Source of the DNA: a virus
Taxonomy: Duplodnaviria > Heunggongvirae > Uroviricota > Caudoviricetes
DNA length: 64,000 nucleotides
Virus record (IMG/VR): IMGVR_UViG_3300035034_002381
Location: 1 to 64,000 of that record
Strand: one strand, 5' to 3'
In this document: positions 1 to 64,000 of the stretch, piece after piece
Layout: each line of letters starts with the position of its first letter
How positions within the stretch are numbered: position 1 is the stretch's first letter
The notes under the pieces: generated by a model
The model's input: only the letters and a program-made list of their open reading frames with translations
Databases searched by the model: none
Told to the model about the DNA's origin: nothing
Position numbers and translations under genes: made by a program

Positions 1-186
1 AAAAACTTTACAAAAAGTAAAACTTTTTATAAAAATCTGTGTATACTTAAAACTTAAACAAATAATTTCGATGCAACAATCAATTTACATACAAAACTTT
101 TTCAACACTATTTTTAGTGTCCATGGGATTTATGTGGAAAAAGAAGAGGATTGGAGTTAACAAATATACAAGATATTTTAACATAA

Positions 187-222
187 GAAAAATCCCTTCT
201 ATTAATTTAGAAGGGATTTTTC
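187..222 (+). terminator. intrinsic terminator hairpin
   Basis: 10-bp stem aaatcccttc/gaagggattt (189-198/210-219) with a T-rich tail, just upstream of the first tRNA. Confidence 0.6.
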
Positions 223-228
223 TATTTG

Positions 229-302
229 GGGCCTTTAGCTCAGTTGGTCAGAGCAGTGCGCTCATAACGCAAAGGTCACTGGTTCGAGCCCAGTATGGCC
301 CA
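229..302 (+). tRNA. tRNA-Met(CAT), elongator or Ile2-type
   Basis: hand-folded cloverleaf: acceptor gggcctt/atggccc (1 mismatch), D gctc-agttggtca-gagc, anticodon arm gtgcg-ctCATaa-cgcaa, T actgg-ttcgagc-ccagt. Confidence 0.85.
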
Positions 303-308
303 CAACAT

Positions 309-347
309 ATTCAGATAAGGTTCTGGGTTCGAATCCCAGTCTGAATA
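309..347 (+). ncRNA. tRNA-like minihelix (acceptor-like stem plus T-arm only)
   Basis: 7-bp stem attcaga/tctgaat encloses taaggtt plus ctggg-ttcgaat-cccag; no D or anticodon arm; sits between two tRNAs. Confidence 0.4.
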
Positions 348-348
348 C

Positions 349-431
349 AGCACAAAGGCGAAACAGGTATTCGTAGCGGATTGTAACCCCGCTGTCTTTT
401 GACATTGTGGGTTCGAGTCCCACTTGTGCTA
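349..431 (+). tRNA. class II tRNA, anticodon GTA (Tyr)
   Basis: acceptor agcacaa/ttgtgct, anticodon loop ttGTAac, 14-nt variable arm tgtcttttgacatt, T gtggg-ttcgagt-cccac. Confidence 0.65.
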
Positions 432-436
432 CAAAT

Positions 437-510
437 AGTCATATAGCTCAATTGGTTGGAGCATCACGCTGATAACGTGAAGGTTATAGGTTCGAGTCCT
501 ATTATGACTA
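437..510 (+). tRNA. tRNA-Ile(GAT)
   Basis: acceptor agtcata/tatgact, D gctc-aattggttg-gagc, anticodon arm tcacg-ctGATaa-cgtga, T atagg-ttcgagt-cctat. Confidence 0.85.
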
Positions 511-511
511 C

Positions 512-586
512 GACGCGGATAAGGCACAGGTAGTCTTGACAGTCTGTAAAACTGTTATGTTATGGGTTCGAGTCCCATGCGCGTCA
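512..586 (+). tRNA. tRNA-like, anticodon GTA on a class I (short variable region) body
   Basis: acceptor gacgcgg/gcgcgtc (7-66 G.G), anticodon arm acagt-ctGTAaa-actgt, T atggg-ttcgagt-cccat; isotype uncertain. Confidence 0.55.
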
Positions 587-587
587 C

Positions 588-673
588 TGAAGTGTACCCG
601 AGCGGTTTGCAGGGACCAGACTGATATTCTGGGAGTATTTTACTCAACGTGGGTTCGAATCCCATCACTTCAA
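588..673 (+). tRNA. class II tRNA with Tyr-like D-arm but anticodon loop ctGATat
   Basis: perfect acceptor tgaagtg/cacttca, D ccc-gagcggtttgca-ggg, anticodon arm ccaga-ctgatat-tctgg, variable arm gagta-tttt-tactc, T gtggg-ttcgaat-cccat. Confidence 0.6.
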
Positions 674-679
674 CCATAT

Positions 680-753
680 CGCGGGGTGCCTGGAGAGGTT
701 CCAGATCGGGCTCATAACTCGAATTAACGTGGGTTCGACTCCCACTCCCGCAA
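680..753 (+). tRNA. tRNA-fMet(CAT), initiator-like
   Basis: C1.A72 mismatch (cgcgggg/tcccgca), anticodon arm tcggg-ctCATaa-ctcga, T gtggg-ttcgact-cccac, discriminator A. Confidence 0.8.
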
Positions 754-755
754 CT

Positions 756-828
756 AGGATAGTAGCTTAGTGGCAAAAGCACAACTTTTACATGGTTGAT
801 ATCGTGGGTTCGAGTCCCATCTATCCTA
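756..828 (+). tRNA. tRNA-Val(TAC)
   Basis: acceptor aggatag/ctatcct, D gctt-agtggcaa-aagc, anticodon arm caact-ttTACat-ggttg, T gtggg-ttcgagt-cccat. Confidence 0.85.
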
Positions 829-867
829 CAACATGGGGGAAGACAAAGGTAAATTTATTGAAGATTT

Positions 868-940
868 GGGGCTGTAGCAAAGTTGGTCTATGCGGTGGAT
901 TGAAGATCCATGGATGTCGGTTCGATCCCGACCGGTCTCA
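868..940 (+). tRNA. tRNA-Phe(GAA)
   Basis: acceptor ggggctg/cggtctc (three G.U pairs), anticodon arm gtgga-ttGAAga-tccat, T gtcgg-ttcgatc-ccgac. Confidence 0.8.
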
Positions 941-1020
941 CAAGATTAAAAAATAGAAATCATGAAAAAAACATTAGATTATCTTTAAAACCTAAAGATA
1001 TGAGCAATGGCATTGAACAT

Positions 1021-1093
1021 GGTGTACATAGCTTAGTGGTAGAGCATCGTCTTGTGGTGGCGAGGGGCGTGAGTTCGAATCTCATTGTACACC
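1021..1093 (+). tRNA. tRNA-His(GTG)
   Basis: extra G-1 opposite discriminator C, acceptor gtgtaca/tgtacac, anticodon arm tcgtc-ttGTGgt-ggcga, T gtgag-ttcgaat-ctcat. Confidence 0.85.
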
Positions 1094-1136
1094 CACTTTG
1101 GTCATTTTTGAATTTTGGATAAAAATTGAAAATAAC

Positions 1137-1166
1137 TAAAACTTTCTACATTTAGTATAATATAAC
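1137..1166 (+). promoter_or_regulatory. recurrent phage promoter-like motif (TAAAACTTT ... TATAAT)
   Basis: TAAAACTTT at 1137-1145 and tataat at 1156-1161, 35 nt upstream of the ATG at 1201. Confidence 0.5.
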
Positions 1167-1200
1167 CTTGGAAAATTAATAACTTAATCTAAACAAATCT

Positions 1201-2661
1201 ATGGTATTATTACAAATTATTGGAGTACTTGCAATTATTTTCGGTATTATTATGATGTTTTTACATCCTATTGCCAAACGAAAAGAACAGAAAATAATTG
1301 ACGAAAAACAAGCTGCCGAGGAGGCAAGAGAAAAAGGTCAATCATATAGACCTGATTTAAGATCATTAAGTAAACCTAACGCGTTTTCTTTATTATTTAC
1401 TAAAAGTAAATCCTGGTTAGTAATGGGATTAGGTTTAGTAGCAATACTAATTCAAGGATTATTCTTTTATAATCCTGCAGGGACTGCAACGGCAGTCCAA
1501 TATATTTGGGGTGGGGATGATCCTGTTACAACACAAGGGATCAAATTAAAATTGTATGGTAAAACGATACCCATCTCATTTGAGATAGCCATGCAGGATA
1601 TTATTGGTGAAAGCGAAGAATATGAAGAAGGAATTTATTATCGAAAAGGCCAACGAAGAGAATTTGCTGATGCGATTAAAGCAGATATTGCAGCATCTTT
1701 AATTGTTTCTGTTGATTACGCTAATGATTCTCTATTCTTGGATATGGCTGATAAAAATAGATCCGAGAAAAAATTGGTTTATGCTCGTATTTATCCAGTT
1801 TATGATCAAGCATTAAAGAATACTTGCAAGCTTATGGACGCCCAAGATTATATTTCCGGTGCATCCTCTCAGTTTGACTATTACTTGAAAGATCAAATGG
1901 AGAACGGTATGTATTTAACTGAGGAAGTTTATGAAGATGTTAAAACTATGCCTATGACTTTGGGTGACTCTCTATCAAGAACAGTTGCTGCGGGTGTGAT
2001 TAATGACGATAAACGTGAGAAGAAATATCGTATTCGTAAAGATCATAATGGTGAACCGATACGAGATGCATCTAACTCATTAAAGAGATATGGTTTAACT
2101 GTGCAACAAGCTGCTGTAACGAATATTGATTGGGAAGAATCCTTTGATGCTCGACTGCAACTACAAAAAGAACAAGTTGCACAAACTCAAATTGAGAAAC
2201 AAGAGGCGGAAAAGGAATACTATGCAACACAGAAAACTATTGCAAAGGGTGAAAGAGAAAAGGCTGAAGTGCGAGTAACATTGGAAAAGGCGCAGTTACA
2301 ACAAACGATTGCGGCGGAAACAAAAGCTAAATCTGCAAAATACAAAGAGCAGGAAGAGATTAATTTACTTGCTGCGGCTAAAAAGGAAGCTGAAAGAATT
2401 CGTGTGACTGCTGATGCTGATGCATATGAAATTATGAAAAAAGTTCAGGTAGGTATTACTCCCGAAACTGAGCTACAAATGAGATTGGATGCTGGAATTG
2501 CAGAAAAAGCGGCAATTGCTGGACCCACAGGTCTAAAACTACCTGATAATTTGACAATCATGACTATGCCAGGAAACGGAAAATCATCTGATGCTGGAAT
2601 TCTTGAATCAATTATCGGAGCCGAAATCTTAAAAGGTAACGGAAACATTAAAACAAAGTAA
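1201..2661 (+). CDS. membrane-anchored SPFH/band-7 (flotillin/HflK-like) protein, tentative
   Basis: 486-aa ORF; N-terminal TM helix LLQIIGVLAIIFGIIMMFL, a second hydrophobic segment, and a long Ala/Glu/Lys coiled-coil tail; family assigned by eye. Confidence 0.45.
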   Translation: MVLLQIIGVLAIIFGIIMMFLHPIAKRKEQKIIDEKQAAEEAREKGQSYRPDLRSLSKPNAFSLLFTKSKSWLVMGLGLVAILIQGLFFYNPAGTATAVQYIWGGDDPVTTQGIKLKLYGKTIPISFEIAMQDIIGESEEYEEGIYYRKGQRREFADAIKADIAASLIVSVDYANDSLFLDMADKNRSEKKLVYARIYPVYDQALKNTCKLMDAQDYISGASSQFDYYLKDQMENGMYLTEEVYEDVKTMPMTLGDSLSRTVAAGVINDDKREKKYRIRKDHNGEPIRDASNSLKRYGLTVQQAAVTNIDWEESFDARLQLQKEQVAQTQIEKQEAEKEYYATQKTIAKGEREKAEVRVTLEKAQLQQTIAAETKAKSAKYKEQEEINLLAAAKKEAERIRVTADADAYEIMKKVQVGITPETELQMRLDAGIAEKAAIAGPTGLKLPDNLTIMTMPGNGKSSDAGILESIIGAEILKGNGNIKTK

Positions 2662-2690
2662 AACTTTTTACTGTAAAAGGTATATAAATA
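2659..2690 (+). promoter_or_regulatory. TAAAACTTT ... TATATAAA promoter-like motif
   Basis: same bipartite motif, upstream of the ATG at 2715. Confidence 0.45.
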
Positions 2691-2714
2691 ATCAAATAAC
2701 AAAAACAAACCAAA

Positions 2715-3176
2715 ATGGTAGATTTCAACACAATCACAGAGAAAAACGAATCTGAAGCAAAAGCAAAATTCAGAGAAAATGGTACCGGAGTTAAAATGGG
2801 AACATTTGCTTCTGGTGACGAAAGCAAATGGGAAGATCTAATTAACACAGGTCTTTTCAGTAATCAAGCTATCAAAAACAGAATGCTTGACGTTGCACGC
2901 AGAATTAACACTATGTGTAATGACGAACTTTTAGGTAATCTTGACGTGGCTTTTACTGTTACTGATGCTCGTGATAATAAGGTGGAATTTACCTACATGG
3001 ATATTTATACTTTTTTACGAGCGGCATACCGTTACAGAAGTGAAACTAAGAATTATAGAGAAATGAAAGCTAGAAAAGCTGAACTTGAAAAATTCACTGA
3101 AGAAACTAAGACCGTAAAAGAAAAACGTGCTGAGGCACTCAAGGAACTTAAAGAACTTGAAAAGTCTCTTGCATAA
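2715..3176 (+). CDS. hypothetical protein with C-terminal coiled coil
   Basis: 153-aa ORF preceded by the promoter motif; no recognisable catalytic motif. Confidence 0.7.
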   Translation: MVDFNTITEKNESEAKAKFRENGTGVKMGTFASGDESKWEDLINTGLFSNQAIKNRMLDVARRINTMCNDELLGNLDVAFTVTDARDNKVEFTYMDIYTFLRAAYRYRSETKNYREMKARKAELEKFTEETKTVKEKRAEALKELKELEKSLA

Positions 3177-3334
3177 AAGTTTCTGTCTCTGGGAGACCTA
3201 ACACTGATGATGACAAGCGTCTTGAAAACCTATTTAATCCATAAACTTGGGAAGAAAATGAGAGTGAGTAACTCGAATGAATCGAATGTATGATTCAAAA
3301 GGTATTGGTAGGTTAATTCTTATCAATACCTCTA

Positions 3335-3428
3335 AAATTCTTCTTAGAATCCATAAAACTTAGCTCATTGGTTGGGCATTTGTATAAGAACAAAAGGAGC
3401 GGTTCAATTCCGTAGACTAGAAGAATTT
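3335..3428 (+). ncRNA. stem-closed tRNA-mimic RNA (Y-RNA/YrlA-like architecture), module 1
   Basis: 10-bp terminal helix aaattcttct/agaagaattt (3335-3344/3419-3428); encloses the CTTAGAATCCATAAAACT motif, D-arm-like gctc-attggtt-gggc, hairpin tttgt-ataaga-acaaa and T-arm-like gcgg-ttcaatt-ccgt. Confidence 0.4.
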
Positions 3429-3432
3429 AATT

Positions 3433-3556
3433 GCCGGGTTAGTGTAAGGGTCAACACACGTAAAGTAAACATAGTGAACTTTACGAATCACTTAGAATAA
3501 CTAACTATACAATCCATATGGAGGACGGATAACTGGTTCGAGTCCAGTGCCTGGCA
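3433..3556 (+). ncRNA. 124-nt tRNA-like RNA with a large insertion between anticodon-position hairpin and T-arm
   Basis: acceptor gccgggt/gcctggc, D gtgt-aagggtca-acac, 8-bp hairpin cgtaaagt/actttacg, 46-nt insert carrying CTTAGAATAACTAACT, T actgg-ttcgagt-ccagt. Confidence 0.4.
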
Positions 3557-3567
3557 CAAATTAAATT

Positions 3568-3620
3568 GCAGAGTGGTGTAGTGGCAGCACACGTAAACGC
3601 CGATTAGTGAAGCATTTACG
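3568..3620 (+). ncRNA. paralogous 5'-half tRNA-like fragment
   Basis: gcagagtggtgtagtggcagcacacgtaaa...tagtgaagcatttacg parallels the 5' half of 3433-3556 (D gtgt/acac, hairpin cgtaaa/tttacg); no T-arm follows. Confidence 0.3.
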
Positions 3621-3720
3621 TTACACTAAAAAATTGGCAAATCTCGTTCAAAAGAAATTTTCAAATGTAACAACAGAAATTGAAGATGTTGATGAATGGG
3701 TATATTTATATGTAAGAATT

Positions 3721-3752
3721 TAAAACTTTTTTCAAACTAAAGAATATAAAGA
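3721..3752 (+). promoter_or_regulatory. TAAAACTTT ... TATAAAG promoter-like motif driving the 3761-3894 RNA
   Basis: motif ends about 9 nt before the 18-bp terminal stem. Confidence 0.5.
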
Positions 3753-3760
3753 ACAATAAT

Positions 3761-3894
3761 ACCAATAAAAATTCGACTTAGAATACCTAAAACTAAAGTT
3801 TAAATTAGCTCATTGAGCATATTTTTTTTATAAATACGGTCTAGGTTAATCCCTAGAAATTCAAACGTTTAGTCGAATTTTTATTGGTTTTTTA
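3761..3894 (+). ncRNA. stem-closed tRNA-mimic RNA (Y-RNA/YrlA-like architecture), module 3
   Basis: perfect 18-bp terminal helix accaataaaaattcgact/agtcgaatttttattggt (3761-3778/3871-3888) followed by a T-run; encloses CTTAGAATACCTAAAACT, tagctcattgagca and T-arm-like tctagg-ttaatc-cctaga; has its own upstream promoter motif. Confidence 0.5.
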
Positions 3895-3900
3895 AAATAT

Positions 3901-3975
3901 TGCGGGGTGGACTGGAGTTGGATCCAGCTTGGTCTCATAAGCCAAATCACGGGAGTTCGAATCTCTCCCCCGCTA
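3901..3975 (+). tRNA. tRNA-Met(CAT) type, second initiator-like body
   Basis: acceptor tgcgggg/ccccgct with a T1.T72 mismatch, anticodon arm ttggt-ctCATaa-gccaa, T gggag-ttcgaat-ctctc. Confidence 0.75.
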
Positions 3976-4280
3976 CTTGTTAATAGGCATTTTATCAGTA
4001 ACACTGGAAGTTTTGGCCGAATAAATTAAAAAGTAAAATGTGTGTTCGTGTGTTAGTAAAGAGCTGCACGAATTAAATTTAATAAGTTCTGACTAGTGGT
4101 TTCGGTTTAATAGGGAAAGATACTTACCACTGAAAAAACTAAAATGTATACCCTGTAGATTTTCAATATTTATCTAACTAAATATTGCGTGTTAGAAAGT
4201 TCTAGATTAACTGTGCACAGGTTATTTAGTTCTTATAAATTTTAGAATGCACTTAACAATGTAGCGTTAATCTAAAAAAT

Positions 4281-4354
4281 GCCTCGGTAACTCAGTTGGT
4301 TAGAGTATCTGCTCGACATGCAGAAAGCCACAGGTTCGAATCCTGTTCGGGGTA
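4281..4354 (+). tRNA. tRNA-Val(GAC) with C at position 33
   Basis: acceptor gcctcgg/tcggggt (G.U rich), D actc-agttggtta-gagt, anticodon arm tctgc-tcGACat-gcaga, T acagg-ttcgaat-cctgt. Confidence 0.7.
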
Positions 4355-4384
4355 CTTATTCTACTTAGAATACTTAAACTTTAT

Positions 4385-4419
4385 AAATTGGTTCGATTCC
4401 AATTTTTATTGGTCTTTTT
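4385..4419 (+). terminator. T-arm-like hairpin terminator
   Basis: aaattgg-ttcgatt-ccaattt followed by ttattggtcttttt; its 3' flank repeats the aatttttattggt of the module 3 stem. Confidence 0.45.
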
Positions 4420-4528
4420 CTGTCAATTAAGTATCAAATAAATTTTTAATATATTGATTGATTTGAATATATTAAACAACCTCTCTTAGAAAATCTAAGT
4501 TAGAGAAGTTAAATCATCAAAAACAAAA

Positions 4529-6472
4529 ATGATGTCTACAAAAACAAAATCTTTATCAAAAGAAAGAGTTGCCTCTGTTTCAGGAGATAAACCAAGACTC
4601 CCAAGAACTCTTGAAACTCTTCAAGGTTTAAGAACAGCTCAAGGATTATCTGACGCGCAAATTGCGAATATGTTAGATAACGCATTATCAGAAACTTCAA
4701 GTAACCATATTATATATGTTCTTGAAAGATTAATGTTACACATTGGTGATGTGAGTCGACAACACAATATGTTGAAAGAATTGGGAATTAATTCTAAATC
4801 TGGTGGCGCACAAGAACGTGGGGTATTCCGATCTATTTTACGATGGTGGGAAAAAACTTTGCCTGAATCATTTGCAGAAAATCTTCGAGTATTCGCTGAA
4901 TTCTCAGTTTTGGAAAACTTGATGTTTTATGAACTTAAAACTGAAAGAGCAACTGGAAAATTAATTGGAAAGGAAATTTTGTTTCCTATGCCAAGTAAAG
5001 TACATGAATTTCTAGCGAACGAAATTCACAAAAATAGAAATGTGAATCTTATTGCTAAGCATTTACCAAAATATGACACTGGTAAAAGTCGAACCACTAA
5101 GAAAACCATGCATATTAAAGACGGTAAGGATAGTTTCATGTGGAAACTTCCTGAAGGTAAAGCTTGGGTTAAATTAAATGGTGATCTAATCGAAGGAGAA
5201 TCTGTTAAGATTACTCAAGGTGATGTAGTTTCATATCCTCGTGATAAATCTTCACATGTTTTAGAAAAACAAAGATTCGTTAATTCTTGGATTTCTAGTT
5301 TCTGTAAAGTTATGGGATGGTCAATTACTGATTATAACAATTTCCGTAAACAACAAAACACACCGGAACAAAAATTCTCAAGTAAACGTGTTTTAAACAT
5401 GCCGAAATCAGATTTCTGGAAAATGCTTGATGGTTTGACTTCTGGTCAAAGATACAGAGTTTCTAGAATGTTAGATTTCAATGCGGAAAAGTGGGGAGAA
5501 TTACCGAAATGGTATGATTTGTGGGAAGGTAACCAAGAAAAAGTAGCCGATAAACTTCGACAAGCTGCAGCTGATGGTGATACTGAAGCAACAGAAAAAT
5601 TGAAGAAAGAATTCAAGGTTAAATCTACTGGAAAAAACACTGTTGATTTATTGAAAGATATGTTAACAGGTAATCATGACGATAGATTCATTAACAACAC
5701 TTATCAATCTATGATTGAGAATATGGATATTGTTGCGAATGTTTTTCCAGTAATTGATGGTTCCGCATCTATGGATTGCCAAATTGGTGGAGGATGGAGT
5801 CCTCGAAGTTCTCGAAGTTCTACGGATAGACAACTTTCAAATAGAGCTGTCGCATATGCTATGGCAATTGCATTTTCTACTAGAAACCCAGTACCAGGAT
5901 TCCGTAACACGTTCGGATGGTTCTCCAGAAACTTTCACATTGTTGGAAAATCTAAGTATGTGAACAATGCACCTAATCAATACGTTGATTCTGGAAGTTA
6001 TACTAAAAAGGTTAATGAGTTCAATGTTTTATCTGAAACTAATACTTTCACTGAAAACTACTCAAACTTGAGAAAATCTGATCCAGGAGAAATATCATCT
6101 ACAAATATGGGTTCTGTGATTACTCACTTCACAAATTTAGTAGAAACTGGTAAATTTCATGTTGAGGATCTTCCATCTGCGTTACTTTTTATCACAGATA
6201 ATGAAAACAACACAGGAATTAGTCCGAAGGAAGCGTTGGCAATAGCTAACAAAATTGGATGGTCTCCATTGGTTATTTTCTGGGGGTTAACTAAAGTTCC
6301 AAGCAACATGATGAATCAGTATAAGGGAATTCCTAACTGCTTACTTGTTGGAGGATTTAATGAATCAGTACTTTCACAAGTACTTAGGGGTATTAAATCT
6401 GGTTCAGTTGATCCAGAGGATGAAATCTGGAGTATTGTCGAAAATAAAAGATATGCAGTAATTACTGAGTAA
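4529..6472 (+). CDS. Ro60/TROVE-like (or DUF2828-like) protein with C-terminal vWA domain
   Basis: 647-aa ORF; MIDAS-type DGSASM, SSTNMG, LLFITDNENNTG and VGGFNESVLSQV resemble, by eye, the Ro60 vWA motifs DVSASM, GGTDCS, TDNETFAG and CGFDTGALDV; helical N-terminal two thirds. Confidence 0.55.
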   Translation: MMSTKTKSLSKERVASVSGDKPRLPRTLETLQGLRTAQGLSDAQIANMLDNALSETSSNHIIYVLERLMLHIGDVSRQHNMLKELGINSKSGGAQERGVFRSILRWWEKTLPESFAENLRVFAEFSVLENLMFYELKTERATGKLIGKEILFPMPSKVHEFLANEIHKNRNVNLIAKHLPKYDTGKSRTTKKTMHIKDGKDSFMWKLPEGKAWVKLNGDLIEGESVKITQGDVVSYPRDKSSHVLEKQRFVNSWISSFCKVMGWSITDYNNFRKQQNTPEQKFSSKRVLNMPKSDFWKMLDGLTSGQRYRVSRMLDFNAEKWGELPKWYDLWEGNQEKVADKLRQAAADGDTEATEKLKKEFKVKSTGKNTVDLLKDMLTGNHDDRFINNTYQSMIENMDIVANVFPVIDGSASMDCQIGGGWSPRSSRSSTDRQLSNRAVAYAMAIAFSTRNPVPGFRNTFGWFSRNFHIVGKSKYVNNAPNQYVDSGSYTKKVNEFNVLSETNTFTENYSNLRKSDPGEISSTNMGSVITHFTNLVETGKFHVEDLPSALLFITDNENNTGISPKEALAIANKIGWSPLVIFWGLTKVPSNMMNQYKGIPNCLLVGGFNESVLSQVLRGIKSGSVDPEDEIWSIVENKRYAVITE

Positions 6473-6492
6473 TCTTAATTTTCAAATTACTA

Positions 6493-6522
6493 AGGAGAGG
6501 CATTTTTGCCTCTCCTTTTTTT
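6493..6522 (+). terminator. intrinsic terminator
   Basis: aggagaggc-attttt-gcctctcct followed by a T-run. Confidence 0.8.
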
Positions 6523-6527
6523 ATGTT

Positions 6528-6556
6528 TAAAACTATATCAATCTTAGATATATAAT
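6528..6556 (+). promoter_or_regulatory. TAAAACT ... CTTAGATATATAAT promoter-like motif
   Basis: near-identical 40-nt block recurs at 22859-22900. Confidence 0.55.
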
Positions 6557-6576
6557 ACAAATAAATTAAATTAAAT

Positions 6577-7140
6577 ATGAAAAATGTAAAAAACTTTCGT
6601 GAGTTTCTGAACGAGAATCGAGTCGAAAAGAGATTAGCTAGTCTGGACGCAGAATATACTATTGACAAAAAGTTGTGTAAACAATTAATGGATGTGGGAG
6701 AGCAAATAGATTATATATACAATAATTTAGATTTGCCACACTCTGACTTTGCCACTTCTAATTTTATACCACCCGAAATTGAAAACGATGATAAAACAGC
6801 GAGTGATTGGGTAGAATCTGAGAAGGCTCTTATAAGAAGTGAACTAAAATCTAAAGAATCTGAATATAAAAAAATTCTTAGAAAAATACAATCTAAACAT
6901 TCGTATATTAATGATGTAATTGAATATCTTAATCAAACTAATTTAGGTTTTACTTTAGAAAATACATTTATTGATAAAATAAACAGAAGAAATGATATCA
7001 TAAATACTGTTGTAATAAAAAGTTGGTATGGGTATGCTAAAGCTTCAAGAAAAGAATTAGAAAGATATAAAATAACACCTGAGCAACTTGCAGGTACTAT
7101 ATTATCAATGCGAGCAGTCGCTGATGAACTAACATATTAG
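6577..7140 (+). CDS. hypothetical protein with CTS-like N-terminal leader (MKNVKNFREFLNE)
   Basis: 187-aa ORF; leader resembles the T4 capsid targeting sequence MKTYQEFIAE. Confidence 0.7.
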   Translation: MKNVKNFREFLNENRVEKRLASLDAEYTIDKKLCKQLMDVGEQIDYIYNNLDLPHSDFATSNFIPPEIENDDKTASDWVESEKALIRSELKSKESEYKKILRKIQSKHSYINDVIEYLNQTNLGFTLENTFIDKINRRNDIINTVVIKSWYGYAKASRKELERYKITPEQLAGTILSMRAVADELTY

Positions 7141-7224
7141 TAATAAAGTACTAAGTGATATTTGTAAACAATTAAAAAATAAGAATATCGAATGTGGCTT
7201 TGATGATGCATTCGACCCTAGTTA

Positions 7225-7425
7225 ATGGAAAGTTTTAAAAGTATACTCGAATCTAAAGATTCTGATAAACTCGCAAAAGAGATCAATAATGCAATCATTA
7301 AAATTGATGATTCTATGTCATACAAAGATTTTGCAGCTGCAGTTATCAAAATAATGAAAGAAGAATACGGAGAACACCTATATACAGAATTCTTAGGAAT
7401 TTTACAAAAAAATCTAAAGAAATGA
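7225..7425 (+). CDS. small hypothetical protein (MESFKSILESK, weak CTS-like)
   Basis: 66-aa ORF; ATGA overlap with the next start. Confidence 0.6.
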   Translation: MESFKSILESKDSDKLAKEINNAIIKIDDSMSYKDFAAAVIKIMKEEYGEHLYTEFLGILQKNLKK

Positions 7426-7790
7426 AGACTTTTAAAGAATTTATAAACGAATCGGAATATATGGTGGTGAATGGAAAGAAAACGCCGAGATAACAGCTAG
7501 ACAATTATCTTCTGGGTTGGTTATTAGCATTGAACCTACAAAAATAAAAGTATTAGTTAGTACATCATCAGAACTAGATATCGATGTTTTAATGTCTAAC
7601 AATGATAAAATTGAATATAGAAGTTATAGACGACTCGCCGTATACAAAACCAGGATCTACACAAAGTTTTATTAGAATAAAACTGAATGGAAAAACTATA
7701 TATGAAGATAAAGGAGCTAATTATGCCGACGCACCAAGTGACGAGATTATTAGAGCTTATGAAGAGGTGTATAAAATTAGATCCAAATAG
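7422..7790 (+). pseudogene. frame-split CTS-family gene (MKTFKEFINESE...)
   Basis: the reading frame passes from frame 0 (7422-7493) to the -1 frame (open 7436 to about 7670) and back to frame 0 (7602-7790); only the first segment has a start codon. Confidence 0.35.
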
Positions 7791-7839
7791 GGAATACGTT
7801 TGCTTCTATACACAATAATTCAAAATATAAGACTTGAAA

Positions 7840-8004
7840 ATGAAAAGATTTTTTAGAGTTGCTAGTATTACATCATTAATTGTTCTGTGTCTATTCACAT
7901 TTTTAATGCACGCGTTTCCATGGGAATGGTCAACTGATATTAGATTATATTGCATATTCACAATGGTTTCTTCATCGATTGTCGCGTATTTCGTAAGCCG
8001 TTAA
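7840..8004 (+). CDS. small membrane protein
   Basis: 54-aa ORF below the track cutoff; two hydrophobic helices; followed by a strong terminator. Confidence 0.5.
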   Translation: MKRFFRVASITSLIVLCLFTFLMHAFPWEWSTDIRLYCIFTMVSSSIVAYFVSR

Positions 8005-8026
8005 TAAAATTTAACATATAGATAAC

Positions 8027-8056
8027 AGTGGGACTTTTATAGTCCCACTTTTTTTG
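8027..8056 (+). terminator. intrinsic terminator
   Basis: agtgggact-tttat-agtcccact followed by a T-run. Confidence 0.8.
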
Positions 8057-8091
8057 TTTATATTTATACTGAATTTAAAAACTCAAAATAA

Positions 8092-8265
8092 ATGTCAAGA
8101 GAAAATATGGATTATATGGGCGATGCAGTCTACGCAGAATACACGGGATGGTCAATTGATTTACGAGTCAATGATCATCGGAATCCTGTCGCTGTCGTTT
8201 TAGAAGAACTAGTCTTACAAAATTTAGTCGATTTTGCTAGACGAAAAGGTCTTAAAATCAAATAA
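8092..8265 (+). CDS. small hypothetical protein
   Basis: 57-aa ORF MSRENMDYMGDAVYAEY..., immediately upstream of 8274. Confidence 0.45.
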   Translation: MSRENMDYMGDAVYAEYTGWSIDLRVNDHRNPVAVVLEELVLQNLVDFARRKGLKIK

Positions 8266-8273
8266 ATTATGAA

Positions 8274-8636
8274 ATGAAAGTAATTTATTCTGCAGTTTTT
8301 GTTGATAAGTCTACCCTTATAAAAAAATTTAAACCGGTATTTGATAACATTCATGCTCATCACATGACTATTGAATTTAGACCAGAATCAACAGATAATC
8401 TGGATATTGACAAAAATTACAAATTGAAAATTATCGGTAGATTAATTACAGACAAAGTTGATGTTCTTCTTGTTGATGATGGAGGCATCAGTAAAAATGA
8501 ATTCCCACACATTACAATTTCTATAGCTGATGGTGTTAGGCCTTTCGAAAGTAATACCGAAATCAAAAATAATTATTCCAAAATAACTAAACTTCGTGGA
8601 GAAATAACAGGCAAAATCGGAGTTTTCACCGCATAA
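8274..8636 (+). CDS. 2H phosphoesterase superfamily protein (LigT/CPDase/Acb1-like)
   Basis: two H-x-T-x motifs (HHMTIEF and PHITISI) about 60 aa apart in a 120-aa protein. Confidence 0.6.
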   Translation: MKVIYSAVFVDKSTLIKKFKPVFDNIHAHHMTIEFRPESTDNLDIDKNYKLKIIGRLITDKVDVLLVDDGGISKNEFPHITISIADGVRPFESNTEIKNNYSKITKLRGEITGKIGVFTA

Positions 8637-8645
8637 ATCTTAACT

Positions 8646-8870
8646 ATGAAAAAGGTAACATTTCTAATTTTAATATTGTTCAACATTAATTTATGGGCAC
8701 AAGAACAACCAGATACAGTTTATGTTCTGAAAAGTTTTACAGTCAAAGGTGTGAGAGCTGATCCTAAAACACCGATCACACAAAAAACAATAGACAAGAA
8801 ATTTATTGAACGCAATTATTTTGGTCAAGAAATTCCTATTCTTTTAAATACCACACCATCAATAAATTAG
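8646..8870 (+). pseudogene. N-terminal fragment of a TonB-dependent receptor (signal peptide plus start of plug domain)
   Basis: MKKVTFLILILFNINLWAQ signal, then VKGVRADPKTPITQKTI...GQEIPILLNTTPSIN; stops after 74 aa, whereas full receptors are 700+ aa. Confidence 0.55.
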
Positions 8871-8949
8871 GTATGGAAAAATCTCAAGACTTTGAACCAA
8901 CCGAACCAGAAGAAATGTATTAAAATAATTGAAAATAACTCTTCCAGAT

Positions 8950-8982
8950 TAAAACTTTTTGATTACTTTTGTATATATACTG
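8950..8982 (+). promoter_or_regulatory. TAAAACTTT ... TATATATA promoter-like motif
   Basis: upstream of a 29-codon ORF and tRNA island 2. Confidence 0.45.
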
Positions 8983-9118
8983 TATATTTAAACAAACAAT
9001 AATGAAAACACAAATCAACATAACTACCAGTTATTCTTTAAGAAGCTTATGTACGTCGCTGAGACTATATGAGACAGGGTATCTATGTTGATCAAACATA
9101 TTTTTGATTACAAACTAA

Positions 9119-9150
9119 ACCCTGTCTATTTAATTAGACAGGGTTTTTTT
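9119..9150 (+). terminator. intrinsic terminator
   Basis: accctgtcta-tttaat-tagacagggt followed by a T7 run. Confidence 0.8.
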
Positions 9151-9154
9151 ATTT

Positions 9155-9245
9155 GGAAGATAAAGCAGCTGCATTGGAGCGGCGACTAGCCTTGAAAACT
9201 AGGTCTCGGAGAAATCTGGGTGGGGTTCGAGTCCTCTGTCTTCCT
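9155..9245 (+). tRNA. tRNA-Ser(TGA)
   Basis: acceptor ggaagat/gtcttcc, anticodon loop ctTGAaa, long variable arm, T gggg-ttcgagt-cctc. Confidence 0.75.
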
Positions 9246-9277
9246 CAAAGTTTTAGTTCATTGACATATTAATATTA

Positions 9278-9361
9278 GAGGATGCGGTAATGGTGGTTAT
9301 TACAGTATCTTGGAAAGGTACCGATCGTTTATTCGGTCAGGGTTCGACTCCCTCATCCTCT
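9278..9361 (+). tRNA. tRNA-Ser(GGA)
   Basis: acceptor gaggatg/catcctc, anticodon arm gtatc-ttGGAaa-ggtac, variable arm gatcg-tttatt-cggtc, T aggg-ttcgact-ccct; ends uncertain by 1 nt. Confidence 0.75.
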
Positions 9362-9365
9362 GCTA

Positions 9366-9488
9366 TGTTCTTCTTAGAATAACTAATTTATGTAAATGTG
9401 AGTTCGAATCTCATCAAATGCTTTTAGCATCTGTAGCCAAATGGTTAGGCAATATACTTGAAATATATAACAAACGATTAGAAGAACA
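9366..9488 (+). ncRNA. circularly permuted tRNA-like element closed by a 9-bp leader-trailer helix
   Basis: order: helix 5' strand tgttcttct, CTTAGAATAACTAATTT, T-arm gtgag-ttcgaat-ctcat, capped acceptor hairpin caaatgc-tttta-gcatctg, ta, D-arm gcc-aaatggtta-ggc, anticodon arm atata-ctTGAaa-tatat, helix 3' strand agaagaaca. Confidence 0.5.
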
Positions 9489-9492
9489 ACAT

Positions 9493-9565
9493 GCTTCCAT
9501 AGTATAAAGGTTCATTATTCCTGTTTTGTAATCAGGCGATATCGGTTCGATTCCGATTGGGAGCT
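9493..9565 (+). tRNA. tRNA-Thr(TGT)
   Basis: acceptor gcttcca/tgggagc, anticodon loop ttTGTaa (31-39 T.T), T atcgg-ttcgatt-ccgat. Confidence 0.75.
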
Positions 9566-9714
9566 CAATGAATATGATGTTTATTTAGATCCTAAAAATG
9601 ATTATCTTATTGGTATAGATAGTAAAAAAATTGAAAAGGTCGAAGAATTGTATAATGTGCGTAATAATAGACAAGGATAATTTATCTTGGAATGATATTC
9701 AAAATAAAATAAAT

Positions 9715-9795
9715 GTTTCAGTGGTGGAATGGTAGACACGTCGGTCTTAGGAACCGATGCCGAAAGGCGTGAGAGTTCGAGTCTCTCCTGGAATA
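9715..9795 (+). tRNA. tRNA-Leu(TAG), canonical class II
   Basis: acceptor gtttcag/ctggaat, D gtgg-aatggtag-acac, anticodon arm tcggt-ctTAGga-accga, variable arm tgccgaaaggcgt, T gagag-ttcgagt-ctctc. Confidence 0.8.
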
Positions 9796-9796
9796 C

Positions 9797-9876
9797 ACTC
9801 TGGTGGATTAGGTAAATTGGTACAGCTAAACGGCTTAGACCCGTATCCCTTCTGGGTTCGAATCCCAGTCAGAGTA
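9797..9876 (+). tRNA. atypical 80-nt tRNA, anticodon TAG (Leu codons), expanded D region, short variable region
   Basis: acceptor actctgg/tcagagt, D region tggattaggtaaattggtacagctaa, anticodon arm acgg-ctTAGac-ccgt, T ctggg-ttcgaat-cccag, A73. Confidence 0.55.
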
Positions 9877-9881
9877 CAAAT

Positions 9882-9961
9882 GCTCCTGTGGTTTATGTAA
9901 ATTGGCACAGCTAAGCGGCTTAAACCCGCAACCTTTATGGGTTCGAGTCCCATCAGGAGTA
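9882..9961 (+). tRNA. atypical 80-nt tRNA, anticodon TAA (Leu codons), same family
   Basis: acceptor gctcctg/caggagt, D region tggtttatgtaaattggcacagctaa, anticodon arm gcgg-ctTAAac-ccgc, T atggg-ttcgagt-cccat, A73. Confidence 0.55.
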
Positions 9962-10056
9962 CAAAAGTTTATCAACGTCTTGAGTCAAGTTGGATGATGA
10001 CAAAAAGGCTAACGGCAGAAGTGAATCCATCGCACTGTGTTACATAAACTTTATCT

Positions 10057-10129
10057 GGCCAGGATTCTCAATTGGACGGGACTCTGTCTTCTAAACAGAT
10101 GTTTGTGGGTTCGAATCCCATCTTGGTCT
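10057..10129 (+). tRNA. tRNA-Arg(TCT)
   Basis: acceptor ggccagg/cttggtc, D tctc-aattggac-ggga, anticodon arm tctgt-ctTCTaa-acaga, T gtggg-ttcgaat-cccat. Confidence 0.85.
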
Positions 10130-10135
10130 CTAAAC

Positions 10136-10209
10136 GCAGGTATACCTAAGTGGTTTAAAGGAGCGGATTGCAAACCCGTTATTCATTGGTTCGAATCCAA
10201 TTACCTGCT
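10136..10209 (+). tRNA. tRNA-Cys(GCA)
   Basis: perfect acceptor gcaggta/tacctgc, anticodon loop ttGCAaa, T attgg-ttcgaat-ccaat. Confidence 0.8.
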
Positions 10210-10214
10210 CACTT

Positions 10215-10297
10215 GGAAGGTAACTTGATGGTGATAGAGGTAGTTTGCTAAACTACTGGCCGTTTACTCGGTCGAGGTTCGATTCCTCTGCCTTCCG
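10215..10297 (+). tRNA. tRNA-Ser(GCT)
   Basis: acceptor ggaaggt/gccttcc, anticodon arm gtagt-ttGCTaa-actac, variable arm ggccg-tttact-cggtc, discriminator G. Confidence 0.8.
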
Positions 10298-10301
10298 CTA
10301 T

Positions 10302-10379
10302 GCTCCTGTGGATTATGTAAAAGCACAGCTAACACCTTGAGGAGGTGATCCTTTGTGGGTTCGAGTCCCGCCAGGAGTA
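10302..10379 (+). tRNA. atypical 78-nt tRNA, anticodon GAG (Leu codons), same family
   Basis: acceptor gctcctg/caggagt, D region tggattatgtaaaagcacagctaa, anticodon arm cacc-ttGAGga-ggtg, T gtggg-ttcgagt-cccgc, A73. Confidence 0.55.
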
Positions 10380-10382
10380 CAA

Positions 10383-10476
10383 AGAAGCAAAGAGTTAGTT
10401 AGGTTAGACTGGCTTGTTATGTGGTGAAATTGGTAAACGCGAGCGCTTTGGTGCTTAGTAACCTTAACACTTCTTA
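10383..10476 (+). ncRNA. tRNA-derived fragment (Leu-type D-arm, no T-arm) flanked by 6-bp complementary ends
   Basis: aagaag/cttctt ends; internal gtggtgaaattggtaaacgc resembles the Leu D-arms at 9715 and 10788. Confidence 0.3.
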
Positions 10477-10479
10477 TTT

Positions 10480-10553
10480 GCTGAGTTAGTATAGTCGGTT
10501 TATTACGATACCCTGGTACGGTATTAACACCAGTTCGATTCTGGTACTCAGCT
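10480..10553 (+). tRNA. tRNA-Thr(GGT)
   Basis: perfect acceptor gctgagt/actcagc, anticodon arm atacc-ctGGTac-ggtat, T accag-ttcgatt-ctggt. Confidence 0.8.
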
Positions 10554-10565
10554 CATGAAAAATAT

Positions 10566-10645
10566 GCCTCTGTGGATTATGTAAATTGGCACAGCTAACG
10601 GTTTCAAACTCCGATCTTTTATGGGTTCGAATCCCATCAGAGGCA
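10566..10645 (+). tRNA. atypical 80-nt tRNA, anticodon CAA (Leu codons), same family
   Basis: acceptor gcctctg/cagaggc, D region tggattatgtaaattggcacagctaa, anticodon arm cgg(t)-ttCAAac-(t)ccg, T atggg-ttcgaat-cccat, A73. Confidence 0.5.
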
Positions 10646-10661
10646 CAAGTAGGAGAAATTT

Positions 10662-10746
10662 AGTCCAGTGGCGAAACAGGTATACGCACAAGATTTAAGC
10701 TCTTGCTTCCATTGAGGAATTGCGGGTTCGATTCCCGCCTGGATTA
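10662..10746 (+). tRNA. tRNA-Leu(TAA), canonical class II
   Basis: acceptor agtccag/ctggatt, D gcga-aacaggtata-cgc, anticodon arm caaga-ttTAAgc-tcttg, long variable arm, T gcggg-ttcgatt-cccgc. Confidence 0.8.
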
Positions 10747-10749
10747 CTA

Positions 10750-10781
10750 AGTTAGTACGGGTTCGATCCCCGTCTTGGCTA
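10750..10781 (+). ncRNA. second tRNA-like minihelix (acceptor-like stem plus T-arm)
   Basis: agttag/ttggct (wobble-rich) enclosing acggg-ttcgatc-cccgt; no D or anticodon arm. Confidence 0.35.
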
Positions 10782-10787
10782 CTAAAT

Positions 10788-10899
10788 TTGACCGTGGTGA
10801 AATTGGTAAACACACCCTTAAATCAGGGAGTATGAGAATATGTACTTGAAGCTGACGCAGAACATCATACATATGTAGGTTCGAATCCTATCGGTCGAA
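10788..10899 (+). ncRNA. 112-nt tRNA-like RNA (Leu-type D-arm) with a roughly 46-nt extra arm
   Basis: acceptor ttgaccg/cggtcga, D gtg-aaattggtaaa-cac, weak anticodon-position hairpin ccct-taaatc-aggg, extra hairpin atatgta...tacatat, T gtagg-ttcgaat-cctat. Confidence 0.45.
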
Positions 10900-10904
10900 C
10901 AAAT

Positions 10905-10978
<74 letters not shown>

Positions 10979-10983
10979 CTATC

Positions 10984-11013
10984 TAAAACTTTATTCAATT
11001 TCCATAATATAAT
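10984..11013 (+). promoter_or_regulatory. TAAAACTTT ... TAATATAAT promoter-like motif
   Basis: immediately after the last tRNA, upstream of the ATG at 11035. Confidence 0.5.
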
Positions 11014-11034
11014 GTGTAACTAAACTTTATAGAA

Positions 11035-11205
11035 ATGGAAAAAATACTAATGTCTGAAATTTTGACTTATGACAACTTCGACGACGGTTTACCTGAAGAA
11101 TATGAATTTGTCGATTCTGAACAAACATATTTTGATGGTGAAAAAGGCTTTGTTAATATCGAAGCTATTATCAGAAGAGAATCAGACTCACAATTTTTAA
11201 AGTAA
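11035..11205 (+). CDS. small acidic protein; possible -1 frameshift extension to 11333
   Basis: 56-aa ORF ending caa ttt tta aag taa; T_TTA_AAG heptamer at 11196-11202; the -1 frame stays open for 43 further codons. Confidence 0.45.
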   Translation: MEKILMSEILTYDNFDDGLPEEYEFVDSEQTYFDGEKGFVNIEAIIRRESDSQFLK

Positions 11206-11260
11206 AATACACCGATTATGGAAAAGGTGAAAATGATCTTATGGAAAGTGTGGGCGAACC

Positions 11261-11326
11261 TGTAACTCAAAAATCCAAAACAATTTTCTACTATGTAACT
11301 CAAAAATCCAAAACAATTTTCTACTA
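11261..11326. repeat. perfect 33-bp tandem duplication
   Basis: tgtaactcaaaaatccaaaacaattttctacta occurs twice (11261-11293 and 11294-11326); encodes VTQKSKTIFYY twice in the -1 frame. Confidence 0.95.
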
Positions 11327-11598
11327 TGAATAGTATGACCTTTTTATTAGGCATTACGTATGTTATCGGATACTTTTTAAGTATCATAATCCTAAAAAGA
11401 TTTCACCATATTTTGGATATTCCAGATTATAATTCATATCCAAAATATAATGAATATTCAAGCAATGCACAAGCATACACAATGTGGTCAATTGTATGGC
11501 CGTTATTTTGGGTCTTAAAAATCATAGTTCTTCTTTTCGAAAAACTTATTAATTTAACTAAATATATACTAAATGGAAACTCAAGCTCAAGAAAGTAA
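11326..11598 (+). CDS. small membrane protein
   Basis: 90-aa ORF with two or three hydrophobic segments. Confidence 0.6.
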   Translation: MNSMTFLLGITYVIGYFLSIIILKRFHHILDIPDYNSYPKYNEYSSNAQAYTMWSIVWPLFWVLKIIVLLFEKLINLTKYILNGNSSSRK

Positions 11599-12508
11599 TA
11601 GAATAATCAAAGAAATTCATTCTTCTTTTTATTCAATGGATCAAGAAACTGATACATATCTTCAACGCCAAATTCAAGCTGCGTATGACGAATCTATCAA
11701 AGGCTCTTTAGAGAAGACTATCAAAAAATATGGTTTTAATAATGCCAAAAACTCTGACATTTTTGATAAAGCATTACTTGAAAGTCGGGAAGAATTAAAT
11801 GATGTCTTAAACGAATGTTCAGTGACATATCCAGGTAAAAAGTTTATTACTGATGAACAAATAGCACAGCTTTGTATCAAATATAATTTATTACTAACAA
11901 CACCAGATAGATTTATTGGTGAAATACCAGAACGTAATATCCAAGAGTTGAACGACTTTAATCCAAAAGGTAGCGAAAAAAAGGCGTTTTTTGATCCCAA
12001 AGTTTTTTATAAATTATATAACTTTATAAGAGAATATGAAGAGAAGCATTATTATATGAATAAAAATCTAAAAAAATCTATTGCAATGATTTATCGATCA
12101 TTTATGAATCATAGTAACATGGATTCAATACTTTTTCCAGATAATAATAAATATATTGTTCATGGTGTCAATGAAGATAAATCAATCACCACAACTGAAT
12201 TAGGTATTCAAACAGCAAAGAAAATATCTGAAGAATTATCTAAGAAAGAAAGAAATTCTGTACCTATTTTACCGTTGTTTTCACAAACTATGATAGCAGC
12301 GACATCTGATTTACTTGATATTCCTAAACTAGGATTGATCAAGAATAAAAGAAATGAACTTGTTTTAGGTCTTAATTCAAAACAATTTAAAGAAAATTTT
12401 CTACCTGATCCAATTGTACTACATAAAGTAAAACGTGGTGCTATTATTATAACTGCTTGGGGCTTGGAATCTCAAGATGAACTAGTATTCAATCCTATTA
12501 TTAATTGA
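11573..12508 (+). CDS. hypothetical protein
   Basis: 311-aa ORF; no motif recognised. Confidence 0.75.
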   Translation: METQAQESNRIIKEIHSSFYSMDQETDTYLQRQIQAAYDESIKGSLEKTIKKYGFNNAKNSDIFDKALLESREELNDVLNECSVTYPGKKFITDEQIAQLCIKYNLLLTTPDRFIGEIPERNIQELNDFNPKGSEKKAFFDPKVFYKLYNFIREYEEKHYYMNKNLKKSIAMIYRSFMNHSNMDSILFPDNNKYIVHGVNEDKSITTTELGIQTAKKISEELSKKERNSVPILPLFSQTMIAATSDLLDIPKLGLIKNKRNELVLGLNSKQFKENFLPDPIVLHKVKRGAIIITAWGLESQDELVFNPIIN

Positions 12509-12512
12509 TAAT

Positions 12513-12695
12513 ATGGAATATACGTGTATAAAGGTAGTAACTATTACAGAAGGTAATTTACCCCCTAGGATAGTAGTTGAATTGAAATCTGGAAATATTA
12601 AAATCGAAATAGAAATAAATGAAGACTTTGAAAAGGTCCCTGAAGATCTATTGAAACTTAAACCGGGCGAAACGTATTCGCTTTTAATAAATTAA
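12513..12695 (+). CDS. small hypothetical protein
   Basis: 60-aa ORF, tight spacing with its neighbours. Confidence 0.55.
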   Translation: MEYTCIKVVTITEGNLPPRIVVELKSGNIKIEIEINEDFEKVPEDLLKLKPGETYSLLIN

Positions 12696-12712
12696 TAAAA
12701 ACAAAACCCCTT

Positions 12713-14710
12713 ATGAAAAAACTATTACTATTATTAATGCTATTTTCTTCTGTGAATTTATTTTCACAAGAAAATTATTTGATCCTTGATACCATTGGTA
12801 TGGATCAATACGAAAAACAAATTTTTGAGGAAAAAGTAAATTCCCCAGAATCTAACGAAGAGATTTCATGTTTAACCTTATTTGCTGGATCCAGACATGA
12901 ATTTAATTCAAAGTTAAAATCAATTAACGAATCAAAAAGCAATGTTGATATTAACGAAACTATTAGAATTCCCGTTGTTTATCATATTATGCACATTACC
13001 AAATTTGGTCTTGGTGGAGTTCCTTTCGAATCAGGACTAATTAGCAAACAACAAGTGTGGTCTGCTTTGGATGATCATATTAAAGGATTCCAAGCATATG
13101 TTGGGACTCGTCAAGAAACGGGATATGATACTAATATAGAATTTTATTTAGCAAACCTGGATGAAGAAGGAAATTTATTTGACGGTGTTATTTATTATGA
13201 TATGGACACAGTCCCCTGGGTAACTACTGAGGAAAGAGAACAATTTTTTAATTTCGGAATGTTTGGTATTGGACTTGATGATTTCTTAATCAAAAATAAC
13301 ATTTCATTAGACCCTGATAGATATCTAAATGTTTACATTACTCCAGAGATTTCTGGTAATGATGGAGGTAATGGGATCCAAGGATATGCATTTTTTCCAG
13401 GTGGTACTCAAGCACTTTGGGGACAAACAAATTTATCAAATATAGTAGGATTACCTTCAGTAAACTATTATGATGCTGATTTTGATGGTATAATGGACGA
13501 AGGAGTGGGGCCTTTACTTAAACCCAGTGCTCAAGAAAATGATACCCATCCACACGAAACCGGACATAATTTCCGTCTTTATCATACATTCCAAGGACAA
13601 AGTTGTGCAATTGAAGGTAATTGTGATACCCAAGGAGATGGAATCTGTGATACGGAGCCAACCCCACGTAATACCCAATGTAATTATAATGGGTGTCCGA
13701 CTCCTACCCCCGTTTCTAATAAGAATTATATGTCATATTCAGAATGCAGGTTTGAATTTACCGAAGACCAAAACCATGAAATGCGATCTTCTTTCACTGA
13801 AGATCTACCATTACTTGTTAGCAGTATTGATTCGGGATTATGTTATATTCCAAGACAAACCCAAGTTGAAATGATCATCCCACAATCAAACGATATAACA
13901 GGATGTCCCGATTCTCCTTTCCTTTCTTTTACTGTAAGAAACCTAGGTCCTGAAGTTGATTCAACAGGAATCCCGGTTATGTTAACAAATCTTGTTATAG
14001 CTTATGGAAATGATTTGTCTAACGTTGACACGTTTGAATTTAATTTAAATTTAGGTCCTTTCCAATATGATGATTTAGTTTTACCTTCTGTAGATAATCA
14101 AAGTTCAAATAGAAAGATCAAATTACTTTCTGTTAACGGATTTCCGGTAGAAGATTCAAGCACTCTTTCTACTAATCTTCCAGTAGGACCTAATGAATTA
14201 ATTGTAGTTTGCCAACCAAACTGTTCATCAATACAAGATAATTATTGGAAAGTTACAAATTTAAATACTGGAACTATTGCATTCCAAAGTGAATATTATC
14301 CTGTTAATTATTCAGGACCTCCTATCGAAACAAGGATCTGTTTACCTGGAGGCAATTATCAATTTTCATTAATTGATGAATCTGAAAATGGTTGGAATGG
14401 TACTTTTTGTAATCCCGATTTTTTCGATGAACCATTTATGGAAGTTTATTACAATGGATCCTTATGTCAATCTATACAAGGTGATGAATTTAATAGTTCT
14501 GAGTGGTCATTTACAAATTGTAACACTAGTACTCAGGGACTGATTGAAAATGAAGAAGAACCTGTTTTAGAATATGAGTACTATACTCAACAAATGGAAA
14601 GAGTAGAATTTGAAGATATTGTTACAAACCAATTCTTTATAATTTATACTTATGAAAAATCTGAAAGTTCTAGAGAGTTGATCGATAGAGATTGGATCAT
14701 AAAACAGTAA
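12713..14710 (+). CDS. secreted zinc metallopeptidase, M43 (pappalysin/ulilysin-like)
   Basis: signal peptide MKKLLLLLMLFSSVNLFSQ; HETGHNFRLYHTFQG fits the M43 HExxHxxGxxH-type motif; Cys-rich; C-terminal strand-rich tail ending IIKQ resembles a T9SS sorting domain. Confidence 0.7.
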   Translation: MKKLLLLLMLFSSVNLFSQENYLILDTIGMDQYEKQIFEEKVNSPESNEEISCLTLFAGSRHEFNSKLKSINESKSNVDINETIRIPVVYHIMHITKFGLGGVPFESGLISKQQVWSALDDHIKGFQAYVGTRQETGYDTNIEFYLANLDEEGNLFDGVIYYDMDTVPWVTTEEREQFFNFGMFGIGLDDFLIKNNISLDPDRYLNVYITPEISGNDGGNGIQGYAFFPGGTQALWGQTNLSNIVGLPSVNYYDADFDGIMDEGVGPLLKPSAQENDTHPHETGHNFRLYHTFQGQSCAIEGNCDTQGDGICDTEPTPRNTQCNYNGCPTPTPVSNKNYMSYSECRFEFTEDQNHEMRSSFTEDLPLLVSSIDSGLCYIPRQTQVEMIIPQSNDITGCPDSPFLSFTVRNLGPEVDSTGIPVMLTNLVIAYGNDLSNVDTFEFNLNLGPFQYDDLVLPSVDNQSSNRKIKLLSVNGFPVEDSSTLSTNLPVGPNELIVVCQPNCSSIQDNYWKVTNLNTGTIAFQSEYYPVNYSGPPIETRICLPGGNYQFSLIDESENGWNGTFCNPDFFDEPFMEVYYNGSLCQSIQGDEFNSSEWSFTNCNTSTQGLIENEEEPVLEYEYYTQQMERVEFEDIVTNQFFIIYTYEKSESSRELIDRDWIIKQ

Positions 14711-14868
14711 ACAAACAATGTGGGTGTATAGAAATGTACACTCACATTCTAACTAAATTTTTATGTAGCAGATGATGAAGTAGCTAAGAATCAAAAATTA
14801 CGAAAATGGCTTGTGTTACCCAAATGGTAAACTGACTTTTCGGGGATTTCTTAAATCAAAAATAAAAC

Positions 14869-15075
14869 ATGGAAAAAGTAAGAATCGTTCAAGATGAAAG
14901 TAGTCATTGGTACATAATCCCTAATAAAAAATTGGAAGATTTTTATGAAGATTCTGTAAACATTGAAATGTGTGATAATGGGAATTTTGATAGAAAATGG
15001 GCGCAATATGCTACAGGCGGCAGCCCTAATAATATTCAATTATATGCAAATTTAGAAGTTTATTTTTCTATGTGA
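14869..15075 (+). CDS. small hypothetical protein
   Basis: 68-aa ORF. Confidence 0.55.
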   Translation: MEKVRIVQDESSHWYIIPNKKLEDFYEDSVNIEMCDNGNFDRKWAQYATGGSPNNIQLYANLEVYFSM

Positions 15076-15110
15076 ATTATTTTGATTATATTTAAACAAA
15101 TAAAATTGGT

Positions 15111-15422
15111 ATGGAAAGAAATGAATTTTTAGAACTTGATGGTTTAGCAGCAGAAACTGAAACACATGAATGGTTTTGGGACAAAAGTTCTACACTACTT
15201 GCTCACAAAAAATCTATAACTTCTAACGGTAGAGAAGACGATTCACTCGACGTTAAATGTATGGTTTGTAGGAATAAAGAAACTGGTGAGTATGACAGAG
15301 TTGTATTAAACAACAAAAACGAACCTATTTATGATACTAAAAGTTTAGAAAGTCTAGGTTTTTGGATTGATAAACATAAAGTAATTAAAAGATACCAAGA
15401 TCATGACAAAATTTCAAAGTAA
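15111..15422 (+). CDS. hypothetical protein
   Basis: 103-aa ORF. Confidence 0.6.
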   Translation: MERNEFLELDGLAAETETHEWFWDKSSTLLAHKKSITSNGREDDSLDVKCMVCRNKETGEYDRVVLNNKNEPIYDTKSLESLGFWIDKHKVIKRYQDHDKISK

Positions 15423-15603
15423 TTCAATAGGAACTGTAATGATACCCGACGGTACGTATTTAGGTACAGTCACTGGTTTTAGAGTTAAACTTAAAAGAGG
15501 CGGAACGATTTTAGAGTTTGAAGTCAAAGACAATAGTAATCAAAGTAATCTTCCTGTTAATATCATAGTTAATGGTATGCGGGCAAAAGTAATACAAACA
15601 TGA
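15403..15603 (+). CDS. small hypothetical protein
   Basis: 66-aa ORF; overlaps its neighbours and ends in an ATGA junction with 15600. Confidence 0.5.
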   Translation: MTKFQSNSIGTVMIPDGTYLGTVTGFRVKLKRGGTILEFEVKDNSNQSNLPVNIIVNGMRAKVIQT

Positions 15604-16139
15604 AAAACTGGAGATCAGTTGCTGATAAAGGTACAAAATTTGATTTAGTTGAATATACCAAAAAATTTCTTGGTGATTATAATCATAGCGATGTACATAT
15701 TTATGTAGGTTGCGATAGTCAAAATATTCGCAAGTCAAAATGGACTGGTTATGTTACTTGTGTAGCATTTCATATAGGTACAATTGACGGCGATGAATTT
15801 TATGGTAGAGGTGTTCACTTGATTTTTCAAACTGAAAAGTACAAAAAAATCAATGATAACTGGACTCGACTTTGGAAAGAAGTTGAAAAATCTATGGAAG
15901 CAGCAGAAACTTTAAGACAAGCTGGTATTTTAATTCACCAAGTAGATCTTGATTTTAACCAGGATGAACTTCATGATTCTAATAGACTAGTTTCGGCAGG
16001 TGTTGGATTATTTGTGGGTTTAGGTTATAAAGTTGCATCAAAACCTGATGAATTAATTGCATCCCGAGCGGCTGATCATATTATTCATCATACTTCTTGG
16101 AAGAATGTAAAAAGTCTAAATGTAAAAAGTCTAAACTAA
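15600..16139 (+). CDS. YkuK/DUF458-like RNase H-fold protein
   Basis: IYVGCDSQ, YVTCVAFHIG and VDLDFN...KPDELIASRAADH follow the remembered YkuK pattern (GTDSQ ... KP..aA..vAD); the 3' end carries a 15-bp tandem repeat (NVKSL twice, 16104-16133). Confidence 0.5.
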   Translation: MKNWRSVADKGTKFDLVEYTKKFLGDYNHSDVHIYVGCDSQNIRKSKWTGYVTCVAFHIGTIDGDEFYGRGVHLIFQTEKYKKINDNWTRLWKEVEKSMEAAETLRQAGILIHQVDLDFNQDELHDSNRLVSAGVGLFVGLGYKVASKPDELIASRAADHIIHHTSWKNVKSLNVKSLN

Positions 16140-16355
16140 TGGAGGAAAGAGATATTCGCATTTACATTTATGATCCAGGAAGTTTGAAAAAATTCCACCA
16201 AATCATAAACACAAACATAAAAGTATTGAGTCTGCAGAAGAACTAATAAAAAGGCTACAAGAAAACCCTAAATTTAGATTTGACAGGAGACAATTTGTGA
16301 TTACGGAATACACTGGAGTTTACCAATCATCAATAATCAAAATCATAAATCCTTT

Positions 16356-16688
16356 ATGAAAAAATGGGATGATATAAGAAACTCGATGTCTGGAAATTCA
16401 GATATTATAGAAGTTTGGAAGAAAGTTGTAGATAAACACCAAAATGAAGAAATTGAGTGGATTGAAAACCTTAGAAAACAAGGTTATAAAGCATCTCATC
16501 CTAATGACGGTTGGGTAGACAGAGAAAATAACAAAATACATCTGGTTTATCCACAATTCAACGATGGAATTGGTGTGAATGATAAACTAATGATTGGTAG
16601 TCCAAACAGTGATAATAATCGACCTGTGCGAATAACCGGCATTGATGAATTTGCAATGACATATTATTTATTTGAAGACTTAGAATAA
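16356..16688 (+). CDS. hypothetical protein
   Basis: 110-aa ORF followed by a terminator. Confidence 0.65.
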   Translation: MKKWDDIRNSMSGNSDIIEVWKKVVDKHQNEEIEWIENLRKQGYKASHPNDGWVDRENNKIHLVYPQFNDGIGVNDKLMIGSPNSDNNRPVRITGIDEFAMTYYLFEDLE

Positions 16689-16712
16689 CCATAACATATT
16701 ATCCTTTTCTTA

Positions 16713-16747
16713 ATGACCAAGATTCTAAGAATCTTGGTCATTTTTTA
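16713..16747 (+). terminator. intrinsic terminator
   Basis: 13-bp stem atgaccaagattc/gaatcttggtcat with loop taa and a T-run. Confidence 0.85.
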
Positions 16748-17058
16748 TGAGAAAAATCTATATATATAAACTAATAATATGTATGGACACAGAATCACAT
16801 AGCTCGTTTAGCGAATCTTTACAAGATAGAAATTACTATCTAGTCAAAGATTACTTACATGAACTAGGATTTTTGCCCTCACAATATTATATTAAAGATT
16901 ATCAGAATTCAATTGAAGTTGATTTTGATGATAATCAAGCCGTCTTTTATATTATAGAAGATATCAAAAAGACAAAATACATAGAGCATTTTGATGTTGA
17001 TTATAAAAAGCCGGCGAATTCAAGAAGACATACTGCAGTGTTTAATTTCACTCAGTAA
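16747..17058 (+). CDS. hypothetical protein (alternative start 16783)
   Basis: 103-aa ORF; the first ATG abuts the terminator T-run, so the internal ATG at 16783 (MDTESH) may be the real start. Confidence 0.55.
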   Translation: MRKIYIYKLIICMDTESHSSFSESLQDRNYYLVKDYLHELGFLPSQYYIKDYQNSIEVDFDDNQAVFYIIEDIKKTKYIEHFDVDYKKPANSRRHTAVFNFTQ

Positions 17059-17119
17059 AAAATGAGAATAAAAAAAATCATTTTATCCTTGATATATAAA
17101 AAAACAAATATAGAAAAAG

Positions 17120-19195
17120 ATGAACAAAGATTCTAATGTATTATTAATACTTGAAAGATCTTCATCAAATCTAGATGTTAACAAGGAATCGGGTGATTAT
17201 ATTCTCGAAGGTATTTTTGCTCAATTTGGAGTTGAAAACAATAACAAAAGGATTTATGAGGAAAAAGAGTATTTACCACATCTCGAATACTTAAAAAAGA
17301 AAATTTCAGAAAATCGATTGATGGGAGAACTTGATCACCCAGAAAAATTTGAAATTGCTTTAGACAAAGTATCTCACGTAATTGAGAATATTGAATATGA
17401 TCAAGCAAAACGCCAGATTAAAGGGCGTGTACGTATTTTAGATACGCCATCCGGAAAAATCGCAAAGAGTCTAATCGACTCTAATATTCCTATTAGTATT
17501 TCATCACGAGCTGCTGGTTCTGTGAGTGAAAATAAAACTGTTTCTATTAAGAGAATTTTTACTTATGATTTAGTTGCTGATCCAGGTTTTGAAGATGCAC
17601 AATTATCAAGAATAAATGAATCATTTGGTTTAGACAACGAAAATAATCTACAAATTTTTGATGCTTCTAGATGGGACAACAATTTTTCGTTTGATGAAAA
17701 AGAAAAAGAAAAGCCTGTTGAGGCAATAAAAGAAAATAAAGAAAATACTACAGATATGAAAGAATTTGTGACAATTGAAAGCATGGAACGCTATTCATTA
17801 ATGGTCAAAGAAGAAATTGCTAAAATCAATACACGATTAGAAACTCTGAATGAGAGTAATGCTAATTCTGATGAAACAGCAGAACTTAGAAAAACCGTTG
17901 ATAATTTAGTAGGGTATGTTAATGAAATGGCTACCGAAATTAATCAAAACAGAGAATACATGTCATATACTGCTGAAATGCTTGACGAAAGTATTTCTTG
18001 GTCAGAAAATGAGATCGGTAATCAAGTTACTAAATTAATTGAATATACTGAATCTGAATTGGCTGTTCATCTTGATGGTTTAATTGAACACAATAACTAT
18101 CTTGCAGAAAAATTAAACACGACTATTGGATACGTTAATGAAGAATTGGCTCCAATTTTAGATGAGTCTATTAATCACAATGATTATTTAGTTGAACAAA
18201 TTGCTAATAACCGAAAATATACTGAGTATCTTGCTGAAAATGCTGTAGACTCAACAAATTTTGATTCGTTAGTAGAATATACTGAACATGTATATGAAAA
18301 TGCTGCTGGAAAATTTGAAGGTAAAATTAATGAATCTGCAACTGCTGAGGATGTAATTAAAAAACATAAACTTAAAACACATCACGATGTTGCTAAGTTT
18401 ATAGGAGATTTTTATGATTTACCAGATACAATTAAAGGATCTACCGATAAATTCACATTTAAAGACGTTGAGGACAACGTAATTAAAGTTGATGGTAAAG
18501 CAGGAACAGTAGACGGTAAAAAATTATCTCTGGCGGGATTGGTTGATCTTATGTCAGGTGGTGATTTTGATCTTCTTATTGAAAATCAAGCTAATAAAAT
18601 TAACGAAAATAAAAACGTATCAACAGATATTGAAAATCGATACATGAGTATCAATGAAAAAATTGACGCGGCTCTTGAGCAGATCAAGAAAACAAAGACT
18701 GAAGAAATCACAGAGTCTAAACGTCATCCTTTCACCAAACTACTCAACGAAAGTAATAGAGCTGCTTTCACTGAGTTAGGAAAAACCGAAAAAGAAAAGG
18801 TTTCAAAAGCTCTAAATGAAAACGGTATTTTAAGTACTGTAAAACTTAACGAAAAATTCACTTCATTGTTAGAAGGTAATTTCGAAATTGTTGAAGAGCC
18901 TAAATGGTTATCTGAAGCACCAGACAAGTATAAAGCTATTTTTGAAAGTTTGAATGAGGAAACTCAGGATAAACTTAGAGCTCAAGCTTCATGGTACGAA
19001 GGTAAACTTAAATCTCCTTATCAAATCGAAAATTTCTGGGCAACTAGAGGACTGAACGAAGACGTTGAGTTGAAGAATCTGAAAGACGATGCTGATGTAA
19101 AACTTATTAAAGAAAGTAATGATAGATCTAAAGATCTGGGTTATTCTTCTGATCGAGTTGCTGCAATTAAACAAGGTCTGAAAAGATTCAAATAA
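17120..19195 (+). CDS. prohead core protease (T4 gp21-like) fused to a scaffold-like coiled-coil region
   Basis: LEGIFAQFGVENNNKRIYEEKEY...GELDHP...ISISSRAAGSV parallels T4 gp21 IEGIFMQAEVVNRNKRLYPKR...GELNHP...GVSSRGLGSL; acidic helical C-terminal 450 aa; sits directly upstream of the capsid gene. Confidence 0.8.
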   Translation: MNKDSNVLLILERSSSNLDVNKESGDYILEGIFAQFGVENNNKRIYEEKEYLPHLEYLKKKISENRLMGELDHPEKFEIALDKVSHVIENIEYDQAKRQIKGRVRILDTPSGKIAKSLIDSNIPISISSRAAGSVSENKTVSIKRIFTYDLVADPGFEDAQLSRINESFGLDNENNLQIFDASRWDNNFSFDEKEKEKPVEAIKENKENTTDMKEFVTIESMERYSLMVKEEIAKINTRLETLNESNANSDETAELRKTVDNLVGYVNEMATEINQNREYMSYTAEMLDESISWSENEIGNQVTKLIEYTESELAVHLDGLIEHNNYLAEKLNTTIGYVNEELAPILDESINHNDYLVEQIANNRKYTEYLAENAVDSTNFDSLVEYTEHVYENAAGKFEGKINESATAEDVIKKHKLKTHHDVAKFIGDFYDLPDTIKGSTDKFTFKDVEDNVIKVDGKAGTVDGKKLSLAGLVDLMSGGDFDLLIENQANKINENKNVSTDIENRYMSINEKIDAALEQIKKTKTEEITESKRHPFTKLLNESNRAAFTELGKTEKEKVSKALNENGILSTVKLNEKFTSLLEGNFEIVEEPKWLSEAPDKYKAIFESLNEETQDKLRAQASWYEGKLKSPYQIENFWATRGLNEDVELKNLKDDADVKLIKESNDRSKDLGYSSDRVAAIKQGLKRFK

Positions 19196-19213
19196 AAAAT
19201 AATTTCATAATAA

Positions 19214-21007
19214 ATGAAACTTTTAAACGAACAAAAGATCTATGATGAGTGGGCTCCTATGCTAGAGGAGGAAACTTCAATCAAAGATTCTTCAAAATTG
19301 GGATGGATGACTAAATATTGTCACTACCATTCATTAAATGAAGCATTCACTGCACCTGCAGCTGGATTGCTTAACACGCCAGGTATGGGTAATGTAACTC
19401 CTGCTGGAGCTGCTGCCGGTGGTGCTAATGCATTCTACGGAAGTACTACTACTGGTTCAGGAGATAAATTCCCTTCATTATTGCCACTATCTATTCAGGT
19501 AGCTGCAAGAACTGTAGGATTTGATATCGTTCCTGTTATTCCTATGAACGGACCTTCGGGGGTTCTTACATACATGGATTATGTCTATGCTGGTGGAAAA
19601 GGAGCATTCGGAGCACCTCCAGGTGCTGCAGGTGCTGCAAACCCAGGTCTTAACGCTTACGCTGACAAGCCGTTAGTATTCAAAATCCAACTTGTTGGAG
19701 ATGAGAAAACTGCTTTCGATGCTGCTGCTGCGGGTGATGAATTCTTATTTGCTTCTGGTGCACTTGCTGCAACTGGAAACACACTACGTGTTGCTAAAAT
19801 CGGTCCTTCTAGAATCGACGGTCACTCTATTTTTAGAGTAATTGGAGAATCTGGTGATGCTGATGCGACTGGCGGTGCAGCTGCTGCTGTAGCGACAACT
19901 CTTACATCGCCACAATCTATCACATTGGCTTCTGTATTTACAGGAACTGCTGCGATGATTACTGCGGCTGGTGCTTTAGTTGATGCTGCTGATTCAGTAG
20001 TTAATCGTCCAGAACTTGTTAAAGCTCTTGAAGATCACGTTCAAGGTTTTGCTGGTGCAGGTCCAAACGATGATGAAGCATGGTCAGGAAATGCGACTGA
20101 TGGTACTGTATCTTACGAACCAATGCGAAGAGGTGTAGGTGAAGAGCAGTACTTCAGAACTATGGGACTTCAAGCTTTCACGAAATTCATTGAAGCTGAA
20201 ACTTTCCAAGTTGCTGCTAATGTTACTACAGAACAAATTCAAGATTTACAACGTCAGTATGGAATCGATGTGATTGCAATGATCGAGAACTCATTAGTAA
20301 ATGATATCTCTCAATCTATTAACAAGCACATTCTTTCTAGAGCTTTCGCTCTTGGATGGGGTGCAAACCTTACATTCAGAGATGTTGAAGGTGCAAACCT
20401 TAACCTTGAATTGGTAAACACTGGAACTGGTGTTACTGCAACTCCTGCTTACATTGATAAGACTGGAGTAGGTACTGCATCTGTATATCCTGCTTTCCAA
20501 GAATTTGCTGGAGCTGCTGCTGCTGCATCATTGGAAAACCAAGCAACATTCCAACGAAGAGTATATTCTAAAGTACTTGCTGCTGGAAACGTTGTTACTC
20601 AAAGAGGACGTAGAGGACCTGCAAACTTCATTGTTACTAACCTTCAGTTAGCGACAGCGTTGCAAGATTCTGCACAATTCTCTTGGGCACCAATGGCAAA
20701 CACCATTAACCAAAACAACGGTTCGCTTTACCCAGTGGGTACTGTAGCCGGAATGACTGTTTATGTAGATCCTAACATGGGATTCTCTGATAACAGAATT
20801 CTTGTTGGACGTAAAGGTGCTGATGAAGAACCAGGACTTAAATTCATGCCTTACTTAATGGCTGAATCAATCCAAACAATTGCTGAAGGTACAATGGCTC
20901 CGAAAGTTGCCGTAAAATCACGTTATGCTTTAGTTGAAGCTGGACACCACCCAGAAACAATGTACTTTACTATTGCAGTAAATGTACCTGTAGGTGGATT
21001 AGTATAA
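19214..21007 (+). CDS. major capsid protein (T4 gp23-like)
   Basis: 597-aa Ala/Gly-rich ORF; VGFDIVPVIPMNGPSGVL, EQIQDLQRQYGIDV, GRRGPANFIVTN and MTVYVDPNM line up by eye with gp23 blocks; strong terminator downstream. Confidence 0.8.
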   Translation: MKLLNEQKIYDEWAPMLEEETSIKDSSKLGWMTKYCHYHSLNEAFTAPAAGLLNTPGMGNVTPAGAAAGGANAFYGSTTTGSGDKFPSLLPLSIQVAARTVGFDIVPVIPMNGPSGVLTYMDYVYAGGKGAFGAPPGAAGAANPGLNAYADKPLVFKIQLVGDEKTAFDAAAAGDEFLFASGALAATGNTLRVAKIGPSRIDGHSIFRVIGESGDADATGGAAAAVATTLTSPQSITLASVFTGTAAMITAAGALVDAADSVVNRPELVKALEDHVQGFAGAGPNDDEAWSGNATDGTVSYEPMRRGVGEEQYFRTMGLQAFTKFIEAETFQVAANVTTEQIQDLQRQYGIDVIAMIENSLVNDISQSINKHILSRAFALGWGANLTFRDVEGANLNLELVNTGTGVTATPAYIDKTGVGTASVYPAFQEFAGAAAAASLENQATFQRRVYSKVLAAGNVVTQRGRRGPANFIVTNLQLATALQDSAQFSWAPMANTINQNNGSLYPVGTVAGMTVYVDPNMGFSDNRILVGRKGADEEPGLKFMPYLMAESIQTIAEGTMAPKVAVKSRYALVEAGHHPETMYFTIAVNVPVGGLV

Positions 21008-21034
21008 GAAATATCTTAAACTATATAAATACCG

Positions 21035-21066
21035 AGAGGGGATCGAAAGATTCCCTCTTTTTTTTT
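21035..21066 (+). terminator. intrinsic terminator of the capsid gene
   Basis: agagggga-tcgaaaga-ttccctct followed by a T10 run. Confidence 0.85.
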
Positions 21067-21069
21067 GCA

Positions 21070-21100
21070 TAAAACTTTATTCAATATTGTATATATAATA
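21070..21100 (+). promoter_or_regulatory. TAAAACTTT ... TATATATAAT promoter-like motif for the endonuclease gene
   Basis: lies between the capsid terminator and the ATG at 21117. Confidence 0.5.
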
Positions 21101-21116
21101 TACAATTATTAGAGCC

Positions 21117-22802
21117 ATGAACACTTCAGTCAAAGATATTATAAAAAACGTAAAATCCACCAAAGGTTTAGCAGTAAAAATATCAAATTCAGAAAGTCTA
21201 AATAAAGAACTTTTAGAATTAACCAAATACCTACCAACAGACTCTAGTATATCTGAGCGCATTTATAATATCTTAAATAATATTGATGTACAAAGTCTTT
21301 GTATTTGTGGTGACACATTACCATTCATTAAAATTTCCAAAGGTTACAAAACTTCGTGTGGTAATAAAGAATGTAAGTCGCGAACACGGAGTAATATTAA
21401 TAAAGAATCCAGTAAGAAAATAGACTGGGGCGAATCGATCAATAAACAACAAAAAACCAATTTACAAAAATACGGTTATGTTTCTAATCTTGCATCACCT
21501 AAAGAACGAGAAAAACATAAAGTTATTCTTAAAGAATTGACTGGATATGAACACCCATTACAGAATCCTGAATCTAAAAAGAAAAGACATAACACTTGTA
21601 TAAAAAATCATGGTACATTAAATTTCATCCATTCAAATAAATCAATACAAACGTTACAAGCAAAATATAATACCACTGCCACTAATTGTGCTCAAATACC
21701 CGAAATTCAAGATAGATCTGCCAAAACCCAATCTATAAATGCTGATAAAGCTTTATATCAAAAAATTGATAAAATAAATAAAACTATAATAGATCTTAAT
21801 AAAACAAATGCTAATATTGAGTGTGTGGGTTGTGGTCGTATTATGAATATACATCGGCAAGCACTCAATTATTATATTCGAAATTCTATTGACAATTGTT
21901 GGTCTTGCAACCCTGATTTTTCACCATTTGCCAGTAACAAAGAAAAGATGATTGTTACATGGCTCACTGATATAGGTATCACAAATATTGACACAAATCG
22001 CCGGAGATTTGGTGGTAAAGAAATAGATATTTTCTTAAATGATTATAACCTAGGAATTGAATTCAATGGCACATATTGGCATAGTGAATTACACAAAGAA
22101 AAAAATTACCATTTAAATAAAAAAACATATATTGAGAACTTGGGTTTCAAGTTGATTAATGTTTGGGAAGATGATTGGGAAGATGATATAAAACGTAATA
22201 TAATTCAAAGCAGAATTAAAAATTTAATAAACCTAAATCACCGCAAAATATATGGGCGTAAATGTCAGATAGTTCAAATATCTAACAAAGAAGCTAAAGA
22301 ATTTTATACCAATAATCATATTCAAGGTCATGCTATATCAGAAATTAACTACGCATTAGTATATGATAATGAAATTGTTTCAGTCATGAGCTTTTCTAGT
22401 AAAAATAGATTTTTCATTAAGAAAAATAGGGATAATGAAATAGAGTTGACTAGATTTGCAAATTTGATAGGTGTAAGTGTTTTAGGTGGTTTCTCTAAAC
22501 TATTCAAACATTTTTTGAAAAATAATGACCATGATACCATTATTTCATTTGCAGAATTTGATTGGACTGATGAGACTAATAATGTTTATCTTATGAATGG
22601 TTTTAAATTTTTAGGGAATTCTGGACCATCGTATTCATGGGTTGTTAATGGAAAACGGTTTTCTAGATTTAACTTTTCTAAGCAAAAATTAATCAAAGAA
22701 GGTTATGATAAGAATAAAACAGAAGTCGAAATAATGCACGAAAGAAAATATTATCGAGCTTGGAATAGTGGTAACTTAAAATTTATTTATAATAAATTAT
22801 AA
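21117..22802 (+). CDS. free-standing homing-endonuclease-like protein (PD-(D/E)xK/Vsr-like core plus Hef-like C-terminal region)
   Basis: GGKEIDIFLNDYNLGIEFNGTYWHSE nuclease-like block; C-terminal IYGRKCQIVQISNKEAKEFYTNNHIQG resembles proteins annotated Hef-like; Cys-rich N-terminus; own promoter; inserted between the capsid gene and a relic of its 3' end. Confidence 0.5.
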   Translation: MNTSVKDIIKNVKSTKGLAVKISNSESLNKELLELTKYLPTDSSISERIYNILNNIDVQSLCICGDTLPFIKISKGYKTSCGNKECKSRTRSNINKESSKKIDWGESINKQQKTNLQKYGYVSNLASPKEREKHKVILKELTGYEHPLQNPESKKKRHNTCIKNHGTLNFIHSNKSIQTLQAKYNTTATNCAQIPEIQDRSAKTQSINADKALYQKIDKINKTIIDLNKTNANIECVGCGRIMNIHRQALNYYIRNSIDNCWSCNPDFSPFASNKEKMIVTWLTDIGITNIDTNRRRFGGKEIDIFLNDYNLGIEFNGTYWHSELHKEKNYHLNKKTYIENLGFKLINVWEDDWEDDIKRNIIQSRIKNLINLNHRKIYGRKCQIVQISNKEAKEFYTNNHIQGHAISEINYALVYDNEIVSVMSFSSKNRFFIKKNRDNEIELTRFANLIGVSVLGGFSKLFKHFLKNNDHDTIISFAEFDWTDETNNVYLMNGFKFLGNSGPSYSWVVNGKRFSRFNFSKQKLIKEGYDKNKTEVEIMHERKYYRAWNSGNLKFIYNKL

Positions 22803-22822
22803 TATATACAACATATATACTT

Positions 22823-22864
22823 GTTGAGGCGGGTCACCACCCAGAAACAATGTTCCCTCTTTTT
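22823..22864 (+). repeat. relic copy of the capsid gene 3' end fused to the distal half of its terminator
   Basis: 22823-22853 matches 20933-20963 at 28 of 31 nt, all three differences being synonymous third positions (VEAGHHPETM); 22853-22864 ttccctcttttt equals 21051-21062. Confidence 0.85.
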
Positions 22865-22869
22865 ATGTT

Positions 22870-22898
22870 TAAAACTTATATTAATCTTAGATATATAA
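22870..22898 (+). promoter_or_regulatory. TAAAACTT ... CTTAGATATATAAA promoter-like motif
   Basis: near-identical to 6528-6556. Confidence 0.55.
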
Positions 22899-22918
22899 AC
22901 TACATATAATCAAATAAT

Positions 22919-23111
22919 ATGAAGACATTTAATGAATACGAACAAATCAATGAATCTGGTAATTAAAACTGCACAAAAAATTCAAATAGATCTTAAGAAA
23001 TTTCTTGAAGATGTAGTAATACCAGCATCTAATGGATATGTTAGAAATGAAGGTGATGCAGCTTTATTGTTATACGATATACTTGCACAAAAATATGATA
23101 TTACAACATAG
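22919..23111 (+). pseudogene. frame-split CTS-family gene (MKTFNEYEQINES...)
   Basis: 15-codon ORF with a CTS-like start, then a 53-codon ORF (MNLVIKTAQ...) overlapping it in another frame. Confidence 0.35.
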
Positions 23112-23235
23112 ACGCTATGAATGACGACGAAAAAATATAGTTTAAGTTCCAAATTATAGATTTAGTTAAGAAAAATCCCAACAATGAAAAACTGGGTGAA
23201 AAGATTAGATCTTTTACTAAAAATATGATATAAAG

Positions 23236-23484
23236 ATGAAAAACATAAAAGATTTTGGTGAGTTTAAATTAAATGAAAAAAGAAATGAGGCACTGAAAAA
23301 GGTTAAAACATCTTCGACTGTGCTAGATAATTTTGTTATGGATGTATTAAAAACTCAAAAGCTTTATCAAAACGAAATTCCTAAGCTACTTGCTAATGAT
23401 AAAGAATTAATAACTGAATTCAAAGAAGGTCGACAAGCATTTAATGATCTTCGAATATTAAATGATATGCTTGCAAAGAAATAA
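23236..23484 (+). CDS. CTS-leader small protein (MKNIKDFGEFKLNE)
   Basis: 82-aa ORF. Confidence 0.65.
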   Translation: MKNIKDFGEFKLNEKRNEALKKVKTSSTVLDNFVMDVLKTQKLYQNEIPKLLANDKELITEFKEGRQAFNDLRILNDMLAKK

Positions 23485-23492
23485 ATAATACA

Positions 23493-23702
23493 ATGAAAAA
23501 CTTAAAAACATTTGAACAGTTTGTAACTGATAAGCTAATGGAAGGTGCAATGTCTGATATACATCTTATGGCTAAAAATTCTAAAACTATAGAAAATTTT
23601 ATAAAAGCTTTTTATAAAAAATACGATAATAAAGTCAAGAAGGGAAAAAGCACTGATGAATGGATAATCAGTCTATATAATGATATGGAATCAAAAACAT
23701 AA
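23493..23702 (+). CDS. CTS-leader small protein (MKNLKTFEQFVTD)
   Basis: 69-aa ORF; its first 30 nt are nearly identical to those of 23712. Confidence 0.65.
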   Translation: MKNLKTFEQFVTDKLMEGAMSDIHLMAKNSKTIENFIKAFYKKYDNKVKKGKSTDEWIISLYNDMESKT

Positions 23703-23711
23703 ATACCACTA

Positions 23712-24743
23712 ATGAAAAATTTAAAAACATTTGAACAATTTGAACTAGAAAATCTTAATGAGAAAGTGGGTTATAATCAAATTTCACACAAAAATAAAAG
23801 TTTTGTAGTTTATAATCATAAAGGAATTGAAGATTTATCTAAAAAATATAAAATTGTCAACCTAAAGAATTCTGTAGGACCTGATATAGAATTTCCTGCA
23901 ATAGCAGAATTAGATAATAATAAACCTTTTATTAGAAACATCTATAGACATGAGCTTGATAAATTAGAAAAAGGAATCTTTTTCGAATCCCATAATTTAG
24001 ACAAAGATGCTAAACTTTTTGAATCTGGAGCGATAACTAAAATTTTGACAGATGCAGGATTTATCAGTTTTGAAGACTCTGATGAATATGATTATGATAT
24101 AGGAATAGGTGGAGTAATTAACACTGTTGATCCAGGTATAGCTAAAGATATAGCAGATGAATTAAATGATAATGGTATATCTGCGAAAGCAAAAAGAGAT
24201 ACTGTAATTGTTGAATCTGTGAATGAGGGAATTTACGCTGATAAACTCGCAAAAGGATTATGGGATGGTGACATGGATTTTTCCGATTTAAGTAAAAGTG
24301 AACAAGACTTAATCGACAAGTTCGTCAAAAGAAATCTTGGTATCTTTAAAGACGAAAGATTTGAGATTCCCTTTCCTGATGAAGCTGCTGACACTGGAGA
24401 GTTTTGGGATGAAATTCAAAAAGATAAAGATTACTCAAAATTTGCAAAGGCTGTTAAAAAAGCAAGTTTGGGTGAAATTGAGTTTGTGAACGAATCTATT
24501 AATCAGATTCCTGGAGAAATACAATTTAATGTTGAACCACATACGTTTCTTAAAGATCCTAGAGAACTAGACAAAGCAGTAGCTGAAGTTGATAAATATT
24601 TAGCGGGCGGTAAAGAAAACATTGGCGGATTTATGATAGATCGATATTTAAAAGATTCTTTTGATCTTGATGCGTTTATTGACTCTGTGCATTTACATTA
24701 CCCTAGACCAATGATTCCTGAAATTCAATCCAAGAATCTATGA
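23712..24743 (+). CDS. CTS-leader protein (MKNLKTFEQFELEN)
   Basis: 343-aa acidic ORF. Confidence 0.75.
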   Translation: MKNLKTFEQFELENLNEKVGYNQISHKNKSFVVYNHKGIEDLSKKYKIVNLKNSVGPDIEFPAIAELDNNKPFIRNIYRHELDKLEKGIFFESHNLDKDAKLFESGAITKILTDAGFISFEDSDEYDYDIGIGGVINTVDPGIAKDIADELNDNGISAKAKRDTVIVESVNEGIYADKLAKGLWDGDMDFSDLSKSEQDLIDKFVKRNLGIFKDERFEIPFPDEAADTGEFWDEIQKDKDYSKFAKAVKKASLGEIEFVNESINQIPGEIQFNVEPHTFLKDPRELDKAVAEVDKYLAGGKENIGGFMIDRYLKDSFDLDAFIDSVHLHYPRPMIPEIQSKNL

Positions 24744-24937
24744 ATGAAGCTAGTCATAAAAATGATTTTCTTGATTTTTTCCGAGTTCCTGATTCTAAAA
24801 GGTTAAAATTTGCAATTTATAAATTTGATGGTAATGACGATATGGATGATTTATTTGATGATCTTAAACCTTATGCATCGACAGTTGATGAGGTTAGAAA
24901 CTATTATGAAATAGCAACAAAAACACGCGATAATTAA
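24740..24937 (+). CDS. small acidic hypothetical protein
   Basis: 65-aa ORF, ATGA overlap. Confidence 0.55.
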   Translation: MNEASHKNDFLDFFRVPDSKRLKFAIYKFDGNDDMDDLFDDLKPYASTVDEVRNYYEIATKTRDN

Positions 24938-25806
24938 TGAACTTTAAAACATATTCACATCTGAAGGAAATTCTTCATGAAAGTGAAAATTATCAAGAAG
25001 TAATACATGAAGCTTTTGAATGGATTGAGGATGATTCTATTTTTGAGGCATACGCGTGGGCTTTTATTAAAAGCCCTGTTAAAGTGACTAAAATGTTTAC
25101 TAATCAAAATAAGCTTACAAAATCTTTAATTAGTCAGGCTGTTATTGATATTGATCTACAGAATCGTAAAGAAGCTGCTAAAAAAATATCTGACCCACAG
25201 AAAGCCAAAAACCAGAGAGAAAAACTCCAACAAGCTCATGACATAAAGAAAAAGGGTTTATCCGATAAAATCAGTGGTATAAAACAAAGAATTGATGATT
25301 TAGCTGGTAGTGATTCTAAACTTCAAGAATTGGCTTCAAATTTAAAAACTAAATCTGGATTAGCTGCTGCAGAGAAATTAATTAAGGCAGCTGATGGGGC
25401 AGAACAGAAAGAATTACAAATTAAGATTAGAAAAAGTAAAGAAAAACTTTCGAGACAAGAAAACATTTTTAAAGAATATGAGTCTAATCTTTCTACTGAG
25501 GATAAAGCTAAAGGTCAAGAACAAGCTAAAACTGCTAAATCTGAAGACGATGGAAAATCTGATTCTACTAAAAAGGATGCAGAGTCTTCTATTGAGGAAA
25601 AAATCGAGGCGGAAAAGGATGCAATTAACGATTTAGTTAGAGAATTTAATGGGAAGAAAAAGAAAATTGCAGAAGCTAGAAAAAGATCGCATATTACACA
25701 AGCAAAATTTGATGAGTTAATGAAAAATCTCATGAAAGAAGGTCACCAAGAAAAAATTGATGTTCATAAAAAGAACATTATAGATTTAAAAAAGAATAGC
25801 AAATAA
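24937..25806 (+). CDS. Lys/Glu-rich coiled-coil protein (weak CTS-like start MNFKTYSHLKEILHE)
   Basis: 289-aa ORF, TAATG overlap. Confidence 0.7.
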   Translation: MNFKTYSHLKEILHESENYQEVIHEAFEWIEDDSIFEAYAWAFIKSPVKVTKMFTNQNKLTKSLISQAVIDIDLQNRKEAAKKISDPQKAKNQREKLQQAHDIKKKGLSDKISGIKQRIDDLAGSDSKLQELASNLKTKSGLAAAEKLIKAADGAEQKELQIKIRKSKEKLSRQENIFKEYESNLSTEDKAKGQEQAKTAKSEDDGKSDSTKKDAESSIEEKIEAEKDAINDLVREFNGKKKKIAEARKRSHITQAKFDELMKNLMKEGHQEKIDVHKKNIIDLKKNSK

Positions 25807-26081
25807 TGAAAAAGGCAAGAACATTTACAGAATTTAATGAGTCTATATCAAACGAAGAAGAACTAAATGAAGCAGTCGATGTATTTATCGCAATTGCTGA
25901 AGCTTTAGACGTAAGTTTAGATGTCGCAAAAATGATAGTAGCTTTGGCAGGAGTCACCGGAACAGTAACTTTCGCAGCAGCAATGACAAAAATCCAAGAT
26001 GTATTGGCAAAGAAAAATCCTAAATTATCTAAGAAATTAGGTGATATTACAAAAGGAGCAAATAACGCGAGAACACAATAG
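25806..26081 (+). CDS. CTS-leader small protein (MKKARTFTEFNES)
   Basis: 91-aa ORF with a hydrophobic central segment. Confidence 0.6.
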   Translation: MKKARTFTEFNESISNEEELNEAVDVFIAIAEALDVSLDVAKMIVALAGVTGTVTFAAAMTKIQDVLAKKNPKLSKKLGDITKGANNARTQ

Positions 26082-26085
26082 AAAT

Positions 26086-26505
26086 ATGGATGATATTAGC
26101 AATGGAGGTGGAATTCTCCAAAAAACAAAGATACTTACAGTAACAAATAAGATTGGTTATGCCAAGAATTCTGAGGGTGTGACTTCTGTATTTGCTAATA
26201 CTGATATTGGAGCAGGCGATCTTATCGAGGTTGCGACCCTTCTAGAAGTTTCAGATATGGTGATGACAAATAGAGAAATTGCTGATCATGTTTTTACAGT
26301 AAATCCAGAAAGTAAACAATATGCGATCGGTTTAGGATTTGCTTGTTTATATCAACATAACGATAAACCTAACGCCGAGTGGAATATACCTAGCGATAAA
26401 AAGGAAATCAGATTTACTGCTAAAGACGACATAAAAAAATCTGAAGAAATCACAATTTCATACGGAAAGAATTATTTCCTAAGTAGAGAAAAGAAAGAGG
26501 AATAA
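26086..26505 (+). CDS. SET-domain protein (putative protein lysine methyltransferase)
   Basis: FACLYQHNDKPNAEW resembles the NHSxxPN motif and EEITISYGKNYF the ELtxdYg motif; start moved to the ATG at 26086 because the track start at 26041 is GTG and overlaps the previous gene. Confidence 0.55.
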   Translation: MDDISNGGGILQKTKILTVTNKIGYAKNSEGVTSVFANTDIGAGDLIEVATLLEVSDMVMTNREIADHVFTVNPESKQYAIGLGFACLYQHNDKPNAEWNIPSDKKEIRFTAKDDIKKSEEITISYGKNYFLSREKKEE

Positions 26506-26562
26506 ATTTTGGAATAAGCTAAAACATTTGAGGCTTTCATGAATATAAACTAAAAGATATTC

Positions 26563-26973
26563 ATGAAAGCCTTTACTTATGTTATAGATATTGATGACAC
26601 TATCAATATTACCGATAGAGATGAAAATAATATAGGACTGTATTCTCAGTCTCGGCCGATACTTAAAGTTATCAATAAAATTCGAAGACTTAAAAAAGAA
26701 GGCCACAAAATCATACTTTTTACTGCTAGAGGTATGCGTACATTTAATAATGATGTCAAAAAAATCGAAGATTTTCATAGAGAAACACTCGTTAAATGGT
26801 TAAATGACCATGAAGTCCCTTATGACGAACTACAGTTCGGTAAACCATGGGGCCCCCATGTAATATATGTCGATGATCGTGCTGTTACTATTAACCAATT
26901 TGTTTTGGGTGGTCCCGAAAATCACAGAAGTTATACACACATTAACAAAACAGTTATAAATGATGAATTATAA
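26563..26973 (+). CDS. HAD-superfamily phosphatase
   Basis: motif I VIDIDDTI, motif II ILFTARG, motif III/IV K...YVDDR. Confidence 0.65.
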   Translation: MKAFTYVIDIDDTINITDRDENNIGLYSQSRPILKVINKIRRLKKEGHKIILFTARGMRTFNNDVKKIEDFHRETLVKWLNDHEVPYDELQFGKPWGPHVIYVDDRAVTINQFVLGGPENHRSYTHINKTVINDEL

Positions 26974-28660
26974 AGTAATTATTCCCGCGGCAGGGAAGGC
27001 ATCAAGACTCAAGCCTTTATCTTCTTCAATGTCAAAATCAATGGTGCCAGTAAATGGTAAACCAATAATTTCATATATTCTTGATCAACTGTTTGAACTA
27101 GGAAATCCATTTCAAATAGTTATTGTTGAAAATGAGCTCGGTGATATTCAAGATTTTGTTAAAAACGCATATCCAAATTATTATGAAGAATCCCGTATTC
27201 TTTTTGCAACTCAAAAAGAAAGGTTAGGTCCTTTGCATGCTATTGAAATTGGTGCAAATAGGTTTCCGGAAAATGATAACATGCCAATTATGGTTTGGCT
27301 CGGAGATACAATCTGTTTGGAAATGGGTGAGTTGCCAGTTAATGAATCTTTATTAATTACATCGCCTGTCGCCGATTATAAAAGATGGTGTTTAGTAGAT
27401 AACGAGAATGTCTTCTATGATAAACCAGATAACAAACCAAGCACTAACCAAGCTTTAATAGGTATATATTATTTCCATGATTTTAAGGCCTTCTACGAGG
27501 CCCTAGATAAGGGAATGCAAGCTCCTATGATTAAAGATGAACATCAAATATCGGCTTTATTAGAAGCATATAAAAAACAACATATATTCAAAATCAGAAA
27601 AACTGATGAATGGTTTGATTGTGGTGAGTTACATACATTTTATGAATCTAAAGCAAGACTTCTTGGAAGATCTGCCAGGTCATTTAATAGTCTAGAAGTA
27701 AATACATTCCATAACACAATTACTAAATCTTCATTAACATTCGAAGGTAAACTGAAAATTGAGAATGAAAAAAATTGGTATTTAGGTTTACCTGAGAATA
27801 TTCAGATTCTCACACCTAGAGTATTAAAATCAAATTCAGGTACGCTAGTTATGTCGCAAGAACCTGGAACACCTCTTAATGAAATGTGGCTTTATGAGGA
27901 TTTGACTGATGATACATGGAAAAGAATAATTGATAAAACGTTACTTATACACAATAAAATTTTCTATCAATCTAGATATATTCCTAAATCTTCTAAATTA
28001 GATAGATTTGCTGCAAGAAAGGAAATGTATCTGACTAAAAATATTGACAGATTGACAGAAATTTCATTCCTGCCTTTTGCACAGAAAAATATAAAAATGA
28101 TTCGAGATTTTGTGCGGGTTACTGGTGAATTATTAATTGAAGATGAAGGTCGTTGGTCGCCACATTTTCATGGAGATTCTCACATGGGTAATATTTTATT
28201 TGAACCTTTACAGGGAAGTATGAAATTTTTGGATCCACGTGGAAAGTTTGGAAATATCGTAGGCATTGAGGGCGATATGTATTATGATATGGCTAAAATT
28301 GCGCAAGATTTTCTTTTACGCTATCCTGAAATTTTATCTGGTCATTATCATTTTAGTGGAGATAATTTTGACCAGCTTGAATTTTATAGAAATGACGAGA
28401 GATCTAAAACTATGCTAAAACATTTCAGAAAAAGAATTGGTGAATATGGTTATATTCCTAATCTTGTTTTAATGTTAGCAACTGTGCTTATCATAACTTG
28501 TATACCTTTTCATAAAGACGATCCAGAAAGACAAAAAGCATTTTGGTATATGGCAGTAAATGTTATTAAAGAAAGAGGGTGGAATATCCAACTCGAAGAT
28601 CATCTCAAAAAACAAAAATTACAATTATCAGACAAGATACATAATCTATACAACTTATAA
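26960..28660 (+). CDS. bifunctional nucleotidylyltransferase (N-terminal) / APH-fold small-molecule kinase (C-terminal): LicC-LicA-like or MurU-AmgK-like
   Basis: N-terminal IIPAAGKASRLKPLS...KSMVPVNGKPII is an NTP-transferase signature; C-terminal HGDSHMGN (H-x-D-x4-N), FLDPRG and GDMYYDMAKI resemble choline/aminoglycoside kinase motifs. Confidence 0.65.
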   Translation: MMNYKVIIPAAGKASRLKPLSSSMSKSMVPVNGKPIISYILDQLFELGNPFQIVIVENELGDIQDFVKNAYPNYYEESRILFATQKERLGPLHAIEIGANRFPENDNMPIMVWLGDTICLEMGELPVNESLLITSPVADYKRWCLVDNENVFYDKPDNKPSTNQALIGIYYFHDFKAFYEALDKGMQAPMIKDEHQISALLEAYKKQHIFKIRKTDEWFDCGELHTFYESKARLLGRSARSFNSLEVNTFHNTITKSSLTFEGKLKIENEKNWYLGLPENIQILTPRVLKSNSGTLVMSQEPGTPLNEMWLYEDLTDDTWKRIIDKTLLIHNKIFYQSRYIPKSSKLDRFAARKEMYLTKNIDRLTEISFLPFAQKNIKMIRDFVRVTGELLIEDEGRWSPHFHGDSHMGNILFEPLQGSMKFLDPRGKFGNIVGIEGDMYYDMAKIAQDFLLRYPEILSGHYHFSGDNFDQLEFYRNDERSKTMLKHFRKRIGEYGYIPNLVLMLATVLIITCIPFHKDDPERQKAFWYMAVNVIKERGWNIQLEDHLKKQKLQLSDKIHNLYNL

Positions 28661-28670
28661 AAAACATACT

Positions 28671-28949
28671 ATGAGCAAAGATTTAGAAAAAGCTAGTGAG
28701 ACACTAGAAGAAACATTGACAGATATCCAAAAGGTGGCAGCTGCTAATTTTTATGATATTGTACAAATTAGTTTAGCCGATAAAGAAGGTAAAGTAGTTG
28801 GTAAAGCTTCTATGAAATATGAAGATATTTTAGCAATGACTAAGATGCATACACAAGATTCTTCACACGTTGTAGGAATGTTATTTCATGCAGTCGAATC
28901 AGAAACTCGTAACAAATTACGAGAAGAAAAAGAAAATGAAGCCAAATGA
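28671..28949 (+). CDS. hypothetical protein
   Basis: start trimmed to MSKDLEK to avoid a 100-nt overlap with the previous gene. Confidence 0.55.
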   Translation: MSKDLEKASETLEETLTDIQKVAAANFYDIVQISLADKEGKVVGKASMKYEDILAMTKMHTQDSSHVVGMLFHAVESETRNKLREEKENEAK

Positions 28950-29134
28950 TTTTTAAAGTAAGAGTAGAAGAAAAGAGCATAGAAGATGTTATAGAACTTA
29001 TTGAAACAGGAGAAGGGAAAAAAGGTCTCCAATTTGATCTATATAATGAAAAACCATATTTTTCACATGTAGAAATTTTCGTTAATACTGATGATTTCTA
29101 CACATTAAAGGATTATTTAAATGAACAAACCTAA
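28946..29134 (+). CDS. small hypothetical protein
   Basis: 62-aa ORF, ATGA overlap. Confidence 0.5.
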   Translation: MIFKVRVEEKSIEDVIELIETGEGKKGLQFDLYNEKPYFSHVEIFVNTDDFYTLKDYLNEQT

Positions 29135-31064
29135 GACTATATGTCTTGTTATGATTGTAAAAAATGAGGCAAAAAATTTACCTCGTTGTTTTTCTACGAT
29201 CAAACATATTATTGATTATTGGGTAATTGTTGATACTGGTTCAACTGATAACACACAGGAAGTTATACAGAAAGAGTTAGCCGATATTCCTGGTGTATTA
29301 ATGGAAAGACCGTGGGTCAATTTTGGTCATAATAGATCCGAATCTTTGGCTTTTGCTAAAAACAGAGCAGATTATCTTTTGCTTTGTGATGCTGATGAAC
29401 AAATTATACCTACACACAATTTTGACAAATCTGAGTTGACTCTTGATCAATATCATTTAAGATATAATGGGAGCTTAGATTATATGGTTCCTTATCTTAT
29501 TAAGTCTAATTTGGCTTGGAGATTTGTAGGAGTTACCCATGAATTTTTGACAGCAAGTGACACAAAATCTTCAGGTGAGATTAAAAGCCTTTCAATTAAA
29601 GATTGGGGAGATGGTGGAGCAAAATCTGATAAATTTGAAAGAGACATTAAATTGCTCGAACAAGGTTTGATTGATGAACCGAAGAATGTTAGGTATATGT
29701 TTTATCTAGCAAATTCTTATAAGAATACTAAGGATTTTGATAACGCAATCAAATGGTATAAAAAACGTATCGATGCAGGGGGTTGGATAGAAGAAGTTAC
29801 ATGTTCATATGAATATATGGGAGGATGTTATCAGCAGAAAAATGACCACGGGAATGCGATTAAAACATGGATAGATGGTTATGAATTTAATCCTTCTCGT
29901 GCTGAGTGTTTATATGAGGCAGGTAAATTACTTCGTGAAGAAAATAAGAATAGAATAGCTTACGAATTTTTACAAAAGGCTAAAGAAATTCCATATCCTA
30001 CTAACGATAGATTATTTATCAAAAGAGATGTTTATGAATATTTGATAGATTATGAACTGACTATTTGTGCATATTATGTTAAACCAGAATATGATATGAC
30101 CGAGACATTTAAAAGGCTAATCTTTTGGCCAAGTCATTTACAACAAAACATTATACAAAATTTTAAGTTTTGGGCTAAAGATTTGAATACACTTATAGGT
30201 CAAGAGGAAAGTATGATCTTGGCTAAAGATTTGATTAGTAATGATTTGGTTGAGGGTTTTACACCTAGTTCCCCATCAATTCTTTTTCATAAAAATCGCA
30301 AGTACATAAATGTGCGCCAAGTATCATATAAAATTGACGAAAATGGTAAGTATTTAGATCGTGCAAGTGGAGGTCATTGTAAACATGTGAATACAATTAA
30401 CACAATGTATTGGACTGATGGACCCTCATATGACACGGAAAATTTTAAACCCAATGATATTTCTACTAAACATGTGAATGGTATTGAAGATCTAAAACTA
30501 TATACACACAATGGAGTAATCAAATACACTGGGACAAAATGGTTGGATTATAACAAAATTTCTATAGTTATTGGTGAGTATACTAAAGAAGGTCTAGATA
30601 ATTATGCTATTCTAGAGTCTCCAGAAGGAAGGAATGTTGAAAAAAATTGGGTACCGTTTGGATTAGATAATGAAGAACTTTTTGTATATGATTGGAATCC
30701 AATAAAAATTGGAAGAATCAAAAATAATAAACTAGTAATCAAAAATTTAAAAACTAGTTTTCCTAACTTGCGTGGATCAGCTCCTGGTAAACTTATTGGA
30801 GATCATATCTATTTTTTATGTCATTTTGTAGAATATTCTACACCAAGAATTTACTATCATATCTTCATTAAAATGCATAAAGATAATTGGGAAAAAATCG
30901 AGATTTCTAAACCGTTTGTTTTTGAAAAACCACAAATAGAATATTCAGTAGGATTTGATTATAATATTAAGACTGATGATATACATATTGCATATAGTGT
31001 AAATGATTCGAATGCAAGAATCAAATCTTATTCACAAACACAATTTCAAAAACTTTTTACTTAA
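29121..31064 (+). CDS. GT2-family glycosyltransferase with TPR region and large C-terminal domain
   Basis: ICLVMIVKNEAKNLPRC...VIVDTGSTDNT...LLLCDADE is the GT2 (SpsA-like) pattern; TPR-like YMFYLANSYKNTKDFDNAIKWYKKRI. Confidence 0.65.
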   Translation: MNKPKTICLVMIVKNEAKNLPRCFSTIKHIIDYWVIVDTGSTDNTQEVIQKELADIPGVLMERPWVNFGHNRSESLAFAKNRADYLLLCDADEQIIPTHNFDKSELTLDQYHLRYNGSLDYMVPYLIKSNLAWRFVGVTHEFLTASDTKSSGEIKSLSIKDWGDGGAKSDKFERDIKLLEQGLIDEPKNVRYMFYLANSYKNTKDFDNAIKWYKKRIDAGGWIEEVTCSYEYMGGCYQQKNDHGNAIKTWIDGYEFNPSRAECLYEAGKLLREENKNRIAYEFLQKAKEIPYPTNDRLFIKRDVYEYLIDYELTICAYYVKPEYDMTETFKRLIFWPSHLQQNIIQNFKFWAKDLNTLIGQEESMILAKDLISNDLVEGFTPSSPSILFHKNRKYINVRQVSYKIDENGKYLDRASGGHCKHVNTINTMYWTDGPSYDTENFKPNDISTKHVNGIEDLKLYTHNGVIKYTGTKWLDYNKISIVIGEYTKEGLDNYAILESPEGRNVEKNWVPFGLDNEELFVYDWNPIKIGRIKNNKLVIKNLKTSFPNLRGSAPGKLIGDHIYFLCHFVEYSTPRIYYHIFIKMHKDNWEKIEISKPFVFEKPQIEYSVGFDYNIKTDDIHIAYSVNDSNARIKSYSQTQFQKLFT

Positions 31065-32362
31065 TGTACATTATAAAAAACAATAAACTTGAATCTACTG
31101 ATAATATCGATTTATTTTTTAATGAGATAAATGTTGGACAACATATTGCTAAATATGGATATTTCGAAAGTGACCTTATTAATTGGTTAAAGCTTACATA
31201 TAAAAATAATGATAAAATCTTTTTAGATTTAGGAGCGCACATAGGTTCATATTCAATAGAATTAGCAGAAAATTTTCATTCAGTTCATTCATTTGAACCT
31301 AATCCAACAGTCTATAATCATTTATGTGCTAATGTTGCATTAAAGAGATTATCAAATAGGGTATTTCCACACAGAGTTGCATTATCGGATAATAAATCTA
31401 AACAGCCATATTATGAGAGATCCAAAGATGGTGGAGGTAATGGAATTGAAGTTGTAAGAGAGAACGATAAGCACTCATTCTTTGTAGAATCTAAATGTTT
31501 AGATGATTATTCTTTCGATAAAGAAATCGGTTTGATTAAAATTGATATCGAAGGTCATGAGTATAAAGCTATTTTGGGTGCATATGAAACTTTGAAAAAC
31601 TCATATTTCCCACCTATAATTTTCGAATCTTGGGCGCAAAATACACACCCAGAATATTCACAAGAAATACTTTTAGAAATTCGTGATAAAACATTTGATG
31701 TATTAAAGGATTATGGATACACTGTTAAATCCATAAGTGGATATAATGAAATGTTTATTGCTGTTCAAGAGCGTGAAAAATCTCAAGAAGATATTATTGT
31801 TGAAGGTCTTTTGACAGATAAGTTAGACGTATGGCTTAACTCACCTGGAGGGACTCGAAGCAATTATATAGCCGATGTTCTAGAAAAAAGTAATTTAAGA
31901 GTGAGAAACGAATCCTGGTATAAGTATGGTTGTCATTGGACTTCTCCTTTATTTGAAAGGGAATTTAAAACTACAAGATTGTTTTGCTACACTAGCGATA
32001 TCGGACTCGCATTGACAAGTCAGTTAAATGCCAATACTATTGATAAACTGAATTTTGCAGATTTTTATAATGAACCATGGGATTTATATCGATGGATACA
32101 AAATATTAAAAAACAAGTGATTAACTGGTCGGATCCTGGCGTATTCTTTTTAAATACCGACTATTTAAATGATAAAGATATTCAGTCTGAATTTAAAACT
32201 CTTACTGGAGATAGTTTAGACATATCAGATTTCAGACTTGACCGTAAATCTAAAAAATTACATCCTGCATTAATACAATACATGGATGAGATTAATGAGA
32301 TTAATGAGTTATTAGCAAAATTACCTAATGCCGGTTTTGGCGGAGAAGTTGATGAAGGTTAA
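31064..32362 (+). CDS. FkbM-family methyltransferase with extra C-terminal domain
   Basis: DLGAHIGSYSIELAE...VHSFEPNPTVYNHLCANV...KIDIEGHE. Confidence 0.6.
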   Translation: MYIIKNNKLESTDNIDLFFNEINVGQHIAKYGYFESDLINWLKLTYKNNDKIFLDLGAHIGSYSIELAENFHSVHSFEPNPTVYNHLCANVALKRLSNRVFPHRVALSDNKSKQPYYERSKDGGGNGIEVVRENDKHSFFVESKCLDDYSFDKEIGLIKIDIEGHEYKAILGAYETLKNSYFPPIIFESWAQNTHPEYSQEILLEIRDKTFDVLKDYGYTVKSISGYNEMFIAVQEREKSQEDIIVEGLLTDKLDVWLNSPGGTRSNYIADVLEKSNLRVRNESWYKYGCHWTSPLFEREFKTTRLFCYTSDIGLALTSQLNANTIDKLNFADFYNEPWDLYRWIQNIKKQVINWSDPGVFFLNTDYLNDKDIQSEFKTLTGDSLDISDFRLDRKSKKLHPALIQYMDEINEINELLAKLPNAGFGGEVDEG

Positions 32363-32366
32363 AAAT

Positions 32367-32580
32367 ATGAAATTAGAAATTGATTTTAGTTTGAGCGATT
32401 TAAAAAATAATTGGAAACCAAAAATTAAGATTTGGTTATCATGGGAGTACTAAAGGTGATAAGATAGAATTTGAAATGTATTTTGATGAATATCACAGTG
32501 AATGGACTTCTTTTAAAGATAAAGCGTTTAAAGGATTTGTTCTTAAAAAAATAGATAGAATATTAGACGAAAATTGTTAA
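32367..32580 (+). pseudogene. frame-split small gene
   Basis: MKLEIDFSLSDLKNNWKPKIKI... stops at 32451-32453 while another frame continues GYHGSTKGDKIEFEMYFDEYHSEW... to 32580; the junction lies in an A-rich run. Confidence 0.3.
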
Positions 32581-32621
32581 AAGTCAAATATTTTGATTAT
32601 ATTTATCCTAAATTAATAACA

Positions 32622-32741
32622 ATGGAATATAAATATAATGAGCTGGAAAAACTTCTTATTCTTATGGGTAAAAAATATCCAAATGACCATGATCTTGGCA
32701 ATCAAGCGCGTAAACTTATTCAAAAGATCAAAGAAAAATAA
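32622..32741 (+). CDS. small hypothetical protein (possibly frame-split, continuing to 32817)
   Basis: 39-aa ORF after ttttgattatattta; another frame continues KFNPIADWRPLTEEELKSNLFKPPF and ends in a TAATG junction with 32817. Confidence 0.35.
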   Translation: MEYKYNELEKLLILMGKKYPNDHDLGNQARKLIQKIKEK

Positions 32742-32816
32742 ATTCAATCCAATAGCTGATTGGAGGCCGTTAACTGAGGAAGAATTAAAGTCAAATCTTT
32801 TTAAACCACCCTTTTA

Positions 32817-33455
32817 ATGAACATATTTGTTCTTGACGAAAATGTCAAAAAATGTGCCGAATATCATTGTGATAAACATGTTGTCAAAATGATTACTGAG
32901 CATAATCAAATTTTGGGTTCGATTTCTTATTTACGTAGAGGTATTTCTAAAAAATCGGAAATAACTGATGAATTTATTCAACAACATTTCCAAAATTTTC
33001 CTAGAAAAAAATTAGCAATTGATATGGATTCATTACCCATTGCTGATCATTCGCCACTTATCAAAAAATTATGGAATTTTGTAAAACCCGCAGAATTGTC
33101 TTGGCCGTACGGTATTGGTTATAAAAATCATCCATGTACACAATGGGCTAATGCGTCTAAAGAAAATTATGATTGGCTATGCTCACTCAATCTTGAATTG
33201 TGTAAAGAATATACTAAACGATATAATCGTCGACATGCTGGTGAGGATATTACTCAATGGTATATTGAAAACGCACCATATCTACCGAATTCTGGCATGA
33301 CTCCATTTGTTTTAGCTATGCCTGATGATTGTAAATCTGATGATCCAGTTGAATCTTATCGAATTTACTACATTTATCATAAATATAAATTTGCCAAATG
33401 GAAAACAAAAGTTCCAAATTGGTATATAAACGTTATAAAACATCAAGAAATATGA
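32817..33455 (+). CDS. conserved hypothetical protein (N-terminus MNIFVLDENVKKCAEYHCDKHVVKM)
   Basis: 212-aa ORF; the N-terminal block looks like a widespread phage and giant-virus family whose function I cannot name. Confidence 0.7.
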   Translation: MNIFVLDENVKKCAEYHCDKHVVKMITEHNQILGSISYLRRGISKKSEITDEFIQQHFQNFPRKKLAIDMDSLPIADHSPLIKKLWNFVKPAELSWPYGIGYKNHPCTQWANASKENYDWLCSLNLELCKEYTKRYNRRHAGEDITQWYIENAPYLPNSGMTPFVLAMPDDCKSDDPVESYRIYYIYHKYKFAKWKTKVPNWYINVIKHQEI

Positions 33456-34009
33456 CAATCAAACACAGAATAACTGATTCTGAAAATACCCATGTTATGC
33501 TCGACATAGAAACTTTGGGTACTGGTGCTAATGCAATCATTTTACAGATTGCAATGGTCAAATTTGGTCTTAACGATCAAAATGGTGAAACAATGAAAAC
33601 TATAGTTAATGTTTTTCCTTGTATCAAAGAACAACATGATGAAGGTAGAACAATGACTTTCGATACAGTTAACTGGTGGCTTGGTCCAGATCATGTGAGC
33701 ATATTAGCAAATCTGCGGAAACAGGAAACATCCAATTTGGTAGATGTTAGATCTCAAATAGCTAAGCACATGGAAGAATTTAGGAAATCGGGAGTTCATC
33801 TGTGGGCAAGGTCACCCAAATTTGACATCAAGATTTTAGAAGATTTTTTAGGAACAGATGTGCCAGAACATTCCCGAAGGCACCAAAGAGATGTTAGAGA
33901 ATATGAATTTATTTCGGGCGATCGCCCAGGTGCATCCCATGATGCAGAAGATGATTGTATTCAACAAATTATATTAGTCACTAATGTTATTCAAAGACTT
34001 TTTATATGA
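33452..34009 (+). CDS. DEDDh 3'-5' exonuclease (DnaQ-like)
   Basis: VMLDIETLG (Exo I) and ASHDAEDDC (H-x4-D Exo III); start set at the ATGA overlap with the previous stop. Confidence 0.65.
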   Translation: MTIKHRITDSENTHVMLDIETLGTGANAIILQIAMVKFGLNDQNGETMKTIVNVFPCIKEQHDEGRTMTFDTVNWWLGPDHVSILANLRKQETSNLVDVRSQIAKHMEEFRKSGVHLWARSPKFDIKILEDFLGTDVPEHSRRHQRDVREYEFISGDRPGASHDAEDDCIQQIILVTNVIQRLFI

Positions 34010-34122
34010 TAACCTCGATAGTAGAAATTATTAAAGAATCTCTAATTGGTAAATCAGTTATAGTTGCCGAGTATTACCCGGATAACAATGAGGGAAATTA
34101 CAAATTCTAAAATAAAGTTAAC

Positions 34123-35022
34123 ATGATATCAGAAGAAAAATTTCCCGATGGACAAATTAATTTTAAAGCAAATACAGAGGACATCAAAAGTCTTTTAACA
34201 CCACCATACATTTTATCAAATGATAATGCGATAAATTTTACAATTGATCTAAGTAACTGGGATAAATTTCAAACTTTGTTGGCAGCCAATGCAAAATTTA
34301 GACAAACGCACAAACAAATTAATTTACATATAGGTTATCTTTTTGGTTCAAGAAGTGACCGTAAATTTGAACATGACGGAATTAACTATTTTCGTGATGT
34401 AATTGCTAAAACAATCAATGATCAAAATTTCAACAAAGTTACTGTATTTGATCCACACTCACTTGCAGTAGAAAATGCAATTAATAATTGTGAGAGTATT
34501 CATCCGTTCCCACAAATCAATCACCATTTTTTAAATATGGTTGGAAATTTAGATTTATCTGAATATGAAATTGTTATAGCGTCTCCAGACCTTGGGGCAT
34601 ACAAAAAAGTCTTTGGAATTTTTGCTAAATTTTCCGAAAAATATCCAAACATACATTTTAATTTTATTTCCGCAAATAAAATTCGTAGTCTGTCTGGTGA
34701 TATTTCTATGGTTTTAAATCCACCATATAAAGAATTTGACAAATCAAAAAAACGAATTCTATATTTAATTGATGATATTTGTGATGGCGGGAGGACCTTT
34801 ATAGAATTTGCTAAACTTCTTAACGAAGATTTTGAGAAAAAGTATCTATATGTATCACATGGAATATTTTCTAAAGGTCTTGATCCATTATTAGAACATT
34901 TCGATAAAATTTTTACTACAAACAGTATTTCGAATACTTATATCAAATATCTAACAAACGATAATACCATTCTAAATTCTAACATTCTTTTTACCACATT
35001 TATTTCGCAACGCAATGAATAA
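34123..35022 (+). CDS. ribose-phosphate pyrophosphokinase (Prs)-like enzyme; candidate ADPR-pyrophosphate synthetase (Adps) of NARP1
   Basis: 299 aa; VFDPHSLAVENAI resembles the Prs DLHA loop, and YLIDDICDGGRTF is a type I PRPP-binding loop. Confidence 0.6.
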   Translation: MISEEKFPDGQINFKANTEDIKSLLTPPYILSNDNAINFTIDLSNWDKFQTLLAANAKFRQTHKQINLHIGYLFGSRSDRKFEHDGINYFRDVIAKTINDQNFNKVTVFDPHSLAVENAINNCESIHPFPQINHHFLNMVGNLDLSEYEIVIASPDLGAYKKVFGIFAKFSEKYPNIHFNFISANKIRSLSGDISMVLNPPYKEFDKSKKRILYLIDDICDGGRTFIEFAKLLNEDFEKKYLYVSHGIFSKGLDPLLEHFDKIFTTNSISNTYIKYLTNDNTILNSNILFTTFISQRNE

Positions 35023-35989
35023 AAAAGCAACAATTCTTCTTGGACTGCCATTAGCAGGCAAGTCGACTTATATAGGAAACAGAATAGAATATGGTGATTG
35101 GTCAGACACAGGATTAGTTTTAGTATCTGCAGATGATCTTAAAGAAAATCATGAAGATTATGATCCCGACCATGCGTATAAAATTCATGAGTGGTCAGTT
35201 AAAGAGGCCGAAAGGCAAATGAAAGAATACTCAGAATTTGGATCAAAACACATTATCATGGACGGTGGTGGCATTAACAATTCATATACTCGTAGAATTA
35301 TGTCTGATCTACGTTTAAAAGGTTATGAAATTGAACTTATACATATTAAAACGCCGCTCCAAGTTTGTCTTCTTAGAAATGAGAAGCGGGTCCGCAAAGT
35401 TCCAGTGCATGATATTGTAACAAAGGCAGCTCGAGAACGTAAACAATATGAGATACTTAAAGATGTTGTAGATAGTGTTACTATAGTTCCATATTTCACA
35501 AACAAACATATTTTTATAGATATGGATGGAGTTATTGCGGGACAGTCTGTCTTGCCAGAATTTGAAGGAAAAATAGATTTTGTTAATAGCGAAATTTTTA
35601 CTATTTTACCACCTGTTCATCAAGTTATTGATAAACTTAATAGTCTTGATTCTGAAAAACATACACTTTATATTTTATCAGCAACACCGAATTCATATTC
35701 GTATACTGAAAAACATGATTGGTTAGATAAACATTTTAACATACCAAGAGAACGCAGATTTTTTGTAAATGCTGGAAAGCATAAAGCAGAAATGTTAGAA
35801 AATCTAAGAATAAAACTCAAAACTGATAAACGTGATGTCACTCTGATTGAAGATACGCACTCGACACTTAAAGATGTTAGAGACCTTAGAATGAATCCAA
35901 TACATGTATCTGAATTTTTATCAAATGATTTTTTGCGAGATGAAGAATTATATGACTATAAATATTACGAAAACCCAAATAATAAATAA
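35015..35989 (+). CDS. P-loop kinase fused to HAD phosphatase (T4 polynucleotide kinase/phosphatase-like architecture)
   Basis: GLPLAGKST Walker A; IMDGGGINNSYTRR and RNEKRVRKVPVHDI parallel T4 Pnk ISDTNLNPERR and RNSKRGTKAVPIDV; C-terminal FIDMDGVIA is a DxDG HAD motif. Confidence 0.5.
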   Translation: MNKKATILLGLPLAGKSTYIGNRIEYGDWSDTGLVLVSADDLKENHEDYDPDHAYKIHEWSVKEAERQMKEYSEFGSKHIIMDGGGINNSYTRRIMSDLRLKGYEIELIHIKTPLQVCLLRNEKRVRKVPVHDIVTKAARERKQYEILKDVVDSVTIVPYFTNKHIFIDMDGVIAGQSVLPEFEGKIDFVNSEIFTILPPVHQVIDKLNSLDSEKHTLYILSATPNSYSYTEKHDWLDKHFNIPRERRFFVNAGKHKAEMLENLRIKLKTDKRDVTLIEDTHSTLKDVRDLRMNPIHVSEFLSNDFLRDEELYDYKYYENPNNK

Positions 35990-35995
35990 AAAGAT

Positions 35996-37714
35996 ATGAG
36001 AAAAATGAACGCTTTCTTAGCAACCGATGGTTATAAAACAGGCCATCACATAATGTATCCTGAAGGAACTATTGAGGTATATGATAATTTAACACCCCGC
36101 AGTTTTAAATACGCAATCAACAATGTCGAGTATGTTATTGCTGTGGGTCAAAAAATGGCAGTCACAGAAATCAACGATATGTTTAACGAAACATTTTTTA
36201 GACATGAAGATGTTGAAAGACTTGCCTTTCATTTATTTAGACAAGGATTACCTGAACAAAAAGCTAAAGAAACCGCAAGAAATAAAATTAAAGCCGAAGT
36301 ATGTAGTGAAATCAAAAAGGAGTTTTCGTTATATCTAGATATGAAATATGATGTTTCGCATATTGAAAGACTTTGGGATTTAGGATATCTTCCTGTAAAA
36401 ATAAAAGCTTTACCAGAAGGTGTAAAGGTCCCAATAAAGGTTCCTGTACTTACAATTGTAAATACTTTGCCAGATTTTTTCTGGTTACCTAATTTCTTGG
36501 AGACTATTATTTCTAATTTGTTATGGAAACCTATGACATCTGCAACTATTGCGTACGAGTTCAAGAAAACTTTGACTAAATGGGCAATGAAAACTGATAG
36601 CAAAAATGTTTCTATTGTAGAATTTCAGGCACATGATTTTTCAATGCGAGGAATGGATTCTATTTATGCTGCTGCTTCATCAGGTTTAGGTCATGCATCA
36701 TCATTCCTTGGAAGTGATACAATACCAGTAATTCATGCAGCAAGATATTATTATGGTGATCAAGGTCCTATTATACATTCTGTAAATGCTACAGAACACA
36801 GTGTCATGTGTGCTGGAGAAAAAGATAGTGAAATTGAAACATTCAGACGATTATTGCGTCTTTTCCCGACAGGAATCTTATCAGTAGTTTCTGATACTTG
36901 GGATTTATGGAAAGTGATAGTAAAATATCTTCCTGAATTAAAGGACGAAATTCTAAAAAGAGCAGGAAAACTGGTTATTAGACCTGACTCTGGAAATCCT
37001 GTTGATATTATTTGTGGTTTTGATCATAATAGATTTGATACACACGAAGAAGCAGAAAAATATTATAGAACTTATGGAATAAAAGATCCAAAATACTATG
37101 TAAAAAACGAATTCTTTACTGTAATTTCACATTCAGGCAACAATTTTAAATATGCAGATTTAGAAGAGACTCCTGCTGATAAAGGAGTCGTGCAATTATT
37201 ATGGGAAATCTTTGGAGGGCAAATAAATGAAGATGGATTCAAAGTTTTAAATGAACACATTGGCGCAATTTATGGTGATAGTATTAATTTCGAAAGAGCA
37301 AATCAGATTTGTGAGAGACTAGCCAGCAAAGGATTTGCGACTACAAACGTTGTACTTGGAATAGGATCCTTCACATATCAGTATAACACTCGTGATAACC
37401 ATGGATTTGCCGTTAAAGCTACTCATATAACTATTCAACATCCTGATGGAAAAATGGAAGAAAGAGACATATTCAAAGACCCACTAACATCGGTAGGTAC
37501 AAATAAAACTAGTGCTAAAGGATTTATTCAAGTACTTAAAGAAAATGGAGAGTATATTATGAGAGATCAGGTTAGTAGAGAACAAGAAGAAAATTCTTTA
37601 CTTACAATGATTTATTTAGATGGTAAAGTTCTTTCCGAAGACACACTCAAAAGTATTCGTAGAAATGTGAATAACGAATTGGCTGTTGAATTAGGATTAT
37701 ATGAAGTAGCATAA
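35996..37714 (+). CDS. nicotinamide phosphoribosyltransferase (NAMPT/NadV)-like enzyme; candidate Namat of NARP1
   Basis: N-terminus LATDGYKTGHHIMYPEGT matches the NAMPT TDSYK..H pattern; 572 aa, longer than typical NAMPT. Confidence 0.65.
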   Translation: MRKMNAFLATDGYKTGHHIMYPEGTIEVYDNLTPRSFKYAINNVEYVIAVGQKMAVTEINDMFNETFFRHEDVERLAFHLFRQGLPEQKAKETARNKIKAEVCSEIKKEFSLYLDMKYDVSHIERLWDLGYLPVKIKALPEGVKVPIKVPVLTIVNTLPDFFWLPNFLETIISNLLWKPMTSATIAYEFKKTLTKWAMKTDSKNVSIVEFQAHDFSMRGMDSIYAAASSGLGHASSFLGSDTIPVIHAARYYYGDQGPIIHSVNATEHSVMCAGEKDSEIETFRRLLRLFPTGILSVVSDTWDLWKVIVKYLPELKDEILKRAGKLVIRPDSGNPVDIICGFDHNRFDTHEEAEKYYRTYGIKDPKYYVKNEFFTVISHSGNNFKYADLEETPADKGVVQLLWEIFGGQINEDGFKVLNEHIGAIYGDSINFERANQICERLASKGFATTNVVLGIGSFTYQYNTRDNHGFAVKATHITIQHPDGKMEERDIFKDPLTSVGTNKTSAKGFIQVLKENGEYIMRDQVSREQEENSLLTMIYLDGKVLSEDTLKSIRRNVNNELAVELGLYEVA

Positions 37715-37755
37715 TGGAACAAGTTACATAATTTTCTAAAATAAACTGATTCTAT

Positions 37756-37790
37756 TAAAACTTTTCAAGTCTAGATTAATATAAAATATA
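37756..37790 (+). promoter_or_regulatory. TAAAACTTT ... TAATATAAAATATAATG promoter-like motif
   Basis: immediately upstream of 37791. Confidence 0.45.
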
Positions 37791-39107
37791 ATGAAAAGAT
37801 CTGGTATTAAAGTAGCGGTATTTCCCATGGGTTCAATTATCCGATTTAGGAAAGATGGAATCAAAAGATCGTTTGGTCGTTTAGAATATTATAATTTGAT
37901 TTGGGCGTTGGCCAGAAATCCAAGTATTTCGGAAATTTGGCTTTTACAAGTTTCTGATTGGGAACAATTGACTGATGATGAAAAAATTGATTTTGATCCT
38001 AGAAAAGTTATTCGTAACATTTATGCGGAATTTAAAGTAGACAAACCTAATAGTAAAAAACAAGAATCTTACGCTGATCTTTGGAACAAAATTTCTCATC
38101 TTAAGCAACCTGATTTTGCAATTGTATTTTCTACACAAGGTCTTACTAGAATTTCTATACCAAATATTATACCTAAAGTAAAAAATCCTGAAGAAAAAGC
38201 TAAATGTTTAGAAATGACAATACGCTATTGTTCTTCACAAATGTATTATCTAAACAATTCAGAAATTCCATATTTTTTGGTAGTTAATGATGGCAGATTT
38301 TTGTATACTAATACACATACAAAATATCTGGATATGTTTAATTTACCCAAAGAAATCATGGGATTTTACAAAAATGATGATTATATACTTCATCATTATG
38401 ATAAAATGCCGGATGATGGTGGCAAAATGACTACTGATGTTGTTAAGTTATCATACAGTAAAATGATTTGGCTTAATAATATCAGTGAAAAAATCATAGA
38501 CCCTGCCAACATAGAGAAAACTGAAAAGTTTTCTATTGTAGCTATGCAGGCAGCTTATGGTAAAGATAAACATGATCCTAGATATTCTATTCTAAAGGAG
38601 TGGTTTTTAGACGTAGATGGAAATGAAGATGTTTCGATTTATGGTAAATGGGGAGAATCTTATGTTAAAGATTATCAACATTTTAAAGGCTTAAAGCCAC
38701 ATACTGAAATTGATGAAATTTTCAAGAAAACTAGGTACACATTATTGATTCCAACAGAACCTTTATGGGTAACTACGAAAATATGTGAGATGTTGAAATT
38801 GGGTGTTGTCCCGTTTTTGCATCCTAGTTATGATGAAAAAAATCTATCATTTGGAGAGGATTCATTTTTTAGAGTAAAAAATCCGGAAGATTTAAAAAAG
38901 AAGATTTCATTTTTAGAAAAAAATCCAGATAAAAGAATCAAGCTCATACAAAAGGCTCAAGAAAAATATATGGAAGGTGTCACAAACGGAACTTGTGTCG
39001 TCGACGCAATTAATCCATATCTTCAACGGGCTAATATTGATGTAGAATTGCAACATGGATTTAGTGATGAACTAATTCGTAAGCGCAAAGTTAAAAAATT
39101 ATTTTAA
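37791..39107 (+). CDS. GT-B-like glycosyltransferase, possibly T4 beta-glucosyltransferase-like (tentative)
   Basis: 438 aa; C-terminal layout FSIVAMQAAYGKDKHDPRY...YTLLIPTEPLWVTTKICEMLKLGVVPFL...FFRVKNPEDLKKKISFLEKNP resembles the T4 BGT C-terminal half from memory. Confidence 0.4.
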   Translation: MKRSGIKVAVFPMGSIIRFRKDGIKRSFGRLEYYNLIWALARNPSISEIWLLQVSDWEQLTDDEKIDFDPRKVIRNIYAEFKVDKPNSKKQESYADLWNKISHLKQPDFAIVFSTQGLTRISIPNIIPKVKNPEEKAKCLEMTIRYCSSQMYYLNNSEIPYFLVVNDGRFLYTNTHTKYLDMFNLPKEIMGFYKNDDYILHHYDKMPDDGGKMTTDVVKLSYSKMIWLNNISEKIIDPANIEKTEKFSIVAMQAAYGKDKHDPRYSILKEWFLDVDGNEDVSIYGKWGESYVKDYQHFKGLKPHTEIDEIFKKTRYTLLIPTEPLWVTTKICEMLKLGVVPFLHPSYDEKNLSFGEDSFFRVKNPEDLKKKISFLEKNPDKRIKLIQKAQEKYMEGVTNGTCVVDAINPYLQRANIDVELQHGFSDELIRKRKVKKLF

Positions 39108-39110
39108 ATT

Positions 39111-40319
39111 ATGAAGAATAAATTTTCTAAGGATGGACATTGGAGATTCGGTACTATAGTTCCATTAATCGGGGGAATGACCATATCCAACCAACAAGCA
39201 ACCGGAGATAATCCGGACTTTTTAATATCTTATCCAGCGTTTGCAGGCAATGATTCTCATTGTGTTAATCATTTTAAAGATACCCCATATTATGTAGTCG
39301 ACCCAGAAACTAATGAATTACCTGAAGACGATACTTTTCAAAATGTAGATTTTGTGTCTGCAGTGTGCCCATGTGCAGGACTTTCTATGTTAAATACTTC
39401 TAAGAAAAGAGGATCTGATGCAGAAATGAATAATTGGATGTATAAATCTGCAGAATTAGTTTTAGAACAAATTAAACCCAAAGTTTTTTGGGGGGAGAAT
39501 GCACCAGGTCTATATACAAAATCTGGTGAAGGTGTAGTCAAAAAATTGAGAGAAATTGCTGAAAAGAATGGTTATGTACTTTCATTAGTCAAAACTAATA
39601 CCTTTTTACATGGTATACCACAACATAGAACTAGAACTTTTTACTTTTTTTGGCAAGGTAAACATGCGCCAATACTGAATTATACCGAGCGGGATGCACC
39701 AACTCTTAAAGAATATCTAGATCAAATTCCTGAAAATGCTTCTATGCAAGATGAAAAATTCGGCTTAGAAAGTATGAATAGTCTTTGGTTTAAATTCTTA
39801 AAAGATCAAAACATAAAAATTTCAGATGTACAAAAAAGTACGTGTAAATCAATTATGGATTATTGTGTAGCCGAAAAATTGATGCCGAAAATGGTTGATT
39901 GGGGTGAAGAAAATGGATATGATAAAATGGTCAGGACTGCTAAGCATATTCTACATAAACAATCTATGGGTAAAGGTTGGTGGGACGCTACACCATTAGT
40001 ACCAACAGATACTATTAATGCGCTGATTAGTAAGAATGCTGGAATTGTCCACCCGAACGGAGAAAGACCAATTAATACCCGAGAAGCTTTATGGTTAATG
40101 GGATTACCACATGATTTTACTATGGTCGATTATGACAATAGAAAAAATAGCAATCACATTTGCCAAAACGTACCGGTAACCACTGCAAAAGACTGGACAT
40201 TCGAAGTGATGAAATTTATCAATAAAGATATTGAAAAAATTGCAACGCCGTTTCTAAAACAAAACAATATCAAACAAAGAATAGATTTACAAGAAAATAA
40301 ATCCAAAGCACTTTTTTAA
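39111..40319 (+). CDS. DNA (cytosine-5) methyltransferase-family enzyme
   Basis: motif IV AVCPCAGLS, motif VI FWGENAPGL, motif VIII GIPQHRTRTFYF. Confidence 0.75.
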   Translation: MKNKFSKDGHWRFGTIVPLIGGMTISNQQATGDNPDFLISYPAFAGNDSHCVNHFKDTPYYVVDPETNELPEDDTFQNVDFVSAVCPCAGLSMLNTSKKRGSDAEMNNWMYKSAELVLEQIKPKVFWGENAPGLYTKSGEGVVKKLREIAEKNGYVLSLVKTNTFLHGIPQHRTRTFYFFWQGKHAPILNYTERDAPTLKEYLDQIPENASMQDEKFGLESMNSLWFKFLKDQNIKISDVQKSTCKSIMDYCVAEKLMPKMVDWGEENGYDKMVRTAKHILHKQSMGKGWWDATPLVPTDTINALISKNAGIVHPNGERPINTREALWLMGLPHDFTMVDYDNRKNSNHICQNVPVTTAKDWTFEVMKFINKDIEKIATPFLKQNNIKQRIDLQENKSKALF

Positions 40320-40321
40320 AT

Positions 40322-41761
40322 ATGAAACCTTTATTTGTAATAGAAGACGAAATACAAAATAAGTCTAATATATTCGAACTAATTAATCCACAAAAATTAG
40401 ATCCGAATAAAAAGACTATATTAATAATCACATACAAAAATTTTGCTGGTGATTTTGACTATATTTATGGATTTAATCACAAGATTATTGAATTATTAAA
40501 AGATCAATATAATATTGTATTTGCTGGAAAGGAAATTAAAAAGAATGTCATCGATATAGATAATTTCTATTTAATTGATATGAAAGGTTATACGAGTTTA
40601 AATCAGAATAGATTTAAGCGCAAAAAAGAAGATCCTAACAGTAACCAAATTAACAGAAATATTTTATGGGAAGAATTTGAATCTGCGTTCGGTGATTTAG
40701 AAATTGATTTAATTTTTTATGCGACACCAGAGTATGCGATTTTACCTCATGGTAAATCTTATCATAAAGATTTCAAAGAAATACAAAACGAAATTCATGA
40801 TTATGTAGGCGCAGATACTAAAAAGATTCAGCGTATTAACGAAATTATGTACGATATCTATGAAAATTATGATACCCATGCATCTATTTTAATGTTTTCT
40901 GCCTGGCATAAAAATGTCATGATGAACTTGCCGGTTTTTCTAAAAGAAAGAAATTCGTTTAAAGTCATTGCATTTTCTATTGATCCTGCAAATACTTATC
41001 GATATTTGGAACACCATGGAATAGAATGTACCAATTTTTATTTTGAAGAAGATAAACGTGGTACTCGCAATTTCGAAAAATTTCCAATAGCACATCTTCA
41101 ACATTTAATTTTTGAAAACAACGAAAATCCTACAGAAAAATATAGTTTAGAAAAAACTACAGATTTTTTCTTTATGGGAACGATTATTCAAGAAAAGGGA
41201 AGTAGAATGCAGATGTGGTATGAATTTTTATCAGATTTAAAATTAGACGATAAATCTAATTTTTGGATCCCAATTAAACATAATGGAATTTACCGAACTA
41301 AAAAACAAGAAACTAGTGGTCATACCAAAAAGGGTTTACAGATTATTGATGAAAAATTCACAGACATTAAAAATGCTATCATAAATCATCCCAATTTTTC
41401 TGGACATTTATTACCATCAGAAGTCAAAAAACATATTGTAGCTTATAAATATTCATTAGTATTGCGATGTGTTTCTATTTATGATAGTCTAAATTTTAGA
41501 CCTATTTATTATGTTTATTTAAACATTCTTCCATTTTTAGATCATATGTATGATCCAGATTATTTACAGATTCCTAAGAAATTTCAAGACAAATTAGCAG
41601 TATCTAATTCACGAGATATCGAGGATAGAATCAAATATTATAATCAAAATCCAAAAGAAAGAATTCAGTTATTAAAAGAAATGAGAGAGTTTTTTGAAAT
41701 AGACGAGTTTTTAGAAGATTGGAAAAACATAACACTAAAACATATAGATCATGCTAAATAA
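40322..41761 (+). CDS. paralogous GT-B-like glycosyltransferase (tentative)
   Basis: 479 aa; FFFMGTIIQEKGSR...KYSLVLRCVSIYDSLNFRPIYYVYLNILPFL...AVSNSRDIEDRIKYYNQNP has the same layout as 37791. Confidence 0.35.
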   Translation: MKPLFVIEDEIQNKSNIFELINPQKLDPNKKTILIITYKNFAGDFDYIYGFNHKIIELLKDQYNIVFAGKEIKKNVIDIDNFYLIDMKGYTSLNQNRFKRKKEDPNSNQINRNILWEEFESAFGDLEIDLIFYATPEYAILPHGKSYHKDFKEIQNEIHDYVGADTKKIQRINEIMYDIYENYDTHASILMFSAWHKNVMMNLPVFLKERNSFKVIAFSIDPANTYRYLEHHGIECTNFYFEEDKRGTRNFEKFPIAHLQHLIFENNENPTEKYSLEKTTDFFFMGTIIQEKGSRMQMWYEFLSDLKLDDKSNFWIPIKHNGIYRTKKQETSGHTKKGLQIIDEKFTDIKNAIINHPNFSGHLLPSEVKKHIVAYKYSLVLRCVSIYDSLNFRPIYYVYLNILPFLDHMYDPDYLQIPKKFQDKLAVSNSRDIEDRIKYYNQNPKERIQLLKEMREFFEIDEFLEDWKNITLKHIDHAK

Positions 41762-42398
41762 GATATTTAAAAGTTTGAGTAATTCTGAAAATGAAGCATT
41801 ATGTGTACAAAGAACTAATCTTTTATTCGAAGCATTAGATATTATAGAAAAACATAATGGGAAAGCTTGGTTAGATTGTGGTACTTTGTTAGGTGCGTAT
41901 AGAGATGGTGAATATATTCCATGGGACGTCGATGTAGATTTAGGAATTAATATCGAGGATGTTACTGAGGAAATGCTAAATGATTTCAGAGATAAATATA
42001 ATATACGACACGATAATGGAAACTTAGATCAATACAAATTTTGCTCATTTTATAAGAGAGATGAAAATGGTGATAATTACAAATTTAGAAGATGTAATTT
42101 ATGGATTGATTTACATATGTACTATCCAAATTATGATGGTACAAGAACTATGACAATTACTACAGGAAAAATTAGAGCACCTAAAAAAATCTTTCCAGCA
42201 CCTGCTGAATGTATCGAGAATTTAGAACAAATTGAATGGCAAGGTAGAAAAGTAAATATTCCTAGTAAAACTGTAAAATATTTAGAACAATGGTATGGAT
42301 ATGATTGGGACGTACCTAACGATAAATGGAAAATGTCTCCGAGTTGGTACGATAATCCAACAAATGACAAAATTATTCAAGGTAAAACCCTCTTTTAA
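41751..42398 (+). CDS. LicD-family phosphotransferase (phosphocholine/phospho-alditol transferase family)
   Basis: KAWLDCGTLLGAYRDGEYIPWDVDVDLGI matches the LicD signature W.d.GTLLGa.R...IPWDdD.D. Confidence 0.75.
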   Translation: MLNKIFKSLSNSENEALCVQRTNLLFEALDIIEKHNGKAWLDCGTLLGAYRDGEYIPWDVDVDLGINIEDVTEEMLNDFRDKYNIRHDNGNLDQYKFCSFYKRDENGDNYKFRRCNLWIDLHMYYPNYDGTRTMTITTGKIRAPKKIFPAPAECIENLEQIEWQGRKVNIPSKTVKYLEQWYGYDWDVPNDKWKMSPSWYDNPTNDKIIQGKTLF

Positions 42399-42416
42399 AC
42401 AAAATAAACAAAACAA

Positions 42417-43178
42417 ATGCATATATTAAATGAATATTTTGACAAGATTTATATTACCAACCTCGACTCGGCCAAAGATAGATATGAAAGATTATCTAAA
42501 GAACTGGATTCATTTGGCGTTGTTTATGAAAGATTCAAAGCATTGACTCCAGATGATGCAAGAAAGGTATTTGCTGAAAAAGGCCTAAAGATTCCTAAAA
42601 GTAATAGTGGAGCTCTTGGTTGCGCAACTTCACATTATATATGCTGTCAACAGGCTGCGAAAAATGGACTTAAAAGAATTTTGATTCTTGAAGATGATGC
42701 AAGAATAACCGATATAGATTTTAATCAAGAGACTCAAAATTTAGTTGAACAAATAAGAAAAACCGACTGGTTTTATCTAAAGCTTGGTTATAATATCACT
42801 AACCAGATGTTAGACGAAAATTTTGAGTTTCATAGAGTTTCAGAAAATTTGTTTAATCTTTCAAAAAGTTCTATGACCACCGCTATAGCTTTCAATATCG
42901 AAAAAATCGTAGAGGATGAGAATGCTTCCACAGTTTTTATTTCTGATCACGCATTAGAAAATAGTAAATTGAATATTCATATTGACCATAGATTGTTTAT
43001 GATGTGTAACGAATTCGGAATTCTACAATGCCATTATTATCCAGCAATATTTACTCAGACTGATGGGTATTCATACATAGGAAAAGAAGAAAGGAAATTC
43101 TCTAATATTGATAAAAGAACAAACAGAATATTCAAAGAGCATATACAATCTTCTAGCTCAACAAAAAAATTATTTTAA
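42417..43178 (+). CDS. glycosyltransferase family 25 (LgtB/Lic2B-like)
   Basis: FDKIYITNLDSAKDRYERL..., GALGCATSHY and ILILEDDARI. Confidence 0.65.
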   Translation: MHILNEYFDKIYITNLDSAKDRYERLSKELDSFGVVYERFKALTPDDARKVFAEKGLKIPKSNSGALGCATSHYICCQQAAKNGLKRILILEDDARITDIDFNQETQNLVEQIRKTDWFYLKLGYNITNQMLDENFEFHRVSENLFNLSKSSMTTAIAFNIEKIVEDENASTVFISDHALENSKLNIHIDHRLFMMCNEFGILQCHYYPAIFTQTDGYSYIGKEERKFSNIDKRTNRIFKEHIQSSSSTKKLF

Positions 43179-43196
43179 ACAAAGAAAATAGAAAAT

Positions 43197-43976
43197 ATGG
43201 AATTTTTAAATATACTACAATCGGAATTACAATCGGGATTTATTTACATACCTAATAGAGGCAATGCTGGGGATGTTGTCATTCAACAATCTACTATTAA
43301 ATTTTTTGAAAAAAATAATCTAAACTTCGAATTAGGAAAAAACACTACAACTTATGTTGGGGAAAATCTAGTTTATGGTGGGGGTGGAAATTTGATTGGA
43401 AAATACCAACCGGCTAAAAAATTCATAAAATTAAATGCGGAAAAAAATCATATAATGATATTACCGCATACAATTAAGAACAGCGAAAAGTCTTTAAATA
43501 TGCTGAATAAGGATTCTATTGTTTTTTGCAGAGAAAGAATATCTCATGAATATGTTAGTAAATTTATTGAAAAATGTTATTTACATAAAGATATGGCTTT
43601 TCATCTAGATTTAGAATCTTATAAAAAGGAATCTAAATATGAAGTAGGAAATATATTTAGAATGGATGTCGAATCTTCTAATAACGTTAAAAAAATTCCA
43701 TCTAATAATGTGGATATATCCAGTGTTTTTAATCGTAGAAATCAGCATACAAATTTAGAAGTAGCTCAAGCTGTATTTGATGATTTTGTTAATTATATAG
43801 CAGATTTCGAAATTGTAAACACAGATAGATTACATATTGCAATTATTGCTGCAATATTGGGAAAAAATGTTAATCTTTATCCTAACTCATATTATAAAAA
43901 TAAAGCCGTATATGACTATACATTATCGTTAGAATATCCCAACGTCAATTTTATCGATGAAGTAAAATATAGATGA
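43197..43976 (+). CDS. polysaccharide pyruvyl transferase family protein
   Basis: PNRGNAGDVVIQ, VYGGGGNL and NTDRLHIAIIAAILGKNV. Confidence 0.6.
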   Translation: MEFLNILQSELQSGFIYIPNRGNAGDVVIQQSTIKFFEKNNLNFELGKNTTTYVGENLVYGGGGNLIGKYQPAKKFIKLNAEKNHIMILPHTIKNSEKSLNMLNKDSIVFCRERISHEYVSKFIEKCYLHKDMAFHLDLESYKKESKYEVGNIFRMDVESSNNVKKIPSNNVDISSVFNRRNQHTNLEVAQAVFDDFVNYIADFEIVNTDRLHIAIIAAILGKNVNLYPNSYYKNKAVYDYTLSLEYPNVNFIDEVKYR

Positions 43977-43983
43977 TGCATTT

Positions 43984-44013
43984 TAAAACTTTTTATTAAT
44001 GTATTAATATAAA
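43984..44013 (+). promoter_or_regulatory. TAAAACTTT ... TAATATAAA promoter-like motif
   Basis: upstream of 44031. Confidence 0.45.
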
Positions 44014-44030
44014 CTTTAATATACTTTTTT

Positions 44031-44603
44031 ATGAAAACAATTATTATTGAAGGATGTGATAGAGTAGGAAAAGATACAGTTTGTAATGGAATAAAACTGA
44101 CTGCGGACTGTTTACTTTATCGACATTGGCTTAAACCTAAAGGTCAAACTAATGATGAAAGAGTTAATTATCAAAAGACAACATTTAAAAAGGAATTTGA
44201 TTTACGTAAATCTTTTTTGGATGATTGGTATCTTAATGATAATGATAAAAATTCTGATTTAATTCTTTGGAACAGAAGTCATATTGGAGAATATGTTTAT
44301 GGAAAACTATATCGAGACTATGATCCAAATTGGATTTATAATCTGGAAAATCTTTATAATTTTTCTGATAATAACATTTATTTGGTAATGTTATATGCAG
44401 ATCCAGATTTTTTGTGTGAGAATGATGATGGACATTCATTCAGTTCTGATATTGAAGGTAAAACGCAAGAAATCAATTTATTCCACGAAGCAGTGGATAA
44501 AAGTCTAATACCAAATAAAATAAAAATAAAAGTAAATGACGGAAAACGTTACCGAGACAGAAAAGAAATTAGAAAAGAAATTTTTGATCGAATCTTCAAT
44601 TAA
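44031..44603 (+). CDS. deoxynucleoside monophosphate kinase (T4 gp1-like)
   Basis: IIIEGCDRVGKDT resembles T4 gp1 FLSGVKRSGKDT; 190 aa; directly upstream of the hydroxymethylase. Confidence 0.6.
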   Translation: MKTIIIEGCDRVGKDTVCNGIKLTADCLLYRHWLKPKGQTNDERVNYQKTTFKKEFDLRKSFLDDWYLNDNDKNSDLILWNRSHIGEYVYGKLYRDYDPNWIYNLENLYNFSDNNIYLVMLYADPDFLCENDDGHSFSSDIEGKTQEINLFHEAVDKSLIPNKIKIKVNDGKRYRDRKEIRKEIFDRIFN

Positions 44604-45468
44604 TCAAAGATTCCAAGAACTTATTGAGCAGATTGAGATATCTGCAGAAATGAATGGTACAGTTAATCCACGAGATTTACTGGTTAAAGAATCACTACTT
44701 ACAGGATTTTCTATTGATCCAAGATATCCATGTATAGATTTCGAAGCAAGAAAATTCAACTATAAATATTTTGCTGCTGAGGTTGCATGGTATTTATTAA
44801 AAGATAATACAACAGAATTTATTTCTAAGTTTTCCAATTTCTGGAATAATATTACAAATCCAGATGGAACTATTAATTCTAATTATGGAAAAATTCTATT
44901 AACACAAATAAACAATACTATCACACCAATAGCATGGGTAGTAAATTCTTTAAGAAAAGATAAAAATTCTAGACAAGCAATTGCATATATTGGAAGTAAG
45001 GATTTTCAATATGAAGGAAATAAAGATTTTGTGTGTACTCAATATATTTTGTTTTTTATTCGAAACGATGAACTTCATATGAAAGTTCAAATGAGATCAA
45101 ACGATATTTTTTATGGATTATCTTATGATGCTCCTTGGTTTTCGTTAGTTCATCAAAATACATTTCTTGAACTAAAAGAATTATATCCAGAATTAAAAAT
45201 TGGAAAGTATTTTCATTTTTCTGATAACTCACATTTTTATCAAAGACATTTTAGTAAAGCTCAAGAAGTCTTACAAGAAGAGGTTAAGCTTGGTCCTAAA
45301 ATTGTTCTTGAGAAACCTTTATGGAGAACTTATGAAAATGGTAATTGCGTTATTACTGAAACGGCTAGTAATTATATAGATTTTTTCAATAAAAATTTAG
45401 GTGATTTATCCGAGTATAAAAACGAACAATTTAAAGAAGTTCTCAAAAAAATCGTAAAAATTAACTAA
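44536..45468 (+). CDS. deoxycytidylate hydroxymethylase (T4 gp42-like; thymidylate synthase superfamily)
   Basis: GTINSNYG, NSRQAIAYI, DFVCTQYILFFIRN (catalytic Cys), MRSNDIFYGLSYDAPW (Asp where ThyA has Asn) and NSHFYQRHF parallel T4 gp42 blocks; start uncertain (68-nt overlap; alternative ATG at 44650). Confidence 0.75.
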   Translation: MTENVTETEKKLEKKFLIESSINQRFQELIEQIEISAEMNGTVNPRDLLVKESLLTGFSIDPRYPCIDFEARKFNYKYFAAEVAWYLLKDNTTEFISKFSNFWNNITNPDGTINSNYGKILLTQINNTITPIAWVVNSLRKDKNSRQAIAYIGSKDFQYEGNKDFVCTQYILFFIRNDELHMKVQMRSNDIFYGLSYDAPWFSLVHQNTFLELKELYPELKIGKYFHFSDNSHFYQRHFSKAQEVLQEEVKLGPKIVLEKPLWRTYENGNCVITETASNYIDFFNKNLGDLSEYKNEQFKEVLKKIVKIN

Positions 45469-45532
45469 ACAAAAATTTTATAGTACCAATATTTTTTATT
45501 ATATTTGTACTGTAATTAAAAACAACACATAC

Positions 45533-46681
45533 ATGAATAATCAAAAAACAATCCAGGCGATTGAGGATAAATTCTCCGCCGCAATTGAACCGCTGAAAAA
45601 GCAAACTGTTCGTAAAGAAATTAATTTTAGAGACATTGAAATCAATGATTCTAAATTATATTTTCAAGATACACCACTTTCAAAAATTGCACAAAGAAAA
45701 ATTTTGAATGAGTTGCAAGTCAAAAGTGGATTTATCAATTATTCTGAAAAATTGGAAGATCGTGACTGGGAAATGATTTCTAAAAAACTTAAAGATGCAC
45801 AAGGTGATCGGGTTGTTTATGGAAATTTTGAAACCGACTCAGAAAACAAAGAAATTATCCAAAACGTTTTTGGTAAAAAACAAGACAAACCTGCTGCCGA
45901 TCCTGGAGATTATGATTTTTTCATAAACTCAATTACAGAGTCTTTAGGAAAATCTGAAATTGAATATGATTTGGGATCATTTAATTTTGATCAATACCGA
46001 AGAATTTTTGATTTATCCCTGCTAAACAGAGAATCAAGTATTGATATCTTTAAGGATGGAAAAGATATTTGGGATGGCGGTCATTCATTCACATTCAATA
46101 CTTCACAATTTTCTACTTCACCATTTTTCGAAAGATTGGTTTGTACTAATGGAATGAGAAGTCGCCAAAACATGTTTAGCTCTTCAATTAACCAAAGTAA
46201 ATTCAATGTTAAGAAAATATCCAGATTGATTGAAAAAAATATTTTGGATGGTACGGAATCTTTGAATGAAGCAATCATGATTCAAGCTAATCACTTGATC
46301 AAAAACAACATCTCAATTAATGAATTTGATATTTTCCGCAAGAAATTCATTACATCCGACGAAGAAAAACAACACCTTTTCGAAAAAATTCGTAATCAAT
46401 ATTTTGATGATAAGCCTTTCTATAAAGCTTATGGAGAAAATATTGCGGAAAAATCGAAAAAATGGAGATCAACCGCAAATTCAGGAATCAATGCATATCA
46501 ATTTTTTAATATGCTTACCTGGTTAGGTTCTCACCAAAAAGAAACTGGATTGTCTGACACAGTTTCTAGAGATATCCAACTAAGCGCCTCTAATCTGTTT
46601 TTCAAAGAAAATCTTGATTTGGAAGATGTGGCTGGAAATGTTAACGTGGATTATCCTGTTAATGATATTGCGTTCGCATAA
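45533..46681 (+). CDS. DUF932-like protein
   Basis: FFERLVCTNGM motif; 382 aa. Confidence 0.45.
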   Translation: MNNQKTIQAIEDKFSAAIEPLKKQTVRKEINFRDIEINDSKLYFQDTPLSKIAQRKILNELQVKSGFINYSEKLEDRDWEMISKKLKDAQGDRVVYGNFETDSENKEIIQNVFGKKQDKPAADPGDYDFFINSITESLGKSEIEYDLGSFNFDQYRRIFDLSLLNRESSIDIFKDGKDIWDGGHSFTFNTSQFSTSPFFERLVCTNGMRSRQNMFSSSINQSKFNVKKISRLIEKNILDGTESLNEAIMIQANHLIKNNISINEFDIFRKKFITSDEEKQHLFEKIRNQYFDDKPFYKAYGENIAEKSKKWRSTANSGINAYQFFNMLTWLGSHQKETGLSDTVSRDIQLSASNLFFKENLDLEDVAGNVNVDYPVNDIAFA

Positions 46682-46718
46682 GATTTTCTTTTCATAATTA
46701 ATCCATTCTGTGGATTAA

Positions 46719-46749
46719 AGCCCGAGCAAATTAATGCTCGGGCTTTTTT
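46719..46749 (+). terminator. intrinsic terminator
   Basis: agcccgagc-aaattaat-gctcgggct followed by a T-run; a second small hairpin lies just upstream. Confidence 0.85.
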
Positions 46750-46796
46750 ATGTTGTTTAAAAATTGATATATAATCTATAAAGAAAATAACATATA

Positions 46797-47360
46797 ATGA
46801 AAAATTTAAAATCTTACGAAAATTTTGAGAATCAACTTTTAGAAAATGGGTGGAGTGGTGAACATCTCGACGCAAATTTTAAACTTGATGGAAATGAAGT
46901 AATTGTGACTTTTGATAAAGCCATGACTTCAGCAGTCAAAAAAGTTCTTGCTGGAAAGAACGATCCTCTACTTGATACAGTAGAGGATGAGATCAGAATT
47001 CAATTAGGTAGAGAAATTGACTGGGATCAAGATGTTGAACCATCTAAATCAGGTATAGGAATGAGATTTGTGCTTGAACATATTCAACTTTTTGAAGGAA
47101 AAGCTTCGCCTGGTGGTGAAATAGAAATTAAAGAACTACAAGATTTGGTAGATGATTTACCTAAAACTGTAATTACACAAAACGCAGAGTACGACAGATT
47201 CGACAGAAATTTTAATTTTGAATTTACAATTAGTGGTGATAATTGGCAGATATATTATGACAAATTGGCCAAGTCACCATATTTATTAAATCTGGATAGT
47301 GGAACGGATAAAGAAATAGTTAATCCACTGGAATTACAAAAATTACTTAAATCATTTTAA
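46797..47360 (+). CDS. CTS-leader protein (MKNLKSYENFENQ)
   Basis: 187-aa ORF. Confidence 0.7.
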   Translation: MKNLKSYENFENQLLENGWSGEHLDANFKLDGNEVIVTFDKAMTSAVKKVLAGKNDPLLDTVEDEIRIQLGREIDWDQDVEPSKSGIGMRFVLEHIQLFEGKASPGGEIEIKELQDLVDDLPKTVITQNAEYDRFDRNFNFEFTISGDNWQIYYDKLAKSPYLLNLDSGTDKEIVNPLELQKLLKSF

Positions 47361-47361
47361 A

Positions 47362-47640
47362 ATGGAAAATGTAGACATGGGATTATGGGCAGTGAATGTA
47401 ACTGTTTATCAAGAAGATTCAAAAGGCAAAGAAAAGGGTGTTAGACATCCTTATCTAGTAAATGCAGCAAGCGCAAAGCATGCGATTGAAATTGTTGAAG
47501 AAGATTATAAAGGTTCACCACAAAAATGGAAAATATCAGCAATTAAAAAATCTAATGTTGTTGATGTATTAAACTATTCTGGTGTACAGAACCTCACGAA
47601 AAATACACAGCTTGATACTAGTTTAATGTTAAATGATTAA
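47362..47640 (+). CDS. hypothetical protein
   Basis: 92-aa ORF. Confidence 0.6.
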   Translation: MENVDMGLWAVNVTVYQEDSKGKEKGVRHPYLVNAASAKHAIEIVEEDYKGSPQKWKISAIKKSNVVDVLNYSGVQNLTKNTQLDTSLMLND

Positions 47641-47730
47641 TATATATTATATTAACAAGTATAACTGAGGTCATTCTAGGCCATCTAGATTTAACACAGA
47701 AGGTCATAGATATAAAATTTAATACACAAA

Positions 47731-47925
47731 ATGAAAAGTTTCAAAAAAGTCTTAGAAAACAAAGAAGCTGATAAGCTATATACTTTAAAACTGGACTTGA
47801 TCAGTTGGTGGAAAGAAAATTCAAGTAAACCAAATGTTATAAAAAAGAGAAAAAACATTCAAGGTAAAATTGATCAAGTAGTAAAATTATTAGATGAAGT
47901 TGTAGATGAAACTTATGAAAAGTAA
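47731..47925 (+). CDS. small protein (weak CTS-like MKSFKKVLENKE)
   Basis: 64-aa ORF. Confidence 0.55.
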   Translation: MKSFKKVLENKEADKLYTLKLDLISWWKENSSKPNVIKKRKNIQGKIDQVVKLLDEVVDETYEK

Positions 47926-47930
47926 ATTAA

Positions 47931-48263
47931 ATGGACACACAACAGTTTAACGAAATTGAAGAGATTAATCAGATTAAAGTTATTCCAAATGGTTGGCGAG
48001 AAGTTACAATTGAGTACGGAATTAAAAAGTATGGGACCAGTGCATCACTACTTTTTTGCTGGAGAGTAGAAAATACTAATTTAATTTTCGAGGCGCCATT
48101 AAATCAAGTTTATGAAGATTGTCAAGGTAAGTATGAAGAACATTTTATCAAAGTTTTGGAAGTCTTCTGGAAAGACTTCGTTGAGTGGAAATCACAAGGA
48201 TTCCCAAAACCCTGGATGCGAAAACACAAAGAGCAATTCGGAAAATACATATACACTTATTAA
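47931..48263 (+). CDS. hypothetical protein
   Basis: 110-aa ORF. Confidence 0.6.
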   Translation: MDTQQFNEIEEINQIKVIPNGWREVTIEYGIKKYGTSASLLFCWRVENTNLIFEAPLNQVYEDCQGKYEEHFIKVLEVFWKDFVEWKSQGFPKPWMRKHKEQFGKYIYTY

Positions 48264-48273
48264 AATTAAACAA

Positions 48274-48876
48274 ATGCAAGGACAATTATACCAATGGCAA
48301 AAAGGTGAATACATTGAACAATATTCTAAAGCTATCGATGTAGAAGAAGAAGGCGAGATGTCATTTCTGATTTTTGAAGATGGTAGAAGAATTAACATCG
48401 AACTTATTGAAGAATTTCTTATACCAGTAAATTCAGAAGACGAAGGTTATATTATCAGAGAAGAAGTTATAGATGATTTAGTAGAAATGAAAGGTAAAGA
48501 CGGTGGGATATATACTGTTCCTGGACCAGATCATGGTAAGCGTCGGATCACGAAAAAACCTAAAACCAAACAAGCCAAACCCATCATCACATCGACACCT
48601 AAACAACAAATTAAAGAGGAACCTAAAAATCTTTATCCTAATGATCCTATAATAGCACTCTTAGAAAAATCAAAAAAGGTCACCAAACCTATTAATATAA
48701 CATTACGTTTAGATATTATTACACAAGGTACATACGATCTGATTATTGACAATTTTGAAGATAGTGAAGAAAGCATTGTTGAATATTTGATTTCTTCTAT
48801 CGATAAAAAGGAATTAGTGGAAAGTATAAAGGTTCAACTTAAAGGTTCGTATTCGAAAACACCAATCACAGTATGA
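48274..48876 (+). CDS. hypothetical protein
   Basis: start trimmed to MQGQLYQ to remove the overlap with 47931-48263. Confidence 0.6.
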   Translation: MQGQLYQWQKGEYIEQYSKAIDVEEEGEMSFLIFEDGRRINIELIEEFLIPVNSEDEGYIIREEVIDDLVEMKGKDGGIYTVPGPDHGKRRITKKPKTKQAKPIITSTPKQQIKEEPKNLYPNDPIIALLEKSKKVTKPINITLRLDIITQGTYDLIIDNFEDSEESIVEYLISSIDKKELVESIKVQLKGSYSKTPITV

Positions 48877-49403
48877 AAGATAAAAATTTAAAATATGAAT
48901 CGAAGAGATTTAACGTTGTTAAAAAACAGGGTAGAGTTAAAATAGATTATAAAAAAATGACAGTTGGCGTTTTACCATATACTATTAAAGATGGACTCCT
49001 AGACAAAATTGGTATTCTGCATGAATGGAATCCTACAAGACAAGATGATTTTTGTCACACGATAATCACTGGTACTGTAGACCCAGAAGATACTGATTAT
49101 CTTTTTGCGGCAAAAAGAGAATTACTTGAGGAAGGTGGCATTAAAGATACTAATGACGATAATTGGATATTTTTAGGTTCATTTTACGTTTCAAAAGGCA
49201 GTAATGAAATGTGTCACACCTTTGCAGTAGATGTTACAGATCTAGAAATTGGTGAAGCAGTAGGAGATGGTTCTGATGCTGAAGAAAAATCTGAATTTTC
49301 TTTAATGGATTCAGGAAATGCAATTACAATTACTAATGAAAGTTTAGTCTTAGCCTCATTTCTAAGACTGTTTGACTTCTTTTATCAAAAGAATAATGGG
49401 TAA
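48873..49403 (+). CDS. Nudix hydrolase
   Basis: Nudix box GTVDPEDTDYLFAAKRELLEEGGI (G-x5-E-x7-REUxEExGU). Confidence 0.8.
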   Translation: MKDKNLKYESKRFNVVKKQGRVKIDYKKMTVGVLPYTIKDGLLDKIGILHEWNPTRQDDFCHTIITGTVDPEDTDYLFAAKRELLEEGGIKDTNDDNWIFLGSFYVSKGSNEMCHTFAVDVTDLEIGEAVGDGSDAEEKSEFSLMDSGNAITITNESLVLASFLRLFDFFYQKNNG

Positions 49404-49746
49404 TTATATCAATTCATATTTACATGAGAAATTGGATAATAAAATTCAATTAATACATGTTACCACACCTGAAATAGCTAAACAAATAAAAATTGAAGGT
49501 TTTATATCCAGGGGATATATAAATCATAAGTATTATTCAAATTTAGGAAATAACGGAATATATTTTTACGATAATAGAAGACAGGCACAATTTTATGCGG
49601 GACATTTAATGAGTAAAATTAATTCAAAAAAGTGGCACTTATATTTTGTGAAATATTGCGTGGATATACAATGCACAATAGTAAAATTGAAGATGGAATA
49701 TTTATCAAAACTGAAGATTTACCAAAAATTAAAATTAATGGTGTGA
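49396..49746 (+). CDS. hypothetical protein, probably frame-split near 49640 (alternative C-terminus to 49785); faint H-Y-E ADP-ribosyltransferase-like pattern
   Basis: LIHVTT, GIYFYD and, in the other frame, SKIEDGIFIK; the second frame (IFCEILRGYTMHNSKIEDGIFIKTEDLPKIKINGVTIESY) looks more protein-like than the track tail. Confidence 0.35.
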   Translation: MGNYINSYLHEKLDNKIQLIHVTTPEIAKQIKIEGFISRGYINHKYYSNLGNNGIYFYDNRRQAQFYAGHLMSKINSKKWHLYFVKYCVDIQCTIVKLKMEYLSKLKIYQKLKLMV

Positions 49747-49796
49747 CCATAGAATCATATAGCGAAATTTATTGATACCAATTAAAACAAAATTAG

Positions 49797-50012
49797 ATGA
49801 ACAGAAAAGATCGTAGAAATGCAGAAAGAAGCATGGGTTTATTAAAAGAGAATAGTAAAAAATCTTGGAGTGCCAGAAAAGAAATCTATGACAGAAAACG
49901 TAAGATTGGTAAAAAAATTCATAATGAGAATGTAGAACGTATCCATAATCAACAATTAGAAGAAGAGGATAGAAAGTACACCCAGCGAATGATTGATAAT
50001 ACAGAAGTCTAA
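49797..50012 (+). CDS. small basic protein
   Basis: 71-aa Arg/Lys-rich ORF. Confidence 0.55.
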   Translation: MNRKDRRNAERSMGLLKENSKKSWSARKEIYDRKRKIGKKIHNENVERIHNQQLEEEDRKYTQRMIDNTEV

Positions 50013-50015
50013 AAT

Positions 50016-50456
50016 ATGCAACTTAAAGATAAAAAAATTTATGTAACAACATTAAAAAAATCTAAACTTAGAAATAAATTTCTAAACTTCAGATTTTACT
50101 ATTTCATATCAGTCCCAGATATTATCAAGGAGTTAGGTGAAGACCCAGAAAATCTTACTGATCGAGGTATTTTTCTAGTTAATAATAAGATTGTTGAAGA
50201 TATTCATAATTGTTTAAAAAGAAAAAAGTATATGGCCATCATATATTCGAATCCTGATTTAAATTATGAAGCAATTAAGAATCTACAAGAAAAATACGCT
50301 GAACATGAAAATATTCTCAGCATATCATTCTTAGATTATAAAAATAAACCAGAAAATGTGGATCTTTGGCAATTATTCGAAGAAGTCATATTCTTTCCAG
50401 AAATGACAAAGAAAAAAATCATTGAATGTAAATCTATTCAAATAGAAGATATATAA
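50016..50456 (+). CDS. hypothetical protein
   Basis: 146-aa ORF. Confidence 0.6.
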   Translation: MQLKDKKIYVTTLKKSKLRNKFLNFRFYYFISVPDIIKELGEDPENLTDRGIFLVNNKIVEDIHNCLKRKKYMAIIYSNPDLNYEAIKNLQEKYAEHENILSISFLDYKNKPENVDLWQLFEEVIFFPEMTKKKIIECKSIQIEDI

Positions 50457-50462
50457 TTCATA

Positions 50463-51734
50463 ATGGCAATAAACTTTCCAATACCTACAGTCGTAGGACA
50501 GATTTATACAAGCGGTGCAAATTCATGGGAGTGGACAGGTCAAGCTTGGAAGGGACTTGGTACTGTTTTACCTGGACCTACAGGCCCTCCTGGGCCTAGC
50601 GAGTACATTCCGCCACCTAGAATTCCTACTATAGAATTAGGAGTTAGAAAGGCTATAAGAGAACTTGGTGAATTTGATAGCATTATGTACAGAATTCCTG
50701 AGATAGATTTTTATACAGAATTTCAAGCTTATAATCCTAAAATATTTCTATTCAGAAAAAACTTTAATAACAAGAGAAAATATGAAACAGATCCAAATGG
50801 TATAGGCACTACTATAAGAACTAATAGAAATGGATCATTCGGACGACCTAAACATATATTTGAATCTAGGAATCCAAATATTGTTAAACAGGCGGCAAAA
50901 AGATTTACTATTTTTGAATGTGATACTAATTTTACTCCATCTTGGGGCGATTCTTTTCCAGAACAAATCCAATTAGTCAATAGTGATTTTACAACGGCAG
51001 TAAATGTTGATGAATGGTTGGTTGATGGTGGAGTACTTGTTACAGGCACTGGAATATTTGTTGATAATAAGGAGACTTTTGAAACACCCGCTATTTCATT
51101 ACCAGCGTACGTAGATAATAACTCTAGAACTAAATTTTCTATACCTATAAAATTTTCAAGTATTCAAGATACAATTGAAATTATAGTTGAAGATGCAAAT
51201 TCTAACGAGATTTCTAGATATCAGATAGTTGAAGTGTTACTAGATACCTTTTATATACCGCTGTTTAATACTGGTGTGAATAATCCTGCCTTTGATATGT
51301 CAGAAATTAAGATTTATCTTAACGCTGATGGTGGATCTTTTGTAATTGAAAAGATTGGTCAACATCCTGATTTTCAAATAGGTAATGTTCCAGATACAAA
51401 TATGTATCAATGGAAAGATATGTTATTATTACCTGAACTAATTCCGTCCGATGCGTTCACTGTATCTAATCCAACATATAATTCAGGAGAACCCTCAAAC
51501 ACACAATTTTTCGATTCAAGCAAAATTGTGTGTGATTGGTATACTAGAGATCCTGGAGTTAGATGGTTATCTACATCAAGTAATGGTTCAAAACAATTTT
51601 TTAAATTTGCGATCGGAATAGAATATCAAAACAAATTATATTATGGACCAAAATCACCAGAGACTCTAGTATGTGAGTATAAAAGAGCTGACGGAATTGA
51701 TGATAATGCTCCTATAGCATTAAATATAAAATAA
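50463..51734 (+). CDS. tail fibre / receptor-binding-like structural protein
   Basis: N-terminus FPIPTVVGQIYTSGANSWEWTGQAWKG followed by the collagen-like GPTGPPGPS is typical of phage fibre N-termini. Confidence 0.55.
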   Translation: MAINFPIPTVVGQIYTSGANSWEWTGQAWKGLGTVLPGPTGPPGPSEYIPPPRIPTIELGVRKAIRELGEFDSIMYRIPEIDFYTEFQAYNPKIFLFRKNFNNKRKYETDPNGIGTTIRTNRNGSFGRPKHIFESRNPNIVKQAAKRFTIFECDTNFTPSWGDSFPEQIQLVNSDFTTAVNVDEWLVDGGVLVTGTGIFVDNKETFETPAISLPAYVDNNSRTKFSIPIKFSSIQDTIEIIVEDANSNEISRYQIVEVLLDTFYIPLFNTGVNNPAFDMSEIKIYLNADGGSFVIEKIGQHPDFQIGNVPDTNMYQWKDMLLLPELIPSDAFTVSNPTYNSGEPSNTQFFDSSKIVCDWYTRDPGVRWLSTSSNGSKQFFKFAIGIEYQNKLYYGPKSPETLVCEYKRADGIDDNAPIALNIK

Positions 51735-51740
51735 GAAATT

Positions 51741-51860
51741 AAAAATATTGGGTGGTTATTATATAGAACAAAAATATTGACCTATTACTATACGAAGCAA
51801 AACTTATTGGTTCGTTATTATACCGCCCAAAACTATTGAATAGTGTCTGTCACTTAAAGA
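51741..51860. repeat. four degenerate 29-30-nt direct repeats (iteron-like)
   Basis: each unit starts AAAA(A/C)T(T)ATTG and carries TTATTA(T)ATA-like cores, starting at 51741, 51770, 51799 and 51829; ends in hairpin agtgtct/agacact. Confidence 0.6.
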
Positions 51861-52005
51861 CACTTCCAAAATTGGGAAGCTTGAACCGAGTTAATTCTTT
51901 TTTTCCTCGAGAAAATTTCTTTTTAGAAAATTTTAGTCTTTCTTTCTTTTCTTTGCCAGGTTCCATACCCGAACTAAAGGAAGTATCATGTTTTTCTTCT
52001 GGCAT
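51850..52005 (-). CDS. possible small basic protein (only plausible minus-strand gene)
   Basis: 51-aa ORF MPEEKHDTSFSSGMEPGKEKKERLKFSKKKFSRGKKELTRFKLPNFGSVFK in an otherwise non-coding gap. Confidence 0.3.
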   Translation of the reverse strand: MPEEKHDTSFSSGMEPGKEKKERLKFSKKKFSRGKKELTRFKLPNFGSVFK

Positions 52006-52052
52006 ATGATTTATGATTAATTTAAGATATATATCTTAAATACACAGATTTA

Positions 52053-53924
52053 ATGGCAAACCCAAATTTTTCAGCCACCAGAAATATAACTAATGAGGTC
52101 GACCTTAATTCTCAAGAAGCACAAAATACTCTTGATAATTCTTCTGACCCAAGTGCACCAAGTTCACTTAATGAATCCAGATTAACCAATGATTCAAATA
52201 TTGGTAAAGGTGGTCCATATTCAAATCCAGGTAGAGCAAGTGGCGGGTGGCCTAATTTCAGAAGACCAGGCGAAGAGCCCGACGATATTGCAGCAATTGG
52301 TGCCGACAGTCTTATCGGAATGCCCTTTCCCGATGATGAAGGTGGTAACGGCTATACCATAACTGCGTTAAAAAGAGGACCAGATTCTACAGGAAACTTG
52401 AACGGTTTCGCCGATCCAAGAACATTTATTGATCGACCAGGTGAACAACCTTGGTATAATACTGATGGTGTAAATGCCAGAGAACCATTAACATCCGAAA
52501 TTATTAAATGGGCTCAAAACGGCCAAGGCAGTAGTGAAGGTGGCGGTCGGAACAAAAGGCCATATAAATACACTGATTTTGTTTTCGCGAAATATTGGAA
52601 CAAAATTCCAAATAACTATATGATGACTTTACGTAGGTTTCCATATCCTGTATTTGATAATTTGCAATTTCCTGGAGAGAATGGTGGTGAAGATGTATCT
52701 CCACAAAAATACTACGCGCCTATAGCACAGGCTATAACTTATATGGGAGATGAAACTGAAAACAAACTTTCGAATATAGTTTCGTTTGATGCGGGATTAC
52801 CTCATAGCGAATTAAAGGCGGAAGTCCATGAGATAACTGGTCAAAATCCAGGGGCTGGGTCTGGTCCAGGAGGCGGATTAGCTAGGGTTTTAGGAATACT
52901 TTCTGGTGAAGCAAATGCACAGACAATCATTCGAAATGGAGAAGCAGTAGATCCTTATACAAATGGACCATATATGAATAGAGTACAAGGTCCATTAAAT
53001 AGAATAGATTCAGTTAATCGAAGAGATCCAGGCCTAACGTTTGATCAAAAATTTGAATTAAAGTTTCATTATGTAGCTAGACCGATTGGTGGATCTAATA
53101 CCAAGGCAGTAATGTTAGATATATTGGCTAATTTACTTACGTTAACATATGCTGAAGCCTCATTTTGGGGAGGATCACATAGATTTACAGGCGGAAGGCC
53201 TGCTTATCCGTTTTTAGGTGGTGCTGCTGGAACAAACGCTTTATTCCAAGGTGATATGGGCGGGTTTTATGATGCACTAACAAATCAAATTGCTGACGCG
53301 GGAGCAAATATTTCCAGTATATTCGATTCATTATTGTCTGGAGATCCAATCGAAGGTCTTAAAAATTTAGCTGCTGGTGGTGCCAAATTAGGAATTTCTG
53401 CTCTAATGGCAGGTAAAAGGCCGATGGCTTGGCAATTACCTGCTTTACTTACGGGTAATCCAGTGGGAGAATGGCATCTGACTGTGGGTAATCCATTAAA
53501 TCCAATTATGGAAATTGGTAATTTGGTATGTACAAATATTAAAATAGAGTTTGGTGATGAGATGGGTCCTGATGACTTTCCACTTGAAATGACCGCTACA
53601 ATTTCACTTGATCATGGAATGCCTAGAGATAAAGCTTCGATTGAATCTATGTTTAACCGCGGAGGTGGGAAAATTTATTATGTACCGGATGAATACCAGT
53701 TTGGTACTGGGAAAAATAGTCTTAATGGTACTTCTGTGGATGCGGCCTCATCTCGAGATGCTACAGAACAAGGACAAACTGTTCATCAACGAACTTCTTC
53801 ACAGAGAAATGTAGAAGAAATCGATAGATTAATTACTAACGGAAAAAGAGATGTATCAGCAGTCTCTAAAAATTTATTAGAAACAGCCAAAATGGTTACT
53901 GGTTATGGGACTAATCAAGTCTAA
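52053..53924 (+). CDS. virion structural protein (baseplate/tail module)
   Basis: 623-aa Gly/Pro-rich ORF at the head of an overlapping structural operon. Confidence 0.55.
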   Translation: MANPNFSATRNITNEVDLNSQEAQNTLDNSSDPSAPSSLNESRLTNDSNIGKGGPYSNPGRASGGWPNFRRPGEEPDDIAAIGADSLIGMPFPDDEGGNGYTITALKRGPDSTGNLNGFADPRTFIDRPGEQPWYNTDGVNAREPLTSEIIKWAQNGQGSSEGGGRNKRPYKYTDFVFAKYWNKIPNNYMMTLRRFPYPVFDNLQFPGENGGEDVSPQKYYAPIAQAITYMGDETENKLSNIVSFDAGLPHSELKAEVHEITGQNPGAGSGPGGGLARVLGILSGEANAQTIIRNGEAVDPYTNGPYMNRVQGPLNRIDSVNRRDPGLTFDQKFELKFHYVARPIGGSNTKAVMLDILANLLTLTYAEASFWGGSHRFTGGRPAYPFLGGAAGTNALFQGDMGGFYDALTNQIADAGANISSIFDSLLSGDPIEGLKNLAAGGAKLGISALMAGKRPMAWQLPALLTGNPVGEWHLTVGNPLNPIMEIGNLVCTNIKIEFGDEMGPDDFPLEMTATISLDHGMPRDKASIESMFNRGGGKIYYVPDEYQFGTGKNSLNGTSVDAASSRDATEQGQTVHQRTSSQRNVEEIDRLITNGKRDVSAVSKNLLETAKMVTGYGTNQV

Positions 53925-54637
53925 TGAAATTAGAAAAAACTATAGATAATAAGAGGGTTTTTGAAAAACCTAATGGCGATCAAGTAATTGATTTGACTCA
54001 ACAAAATTATAATCCGGCGAATTTTACAAAAATCATAGATTATATCATAGTAAGTCAAGATTTGGCTATGCGCCCGGATTTAATTTCTATTGCAGCTTAT
54101 CGAGATATATCCGCGACTGATCTTATAATGAAACAGAATGCCATATCTAATCCTTTTTCGATTGATGAAGGTGAAATAATTTTTATTCAAGAAAGGAGAG
54201 AAATAAATCGCCAGTTTAAAGATGTTGGTCGAATAGCAGATAAAAATAGAGTACGTACACAATATATTGATTCTGATAAAGCACCTGGAATCGATGACAA
54301 TTTAGAAAAATTCAATATTAGACAAAAACCTAAACCTGGCATCAATAAACCAGTAGCTTTACCACCTAATTTTGCTAATTTTGGAGATGAAGAAATTAAA
54401 TTTAGAGGTGGAAAAGTCGTATTTGGAGAAGATATTACAGACAATAAAGAAGTTTGTGAGGAAGAAACATTATCAAAATCAGAGTTTTTGAAAAGACTTT
54501 CCAAAAATAGAATGACGAATACAAATAGAAGATCGATTGAGACTGCACAATCAACTTTTAGAACAGATCAGAACAATATTGATAACCCACCAAATAATGG
54601 AAATTTTAGAAATGGTGGTACTGAAGGAGGTAGATAA
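53924..54637 (+). CDS. LysM-like (tail protein X-like) structural protein
   Basis: DYIIVSQDLAMRPDLISIAAYRDISATDLIMKQNAISNPFSIDEGEIIFI resembles a LysM fold; TAATG coupling. Confidence 0.4.
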   Translation: MKLEKTIDNKRVFEKPNGDQVIDLTQQNYNPANFTKIIDYIIVSQDLAMRPDLISIAAYRDISATDLIMKQNAISNPFSIDEGEIIFIQERREINRQFKDVGRIADKNRVRTQYIDSDKAPGIDDNLEKFNIRQKPKPGINKPVALPPNFANFGDEEIKFRGGKVVFGEDITDNKEVCEEETLSKSEFLKRLSKNRMTNTNRRSIETAQSTFRTDQNNIDNPPNNGNFRNGGTEGGR

Positions 54638-56094
54638 TGGCACAAGAAGAAAAAAGTATAATACGTTCATTATTAGAACCAACAATTGCTTTAGATGAAC
54701 TTTCATTTGCGGATGTCGAAGAAGGTACAAATTCGGGTAATTTTAGAGGAGATAAAGTCCAAAAAACAATAGGTAATTTATTTCCTATGATAGTTATTAA
54801 CGACTATATTATTTCTGAGGAAGAGCTTGAAAGAATGACAATCGACACTACTGGATTTATTCCATTAATTACGATAAAAATGGTTTTGTCTCAAACGTCA
54901 ACATTTGTATCCAAAGCAATGCCCAAAGATGGTGATTTAATGAATGTCTTTGTACGAGCAAGATCAAACGAATTTAAACCTATACGCAATGATTATCTAA
55001 TCACAAACGTTTCAACATCTAAAAGTGTAACTCCTGACGGACATGGAATGTCTATTATTATAGGAGGCGAATTATTTATACCCAATTTATATGATGAAAG
55101 AATAGTTGCTAAGAATGGTTCTTCGTATGAGGCTATAAAAGAAATTGCGCAAGACTTAGGTTTAGGATTTGCGTCAAACGAATCTTTTACAGCTGACGAA
55201 CAAACATGGTTATGTGGTAACAATTCATATTATAATTTTATCCATCATATTACAGATTCTTCTTGGAAAAATGAAAATTCTTTTTTCCAATGCTTTATTG
55301 ATATCTATTATCATTTAAATTTTGTGAATGTGAACAATCAATTCAGTGATCAAGTTAGAATAGATGACGCGCTGGTCGATACGTTATTTTCACAAGATAC
55401 ATTAGAAGGAGAAGAAATAGCATTGACTATTGACCGTAAAGTATTCACAAATATTACTGATAAACAGGGAACACCCATGTGGATTAAGAAATATGCTATG
55501 ATTAACCAATCATCTGATTTGGCCAAAAAATATGGTTATAAAATGCATTGTGAGTTTTTTGAACAAAATACATTAGAGAAATGGGATATTTTTTCAGAAC
55601 CATTAATTGTAGAAAGTTCAGAAAATAACAAAATTCTATTAAAAGGTAGACCTAATGAGGATTTTTATAAAACTCAGATTAAAAAGAGATGGGCAGGTCT
55701 GCAATATTCATTACCCGAACATAATGTACATGATAAATATTTGTATGCACAAATTAATAATCTTATGAACAATACTGAGCTGAAAAAATTACAGCTCAAA
55801 ATTGAAGTACCTAGAGCAAATTTCAATATTTATCGGGGAGAGCGGGTGCCTTGTGTACTTATTTCAGTTGGTGATCCTAGGAAAACTCCGTATTTACAAG
55901 GAGAACAAGAATTGTCCGAAGGCGGAGATTTGTCATCACCGACTGCACCTGTTCTTGATAAATTTTTAAGCGGATACTATATGATTCAGGGTATGGTATT
56001 TTCTTACAAAACAAGAAATCCTGATTTACCGGAAGATCGAGCATTTTTCTCGGAGGATATTATACTTTCTAGAAGGGTTTGGCCTGTACCGTGA
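54637..56094 (+). CDS. baseplate hub-like structural protein
   Basis: 485-aa ORF between the LysM-like and spike genes; position-based call. Confidence 0.4.
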   Translation: MAQEEKSIIRSLLEPTIALDELSFADVEEGTNSGNFRGDKVQKTIGNLFPMIVINDYIISEEELERMTIDTTGFIPLITIKMVLSQTSTFVSKAMPKDGDLMNVFVRARSNEFKPIRNDYLITNVSTSKSVTPDGHGMSIIIGGELFIPNLYDERIVAKNGSSYEAIKEIAQDLGLGFASNESFTADEQTWLCGNNSYYNFIHHITDSSWKNENSFFQCFIDIYYHLNFVNVNNQFSDQVRIDDALVDTLFSQDTLEGEEIALTIDRKVFTNITDKQGTPMWIKKYAMINQSSDLAKKYGYKMHCEFFEQNTLEKWDIFSEPLIVESSENNKILLKGRPNEDFYKTQIKKRWAGLQYSLPEHNVHDKYLYAQINNLMNNTELKKLQLKIEVPRANFNIYRGERVPCVLISVGDPRKTPYLQGEQELSEGGDLSSPTAPVLDKFLSGYYMIQGMVFSYKTRNPDLPEDRAFFSEDIILSRRVWPVP

Positions 56095-56104
56095 TATATA
56101 ACTT

Positions 56105-59023
56105 ATGTCAGCAAATACTAAATATCTAAAAAGAAAGCATGTTTCTAAATTTTTGCAATCTGCACAATTTTTAGGAAAAAGAGGTGTCCTACATAATGAT
56201 TATGACGAACCTACATACGTTGGGTTCTGGGTAGAATTTGATTTTGTTGGCCCTTCATTAGATGATCCTGCGCTGATTAATTATAATCGGATGCCTAATG
56301 GACTTTTAGGTACTGAAAATGGTACATATTCGGCTGAAAAATATCTTAGAAGCATCAACGAGGATCGTAAGGCTGATATGATTAATGCGTTTAATAAACT
56401 TCTTCGAGATATTTCTAAAGAAACTCCGGATGCAATAGCATCAATATCGGGTTTGGATTCTCTGTATAAATTAGATCCGACAAAAAGTTGGAGAGCATCA
56501 GAAGCTGAAATTACATTGAATTTTGAAGAATCTATAGATAATCGCATCAACGCACTGTTTGATCTTTATCGCCAGGGTGCATTCGATGCGTCATTTATGC
56601 GTTGGGCATTACCGGATATTCATAGGTTTTTTAAAATGAATATTTATGTTACAGAGTTTAGAGCTTTCCATGTACCAAGAGGTAATAACGAAAGAGCAAC
56701 ACTAGAAGAAAATGAAGACTTTATAGATATAGGAGATCAAAATAGATCAGGTAAAAGTTTTTTGAATCAACAAGTTGATGGATACAAAACACAATTCAAT
56801 AATATCAGTGATTCAATTAATGAAAGAACTGCTACAGGACCTGATGGTAAAAGTCGTCTAGCAAGTGAAGTGAGTTCAGGATCATTTTTCAGTGCACAAA
56901 CGTCTGATGATATTTCAACTAACGATTATTTTTTGAAGGTTCTCGATAAGAATCTCACGATATTAAAATTTGAACTTGGTGACTGTGAAATTGTTTTACC
57001 TGAACTTGCACCTTCGTGGACACAAGAAATATCAAATCAAATTCATGGAGAATCTTTAACAGCAGCAATGAAGATAAAAATTGGTAATATTTGTGAGGTT
57101 AATGAATATTCAGCTTTAGGTGCTAGCTTATTTCAAGGTTTAGATAATTTAAGTGATTACGTTTTATCCTGTAAATTCAAAACACAGAAAACTGATATTG
57201 ATAAATATTTCGAAATTTTAGGTGATAGTTCTAAATCTACTGCGGACAGTGTCTATTCTGACGTTAATTATCCTTATGGTAAAGGACATTTAACAAACAG
57301 TGATAATGAAATTTTTAAAGGCATAGGCGAAAGATTGTTAGAAAATTCATTTACATTATTAGAATCTACTATACAAAATGCAGTGAGTGAAGAAGTTAAT
57401 GGTGTGTTTTTAGGAAATGTTTATAATTTTTCTGCTGCAAGTGCATTCAGAAGCTTATCAGCTGATCCAAGAGCAATTGGTGCATCACTTTCACAGATTA
57501 TTAATAACGCAAATGGGTCTGAGAATGGTGGAGAAATTCTAAACAACATTAACCTAGAAATCACAAGGGCACCAGACTTAATCAAAAATAATCCTAAACT
57601 TGAATTAAATTTTTCAGAAACTAGAGATCAGAATCCTGGAAGCGCAGATATTGAATCTGTTGACCCACAGGAACAAGACCCGGGAAATTCTGGCTTGACA
57701 CAAGTCGAAATTAATGAGTCTTCACCAGGTAACATTGGATTATTAAGCACACCCACCAATCCAGGTAATCCAGGATCAATAGATTTAAGAATACCAGAAA
57801 AAGCTCAGGCAAATCAAGAAAATGTAGATTTAAATTCTCCAGATTCTCCACAAGCCTCTCCACAAAACGCAGATCTAAATTTTACAGAGCCTCAGAATCA
57901 GAGTACAGGAAATATAGAATTAACACAAGTACCAAACTCTGAAGCTGACACGGGTAACATCGGATTATCCGATGTTCCAGTAAATGACATAAGTGAGCTT
58001 GGAAATCAAGATCTAAACTTTAGAGAGACTACAGACGAAAATCCAGGTAATGTTGATTTAGACGAAATTAGTATATCAGAAGGAAATTTAAGTAATGTTG
58101 GTTTAGACATTAATGAAGTGCAATCAGATACAGAAGATAATGTTGATTTAAATTATCCACCAATAAATGATGCTGATCAAAATAATGTACAACTCACACA
58201 AGTCGAGTCCTCTAATGATCAACCTAATAATGTTGGAATAGATTTTTCTGAATCTACTGATACAAATTTAGATAATCTCGAATTGAATTATCCATCAAAA
58301 TCTACAACCAAAGAAGAAAACGTGGGTTTAGATAATGTAGAAATAAAATCAGACAGACCTACAAATGTTGGTTTGGAAATTGATGAAAACATTAATGAAA
58401 CTGACAAAAACGTAGATCTCAATTATGTTAATAACAAATCTAGTGTTGACGAAAATATCAATTTATCTGAGGTCGAATTAAAATCAAAAAGACCACAATC
58501 TGTTGATTTAAAATTTAATACTAATCCTGAAGCTGAAAATGATAACGTAGACTTAGATTATCCTAAGAAGATTAATAAGGAAAATGAACCAGTTGAAAAT
58601 ATTTCATTATCCGAAGTTAATGATCCTAAAAATACTGTAAATAACGTTGACATTAATTATATAGAACAAAAGAAAAAGGAAAGACCTACAAAAATAGAAA
58701 TAGATGGTGATTATCTTAGAAAGGAAGCGCTAGGTAAAATTGAATTAAAAGGACAAGAATCAACAGGAAAAATTGACACGAAAGTAAATGTCAGTTATCC
58801 ACAAAAAGATAAGAATGAGCCTGGCAATTCCGGTATTGAATATGAATACACAACCGAGAAGGATGTTATAGGAAATACACAAGAAGAATCACCAGAAAAT
58901 GAGACTAATTTAGATAACAAAAACGCAGGTTTAAAATATAGAGATCATAAAACTTTTCCAAAAGAAGGAACAGAAATTCAGTCAACAAAACCTATTAAAA
59001 AGCCTAAGCGCAAAAACGAATAA
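56105..59023 (+). CDS. large structural protein with a highly repetitive acidic C-terminal half
   Basis: 972 aa; from about aa 500 roughly 25 degenerate 12-16-aa units of the type x-N-[VI]-[DG]-L-[ND]-[YF]... Confidence 0.6.
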   Translation: MSANTKYLKRKHVSKFLQSAQFLGKRGVLHNDYDEPTYVGFWVEFDFVGPSLDDPALINYNRMPNGLLGTENGTYSAEKYLRSINEDRKADMINAFNKLLRDISKETPDAIASISGLDSLYKLDPTKSWRASEAEITLNFEESIDNRINALFDLYRQGAFDASFMRWALPDIHRFFKMNIYVTEFRAFHVPRGNNERATLEENEDFIDIGDQNRSGKSFLNQQVDGYKTQFNNISDSINERTATGPDGKSRLASEVSSGSFFSAQTSDDISTNDYFLKVLDKNLTILKFELGDCEIVLPELAPSWTQEISNQIHGESLTAAMKIKIGNICEVNEYSALGASLFQGLDNLSDYVLSCKFKTQKTDIDKYFEILGDSSKSTADSVYSDVNYPYGKGHLTNSDNEIFKGIGERLLENSFTLLESTIQNAVSEEVNGVFLGNVYNFSAASAFRSLSADPRAIGASLSQIINNANGSENGGEILNNINLEITRAPDLIKNNPKLELNFSETRDQNPGSADIESVDPQEQDPGNSGLTQVEINESSPGNIGLLSTPTNPGNPGSIDLRIPEKAQANQENVDLNSPDSPQASPQNADLNFTEPQNQSTGNIELTQVPNSEADTGNIGLSDVPVNDISELGNQDLNFRETTDENPGNVDLDEISISEGNLSNVGLDINEVQSDTEDNVDLNYPPINDADQNNVQLTQVESSNDQPNNVGIDFSESTDTNLDNLELNYPSKSTTKEENVGLDNVEIKSDRPTNVGLEIDENINETDKNVDLNYVNNKSSVDENINLSEVELKSKRPQSVDLKFNTNPEAENDNVDLDYPKKINKENEPVENISLSEVNDPKNTVNNVDINYIEQKKKERPTKIEIDGDYLRKEALGKIELKGQESTGKIDTKVNVSYPQKDKNEPGNSGIEYEYTTEKDVIGNTQEESPENETNLDNKNAGLKYRDHKTFPKEGTEIQSTKPIKKPKRKNE
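57600..58830 (+). repeat. degenerate in-frame repeat array (NVDLNYP-type units)
   Basis: e.g. ENVDLNSP, QNADLNFT, GNIELTQV, GNIGLSDV, NQDLNFRE, GNVDLDEI, SNVGLDIN, DNVDLNYP, NNVQLTQV, NNVGIDFS, DNLELNYP, ENVGLDNV, TNVGLEID, KNVDLNYV, ENINLSEV, QSVDLKFN, DNVDLDYP, NNVDINYI. Confidence 0.8.
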
Positions 59024-59025
59024 AT

Positions 59026-59817
59026 ATGAGTACTAAAAACCAAGAAAAAAGATTATTATCCCAAGATCTTAAAGAGAAAAATTGGATTGGTGAAGTAGTA
59101 GAAAACGATGATCCCGAAATAGAATTCAGATGTAAAATAAAAGTCTTTGGACTATTTGATGATTTAGAAACAGATTCTATTCCCTGGGCATTTCCTGCTA
59201 ATCAAGGAATTTTTGCGTCTGAAGCGGGTGGTGCAGGTAGTGGTTCAGTTCCAAAAATCGGTACTTTACTCAAGGTGACTTTTGAAAATGGAGATATATA
59301 TTCTCCTATGTATCATGCAATACAAAATATTAACCCAGCACTTAAAGAAGAGATTAGAGATGATTATCTTGGATCACATGTGATTGCATATGATGAAGAT
59401 GCAGATTTAAAGATTTTATACCAACCTGATACCGGAATAAAAATCCATCTCAGAGATTCCCATGTTACAATTAATCCTGATGAAAGCATTACAATAGAAC
59501 ATAGGGATTCTTTAAGTATCATAGAACTTGTAGGCGATACAGTGAATGTAGTTACACAGAATAGAATAGAAATGACAGCAGATACGGATATTATTGCGAC
59601 TGCACCACAAGCTACTATTAATGGTACACAAAGAACTACGTTAGGTCCATTAGGTAATTTTGGTGCAGTAGGTTCTGAACCTTTATGGGCATTTCTAAAA
59701 AGTTTAGCAGCCGTAGTTGATGCTAAATGGCCTCCAACACCAGGTATTAATGCTGCAGCTGCAGCGGCAGGAGAAGTAGCAAGTACATCACTCAACAATA
59801 AAGTCTCAGTTCCGTAA
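59026..59817 (+). CDS. baseplate central spike protein (gp5/gpV/VgrG-type OB-fold)
   Basis: IGEVVENDDPEIEFRCKIKVFGLFDD...IPWAFPA...GSVPKIGTLLKVTFENGDIYSPMY is the classic gpV/gp5 N-terminal OB pattern. Confidence 0.7.
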   Translation: MSTKNQEKRLLSQDLKEKNWIGEVVENDDPEIEFRCKIKVFGLFDDLETDSIPWAFPANQGIFASEAGGAGSGSVPKIGTLLKVTFENGDIYSPMYHAIQNINPALKEEIRDDYLGSHVIAYDEDADLKILYQPDTGIKIHLRDSHVTINPDESITIEHRDSLSIIELVGDTVNVVTQNRIEMTADTDIIATAPQATINGTQRTTLGPLGNFGAVGSEPLWAFLKSLAAVVDAKWPPTPGINAAAAAAGEVASTSLNNKVSVP

Positions 59818-59827
59818 AAAATAAAAA

Positions 59828-62587
59828 ATGTCATTAGAACAAGCAACTTCAGAACTCAACAGATTATTAAACACTATACCAAATAGATCGGAAGAGATTC
59901 AAAATTTTATTGAGTTACAAAAAGAATCTTTCAGAAACATTGATGGTGAATTATTTCCTAAGACAGGATTTGAAGAATTATCTTCCGCTGAGTTATTAAA
60001 TATTATAGATCAAACTTATCCTGGGTTCAAAGAAAACTTTCAAGAAATATTCGATACAATTGTACCTGTCACAATTAACGAATTTGACTCTGATGTCTAT
60101 AGCGAAAAGGAAATTCTTGAAGTAATTGAAGATTGGAAGAAAGAATGTGCTATTAGATCGTTAGGTCAAGAAAATTTTTCTAAAGAAGAGATTATAGACT
60201 CTGTTAAAGAGTGTCGGCAACAAGTAGAAAATCCTATCATTCCGTTCACAAGACAAGAAATTATTAAGGCTGCATGTGAAAAAATTATAGAAGAATCGGA
60301 AGTAAATCCAGAAGCAGTCATTCCAGGAAACCCCGATATTGAAGATGTTATTGGTGTCGACACAATAGAACCTGAACTAGGAGTCCAAGAATTAGACAAT
60401 TTACTAGAAGCAATCAAGGATCCGACTGATGTGATAATTATCGGAAATACTTTAGACACAATCCTAGAAATTTTAGTAAAAGTTGGTGATCAAATCTCAT
60501 GTGCCACACCGTTATTTAGAACAGAATCTGGAATAATACCCGGAGGATTTGACTCAGGAGTTGTAAAAGAAATATTTGTGACTGTCGGAGATTCAATACA
60601 AAACACAGAATTAATTCACATAAATGTTCTTTCAAAAAGTAAGTTAGAAAAATCTTTTGCTGAATCTAAAGAACAGATATCAGAAATTCAACAAGCTGTG
60701 GCTCTAAAGGAACAACAATATCAAGCTGAAAAGAAATGGTATTTTTTAAGATTAGAAGAAGCTTGGTTATCAGGTCGCTATGAATCATATGAATATTATT
60801 TTTCTGGTTTTACTGAAGCATTACAAAGAAGAGATACAGAAAATCAAAGATTACAGGATTTAACACAAGAAATTACTGATATCGAAGATCAAATCAATAC
60901 ATTATTTCAGGGTTATGAAACTACATTTGGAACTGGATCATTACCATTAGCAACAAGACAAAATTTAAGAAGTTTAATAGATCTTAGAAATGTTATTTAT
61001 ATTCAGATTCAGGGTGCCGTTTCCATTATAAACCAAGCGAATGGTGAAATCTTACAATTAAGAAATGAACAATACATTTTTGCTGCTACTGAGGCTGATA
61101 TTAATGCGGAAATCACGTCCGAAACTTCTATTATTGACGATTCTATTTTTTCTGTAGATATTCAAGGTAATCCAGCACCGAATGGAAATTTTATTGTTAA
61201 TCCAATTTTTGATGGTGGTACCCAAGTTCAATTCTTTATTCCTTCACAAGAAACAGTGAATGCGTATCCATCATCAAGAACTTTGGCAAAAGGAGTTCAA
61301 CAAAGAATCGAAGAATTCACAAATGAATTAGGAATCAATAATACTATTTCTAGATATATGGACGATGACGATTATTCGTTTAGTTATAATTTATCGTTTA
61401 CACGATTCCCTATAGATATTGATGGAGATGACGATGACGCATGGATCGAAGCTGAAATTATATCTAGAGATAATAGGCGAGATAGATTGTCGGGACCCTT
61501 TCATAATTTACGAGTAGGATTTTATTTGTTTGTTACAGAATCTAGTGATACATTAAAATCTACACCAGCATGGAATATTGAAGTTAAGGAAAAGGAAAAC
61601 TTATTAAGACTAAATATTGATAGTGCTATTAATAATGCTGAAAATAGAATTCGAGATTATTCTAAACAATATGGCCACATTGCTATAAAACTTCAGGACG
61701 CGTTTTTAGAAATACCTGGCACTAGTACTTTAGATTCATTTAGAATTTCTCTAGAAAATAAAGGGGCTGAACGACAAGCAGCCGAAGAATTAGTCTCAAC
61801 TATTAGAGGTGGATTAGAATCAGCAGAAGAAAAAATTCAACAATTAGAAGAAACTCTGAATTCAATAGATAATAAGACTTGCGAATATTATAAGATTTAT
61901 TCCACAGAACTCAGAAATGATATTAATTTTAAATTATGTATTTGGCCACAAGCTACATCTTTAAACGGTAATGGTGGTAGTGAAAATGGAGTACCATTAG
62001 TAAATGAGGAAATTAATTATAGATCTAATCCAAGATCATTAGAAGAATCTCCACCAATAACTGATCTAGAATGGTGGAAAAAATTCTGTAATTTAGCAAC
62101 AATATTTAATTTAGTACCCATTTATTGGCCTATTGGATTATTAATTCCTAATCCTAGTGGTATACTCAAAATTCCTTTACCAGTTATTTGGAGACCTATA
62201 TTTGTATTACAGACTCCATTAGCATTGATTGTAATTGGAATTGCACAAGCCGGAGTATTACCTGGACCATTTGTTTTTGTACTAAATCCTAATGCGTTTA
62301 GTTTGGGGCCAGTAAGTTTAAATTCTTGTTGGTTTACTGGTGCAGTCAGACCATTCAAAAAAATTAAAAATAAACCAGGATCTCAAATTTTACCTATTGC
62401 ACCAATTATACAAATAGGATTGAACAAAATTGACATAAATCCGAGTGCTACTTCTTTGATTCCATTTATTAAGGATGATCTGCCACCATACGAAAGACTT
62501 TCTTTAAATAACATTCTATTTTTGTTATTCTTGAATAGTTGGTGTAGTGCTGGCAAGAAAAGCCAAGGATTTTTTACTAACCCCTAA
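59828..62587 (+). CDS. large virion protein (coiled-coil middle, hydrophobic C-terminus); possible tape-measure/hub-associated protein
   Basis: 919 aa; lipoyl-like barrel-sandwich segment VKVGDQISCATPLFRTES...VKEIFVTVGDSI; C-terminal hydrophobic stretch WPIGLLIP...LALIVIGIAQAGVLPGPFVFVL. Confidence 0.45.
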   Translation: MSLEQATSELNRLLNTIPNRSEEIQNFIELQKESFRNIDGELFPKTGFEELSSAELLNIIDQTYPGFKENFQEIFDTIVPVTINEFDSDVYSEKEILEVIEDWKKECAIRSLGQENFSKEEIIDSVKECRQQVENPIIPFTRQEIIKAACEKIIEESEVNPEAVIPGNPDIEDVIGVDTIEPELGVQELDNLLEAIKDPTDVIIIGNTLDTILEILVKVGDQISCATPLFRTESGIIPGGFDSGVVKEIFVTVGDSIQNTELIHINVLSKSKLEKSFAESKEQISEIQQAVALKEQQYQAEKKWYFLRLEEAWLSGRYESYEYYFSGFTEALQRRDTENQRLQDLTQEITDIEDQINTLFQGYETTFGTGSLPLATRQNLRSLIDLRNVIYIQIQGAVSIINQANGEILQLRNEQYIFAATEADINAEITSETSIIDDSIFSVDIQGNPAPNGNFIVNPIFDGGTQVQFFIPSQETVNAYPSSRTLAKGVQQRIEEFTNELGINNTISRYMDDDDYSFSYNLSFTRFPIDIDGDDDDAWIEAEIISRDNRRDRLSGPFHNLRVGFYLFVTESSDTLKSTPAWNIEVKEKENLLRLNIDSAINNAENRIRDYSKQYGHIAIKLQDAFLEIPGTSTLDSFRISLENKGAERQAAEELVSTIRGGLESAEEKIQQLEETLNSIDNKTCEYYKIYSTELRNDINFKLCIWPQATSLNGNGGSENGVPLVNEEINYRSNPRSLEESPPITDLEWWKKFCNLATIFNLVPIYWPIGLLIPNPSGILKIPLPVIWRPIFVLQTPLALIVIGIAQAGVLPGPFVFVLNPNAFSLGPVSLNSCWFTGAVRPFKKIKNKPGSQILPIAPIIQIGLNKIDINPSATSLIPFIKDDLPPYERLSLNNILFLLFLNSWCSAGKKSQGFFTNP

Positions 62588-62634
62588 TTGATATATACTA
62601 AATAAACAATTATCAATTTTTTAAAAATAACAAA

Positions 62635-63840
62635 ATGAATAACATTACTGAACAAGGAGATCCAGATTTTGACTGGGCAACATATGAATCGGAAGATTTT
62701 AAAGGTTATAACAAGGATATCCAAAAAATCTATCCAGAGTCTAGAGTTTTATGTAGAAAAGACTATGCTTTAGATTTATACGAGTTAATGCTGGATTATC
62801 CAGTCAAAATTAAAGATGTCCAAGATGGAGATATAGTACAAATAACCTCTATTGAACCTGTCGAGGAATACACAGTATTAGTTACGACATATAATGGATT
62901 ATCTTTACGAGTAGATTTAACTAAAGAAAAAAGGTTCTGCGGGTTTTACGATTTAACACCCGAAGATTTATGGGAAGTTTTACAATCACCAGAAAATCAA
63001 ACAGAAATATTGGAGTCTGAACCAGTGTATATCGAAATTAAGAATACATCACAAGGGATAATTGGAAGCTTATCTAAAGCTCGAGATCATAAAGTTCAAC
63101 ATGATTTTCTTGAAGAAATTAAAAGCCCTTCTAGTGCATATCAAGCAAAGGTTGTTGGATTAAATAAGGGTGGATTTTTTGTAAAGGTTCAAGGTATTGA
63201 CGCATTTCTACCAGGTGGATTAGCTGCGGCAAATAAAATTACGAATTTTGAATCTTATTTAGGTAAAGAAATACCTGTAATGATTGAAGATTACTTGAAG
63301 GATAATGATACATTCATTGTTAGTAACAAAAAATATTTAGATCATATTTTACCAGGTAAAATTGCAAATTTATCCTTAGATAAGGAATATAAAGGTACAG
63401 TTACTGGTACTGCAAAGTTTGGTATTTTTATTGAATTTGATGAAATTTTTACTGGACTGATCCATGTTTCTAAAATGATTAAAGAAACCAAAGAACTTTT
63501 TAAGAACAGGGAAATTAAAGCAGGAGATGAAATGTATTTCTGGATCAAAGAAATCACTGATACTAACAAGATTATTTTGTCTGAAGAAAATCCTATGCTT
63601 AAAAAGATTGCGTTTGATCAATTCAAAGAAAGTAGTGTAGGAATGATTAAAGAAGGTAAAGTTATCTCAAACAAACCCTTTGGGACATTAGTCAAAATGG
63701 AAAAAGATATCATAGGATTAATTTCTAAAAAGGAATTAAAAACAAAAAATATTTTTCCTGAAGTAGGTGGAACTATTATGGTGACTGTGGATGATATCAA
63801 GAAAAATAAAATTTATCTTTCATTACCTAATGAAGCCTAA
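62635..63840 (+). CDS. S1-domain RNA-binding protein (ribosomal protein S1-like, three S1 repeats)
   Basis: YQAKVVGLNKGGFFVKVQGIDAFLPG, YKGTVTGTAKFGIFIEFDEIFTGLIHVSKM and IKEGKVISNKPFGTLVKMEKDIIGLISKKEL. Confidence 0.7.
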   Translation: MNNITEQGDPDFDWATYESEDFKGYNKDIQKIYPESRVLCRKDYALDLYELMLDYPVKIKDVQDGDIVQITSIEPVEEYTVLVTTYNGLSLRVDLTKEKRFCGFYDLTPEDLWEVLQSPENQTEILESEPVYIEIKNTSQGIIGSLSKARDHKVQHDFLEEIKSPSSAYQAKVVGLNKGGFFVKVQGIDAFLPGGLAAANKITNFESYLGKEIPVMIEDYLKDNDTFIVSNKKYLDHILPGKIANLSLDKEYKGTVTGTAKFGIFIEFDEIFTGLIHVSKMIKETKELFKNREIKAGDEMYFWIKEITDTNKIILSEENPMLKKIAFDQFKESSVGMIKEGKVISNKPFGTLVKMEKDIIGLISKKELKTKNIFPEVGGTIMVTVDDIKKNKIYLSLPNEA

Positions 63841-64000
63841 ACATTATACACAGAATGAAATTTTAGAAGGTTCTAGAATAGGAATCGAGTTTGAGTTTTA
63901 TACCAAAATTTCACCAAATAAAGTAGGAAAAATGCTTTCTGAAAAATTAGGTAAAAACGTGGTAGTACCAAAATCTATTACCGAACTTGAGAAAAAAGAA
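63830..64000 (+). CDS. hypothetical protein, 3'-truncated by the window edge
   Basis: ATG at 63830 overlaps the S1 gene end; MKPKHYTQNEILEGSRIGIEFEFY... stays open to position 64000. Confidence 0.5.
   Translation, partial: MKPKHYTQNEILEGSRIGIEFEFYTKISPNKVGKMLSEKLGKNVVVPKSITELEKKE

Follow-up and report, generated by a model that had tools for sequence, protein, structure and literature searches.

The window analysed here is a 64,000-nucleotide stretch of a Caudoviricetes sequence (positions 1 to 64,000 of IMG/VR record IMGVR_UViG_3300035034_002381). It belongs to a large myovirus-type phage with a prohead protease, 21 tRNA genes and a Gp23-type capsid protein that is 40–43% identical to those of Lak megaphages and a 462-kb uncultured phage. 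Between 26.5 and 44.0 kb we count nine glycan genes, encoding a HAD phosphatase, a nucleotidyltransferase/kinase, a GT2-TPR protein, an FkbM methyltransferase, a GT-B-like transferase, a second GT-B-like protein (40322–41761), LicD, GT25 and a pyruvyl transferase. An earlier note on this DNA had claimed a minimum of eight glycan genes within about 17 kb, more sugar enzymes than T4-type DNA glucosylation needs, and both statements hold. The genes and domains considered below are as follows.

26563..26973, +, HAD-IIIA phosphatase, equivalent of AfhF / DLP3 gp81 (TIGR01689 3e-28, phrog_1238)
26960..28660, +, sugar-1-phosphate nucleotidyltransferase (N-terminal) and APH-like kinase (C-terminal, HGDSHMGN), equivalent of AfhE / RB69 gp52:53 (Pfam NTP_transferase 6e-17)
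29121..29615, +, GT2 (GT-A fold) catalytic domain, about aa 1–165 (DTGSTD at aa 38–43, DxD-type D90-A-D92)
29616..30200, +, TPR / helical-repeat domain, about aa 166–360 (weak Pfam TPR_8/TPR_2, fold matches)
30213..31064, +, five-bladed beta-propeller of GH130/GT108 fold, aa 365–647 (all-beta AF2 model, Foldseek)
31064..31768, +, FkbM-type SAM-dependent methyltransferase domain, aa 1–235 (DLGAHIGSY)
31769..32362, +, C-terminal extension of the FkbM protein, a rare domain, aa 236–432 (alpha/beta; strand, Gly-rich loop, helix)
37791..39107, +, GT-B-like glycosyltransferase, candidate DNA hydroxymethylcytosine glycosyltransferase (Pfam Glyco_trans_1_2 2.7e-6)
39111..40319, +, C5-cytosine DNA methyltransferase-like protein in the DNA-module string (Pfam PF00145 8.5e-24)
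40322..41761, +, probable second GT-B-like transferase of 479 aa (faint Glyco_trans_1_2, 0.096)
41751..42398, +, LicD-family phospho-alcohol (phosphocholine or ribitol-phosphate type) transferase (Pfam PF04991 9.8e-17)
42417..43178, +, GT25-family glycosyltransferase (Pfam PF01755 Glyco_transf_25 1.9e-17)
43197..43976, +, polysaccharide pyruvyl transferase, EpsI/WcaK type (Pfam PF04230 PS_pyruv_trans 3.6e-13)
44031..44603, +, thymidylate-kinase-like nucleotide kinase (Pfam Thymidylate_kin, weak)
44536..45468, +, thymidylate-synthase (TS) homolog, predicted T4 gp42-type dCMP hydroxymethylase (Pfam PF00303 6e-18)

The four open reading frames at the centre of the earlier note lie where it placed them, all on the plus strand, and the motifs it quoted occur in their translations: DTGSTD and CDADE in 29121–31064 (647 aa), DLGAHIGSY and SFEPNP in 31064–32362 (432 aa), GCATSHY and ILEDDA in 42417–43178 (253 aa), and GNAGD, GGGGNL and DRLHIAI in 43197–43976 (259 aa). 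Its family calls for GT2, FkbM, LicD, GT25 and the pyruvyl transferase are correct, with Pfam matches well above chance, and from family membership O-methylation and pyruvylation of a glycan are plausible. No expression-timing signal was readable for the glycan genes. The note had treated these genes as a single pool directed at DNA, capsid, fibres or host surface; instead, they sort into two sets.

The product of 29121–31064 combines three domains. The label GT2-TPR is confirmed for its first part, which scores 43.7 bits against a cut-off of 23.3 with Pfam PF00535 (Glycos_transf_2, 3.7e-11), whereas the TPR part is only weakly detected by Pfam, and what had been described as a 400-aa extra domain is really a helical TPR region (about aa 166–360) followed by a 283-aa all-beta domain (aa 365–647). 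The AF2 model of the GT2 domain has a pLDDT of 93.7, and D38, D43, D90 and D92 are invariant in a 64-sequence alignment of the tri-domain protein. The top PDB fold matches of the GT2-TPR half in Foldseek are SunS and ThuS (E 4e-16); GmaR is matched by phmmer (9e-9), and the top NCBIfam match is the SunS family (2.2e-10), with a score of 40 that is far under the cut-off of 350. Helices span residues 171–359 of the model, and the TPR region matches consensus-TPR PDB chains (down to 6.7e-17) as well as, by Foldseek, CTPR proteins and the TPR domain of OGT. The C-terminal domain has no sequence-level match in Pfam or PDB sequences and is, by its modelled fold alone, a GH130-fold propeller. Foldseek matched it to beta-1,2-mannobiose phosphorylase (7fip, E 2.6e-9, TM 0.63 on the target) and further to TM1225, Leishmania MPT-4 and the GDP-Man mannosyltransferase MPT-2; 1vkd, 6q50, 6q4x, 4udg and 5ayd are among the matched entries. 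Its invariant residues include G454, D457, E507-K508-N509-W510, R551, H568 and R576.

The next gene encodes a methyltransferase of FkbM type, matched by Pfam PF05050 (Methyltransf_21, 1.3e-15), phrog_8156 (4e-27) and NCBIfam TIGR01444 (2.4e-23, 83 bits against a cut-off of 37.7); the AF2 model of the protein (pLDDT 90.7) has Rossmann methyltransferase fold matches. The C-terminal domain of this protein (aa 236–432) had gone unannotated in the earlier note, as had the GH130-fold domain. Its family alignment shows the motifs W.NS.GG.RSN (the Gly-rich loop), GCH and DIG.A.TSQ. Only two other homologs with the fused arrangement were found, and stand-alone versions of about 200 aa number about 30 among 1.84 billion representatives. 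One of the 22 members of the domain family matches Sulfotransfer_1 (9e-5), with otherwise no Pfam or PDB sequence match, and the domain may be sulfotransferase-like. The uncharacterised three-domain glycosyltransferase and the sugar methyltransferase, hereafter the cassette, form the core of a glycan toolkit that giant viruses of eukaryotes share. Homologs of the two genes are directly adjacent, FkbM downstream with a gap of 1–18 bp, in three separate phage lineages (L009, L040 and L184/L185), and in five contigs the cassette is followed by a Pyr_excise (DNA glycosylase-like) gene.

The tri-domain protein has more than 5000 homologs, with 585 confirmed matches in IMG/VR. The best 80 of these 585 are all near full-length at 32–37% identity, and many are GVMAG giant-virus contigs. 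Around the giant-virus homologs lie genes for RNase HII, an RFC-like protein and an NCLDV capsid protein, and within 10 kb of them there was no thymidylate-synthase homolog. At only 33–37% identity, the giant-virus orthologs could differ in acceptor. Three-domain forms are also present in some bacterial MAGs. Two contigs, L100 and L102, have the tri-domain gene and no DNA-module genes in the flanks seen.

The remaining three tailoring genes lie side by side. LicD, which also matches the NCBIfam cholinephosphotransferase Mf1 (4e-20, under its cut-off), is absent from the contigs L001 and L101. In the phage database GT25 is matched in huge phages only. The pyruvyl transferase has 176 homologs, among them a 75% identical relative in a phage contig (L096), where a GT25 gene again precedes it, and relatives of 41–43% identity in giant-virus contigs, in one of which (L099) GT25 lies two genes away. 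TPR modules are fused to FkbM in proteins of uncultured Caudovirales phages, and to LicD and to WcaK-like pyruvyl transferase in giant viruses. The nearest non-phage relatives of both the tri-domain enzyme and the pyruvyl transferase are in giant-virus contigs. The toolkit of tri-domain protein, FkbM and GT25–pyruvyl transferase pair is giant-virus-like and may be separate from the DNA module.

The second set of genes is well supported as a recurrent DNA-hypermodification system. Five gene types (HAD, nucleotidyltransferase/kinase, the GT-B-like protein of 37791–39107, nucleotide kinase and TS homolog) recur together in four unrelated phages: Enterococcus phage 9183, in which kinase, TS homolog, dUTPase, HAD, a 544-aa pyrophosphorylase-like protein and the GT-B homolog are contiguous, Pseudoalteromonas phage XG4, Agathobaculum phage AB434P2 and the relative L101. 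The HAD protein is 44–59% identical to those in the operons of these phages. The nucleotidyltransferase/kinase is matched in 175 phage records, mostly RB69-like Escherichia phages, and also in XG4 (29% identity over 94% of the length), L101 (53%) and phage 9183 (ORF047). Homologs of the GT-B-like protein adjoin the nucleotidyltransferase/kinase and/or the TS homolog in XG4, 9183, AB434P2, MT837767, L001, L009 and L101, and the C5-methyltransferase-like gene has homologs at the equivalent position in L001, L101 and XG4. The C-terminal half of the 40322–41761 protein is a distant paralog of the 37791–39107 protein (E 5e-5); this protein has homologs in L009 and L101 (43–44% identity) and no match in the phage database. 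The nucleotide kinase is kept directly upstream of the TS homolog in L001, L101 (52–53% identity), 9183 and AB434P2.

The top PDB match of the TS homolog is T4 dCMP hydroxymethylase (1b49, 1.4e-14). In the alignment to the T4 enzyme, C167 corresponds to C148, D164 to D145 (L143 in E. coli), D190 to D171 (D169 in E. coli) and D198 to D179 (N177 in E. coli). According to published residue rules that tell hydroxymethylases from 5-hydroxy-dCMP synthases (PMC13326640), the Asp kept at the position of E. coli D169 marks a hydroxymethylase like T4 gp42, which predicts 5-hydroxymethylcytosine rather than 5-hydroxycytosine. The TS homolog would then make 5-hydroxymethyl-dCMP, to be phosphorylated by the adjacent kinase; the HAD phosphatase and the kinase/nucleotidyltransferase fusion, whose roles in a DNA-sugar pathway have been described (PMC13326640), would supply an NDP-sugar, and the GT-B-like protein of 37791–39107 would move its sugar onto the hydroxymethyl group in DNA. 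An arabinose-5-phosphate isomerase was not found in the window.

These results lead us to propose, tentatively and at somewhat less than even chances, that the glycan genes of the 26.5–45.5 kb region form two interleaved systems, with the cassette equipping a protein, probably one of the virion, with a short O-methylated glycan. The protein acceptor is suggested by analogy with GmaR, SunS and the glycosylation of giant-virus capsids and fibrils. We infer a division of labour, an order of steps and a chemistry in which the TPR domain would hold the acceptor and the GT2 domain would attach a first sugar to it, the propeller would add or trim a second, probably beta-linked, sugar via a sugar-1-phosphate or NDP-sugar, and the FkbM enzyme would then O-methylate the glycan. 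A further group, possibly sulfate, may come from the C-terminal domain of the FkbM protein, and this or a second glycan could be elaborated by LicD, GT25 and the pyruvyl transferase. Counted against a protein acceptor are the absence of a Ser/Thr-rich candidate substrate in the window, the ability of TPR domains to bind polysaccharides as well, the Pyr_excise neighbour, the distance of the giant-virus orthologs, and the neighbourhoods of homologs in L101 and in a bacterium, which are described below.

The main alternative is that all of the enzymes act on DNA, which we consider rather unlikely. The GT-B-like protein of 37791–39107 would add the first sugar to 5-hydroxymethylcytosine, the 40322–41761 protein, the GT2 and GH130-like domains and GT25 would extend it to an oligosaccharide, and FkbM, the pyruvyl transferase and LicD would provide methyl, pyruvyl ketal and phospho-alcohol caps, an unusually complex hypermodification that would block nucleases. 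Glycan and DNA-module genes are interleaved over 26.5–45.5 kb, with LicD, GT25 and the pyruvyl transferase inserted directly between the module string and the kinase/TS pair. L101 has a co-directional, operon-like string of HAD, nucleotidyltransferase/kinase, GT2-TPR, 40322 homolog, GT-B, C5-methyltransferase, kinase and TS homolog, which places the tri-domain gene and the 40322 homolog between nucleotidyltransferase/kinase and GT-B; in the window the tri-domain gene begins about 460 bp past the nucleotidyltransferase/kinase gene, so that the local context fits a DNA-glycan role equally well. Di- and trisaccharide DNA modifications made by several phage glycosyltransferases are documented. However, trisaccharides are the longest DNA-linked glycans in the literature examined, and a survey of DNA glycosyltransferases makes no mention of TPR, tetratricopeptide, SunS, pyruvyl, LicD or GT25. 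The GT25 protein is not a TAGT-type DNA glycosyltransferase (8.4e-4, 19.8 bits against a cut-off of 27.5). L001 holds the module and the tri-domain gene and lacks FkbM, LicD, GT25 and the pyruvyl transferase, which are therefore accessory. The tri-domain protein and the GT25–pyruvyl transferase pair are common in giant viruses and present in bacteria without DNA-module genes nearby, and the characterised enzymes closest to the tri-domain protein modify peptides or proteins; both points make a role specific to DNA less likely.

A role in the infected cell, where the cassette with LicD, GT25 and the pyruvyl transferase would remodel a glycoconjugate of the host envelope (teichoic-acid-like polymers, capsule, or the core of lipopolysaccharide or lipooligosaccharide), is unlikely in our estimate. 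It would serve masking or superinfection exclusion, a purpose already proposed for the "cell-wall" genes of marine cyanomyoviruses, whose large glycosyltransferase sets include a TPR protein and a GH130-type MGP gene. Homologs made up of just the GT2 and TPR domains are widespread in bacteria, and the neighbourhood of one of them (56% identity) includes hldE and msbA, a hint of a lipopolysaccharide-type acceptor. Homologs in the phage database carry the annotation LOS beta-1,4-glucosyltransferase. LicD, GT25 and pyruvyl transferases of EpsI type are classical enzymes of surface polysaccharides, and named bacterial homologs are EPS genes; the HAD protein matches a capsule-biosynthesis phosphatase family in NCBIfam. 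The annotation-based hints are names alone, though, and giant viruses of eukaryotes carry the same tri-domain enzyme without a bacterial envelope to remodel. The window showed no gene for a flippase, a polymerase, a lipid-carrier transferase or an export function, and Pfam detected no membrane-anchoring domain in any of the enzymes. A catabolic propeller seems improbable: it would be a phosphorylase or hydrolase recycling or trimming beta-mannoside-type glycans and feeding sugar-1-phosphate to the GT2 domain, or a mere carbohydrate-binding module, and the cassette would make a monosaccharide-level modification. Among the solved GH130 structures matched, phosphorylases or predicted glycosidases prevail (7fip, 1vkd, 4udg, 5ayd), and the one transferase is of the Leishmania MPT-2 type. 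Against this, the propeller is fused to a transferase and intact from phages to giant viruses with its invariant Asp, Lys, Arg and His, which pure binding would not need.

The DNA module shares its parts list (TS homolog, thymidylate-kinase-like enzyme, HAD, kinase/nucleotidyltransferase and GT-B) with the Afh arabinosyl-5-hydroxycytosine pathway of RB69, DLP3 and HY126, whose parts are experimentally supported, and with the T4 glucosyl-5-hydroxymethylcytosine pathway; the nucleotide kinase parallels RB69 gp45 and DLP3 gp78. Unlike in the Afh pathway, the synthase is predicted to be of hydroxymethylase type; here the genes are dispersed over 19 kb among other glycan genes, and a C5-methyltransferase-like gene belongs to the conserved string. 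The cyanomyoviruses P-SSM2, S-SCSM1 and S-SCSM2R are T4-like and have many glycosyltransferases (GT2, GT25), a GH130-type gene, a TPR protein and NDP-sugar enzymes, but as described their domains are on separate proteins, and no relation to a hydroxymethylase module has been reported.

The cassette itself resembles several systems in part. The glycocin S-glycosyltransferases SunS and ThuS (about 370 aligned columns, about 16% identity in the fold match) and the Listeria flagellin O-GlcNAc transferase GmaR likewise join an N-terminal GT-A/GT2 domain to TPR-like helical repeats, which probably hold the substrate peptide or protein, whereas no precursor-peptide or flagellin gene lies near the tri-domain gene. 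In place of the propeller GmaR has an all-helical linker and an antirepressor domain, and SunS ends soon after the repeats. The five-bladed propeller is shared with GH130 beta-mannoside phosphorylases and the Leishmania MPT family (GT108 GDP-mannose-dependent beta-1,2-mannosyltransferase/phosphorylases), which are stand-alone enzymes, while here it is the C-terminal domain of a glycosyltransferase. The invariance of an acidic and several basic residues is what would be expected of a site for sugar-1-phosphate or NDP-sugar. Uncharacterised GH130-like propellers in amoeba giant viruses were described in a 2026 preprint. The tri-domain architecture is not among the enzymes described in the giant-virus and mycobacteriophage glycosylation literature examined, and the likeness to the characterised Mimivirus and mycobacteriophage systems is at the level of the gene set. 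Cluster O mycobacteriophages (Corndog/Che8 type) modify capsid and tail-tube proteins with three glycosyltransferases and an O-methyltransferase. The capsid/fibril clusters of Mimivirus (R132–L143), Megavirus and Moumouvirus are, as here, virus-encoded sets of several glycosyltransferases; they include a pyruvyl transferase, one or more sugar methyltransferases and a sulfotransferase (the last in one clade), and their targets are virion structures.

The gene at 29121-31064 encodes a 647-aa protein that joins a GT2 glycosyltransferase domain, a TPR-like helical region and a beta-propeller of GH130 fold (the tri-domain protein), and it is followed by the gene of an FkbM methyltransferase. The earlier note had proposed a GT2-TPR transferase and an FkbM methyltransferase here, together with a GT25 glycosyltransferase and a pyruvyl transferase further downstream; the ORFs exist at these coordinates, all of the quoted motifs are found in the translations, and the families are borne out by Pfam matches. 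The functional assignments that follow are all predictions. Nearly all of the larger ORFs of the window lie on the plus strand, and between 26.9 and 46.7 kb every ORF of at least 120 aa does so, bar one 124-aa ORF within the 35996-37714 gene.

Genes of the capsid, the focal cassette, the DNA module and the further glycan enzymes (strand given for 26.9-46.7 kb)
19214-21007, Gp23-type major capsid protein, 40-43% identical to Lak megaphages and a 462-kb uncultured phage
26563-26973, HAD phosphatase (AfhF counterpart), part of the DNA module
26960-28660, plus strand, kinase/nucleotidyltransferase (AfhE counterpart), with homologs mainly in RB69-like phages
29121-31064, plus strand, tri-domain protein
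31064-32362, plus strand, FkbM methyltransferase
37791-39107, plus strand, GT-B-like transferase, part of the DNA module
41751-42398, plus strand, LicD
42417-43178, plus strand, GT25
43197-43976, plus strand, pyruvyl transferase
44031-44603, plus strand, thymidylate-kinase-like nucleotide kinase, part of the DNA module
44536-45468, plus strand, thymidylate-synthase (TS) homolog, best solved relative T4 dCMP hydroxymethylase (1.4e-14)

The GT2 match of the tri-domain protein (PF00535, aa 9-97) scores 43.7 bits against a curated cut-off of 23.3 (E = 3.7e-11); the fold matches are of the GT-A type, and the DxD-type motif D90-A-D92 as well as D38 and D43 show no variation across 64 homologs. AlphaFold2, run on 64 homologs, gives a confident model (pLDDT 93.7, pTM 0.87), and residues 1 to about 360, comprising GT2 and the helical repeats, have their best Foldseek matches in the glycocin S-glycosyltransferases SunS and ThuS (E from 4e-16 to 5e-15). 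The succession of a GT2 and a TPR-like helical domain is that of the SunS/GmaR type (7msn and 7msk, E about 1e-15, about 370 columns), and the GT domain of GmaR is a sequence match as well (9e-9); the helical region also has TPR matches at sequence level, weak ones in Pfam. GmaR, the flagellin O-GlcNAc transferase of Listeria, has the same order of GT and TPR regions as the tri-domain protein but ends in an all-helical C-terminus instead of an all-beta propeller. The protein falls outside the SunS family itself, scoring 40 bits where TIGR04195, the best NCBIfam model, requires 350, and this model aligns to aa 6-94 only. No glycocin precursor or flagellin gene was recognised near the tri-domain gene, and no mucin-like Ser/Thr-rich ORF that might serve as a substrate was found within the window.

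Residues 365-647 are all-beta, and their Foldseek matches are the five-bladed propellers of GH130 enzymes, among them a beta-1,2-mannobiose phosphorylase (7fip, chain 7fip_B; E = 2.6e-9, TM 0.63) and 1vkd, 6q50, 6q4x, 4udg and 5ayd. The matched enzymes include TM1225, a mannosyl-chitobiose phosphorylase and the Leishmania MPT enzymes, one of which is the GDP-mannose-dependent transferase MPT-2. The link to GH130 is seen only at the level of the modelled fold: Pfam returned nothing for aa 361-647 at E up to 5, so membership of Glyco_hydro_130 is not indicated, and a profile of the domain against PDB sequences retrieved no GH130 chain and only spurious BCL7A matches. The invariance of D457, E507-K-N-W510 (including K508), R551, H568 and R576 suggests that the propeller contains a putative active site for a sugar donor with a phosphate group. 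Giant viruses have already been noted to encode GH130-like propellers (2026 preprint).

The FkbM domain occupies the N-terminal 235 aa of its protein (PF05050, 58.4 bits against a cut-off of 22.7; TIGR01444, 83.2 against 37.7), contains the SAM-binding DLGAHIG motif and has a Rossmann methyltransferase fold. Its gene directly follows the tri-domain gene in the close relative L009, in the contigs L184/L185 (1-bp gap, 47%/40% identity) and, after an 18-bp gap, in the phage-like contig L040 (36%/37% identity), and the two genes thus form a conserved two-gene cassette; in a further contig, L051, FkbM lies within 6.5 kb of the tri-domain gene. In these other contigs FkbM is about 245 aa long and is without the 197 additional C-terminal residues seen in the window, a domain that is fused elsewhere only in the homologous proteins P0122 and P0123 and otherwise occurs on its own, in about 30 proteins of some 200 aa. 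A strand, a Gly-rich loop and the start of a helix are recognisable in it, together with invariant Ser, Gly-Gly and His, and the strand, loop and helix are compatible with the arrangement in sulfotransferases. One of 22 family members has a weak Sulfotransfer_1 match (9e-5). The window's own domain has none, nor any other Pfam or PDB sequence match, and a fold search with the whole protein returned Rossmann methyltransferases only, the list being filled by the methyltransferase domain. We therefore treat the sulfotransferase idea as a lead from one weak member match and not as an assignment.

The tri-domain family is large. Over 5000 homologs of the 647-aa protein were found, mostly of about 650 aa, and in IMG/VR 585 matches were confirmed. 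The best 80 of these 585 are all near full-length (32-37% identity) and many are giant-virus MAGs, where the gene lies in a conserved block with the NCLDV major capsid protein, RNase HII, an RFC-like ATPase and another GT2; none of these 80 loci has a TS homolog within 10 kb. A nucleotide search with 29121-32362 against 50,697 phage records gave no match. The GT2-TPR module is present in many giant viruses and phages in BFVD, where TPR segments moreover occur joined to FkbM in proteins of uncultured Caudovirales phages and, in giant viruses, to LicD and to a WcaK-like pyruvyl transferase. On the cellular side, Bacillus, Streptomyces, Mycobacterium, Chlamydiae and Proteobacteria commonly have the two-domain form, and the three-domain form is found in a few MAGs of Chlamydiae, Actinomycetota and Chloroflexia. 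A bacterial homolog with 56% identity to the N-terminal half is located near hldE, msbA and cydAB.

Several neighbours of the family were recorded. Of the 80 IMG/VR loci (L012-L091), 39 encode a protein of about 620 aa on the same strand as the tri-domain gene and downstream of it, at a median distance of 1.2 kb (for example L065 13277-15151 and L067 13693-15891); this protein has a hydrophobic N-terminal segment in a representative and about 30% Ser, Thr and Gly combined across the family, and is a possible candidate for an O-glycosylation substrate in the giant-virus loci. An IS605 OrfB/TnpB (Cas12f-like) gene is found about 1.2 kb upstream of the tri-domain gene in a phage-like contig (L102 340-1539). 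A homolog of Pyr_excise, a T4 endonuclease V-like DNA glycosylase, stands directly 3' of the window's cassette at 32817-33455, with counterparts at L001 10778-11320, L009 2077-2691, L100 11946-12491 and L102 4692-5210. The 32363-32816 interval in front of it (about 455 bp), like 22803-23711 (about 910 bp), contains no ORF of at least 60 aa in an otherwise tightly packed region, and its equivalent in L009 has a 36-aa ORF call. A conserved trio follows amid the glycan genes at 34123-37714 and again in L009 at 2688-6093, consisting of a PRPP-synthetase-like protein, a P-loop kinase/NT5C fusion and a 572-aa NAMPT-family protein; we take it to resemble the pathways by which phages rebuild NAD+ against NAD-depleting defence systems.

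The remaining glycan enzymes all score above their curated cut-offs (GT25, 64.2 bits against 24; LicD, 62.2 against 22.6; PS_pyruv_trans, 50.5 against 25.3). They are absent from the relatives L001 and L101, which marks them as accessory genes. A 75% identical relative of the pyruvyl transferase occurs in a phage contig with a GT25 gene before it and two GT2 genes after it, and giant-virus contigs contain relatives of 41-43% identity, in one case at two genes' distance from a GT25 gene, so that this enzyme, like the tri-domain enzyme, is common to phage and giant viruses. Its named bacterial homologs are exopolysaccharide enzymes of the EpsI type; an IMG/VR scan with it found no relatives. In the phage database, relatives of GT25 come only from phages of 484-735 kb. 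A TAGT-type DNA glycosyltransferase was rejected for GT25, as its PF20691 score (19.8 bits) is below the cut-off of 27.5 and a TET/5mYOX dioxygenase is lacking, no dioxygenase domain having been found among the scanned ORFs of the window. It could also be asked whether LicD and the kinase/nucleotidyltransferase complete a LicA/LicC/LicD phosphocholine pathway; this is less likely because the latter gene accompanies HAD, GT-B and TS genes in phages that have no LicD.

The DNA module of the window belongs to an already known sort of DNA-sugar system. The Afh (arabinosyl-5-hydroxycytosine) pathway of RB69, DLP3 and HY126 is composed of a thymidylate-kinase-like enzyme, the HAD phosphatase AfhF, the bifunctional kinase/nucleotidyltransferase AfhE and GT-B transferases (PMC13326640), and a linked kinase, HAD, kinase/nucleotidyltransferase fusion and GT-B are all present in the window. 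With the TS homolog they make up a recurrent five-part module, contiguous in Enterococcus phage 9183, Pseudoalteromonas phage XG4, Agathobaculum phage AB434P2 and the relative L101; the XG4 string reads TS, HAD, kinase/nucleotidyltransferase, GT-B and a C5-MTase-like gene. An arabinose-5-phosphate isomerase was not found in the window, and the 40322-41761 protein has no match in the phage database.

In the TS homolog, C167 aligns to the catalytic Cys (T4 C148), D198 to T4 D179, the E. coli N177 position that sets dCMP specificity, and D164 to T4 D145, an acidic residue at the position of E. coli L143. The marks of T4 gp42/Afh-type synthases (the catalytic Cys, Asp for N177 and Asp or Glu for L143) are thus all in place. 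RB69-type enzymes with D169N make 5-hydroxy-dCMP (PMC13326640, 2026). Such a synthase was rejected for the window, as D190 retains the Asp of E. coli D169, as in T4, and from this residue we predict a hydroxymethylase-type enzyme with 5-hydroxymethyl-dCMP as its product. A C5-cytosine DNA methyltransferase-like gene lies inside the module string in three lineages (window 39111-40319; homologs at L001 17393-18691, L101 14813-16093 and, in phage XG4, L092 5432-6568), with motifs near-canonical in look (PCAG for PCQ, ENA for ENV, QHRTR); its substrate is unclear, since the phage is predicted to replace C by 5hmC before replication. A NUDIX hydrolase (48873-49403), encoded some 3.4 kb further downstream than the hydroxymethylase homolog, could be the putative counterpart of T4 gp56, which clears dCTP, though it is of a different fold family.

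The window is AT-rich (GC about 0.26-0.39) and contains a prohead protease gene, baseplate-like genes and 21 tRNA genes in two arrays (229-10979), with tRNA-Met present three times and Tyr, Ile and Arg(tct) twice each, a complement typical of very large phages. A metagenome scan with the GT-B gene at 37791 returned solely another metagenome contig (L095) of 99-100% identity, which is the same phage. The T4-type late-promoter motif TATAAATA matches 14 times against 13.6 expected and is uninformative on expression timing. Counts in a sigma-70 scan were likewise at chance level, and the sole useful signal is a strong terminator after the capsid gene, the strongest intrinsic-terminator-like hairpin of 21-41 kb (21034-21059, 11-bp stem and T-run, directly 3' of that gene). 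Beyond it lies a 561-aa MTES_1575/DUF7487 nuclease-like ORF (21117-22802), which also comes after the capsid gene in L001, and between the capsid and glycan genes there is a SET-domain (protein lysine methyltransferase-like) protein (26041-26505), kept in L001 (7518-7952) at 38% identity.

We tentatively favour the reading that the cassette makes a short glycan on a protein acceptor, probably of the virion. The GT2 domain would place the first sugar on an acceptor held by the TPR region, the propeller would then attach or trim a second sugar, O-methylation of the glycan would fall to FkbM, and the extra domain of FkbM might contribute sulfate. This reading draws on the nearest characterised relatives, which act on peptides or proteins, on the retention of the whole enzyme by giant viruses, in which we know of no DNA glycosylation, and on the virus-encoded glycosyltransferase sets with methyl-, pyruvyl- and sulfotransferases that decorate giant-virus fibrils and mycobacteriophage capsids. 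The main rival, that the cassette extends a DNA-linked sugar, we consider rather doubtful; it takes its weight from gene order, as the tri-domain gene of L101 sits within the DNA-module string, that of the window starts about 460 bp after the kinase/nucleotidyltransferase gene, and the DNA-glycosylase-like Pyr_excise gene comes directly after the tri-domain gene or the pair with FkbM in five contigs, an adjacency that may stem from inherited gene order or point to a functional tie with DNA.

Remodelling of the host envelope would agree with the contexts of bacterial homologs and with the usual roles of LicD, GT25 and EpsI, but no export or lipid-carrier genes were recognised and the enzyme is distributed among giant viruses, and we regard it as unlikely. 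We give little credence to a scheme in which all nine genes build a single DNA modification, a 5-hydroxymethylcytosine-linked oligosaccharide of at least three sugars, O-methylated, pyruvylated and phospho-substituted, for which the protein-glycosyltransferase-like tri-domain enzyme would have been recruited to DNA-borne sugars; were it true, giant viruses with the same enzyme might glycosylate their DNA too.

One replicon may decorate two targets, with a T4/RB69-type DNA-sugar pathway beside a giant-virus-like glycan toolkit, and the phage is a good test case for the possible decoration of both DNA and virions by large phages, a question of consequence for restriction evasion, adsorption and immune recognition. 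The GT2-TPR-GH130-fold fusion is a large uncharacterised viral enzyme family (more than 580 IMG/VR matches and thousands in metagenomes) that occurs in huge phages, in giant viruses of eukaryotes and in a few bacteria and forms a conserved cassette with a sugar methyltransferase; its acceptor, once known, would give a function to the whole family at once. Large glycan gene sets of big myoviruses have already been described, with their targets unassigned, and DNA-sugar pathways with the same parts list are known. Four points appear to be undescribed in the literature consulted: that huge phages and giant viruses share the tri-domain fusion as one family, that its pairing with FkbM is conserved, that FkbM can carry the rare extra domain, and that an Afh-type sugar-activation pair is combined with a synthase of the hydroxymethylase type. 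The HAD and kinase/nucleotidyltransferase known from 5-hydroxycytosine arabinosylation stand here beside such a synthase, and the pair recurs in Enterococcus, Pseudoalteromonas and Agathobaculum phages.

Follow-up and report, generated by a model that had tools for sequence, protein, structure and literature searches.

A three-gene phage locus with a probable NARP1 core and a T4 Pnkp-like kinase–phosphatase as its middle gene

Three tightly packed genes on the + strand occupy positions 34123–37714 of the window, a 64,000-base stretch of a phage genome that is longer than 69 kb. The phage is a T4-like myovirus. The genes are predicted to encode a Prs-like ADP-ribose pyrophosphokinase (adps, 34123–35022, 299 amino acids), a kinase–phosphatase fusion (35015–35989, 324 amino acids) and a NAMPT-like nicotinamide ADP-ribose transferase (namat, 35996–37714, 572 amino acids), and the reading frames lie where the original prediction had placed them. 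The adps and fusion frames overlap by 8 nt and a gap of 6 nt separates the fusion from namat; only the 975-nt fusion gene therefore stands between adps and namat on their common strand. Public gene calls start Namat at Met4 (alternative start 36005), which gives 569 amino acids. The same abutting arrangement is present at three further loci (L014, L015 and L017). A promoter and terminator scan gave no signal above shuffled background, and none of 50,697 phage records matched the locus in a DNA search at near identity. In annotation pipelines the genes appear as Prs, ‘predicted kinase/Kti12’ and NAMPT, so that the module as a whole is overlooked.

The product of the first gene matches phrog_619 at a level beyond chance (E = 9e-49), and the NCBIfam models of true Prs all fall far under cut-off (54 bits versus 113–518). 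ICP1 Adps, whose structure has been characterised, is 32% identical to it, and all of the ligand-contact residues are kept: F18, R87, F92, H121, D161, K185, D212 and D213 of ICP1 Adps correspond to F7, R77, F82, H112, D156, K186, D217 and D218 here. The counterpart of ICP1 F92, a phenylalanine that stacks on adenine, is thus present, whereas E. coli Prs has valine. Both Prs-type signatures named in the original prediction were located. FDPHS (34447–34461) contains His112 in a column that is invariant in the Adps/Prs alignment, and the PP (donor) loop (34771–34800) reads DDICDGGRTF, in line with the remodelled Adps form DD-I/L-C-D-G-x-x-S/T-F, compared with DDICDGAASF in ICP1 Adps and DDMIDTGGTL in E. 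coli Prs. The pattern DD[ILV]CDGG..TF is common to the fusion-adjacent Adps homologues in which our scan located the loop, and L017 has DDIGDGFGTF. NARP1 Adps enzymes are also marked by loss of the C-terminal α11–α12 regulatory/filament module of Prs; in the sequence alignment the C-terminal segment of E. coli Prs is missing, yet the protein has a tail of its own of about 30 amino acids. Judged by the published criteria for the PP loop and the ADPR-adenine contacts (PMC13586617), homology and diagnostic residues identify gene 1 as Adps rather than a true Prs.

The product of the third gene matches phrog_448, again beyond chance (E = 8e-172). Its best PDB matches (E = 2e-127) are 9W5X and 9W5W, the structures of SpβL1 Namat (PMC12774641), whereas Xcc Nampt follows at 1.5e-60 and human Nampt at about 1e-52; the score to the Namat crystal structures is some 65 orders of magnitude better than that to Nampt. 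The N-terminal TDGYKxxHH pattern seen originally is present as TDGYKTGHH (~36023–36049). The selectivity-clamp helix (SCH; GIGSFTYQYNTRD, 37358–37396) satisfies the signature GS-X-Φ-X-Φ-X-Φ-TRD, published as a Namat discriminator (PMC12774641), and its clamp motif GSFTYQYNTRD (residues 457–467) is identical to that of the crystallised SpβL1 Namat. By contrast, Xcc Nampt, taken from the PDB as a negative control for the Nampt/NARP2 side, carries GMGGALLQKVDRD at this position, including GGALLQKVDRD. In a HMMER alignment to 9W5X, the catalytic-core equivalents of D13, Y15, F189, S190, R192, D215, the catalytic His, R306, D308 and G360–D361 are kept. A candidate selectivity-clamp loop (SCL), TPRSFKY (36092–36112), has Lys followed by an aromatic residue and fits the Bas63-type form of the published rule, in which the stacking third residue is R, K or Y (PMC12774641); the loop is placed by sequence alignment, in a part that is ambiguous. 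These comparisons identify gene 3 as Namat rather than Nampt. Its length of 572 amino acids, which had been called unusual, holds as a number and is not anomalous, as related Namats span 449 to 599 amino acids. The length arises because of insertions at two variable loops. The first (residues 72–98, 36209–36289) is absent from most Namats and is partly common to L017 and Lbo-JY46, and the second (residues ~343–390, 37022–37165) falls at a hypervariable site where L018, L032, L065, L073 and Chester have insertions of varying length.

A six-frame scan of the 64,000-base window of this >69-kb genome found no GxFxPxHxGH motif, in agreement with the original prediction, and no HxGH tetrapeptide of the NMNAT/NadR type. 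Because the end genes are identified as Adps and Namat and the window holds no HxGH, the evidence favours NAD+ reconstitution pathway 1 (NARP1) and supports neither NARP2 nor NARP3. Specifically, gene 3 has the aromatic clamp and so falls outside the Nampt clade of NARP2, and the 64-kb window contains no NMNAT motif; the NadR-like enzyme and PnuC-like transporter of NARP3 are represented by neither an HxGH in the window nor a Pfam match among the larger ORFs scanned. Aeromonas phage CC2 was tried as a NARP2 comparator and rejected, as its Adps-type PP loop and aromatic SCH variant mark a divergent NARP1-like pair.

The database labels ‘ribose-phosphate pyrophosphokinase’ and ‘nicotinamide phosphoribosyltransferase’ would instead make genes 1 and 3 an ordinary Prs and Nampt that produce PRPP and NMN, with an NMNAT elsewhere in the phage or host, as in a NARP2-like or KVP40-like salvage route. 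Namat keeps some PRPP activity in vitro, and the window covers only part of the genome, both of which leave room for such a pair. We nevertheless consider it very improbable, given a PP loop of the Adps and not the Prs type, an aromatic clamp in place of the Nampt GGALLQ loop, the gap in PDB scores (1e-127 versus 1e-60) and the lack of HxGH within 64 kb; moreover, Osterman et al. found no phage with both pathways and found Namat adjoining 97% of Adps-clade genes. Comparison by sequence and structure with verified Adps/Namat and Prs/NAMPT, which the original prediction had proposed as a check, puts both proteins on the Adps and Namat side, and its argument from composition is upheld in that both end genes pass the published NARP1 discriminators and fail those for PRPP and NMN. 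The two very probably form a NARP1 core. Like NARP1 of SpβL1, Bas63, Fado and ICP1, the locus combines an Adps-clade PP loop and an identical SCH clamp with a single operon and no NMNAT in the window; unlike them, it has a third gene embedded and a Namat with two loop insertions. Identity to the characterised members is modest (32% to ICP1 for Adps, roughly 40% for Namat).

The embedded gene, rightly picked out by the original prediction as the unusual feature, joins a P-loop kinase (Zeta_toxin/AAA_33, residues 3–142) to a HAD/NT5C-like domain. The kinase half (residues ~1–150, 35015–35464) contains the Walker A motif GLPLAGKS (35042–35065), the general-base Asp40 and the lid RNEKRVRKVP, and the HAD phosphatase half (residues ~160–303, 35492–35923) contains motif I DMDGV (35519–35533), S222, K257 and E279–D280. 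Profile alignment (hhalign) with T4 Pnkp covers both domains and T4 Pnkp residues 1–296 (269 columns, probability 98%, E = 2e-13), and the best Foldseek match to the AF2 model (pLDDT 90.4) is 1ltq (E = 1e-10). T4 Pnkp residues K15, S16, D35, R38, R126, D165, D167, D277 and D278 all have equivalents in the fusion, and the kinase and phosphatase active sites are both invariant across 39 family members. On this evidence we regard the whole length of the fusion as homologous to T4 polynucleotide kinase-phosphatase (PseT), which shares its size of about 300 amino acids, N-terminal P-loop 5'-kinase-type domain and C-terminal DxDxT phosphatase. Unlike T4 Pnkp, the fusion has its own invariant motifs (DGGGINNSY and IDFVN), and its genomic partner is NARP1 rather than an RNA ligase. 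The family is not described in the literature searched.

Adps and/or Namat genes lie within 5 kb of the fusion on the same strand, usually in the order Adps–fusion–Namat, in 23 of 24 informative lineages. Clustering at 70% identity gave 29 lineages (23 linked to NARP1, one unlinked and five uninformative), with L130 additional. The linked phages include the T4-like myovirus, Lak megaphages and a cyanophage, that is, unrelated types, and the codons often overlap. In L032 and L114 the gene between Adps and Namat is a kinase-only homologue. The fusion is a conserved NARP1-associated family and not a one-off insertion, and its functional coupling to NARP1 is likely. One well-sampled lineage (L005, L007–13 and L046–47) has the fusion although no NARP1 gene lies within 10 kb of it, and therefore the fusion can work, or at least persist, without adjacent NARP1. 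A search of 185,579 cellular genomes yielded no relatives of the fusion.

Several candidate relatives did not survive inspection. Distant HAD-only proteins (27–40% identity) are never near NARP1 and belong to a different family. Two high-scoring ‘standalone’ kinase or HAD halves that we checked, P0159 and P0161, are fragments on contigs shorter than 1 kb rather than split genes. A small crAss protein considered as a relative of the HAD half gave no significant BLASTP match and an hhalign probability of 0.2. For a Namat–kinase fusion of the Rosetta-stone kind (BFVD A0A8S5VCN3), a word-index search returned close relatives only, and the long proteins of an exhaustive scan proved to have other zeta-toxin-domain architectures. 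In the surroundings of other NARP1 loci, we observed a Thg1-like tRNA-repair gene within the L065 island and an RNA-ligase-like gene near NARP1 of phage Chester; in crAss-like phages, a third, unrelated DxDxT protein sits in the middle slot between Adps and Namat.

Given its homology to T4 Pnkp, the middle gene might be an ordinary polynucleotide kinase-phosphatase: it would heal broken tRNA/RNA or DNA ends, as T4 Pnkp does in countering anticodon nucleases, and would adjoin NARP1 through anti-defence clustering, with no chemical tie to NAD+. The homology extends to both domains and includes counterparts of D35, R38, R126, D165 and D167. The catalytic layout of T4 Pnk is preserved in the kinase and would suit a polynucleotide 5'-OH substrate equally well. 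Structure searches place T4 Pnkp, Pnkp1 and CthPnk at the top, and viral ‘polynucleotide kinase’ models also match; the T4-like character of the phage and the repair-type genes of L065 and Chester point the same way. Such a role is difficult to reconcile with same-strand linkage to Adps/Namat across unrelated phages and with kinase-only versions exactly between these two genes. No RNA ligase family match was found among the window ORFs scanned, identity to T4 Pnkp is only 15–17%, and the HAD half is nearest to NT5C-type nucleotidases. We consider polynucleotide repair unlikely.

The slot itself suggests another role. NARP1-AP (Adps–Adpp–Namat, Vibrio phage Gary) likewise has three genes in this order, the middle one encoding a phosphatase, and the HAD half could be a non-homologous replacement for Adpp that dephosphorylates aRES-made ADPR-1''-phosphate for Adps, the kinase being secondary. 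The fusion does occupy the position of the Macro gene in Adps–Macro–Namat operons (Vibrio phage Gary; Chester gp175), a position that the unrelated DxDxT protein fills in crAss-like phages. Unlike the Adpp of NARP1-AP, however, the middle protein here combines HAD and P-loop kinase domains and has no Macro domain, and a tblastn search with Chester gp175 matches nothing in the window. We had considered that the fusion and Macro Adpp might be mutually exclusive, but L051, L065 and L073 contain both the fusion and Macro/Adpp homologues, which argues that the two are not interchangeable and that their functions are probably distinct. Because the kinase active site is conserved as strictly as that of the phosphatase and kinase-only forms fill the slot in L032 and L114, replacement of Adpp appears quite improbable.

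Our preferred reading is that the three genes make up one operon, an extended NARP1 anti-defence module, which we consider likely. A host NADase (TIR, SIR2, SEFIR and similar) would cleave NAD+ to ADP-ribose and nicotinamide. From homology and diagnostic residues, Adps is expected to move the β,γ-pyrophosphate of ATP to the 1'' hydroxyl of ADPR and so form ADPR-PP, and the aromatic clamp of Namat would hold the adenine of ADPR-PP while nicotinamide is joined to it, yielding NAD+ directly without NMN or NMNAT. The T4 Pnkp-like enzyme, genetically associated with NARP1, would be a dedicated accessory. Accessory enzymes are known inside NARP1 operons (Macro Adpp and RyDEP). In mycobacteriophage DyoEdafos, RyDEP is likewise inserted in the NARP1 operon and feeds ADPR in; unlike the fusion, it is a glycosidase of unrelated fold that acts on cyclic ADPR signals.

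Adjacency to NARP1 in nearly every lineage points to an undescribed extra step. The fusion could, tentatively, form a third catalytic arm that processes a phosphorylated pyridine or ADP-ribose nucleotide beyond plain NARP1. Fold and sequence searches yield no information at the level of substrates, and the specific chemistry of an NADP arm, framed by analogy, is speculative. Acting on an NAD-derived nucleotide that is of no use to Adps and Namat, the HAD half would most likely strip off a ribose-linked phosphate, with 2'-phospho-ADPR from NADP+ cleavage, ADPR-cyclic-phosphate and 3'-NADP as candidate substrates (ADPR-PP decays in vivo to ADPR-cP), and the product would rejoin the ADPR or NAD+ pool. 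The kinase half would most likely phosphorylate an NAD-type nucleotide at a ribose hydroxyl; our preferred guess is NAD+ to NADP+, which would let the operon rebuild both pyridine-nucleotide pools. AvrRxo1, a zeta-toxin/PNK-fold kinase that phosphorylates NAD to 3'-NADP, indicates by analogy only that the fold can take NAD as an acceptor, and MJ0917, a fused NAD kinase/NADPase acting on the NAD+/NADP+ pair, is an analogy across unrelated folds. Since hosts have a NadK of their own, an NAD kinase would be less needed by the phage. The third arm may remove the 2'-phosphate from 2'-phospho-ADPR and re-phosphorylate the rebuilt NAD+, restoring NADP+ as well as NAD+; alternatively, it may reverse an undescribed host defence that phosphorylates NAD+ or makes ADPR-phosphate species.

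More than 20% of bacteria are estimated to deplete NAD+ as a form of antiviral immunity, to which phages respond mainly with NARP1. Earlier NARP1 accessories revealed biology of their own: Adpp led to the aRES defence, and RyDEP to the enzymatic destruction of Thoeris signals. The fusion now adds a third, conserved across about 30 phage lineages (human-gut Lak megaphages among them), and offers a handle for finding new non-canonical attack on NAD(P)+ by bacteria or NADP+ rebuilding by phages. If it reverses an undescribed host defence, the fusion would, by analogy with Adpp and aRES, signal a new class of NAD+-targeting immunity. If the proposed role is true, a T4 Pnkp-type scaffold, so far assigned to nucleic-acid repair, would instead belong to the metabolism of small-molecule nucleotides.

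The three plus-strand open reading frames predicted at 34123–37714 of the window are real and tightly packed, and the motifs originally quoted for the first and third were all located. Gene 1, which is Prs-like (34123–35022; 299 amino acids (aa)), overlaps gene 2 (35015–35989; 324 aa) by 8 nucleotides (nt). Gene 2 encodes a fusion of a P-loop kinase and a HAD phosphatase that is homologous over its full length to T4 Pnkp, and a 6-nt gap separates it from the NAMPT-like gene 3 (35996–37714; 572 aa), which public calls of the identical locus start at Met4 (569 aa). The phage is a T4-like myovirus whose capsid protein is of the Gp23 type and which also encodes a prohead protease. Contigs assembled in ENA, JGI and Logan samples share its gene order, their coordinate offsets place the source genome at more than 69 kb, and no close DNA-level relative was found among sequenced phages.

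Gene 1 matches the phage family phrog_619 (E = 9e-49), scores at most 54 bits against every curated Prs model (cut-offs 113–518) and reaches canonical Prs structures with E = 5e-5 at best. The 2026 structure of Adps from phage ICP1 sets this enzyme apart by its remodelled PP loop, the catalytic lysine of a β-hairpin and the aromatic residues that contact the ADPR adenine (PMC13586617). When gene 1 was aligned with ICP1 Adps and Escherichia coli Prs, its PP loop read DDICDGGRTF, compared with DDICDGAASF and DDMIDTGGTL, respectively. ICP1 residues F18, R87, H121, D161, K185 and D212/D213 all have equivalents in gene 1, and the position of F92 is Phe in gene 1 and Val in Prs. Judged by its sequence, gene 1 is an Adps and not a Prs.

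The top solved-structure matches of gene 3 are 9W5X and 9W5W (E = 2e-127), both crystal structures of Namat from phage SpβL1 (PMC12774641); Xanthomonas and human Nampt give 1.5e-60 and about 1e-52. Selectivity specific to Namat resides in a clamp that includes a conserved helix (GS-X-Φ-X-Φ-X-Φ-TRD), the aromatics of which stack against the ADPR-PP adenine (PMC12774641). Gene 3 has GSFTYQYNTRD, exactly as in SpβL1; the aligned residues of Xcc Nampt are GGALLQKVDRD. The catalytic-core residues visible in the alignment with SpβL1 Namat are kept, and the variable loop of the clamp, TPRSFKY, may by its sequence be of the Lys-then-aromatic variant. In the phage database, verified NARP1 phages form a block at 34–46% identity to gene 3 (ICP1, 1e-102; Felix-O1 type, about 1e-88), below which, after a clear break, matches are at 1e-60 or weaker. 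By homology and motif, gene 3 is a Namat and not a Nampt. Its length, which the original prediction called unusual, was confirmed but lies within the family range of 449–599 aa; the extra residues are due to insertions at two loops that vary in length across the family (36209–36289, 27 aa; 37022–37165, about 48 aa).

A six-frame scan of the whole 64-kb window found neither GxFxPxHxGH nor any HxGH, the motif that marks nucleotidyltransferases of the NMNAT, NadD and NadR kinds, in agreement with the original prediction, which had noted no NMNAT motif. Placed by sequence against verified Adps and Namat and against Prs and Nampt, both proteins side with the former. Because gene 1 is an Adps with the diagnostic PP loop, gene 3 is a Namat with the clamp and the window has no HxGH, the original choice of NARP1 (Adps plus Namat) over NARP2 (Nampt plus NMNAT) is supported, the scan covering 64 kb of a genome of more than 69 kb. 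NARP3, which consists of PnuC and a NadR-like enzyme (PMC13464706), is no match for this locus, as HxGH is likewise missing from the window. Osterman et al. encountered no phage with both NARP1 and NARP2, and in their data Namat adjoins 97% of Adps-clade genes. From strong homology and diagnostic residues that were validated by mutagenesis (PMC13586617, PMC12774641), Adps would make ADPR-PP, which Namat would join to nicotinamide.

The NARP1 operon sits in a dense modification cluster (26041–45468) that may be tied to DNA hypermodification or surface-glycan chemistry. This cluster encodes a SET-domain protein, NTP-transferase, GT2, Methyltransf_21, a GT1-like protein, a C5 cytosine DNA methylase (39111–40319), LicD, GT25, pyruvyl transferase and thymidylate synthase. 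An Rv2179c-like 3'–5' exoribonuclease gene lies immediately upstream of Adps in the window (33398–34009) and in homologous locus L006 (8242–8805), and also occurs in L078 (1628–2110); it may reflect inherited synteny or a further associated function. SPFH/Band-7 family proteins are encoded in the window (1201–2661) and also in crAss phage cr126_1, close downstream of its NARP1 genes (L002 7930–8721), which is probably a coincidence.

The kinase/HAD fusion, described in the original prediction as an unusual insertion, does lie between the two genes, but it is a conserved NARP1 neighbour and no one-off. At 90% identity its family forms at least 128 clusters, nearly all unnamed; at 50%, about 33 full-length representatives are left. 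A search of 185,579 species genomes of bacteria and archaea found no relatives, and among GenBank phages the fusion occurs only in Lak megaphages and Leptolyngbya phage Lbo-JY46. We surveyed the neighbourhoods of 115 loci taken from collections of viral and metagenomic sequences, finding Adps and Namat homologues by tblastn, and dereplicated full-length fusions at 70% identity into 29 lineages. Adps and/or Namat lay within 5 kb on the same strand in 23 of these; one was unlinked and five had flanks that were too short (27, 2 and 6, respectively, at 90% identity). The commonest order is that of the window, Adps–fusion–Namat with overlapping or abutting codons; others are Namat–fusion (Lak, L024), Namat–fusion–Adps (L085/86) and a looser arrangement (Lbo-JY46), and one fragment contig carries an extra fusion–Namat junction. 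All linked Namats with a locatable clamp motif have the aromatic form. Since NARP1 is present in only about 4% of phages, the association cannot be chance.

Kinase-only homologues (about 155–159 aa, AAA_33) lie exactly between Adps and Namat in L032 (9983–10462) and L114 (708–1151), which suggests that kinase activity is by itself useful to NARP1. Distant HAD-only relatives were never linked to NARP1 in the surveyed loci, and the two apparent standalone halves checked among those of an exhaustive scan were fragments on very short contigs. The sole unlinked lineage, which is well sampled, has a lone plus-strand fusion gene flanked by homing-endonuclease-like genes (DUF7487/MTES_1575/DUF723; L046/L047 6796–12678). 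A DUF7487/MTES_1575 open reading frame also directly follows the major capsid gene in the window (21117–22802).

Other enzymes are inserted in NARP1 loci, RyDEP being one. Another, in NARP1-AP operons, is the Macro-domain phosphatase Adpp, which lies between Adps and Namat and converts ADPR-1''P, the aRES product, to ADPR (Osterman et al., 2026 preprint); Vibrio phage Chester has an operon of this layout. The fusion occupies the same position and could be an Adpp analogue, but Macro homologues accompany it in L051, L065 and L073, so it is not a simple Adpp substitute and we regard this reading as quite improbable. In L065, a one-strand ADP-ribose/NAD island (2620–12661) encodes Thg1-like, Macro, Prs/Adps-like and NADAR (E = 1.6e-46) proteins, a small DxDxT protein, the fusion and Namat. 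The DxDxT (FDFDNT) protein (about 141 aa; phrog_1238, labelled 'phosphoheptose isomerase') separates Namat from Adps in crAss-like phages (cr126_1, L002 6493–6918; DAC15, L003 6496–6924), occurs also in L072 (2543–2899), L089 (300–668) and L065 (8855–9253), and abuts the fusion in several metagenomic loci. It has no detectable relationship to the HAD half of the fusion and could be a further NARP1 accessory that has yet to be described. T4-like Aeromonas phage CC2 (L129) has a gene (4410–5207) with an Adps-type PP loop (DDICDGGRSF) and, 1.8 kb away, a Namat-like gene (7001–8512) with a variant aromatic clamp (GSWGFLKNSSRD) and only 30% identity to the window Namat; the two resemble a NARP1-like pair that has diverged. 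A 648-aa viral protein annotated as nicotinamide phosphoribosyltransferase (BFVD A0A8S5VCN3) aligns structurally with the fusion model (149 columns, E = 3e-7), and in it a Namat may be joined in one chain to a kinase or HAD domain.

Genetic coupling of the fusion to NARP1 is conserved and both active sites are intact. The main rival to a role in NAD+ chemistry is that the fusion is a conventional Pnkp which heals RNA ends and is tied to NARP1 by nothing more than location; its linkage in 23 of the 24 lineages with informative flanks speaks against this, and we rate it as unlikely. The HAD domain of T4 Pnkp is reported to heal 2',3'-cyclic, 2'- and 3'-phosphates (PMC3592404). ADPR-PP in infected cells decays to ADPR-cyclic-phosphate (ADPR-cP), a dead end; AvrRxo1, a kinase from the same fold clade, phosphorylates NAD itself, and archaea have a fused NAD kinase/NADP phosphatase. 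Reasoning from this chemistry, we tentatively prefer, at low confidence, a scheme in which both halves act on NAD-type nucleotides. The phosphatase half would replenish ADPR or NAD+ from a phosphorylated NAD-derived nucleotide (candidates are 2'-phospho-ADPR, ADPR-cP and 3'-NADP), and the kinase half would phosphorylate a ribose hydroxyl of an NAD-type nucleotide, most simply converting NAD+ to NADP+. This scheme would explain why the general-base Asp is invariant, why kinase-only forms exist, why the gene can accompany Adpp or persist by itself and why, in Lak phages, it is linked more closely to Namat than to Adps.

The NARP1 papers searched do not mention a kinase, HAD or polynucleotide-kinase accessory, and the accessory is in this respect new; the locus is a variant of a known system. 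These results mark the fusion as a conserved, virus-restricted, Pnkp-derived and probable NARP1 accessory, and make the operon that bears it a well-defined experimental target.

Follow-up and report, generated by a model that had tools for sequence, protein, structure and literature searches.

The three-gene block

The window, by which we mean the whole 64-kb stretch of viral DNA analysed, contains a block of three genes, the middle of which, hereafter the Pnk-like gene (X in the gene orders given below), is the subject of this work (Table 1). Translation of the window showed that its ORF is a real gene coding for 324 residues, located between a Prs-like and a NAMPT-like ORF, as read in a preliminary description made from the DNA letters alone. 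The stop of the upstream, Adps-like gene overlaps its start by 8 nt, and the downstream, Namat-like ORF begins 6 nt after its end. The Pnk-like gene would be transcribed together with Adps and Namat, probably with translational coupling to both. A scan of positions 32300-39200 returned no terminators and promoter-like sites at chance level, and was uninformative in both respects. A near-identity DNA search of phage genomes gave no match to the window.

Table 1. Genes, domains and motifs of the window referred to in the text.
Feature	Position (nt)	Strand	Residues or motif	Remarks
2H-like ORF	8274-8636		120 aa; HMT and HIT	
DEDDh exonuclease ORF	33398/33452-34009			Pfam Rv2179c-like, 9e-18
Adps-like gene (Prs-like)	34123..35022	+	299 aa	First of the three-gene block
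Pnk-superfamily bifunctional protein	35015..35989	+	324 aa	Middle of the block
P-loop kinase domain	35015..35464	+	aa 1-150	N-terminal
Walker A	35042-35068	+	GLPLAGKST, aa 10-18 (G10-T18)	Kinase domain
Putative general base	35132-35134	+	D40	Kinase domain
Family signature			D83-GGG-INN-x-Y91	Kinase domain
Further residues			R121/R125/R127-K-V-P130	Kinase domain
HAD phosphatase domain	35501..35929	+	aa ~163-305	C-terminal
HAD motif I	35519-35533	+	D169-M-D171-G-V	DMDG: aa 169-172, nt 35519-35530
Conserved insert			LPxxxGxIDFVN	After HAD motif I
HAD motifs II, III and IV			S222; K257; D280	Phosphatase domain
C-terminal tail and stop codon	35930..35989	+	aa ~306-324	Low confidence
Namat-like gene (NAMPT-like)	35996..37714	+	572 aa	Last of the block; gene callers' start 36005

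A kinase-phosphatase fusion homologous to T4 Pnk

The Walker A and DMDG motifs noticed at the outset are present where they had been described, in an N-terminal P-loop kinase and a C-terminal HAD phosphatase domain, respectively. Pfam profiles match residues 3-142 (Zeta_toxin, 7e-8; AAA_33, 4e-7; KTI12, 5e-5), and PHROG 505, named polynucleotide kinase and corresponding to the T4 pseT family, matches residues 3-257 (7e-13). The AF2 model has a pLDDT of 91.4, which drops from about residue 301 (80 for residues 301-310, 74 for 311-320 and below 50 for 321-324). This C-terminal tail is restricted to the window lineage and its closest relatives, and in the alignment is shared by P0002 only.

The top Foldseek match of the model is T4 Pnk (1ltq; 313 columns, E 2e-10), and hhalign aligned both proteins over 266 columns covering T4 residues 1-296 (probability 97.9%, E 4.8e-13). 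Furthermore, T4 Pnk and LeBron gp74 used as tblastn queries gave full-length matches to family members. The resemblance to T4 Pnk already pointed out therefore reflects true homology, and the protein is a distant but genuine homologue over both domains, at merely 15-19% identity. T4 Pnk (PseT; PDB 1LTQ/2IA5) is of similar size and has the same domain order, a kinase followed by a DxDxT HAD domain. At least 128 full-length relatives exist, every one of which carries this kinase-HAD fusion. Among 1.84 billion representatives, the family counts about 33 clusters at the 50% identity level.

In an alignment of 44 relatives, the catalytic residues of both the P-loop kinase (K16, S/T17, D40 and R125) and the HAD phosphatase (D169, D171, G172, S222, K257 and D280) are invariant or nearly so, and K233 of the HAD domain is also invariant. 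As judged from these sequences, both active sites are intact. Conserved equivalents were found for the T4 kinase residues K15/S16, D35, R38 and R126, with R38 replaced by Lys (K43 in the window protein, mostly Lys or Arg across the family), and for the T4 phosphatase residues D165/D167, S211, K258 and D278. In contrast, T4 positions R34, T86, R176, R213 and D254, which we take to be binders of the polynucleotide or 3'-phosphate substrate, are not conserved in the window family. In the hhalign mapping, R34, which presumably contacts the polynucleotide, corresponds to an invariant Ala (A39); of R176 and R213, both assumed to bind the substrate phosphate, the former falls on the conserved Leu-Pro of the insert and the latter on a variable Thr, Ile or Ala, while D254 meets a gap. 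T86 approximates to the GGG loop in a manual register, the segment being placed otherwise by hhalign. The family also possesses the DGGGINNxY loop and the LPxxxGxIDFVN insert, unlike T4 Pnk. The loss of R34, R176 and R213 points to a different acceptor.

The solved relatives nearest to the kinase domain, namely, CthPnkp, PSTK and T4 Pnk, all act on nucleic-acid or tRNA-bound hydroxyls. The Clostridium thermocellum Pnkp kinase domain, archaeal PSTK and the zeta/PezT toxins, including AvrRxo1, make up the AAA_33/Zeta_toxin/KTI12 clade, where a HAD fusion in this arrangement occurs only in Pnk-type enzymes and the acceptor-binding loops differ. The zeta-toxin homologue AvrRxo1 phosphorylates NAD (PMC5491322, PMC5087710), and thus provides a precedent for a kinase of this clade acting on NAD. 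An NMP or adenylate kinase recycling the AMP made by Adps was ruled out, since both the nearest relatives and an invariant Asp that follows strand 2 indicate a hydroxyl kinase; matches to adenylate kinases reached E values of merely 0.3-0.7.

With regard to the HAD domain, its best sequence relatives are 5'(3')-deoxyribonucleotidase-like (3bwv, E 1.6e-4, 24% identity). The comparison with NT5C proposed at the outset gave a mixed answer: the Pfam match (PF06941) lies at the cut-off of 24.8 bits (22.7 bits for the full-length protein, 25.0 for the isolated C-terminal half) and is partial, covering profile positions 59-122 of 180. NT5C enzymes presumably carry a helical cap after motif I. Unlike in NT5C-type 5'(3')-deoxyribonucleotidases (PDB 3BWV, 6G2N), motif I of the modelled protein is followed by a short, largely non-helical insert, a loop of some 28 residues containing a few short strand elements.

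Flanking genes related to the NARP1 pathway

A Prs-like and a NAMPT-like neighbour would suggest a pathway leading to PRPP and NMN. The scores of both proteins speak against it. The best solved relatives of the downstream protein are 9W5X and 9W5W (429 bits), identified as Namat of SPbetaL1 (PMC12774641), with twice the score given by true Nampt (208 bits for Xanthomonas 7yqo, about 179 bits for the human enzyme), and it matches phrog_448 (8e-172). The upstream protein, whose gene lies about 1 kb from Namat, stays below all NCBIfam Prs cut-offs (best score 54 bits, cut-offs 113-518), is weakly similar to solved PRPS (E 5e-5) and matches phrog_619 (9e-49). It shares 33-36% identity with a protein annotated as 'ribose-phosphate pyrophosphokinase' in numerous phages, the FelixO1-like ones among them (1139 records), and the validated Bas63 Adps presumably belongs to the FelixO1-like group. 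The catalytic residues of Adps are listed in PMC13586617. On sequence grounds, the flanking pair resembles Adps and Namat of NARP1, the pathway with which phages restore NAD+ destroyed by bacterial immunity; it starts from ADP-ribose (ADPR) and nicotinamide, and works on ADPR and ADPR-PP. NARP1 is uncommon, with 859 pathways in 20,185 phage genomes (about 4%).

An accessory gene is already known in this setting. In the NARP1-AP variant, the Macro phosphatase Adpp is encoded between Adps and Namat (Osterman et al. 2026 preprint, 10.64898/2026.01.28.702374). Adpp converts ADPR-1''P to ADPR, and the Adps-phosphatase-Namat arrangement occurs in some NARP1 operons, e.g., that of Vibrio phage Gary. 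Like NARP1-AP, the window block is a phage-encoded minority variant of NARP1 with three genes, in which an extra phosphoesterase-type enzyme lies between or beside Adps and Namat. It differs in that the extra enzyme is a kinase-HAD fusion unrelated to Macro, and NARP1-AP has nothing equivalent to its predicted kinase activity; no Macro domain (PF01661, PF14519, PF20016 or Poa1p-like) was found in the Pnk-like protein.

Linkage and distribution in phages

Relatives were grouped into 21 lineages at 70% identity, 18 of which have usable flanks on both sides and share 34-60% identity with the window protein. Namat lies within 1.6 kb of the Pnk-like gene in 17 of these 18, usually with an Adps-like gene adjacent, so that the positional argument for a role in NAD metabolism turns out much stronger than a single genome could tell. 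The linkage is found in several gene orders (Adps-X-Namat, X-Namat-Adps, Namat-X-Adps, Namat-Adps-X and X..Namat..Adps), and in carriers as different as T4-like phages, Prevotella Lak megaphages and a Leptolyngbya cyanophage. Since so few phage genomes carry NARP1, adjacency by chance is very unlikely. A search of 185,579 species genomes of bacteria and archaea returned no full-length copy.

In the P0004/P0008 lineage (10 loci), the gene is intact and at least 6-10 kb away from any NAD gene. In the reverse direction, an alignment-based scan of IMG/VR viral contigs with the window Namat was performed and the 80 most similar loci were taken; none of them contains the Pnk-like gene, which is therefore dispensable for NARP1. 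The P0004/P0008 contigs were absent from these 80 best loci returned, which is not conclusive for NARP1 elsewhere in their genomes.

The Pnk-like gene coexists with other phosphatase genes. Macro genes are separate ORFs beside it in two lineages, L020 and L319 (Macro-Namat-Adps-X), and a stand-alone mini-HAD phosphatase accompanies it in L027 (Namat-X-miniHAD-Adps). It is thus not simply their substitute and is likely to have a non-redundant activity, and its co-occurrence with Macro suggests that it probably handles a different metabolite. In related operons, the Adps..Namat slot is most often filled by the mini-HAD (17 of 65 loci). This mini-HAD was considered as a member of the same subfamily as the HAD domain studied here, but the hhalign probability was only 35-45%, and both are treated as separate HAD lineages.

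RNA repair in the window and in related genomes

The preliminary description hesitated between healing of tRNA ends and a kinase/phosphatase acting on NAD intermediates such as NR or NMN. The linkage favours the NAD side, albeit with the pathway misidentified, the partner genes being ADPR-based and not NMN-based. The first option, in which the protein would be a true polynucleotide 5'-kinase/3'-phosphatase, i.e., a divergent PseT healing the tRNA or mRNA ends left by anticodon nucleases of the host or by other RNases, and found beside NARP1 only through counter-defence islands, appears unlikely to us, but it has to be taken seriously. No structure found matches both domains better than T4 Pnk, the homology is full-length and includes PHROG 505, and the kinase catalytic set is conserved. 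The window genome contains 21 tRNA genes according to ARAGORN and 16 according to Rfam, short of the more than 25 first counted. RNA ligases occur within 10 kb, at 4-6 kb, in three of the 21 lineages (L019, L023 and L318); the anti-Gabija gene Gad2 is present in L318 as well. Mycobacteriophage LeBron encodes a canonical Pnk two genes downstream of a Prs-like/Nampt-like pair, and an RNA ligase follows 3.4 kb further. The latter arrangement indicates that proximity of Pnk and NARP1 can come from early-gene or anti-defence regions, without a common chemistry.

The remaining evidence argues against end healing. An RNA ligase search, advised at the outset, detected none in the 64-kb window, be it by precomputed Pfam hits (contig matching about 1-59 kb), PHROG or tblastn with three RNA ligases, and tblastn with three ligase types and the annotation revealed none in the complete 125-kb genome of Lbo-JY46, although a diverged ligase, or one encoded outside the window, may have escaped. 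Unlike T4 Pnk, the window gene sits in an NAD+ reconstitution operon and no RNA ligase paired with it was detected, and a ligase in the vicinity of three lineages out of 21 compares with Namat near 17 of 18. Counter-defence islands fail to explain the start/stop overlaps with Adps or the persistence of the association through permutations of gene order, and the T4 residues R34, R176 and R213 are not kept. Little also speaks for an RNA-repair toolkit scattered through the window. Besides the failure to detect a ligase, the 2H phosphoesterase assignment is unsettled, as the ORF does have two HxT motifs but its sole family match, tRNA_lig_CPD over 26 residues, is below threshold (17.8 bits for a cut-off of 23) and no NCBIfam family matches. 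The DEDDh exonuclease was correctly recognised, and is kept beside the NAD module in just one other lineage (L012).

A putative accessory enzyme of NAD+ reconstitution

The Pnk-like gene is probably a hitherto undescribed helper of NAD+ reconstitution rather than an RNA repair enzyme. With confidence a little better than even, we propose that it encodes a T4 Pnk superfamily protein confined to phages, which NARP1 has taken on as an accessory enzyme and which would act on small nucleotides of the NAD(P)+/ADPR type rather than on RNA ends. The operon anatomy, the conserved linkage to Namat, the lack of full-length copies in the bacterial and archaeal genomes searched, and the precedent of Adpp together with the recurrent mini-HAD in the same slot are in favour of this role. 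Furthermore, NAD(P)ases cleave NADP+ to 2'-phospho-ADPR, and NAD(P)+ is likewise degraded by short-pAgo systems, SPARTA among them. That toxins and defence systems deplete NADP besides NAD, as does the RES-domain toxin NatT (PMC11535050), counts in favour of substrates of this type. On the other side, the kinase relatives act on nucleic-acid or tRNA hydroxyls, the gene is unlinked in P0004/P0008 and missing from the 80 Namat loci, a ligase is near in L019, L023 and L318, and the LeBron arrangement also weighs against the proposal.

As to the reaction, we infer both the class of substrate and the direction of flux. The HAD phosphatase may remove a phosphate carried on the ribose of a breakdown product unusable by Adps or Namat, while the kinase would phosphorylate a ribose hydroxyl in one of the metabolites of the pathway. 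Our leading guess would be that the phosphatase turns 2'- or 3'-phospho-ADPR into ADPR, and that the kinase might then convert NAD+ to NADP+, or else NR to NMN. The regiochemistry of Pnk does not map directly onto NAD+ or ADPR, since both lack a free 5'-OH.

More tentatively, the gene may mark a side of the NAD+ arms race not described so far, in which an immune or toxin system would leave an NAD(P)+ product in the wrong phosphorylation state and the end-healing logic of Pnk would have been adapted to a cofactor. Candidate products are 2'- or 3'-phospho-ADPR, 3'-NADP or a 5'-OH nucleoside fragment. If so, NARP1 would be extended to the restoration of NADP+ or to the salvage of otherwise unusable fragments, and this would be a clear case of an RNA-repair scaffold reused for cofactor repair. 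Depleting NAD+ is one of the most widespread ways in which bacteria resist phages, and NARP1 with its Macro-phosphatase extension illustrates a phage answer by metabolic repair. A second, unrelated accessory enzyme locked into the NARP1 operon of very different phages would mean that some host chemistry is not overcome by NARP1 alone, and the Pnk-like gene offers a direct handle for finding it.

A kinase acting on the 5'-OH of nicotinamide riboside or another nucleoside, fused to a nucleotidase and supplying NMN from NR to the host NMN adenylyltransferase in parallel to NARP1, seems quite improbable. Of the possible acceptors, a nucleoside 5'-OH comes nearest to Pnk chemistry, the best sequence relatives of the HAD domain resemble 5'(3')-deoxyribonucleotidases, and NR kinase chemistry is known in phages (NARP3). 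However, comparison with the NadR-RNK domain, another check initially suggested, and with the NARP3 enzyme Bas30_86 revealed no similarity in sequence or fold, and neither an NMNAT nor a PnuC domain is among the precomputed Pfam hits for the genes of the contig matching about 1-59 kb of the window. A 5'-kinase and a 5'-nucleotidase working on the same nucleoside would also constitute a futile cycle, and with ADPR-based neighbours, NR and NMN are merely one among several candidate substrates. We also find it hard to believe that the HAD domain is a non-orthologous replacement of Adpp, converting ADPR-1''-phosphate to ADPR against aRES with the kinase accessory or regulatory: the slot is that of Adpp in Vibrio phage Gary and HAD phosphatases recur in it, but this scenario was demoted as the main explanation after the gene was seen together with Macro or mini-HAD, and the invariance of all kinase catalytic residues is ill-suited to a merely regulatory domain.

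In the literature, no paper combining 'polynucleotide kinase' and 'NARP1' was found, and the supplement of Osterman et al. lists Macro neighbours only. In other respects, the Adps..Namat slot is occupied in other operons by mini-HAD, Nuc_deoxyri_tr2 or a family of unknown function, and our survey suggests that it is a hotspot for unreported accessory genes.

NARP1 context of the kinase–phosphatase fusion

The gene encoding the kinase–phosphatase fusion forms a tight co-oriented block with its two neighbours, since its ATG lies within the final codons of the Prs-like ORF (8-nt overlap), a gap of 6 nt separates its stop from the NAMPT-like ORF, and no terminator-like site is present between 32300 and 39200. 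The Prs and NAMPT labels of the preliminary description can be refined, as both proteins are closer to Adps and Namat. With the solved SPbetaL1 Namat (9W5X/9W5W; PMC12774641) the NAMPT-like protein reaches 429 bits; its scores with Xanthomonas and human Nampt are 208 and about 179 bits, respectively. The Prs-like protein falls below every NCBIfam Prs cut-off, is barely similar to solved PRPS, and belongs to a large phage "ribose-phosphate pyrophosphokinase" family (1139 phage records, including FelixO1-like phages) identified by Osterman et al. as ADPR pyrophosphokinase, Adps. In addition, no NMNAT domain occurs among the precomputed Pfam matches of the contig genes corresponding to window ~1-59 kb. 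From these comparisons, the block is best read as NARP1, the Adps–Namat pathway producing NAD+ from ADP-ribose (ADPR) and nicotinamide.

Positions of the features discussed, in the window and in compared contigs
Feature	Contig	Position	Remark
tRNA array	window	229-10979	
tRNA-Ile call	window	588-676	unusually long, 89 nt
ORF with two HxT motifs	window	8274-8636	120 aa
Prohead protease (Peptidase_S77) and Gp23 major capsid protein genes	window	17120-21007	T4-type head genes
SET-domain ORF	window	~26041-26505	
Sugar and methyl-transfer genes	window	26960-43976	around the NARP1 block
Prs-like (Adps-like) ORF	window	34123-35022	co-oriented with the fusion
Kinase–phosphatase fusion	window	35015-35989	+ strand, 324 aa
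NAMPT-like (Namat-like) ORF	window	from 35996	co-oriented with the fusion
Nudix ORF (PF00293, 1e-5)	window	48873-49403	11 kb downstream of the NARP1 block
Mini-HAD phosphatase	L274	4486-4958	example
Nuc_deoxyri_tr2 (PF15891, 2e-37) and unannotated 161-186-aa families	L276 / L277	4244-4737 / 3862-4421	examples
Unannotated 161-186-aa family	L230	2758-3240	found elsewhere
Namat-like frame beside the fusion	L002 (Prevotella phage Lak-A1)	5061-7925	two tblastn pieces
Adps to RNA ligase	L318	6834-15873	
Locus containing gp71 to gp74	L312 (Mycobacterium phage LeBron)	47085-55384	

A full-length relative of the fusion was found in 41 loci (GenBank phages, IMG/VR, JGI/ENA metagenomes and contig look-ups), representing 21 lineages at 70% identity, 18 of which have usable flanks on both sides. 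Namat lies at most 1.6 kb from the fusion in 17 of these 18, the Adps-like gene being usually adjacent, and since NARP1 occurs in only ~4% of phage genomes, chance is very unlikely to account for this linkage. The order Adps-fusion-Namat is found in the window and in L011, L012, L018, L019, L020, L093, L095, L227, L230 and L318, fusion-Namat-Adps in L229, Namat-fusion(-Adps) in the Lak megaphages, L026/L097 and L027, and Namat-Adps-fusion in L319, while in Leptolyngbya phage Lbo-JY46 the order fusion..Namat..Adps spans ~6.4 kb with Namat 1.4 kb from the fusion. Start/stop overlaps are recurrent (for instance in L227 and L319). The sole exception is a lineage of T4-like phages (P0004/P0008), in which an intact fusion lies amid DUF723, DUF7487 and HNH genes. 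The Lak-like contigs L021 and L022 have an unbroken Namat-like frame, whereas in Lak-A1 the two pieces of this frame are ~1.4 kb apart; the split could reflect an insertion, an intron or recoding.

The fusion is restricted to phages: among 185,579 bacterial and archaeal species genomes (one per species), no full-length relative was found, and HAD-only relatives alone turned up. It is a rare NARP1 add-on and not a core part, as it is absent from all of the 80 IMG/VR Namat loci that resemble the window Namat most closely. The literature search retrieved no paper linking a polynucleotide kinase to NARP1, the supplement of Osterman et al. gives Macro as the only NARP1 neighbour, and a wide-ranging survey of NAD/ADPr systems in viruses mentions no kinase–phosphatase fusion beside NadV. 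What is new here is thus a NARP1 operon with a kinase–phosphatase of the Pnk superfamily.

Sequence and structure of the fusion protein

The motifs described earlier were located at residues 10-18 (Walker A, GLPLAGKST) and 169-172 (DMDG). Residues 3-142 match the Zeta_toxin/AAA_33/KTI12 P-loop kinase group in Pfam, the C-terminal half shows weak NT5C likeness, and residues 3-257 match PHROG 505, the T4 pseT family (7e-13). The AF2 model is of high confidence (pLDDT 91.4, pTM 0.88). The protein search yielded at least 128 full-length relatives of ~300 residues (40-73% identity), all with the same fusion and nearly always from metagenomic assemblies, and exhaustive screening of 1.84 billion cluster representatives with a profile gave only ~33 full-length clusters at 50% identity, besides separate half-length proteins. 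The latter (P0151-P0158 and similar) match only the kinase half (~150 residues) or the HAD half (~140 residues), with E-values of 1e-40 to 1e-53, and may be fragments or indicate that the fusion is also encoded as two separate genes. In a 44-sequence alignment, K16, D40, D83-G85-I87-N88-Y91, R121, R125, R127 and V129-P130 of the kinase, and D169, D171, G172, S222, K233/K257 and D280 of the HAD domain, are invariant or nearly so, showing at the sequence level that the hydroxyl-kinase and HAD phosphatase sites are both intact.

The likeness to T4 Pnk initially noticed is borne out, T4 Pnk being the first-ranked Foldseek match across both domains (E 2e-10, 313 columns). Since hhalign aligns the family with T4 Pnk at 97.9% probability over 266 columns, and T4 Pnk and LeBron gp74 used as tblastn queries match family members over their full length, the fusion is, by sequence, a distant true homologue in both domains. 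In the hhalign mapping, the family retains the catalytic residues of each T4 active site, but not R34, R176, R213 and D254, which in T4 Pnk grip the polynucleotide or its 3'-phosphate. T86 of T4 Pnk corresponds in a manual register to the GGG loop of the family, but hhalign placed this segment differently. The family has conserved elements of its own, namely, a DGGGINNxY loop and an LPxxxGxIDFVN insert.

Possible functions of the fusion

The fusion being embedded in a NARP1 operon, we propose that it changes how metabolites of the NAD(P)+/ADPR type are phosphorylated, to allow their entry to, or exit from, the Adps–Namat route. As leading guesses, the phosphatase would remove a 2'- or 3'-phosphate from phospho-ADPR, and the kinase would convert NAD+ to NADP+ or NR to NMN; these substrates are candidates only. 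Cleavage of NADP+ by NAD(P)ases generates phospho-ADPR, and SPARTA-type short-pAgo systems reportedly degrade NAD(P)+ too. The T4 Pnkp phosphatase accepts both 2'- and 3'-phosphates, an ability compatible, by analogy, with the phospho-ADPR guess. A RES-domain toxin depletes NADP (PMC11535050), and AvrRxo1, a member of the same kinase clade, phosphorylates NAD (PMC5491322, PMC5087710).

Alternatively, though less probably, the fusion may heal RNA ends, a reading that has much less contextual support than the NAD-related one. An RNA ligase lies 4-6 kb from the fusion in L019, L023 and L318, and in LeBron a canonical T4-like Pnk (gp74) is separated by one small ORF (gp73) from the Prs-like (gp71) and Nampt-like (gp72) pair, with an RNA ligase (gp85) 3.4 kb further downstream, so that Pnk-type enzymes adjoin NARP1-like pairs in cluster L mycobacteriophages too. 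Against this, an RNA ligase, the search for which had been suggested initially, was found neither in the window (precomputed Pfam, PHROG and tblastn) nor in the complete Lbo-JY46 genome. Support for the presumed RNA-repair toolkit is weak. The "2H phosphoesterase" ORF has two HxT motifs (HMTI, HITI) and is far shorter than usual members, its only family signals being a sub-threshold match to the fungal tRNA ligase CPD domain and phrog_36523 of unknown function (1.9e-5). The DEDDh exonuclease is real, but adjoins the module only in L012 besides the window. The tRNA genes number 21 by ARAGORN and 16 by Rfam instead of more than 25; Met, Tyr, Ile, Val, Thr, Arg and Ser are each represented twice, and Leu three times.

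In L318, Adps and the fusion are followed by three small ORFs, an unusually long Namat (831 residues, with tblastn matches in separated pieces), and then Gad2 (PF26128, anti-Gabija) beside a T4 Rnl1-type RNA ligase (PF09511). This block looks like a counter-defence island.

Accessory genes and other features

According to the 2026 preprint of Osterman et al. (10.64898/2026.01.28.702374), 15% of NARP1 operons include the Macro phosphatase Adpp, which converts ADPR-1''P, the aRES product, to ADPR, and Vibrio phage Gary has the order Adps-Adpp-Namat. Among 65 related IMG/VR loci carrying both Adps and Namat (from the set L232-L311), the slot between these two genes is occupied by a mini-HAD phosphatase family about as frequently as by Macro (17/65 versus 16/65), and by Nuc_deoxyri_tr2 in 11, an unannotated family in 10 and DUF3307 in four. 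The mini-HAD proteins (124-157 residues, with DxDxT, T, K and DD motifs; closest PDB relative 2obb, 3e-8) are not mentioned in the NARP1 literature that we found. The fusion co-occurs with Macro in L020 and L319 (Macro-Namat-Adps-fusion) and with mini-HAD in L027 (Namat-fusion-miniHAD-Adps), and is therefore probably not a simple substitute for either.

The T4-type head genes indicate that the window comes from a T4-like phage. The NARP1 block is surrounded by a long series of genes for sugar and methyl transfer (NTP_transferase, Glycos_transf_2, Methyltransf_21, Glyco_trans_1_2-like, DNA cytosine methylase, LicD, Glyco_transf_25 and PS_pyruv_trans), which may form a module that modifies DNA or surface glycans.
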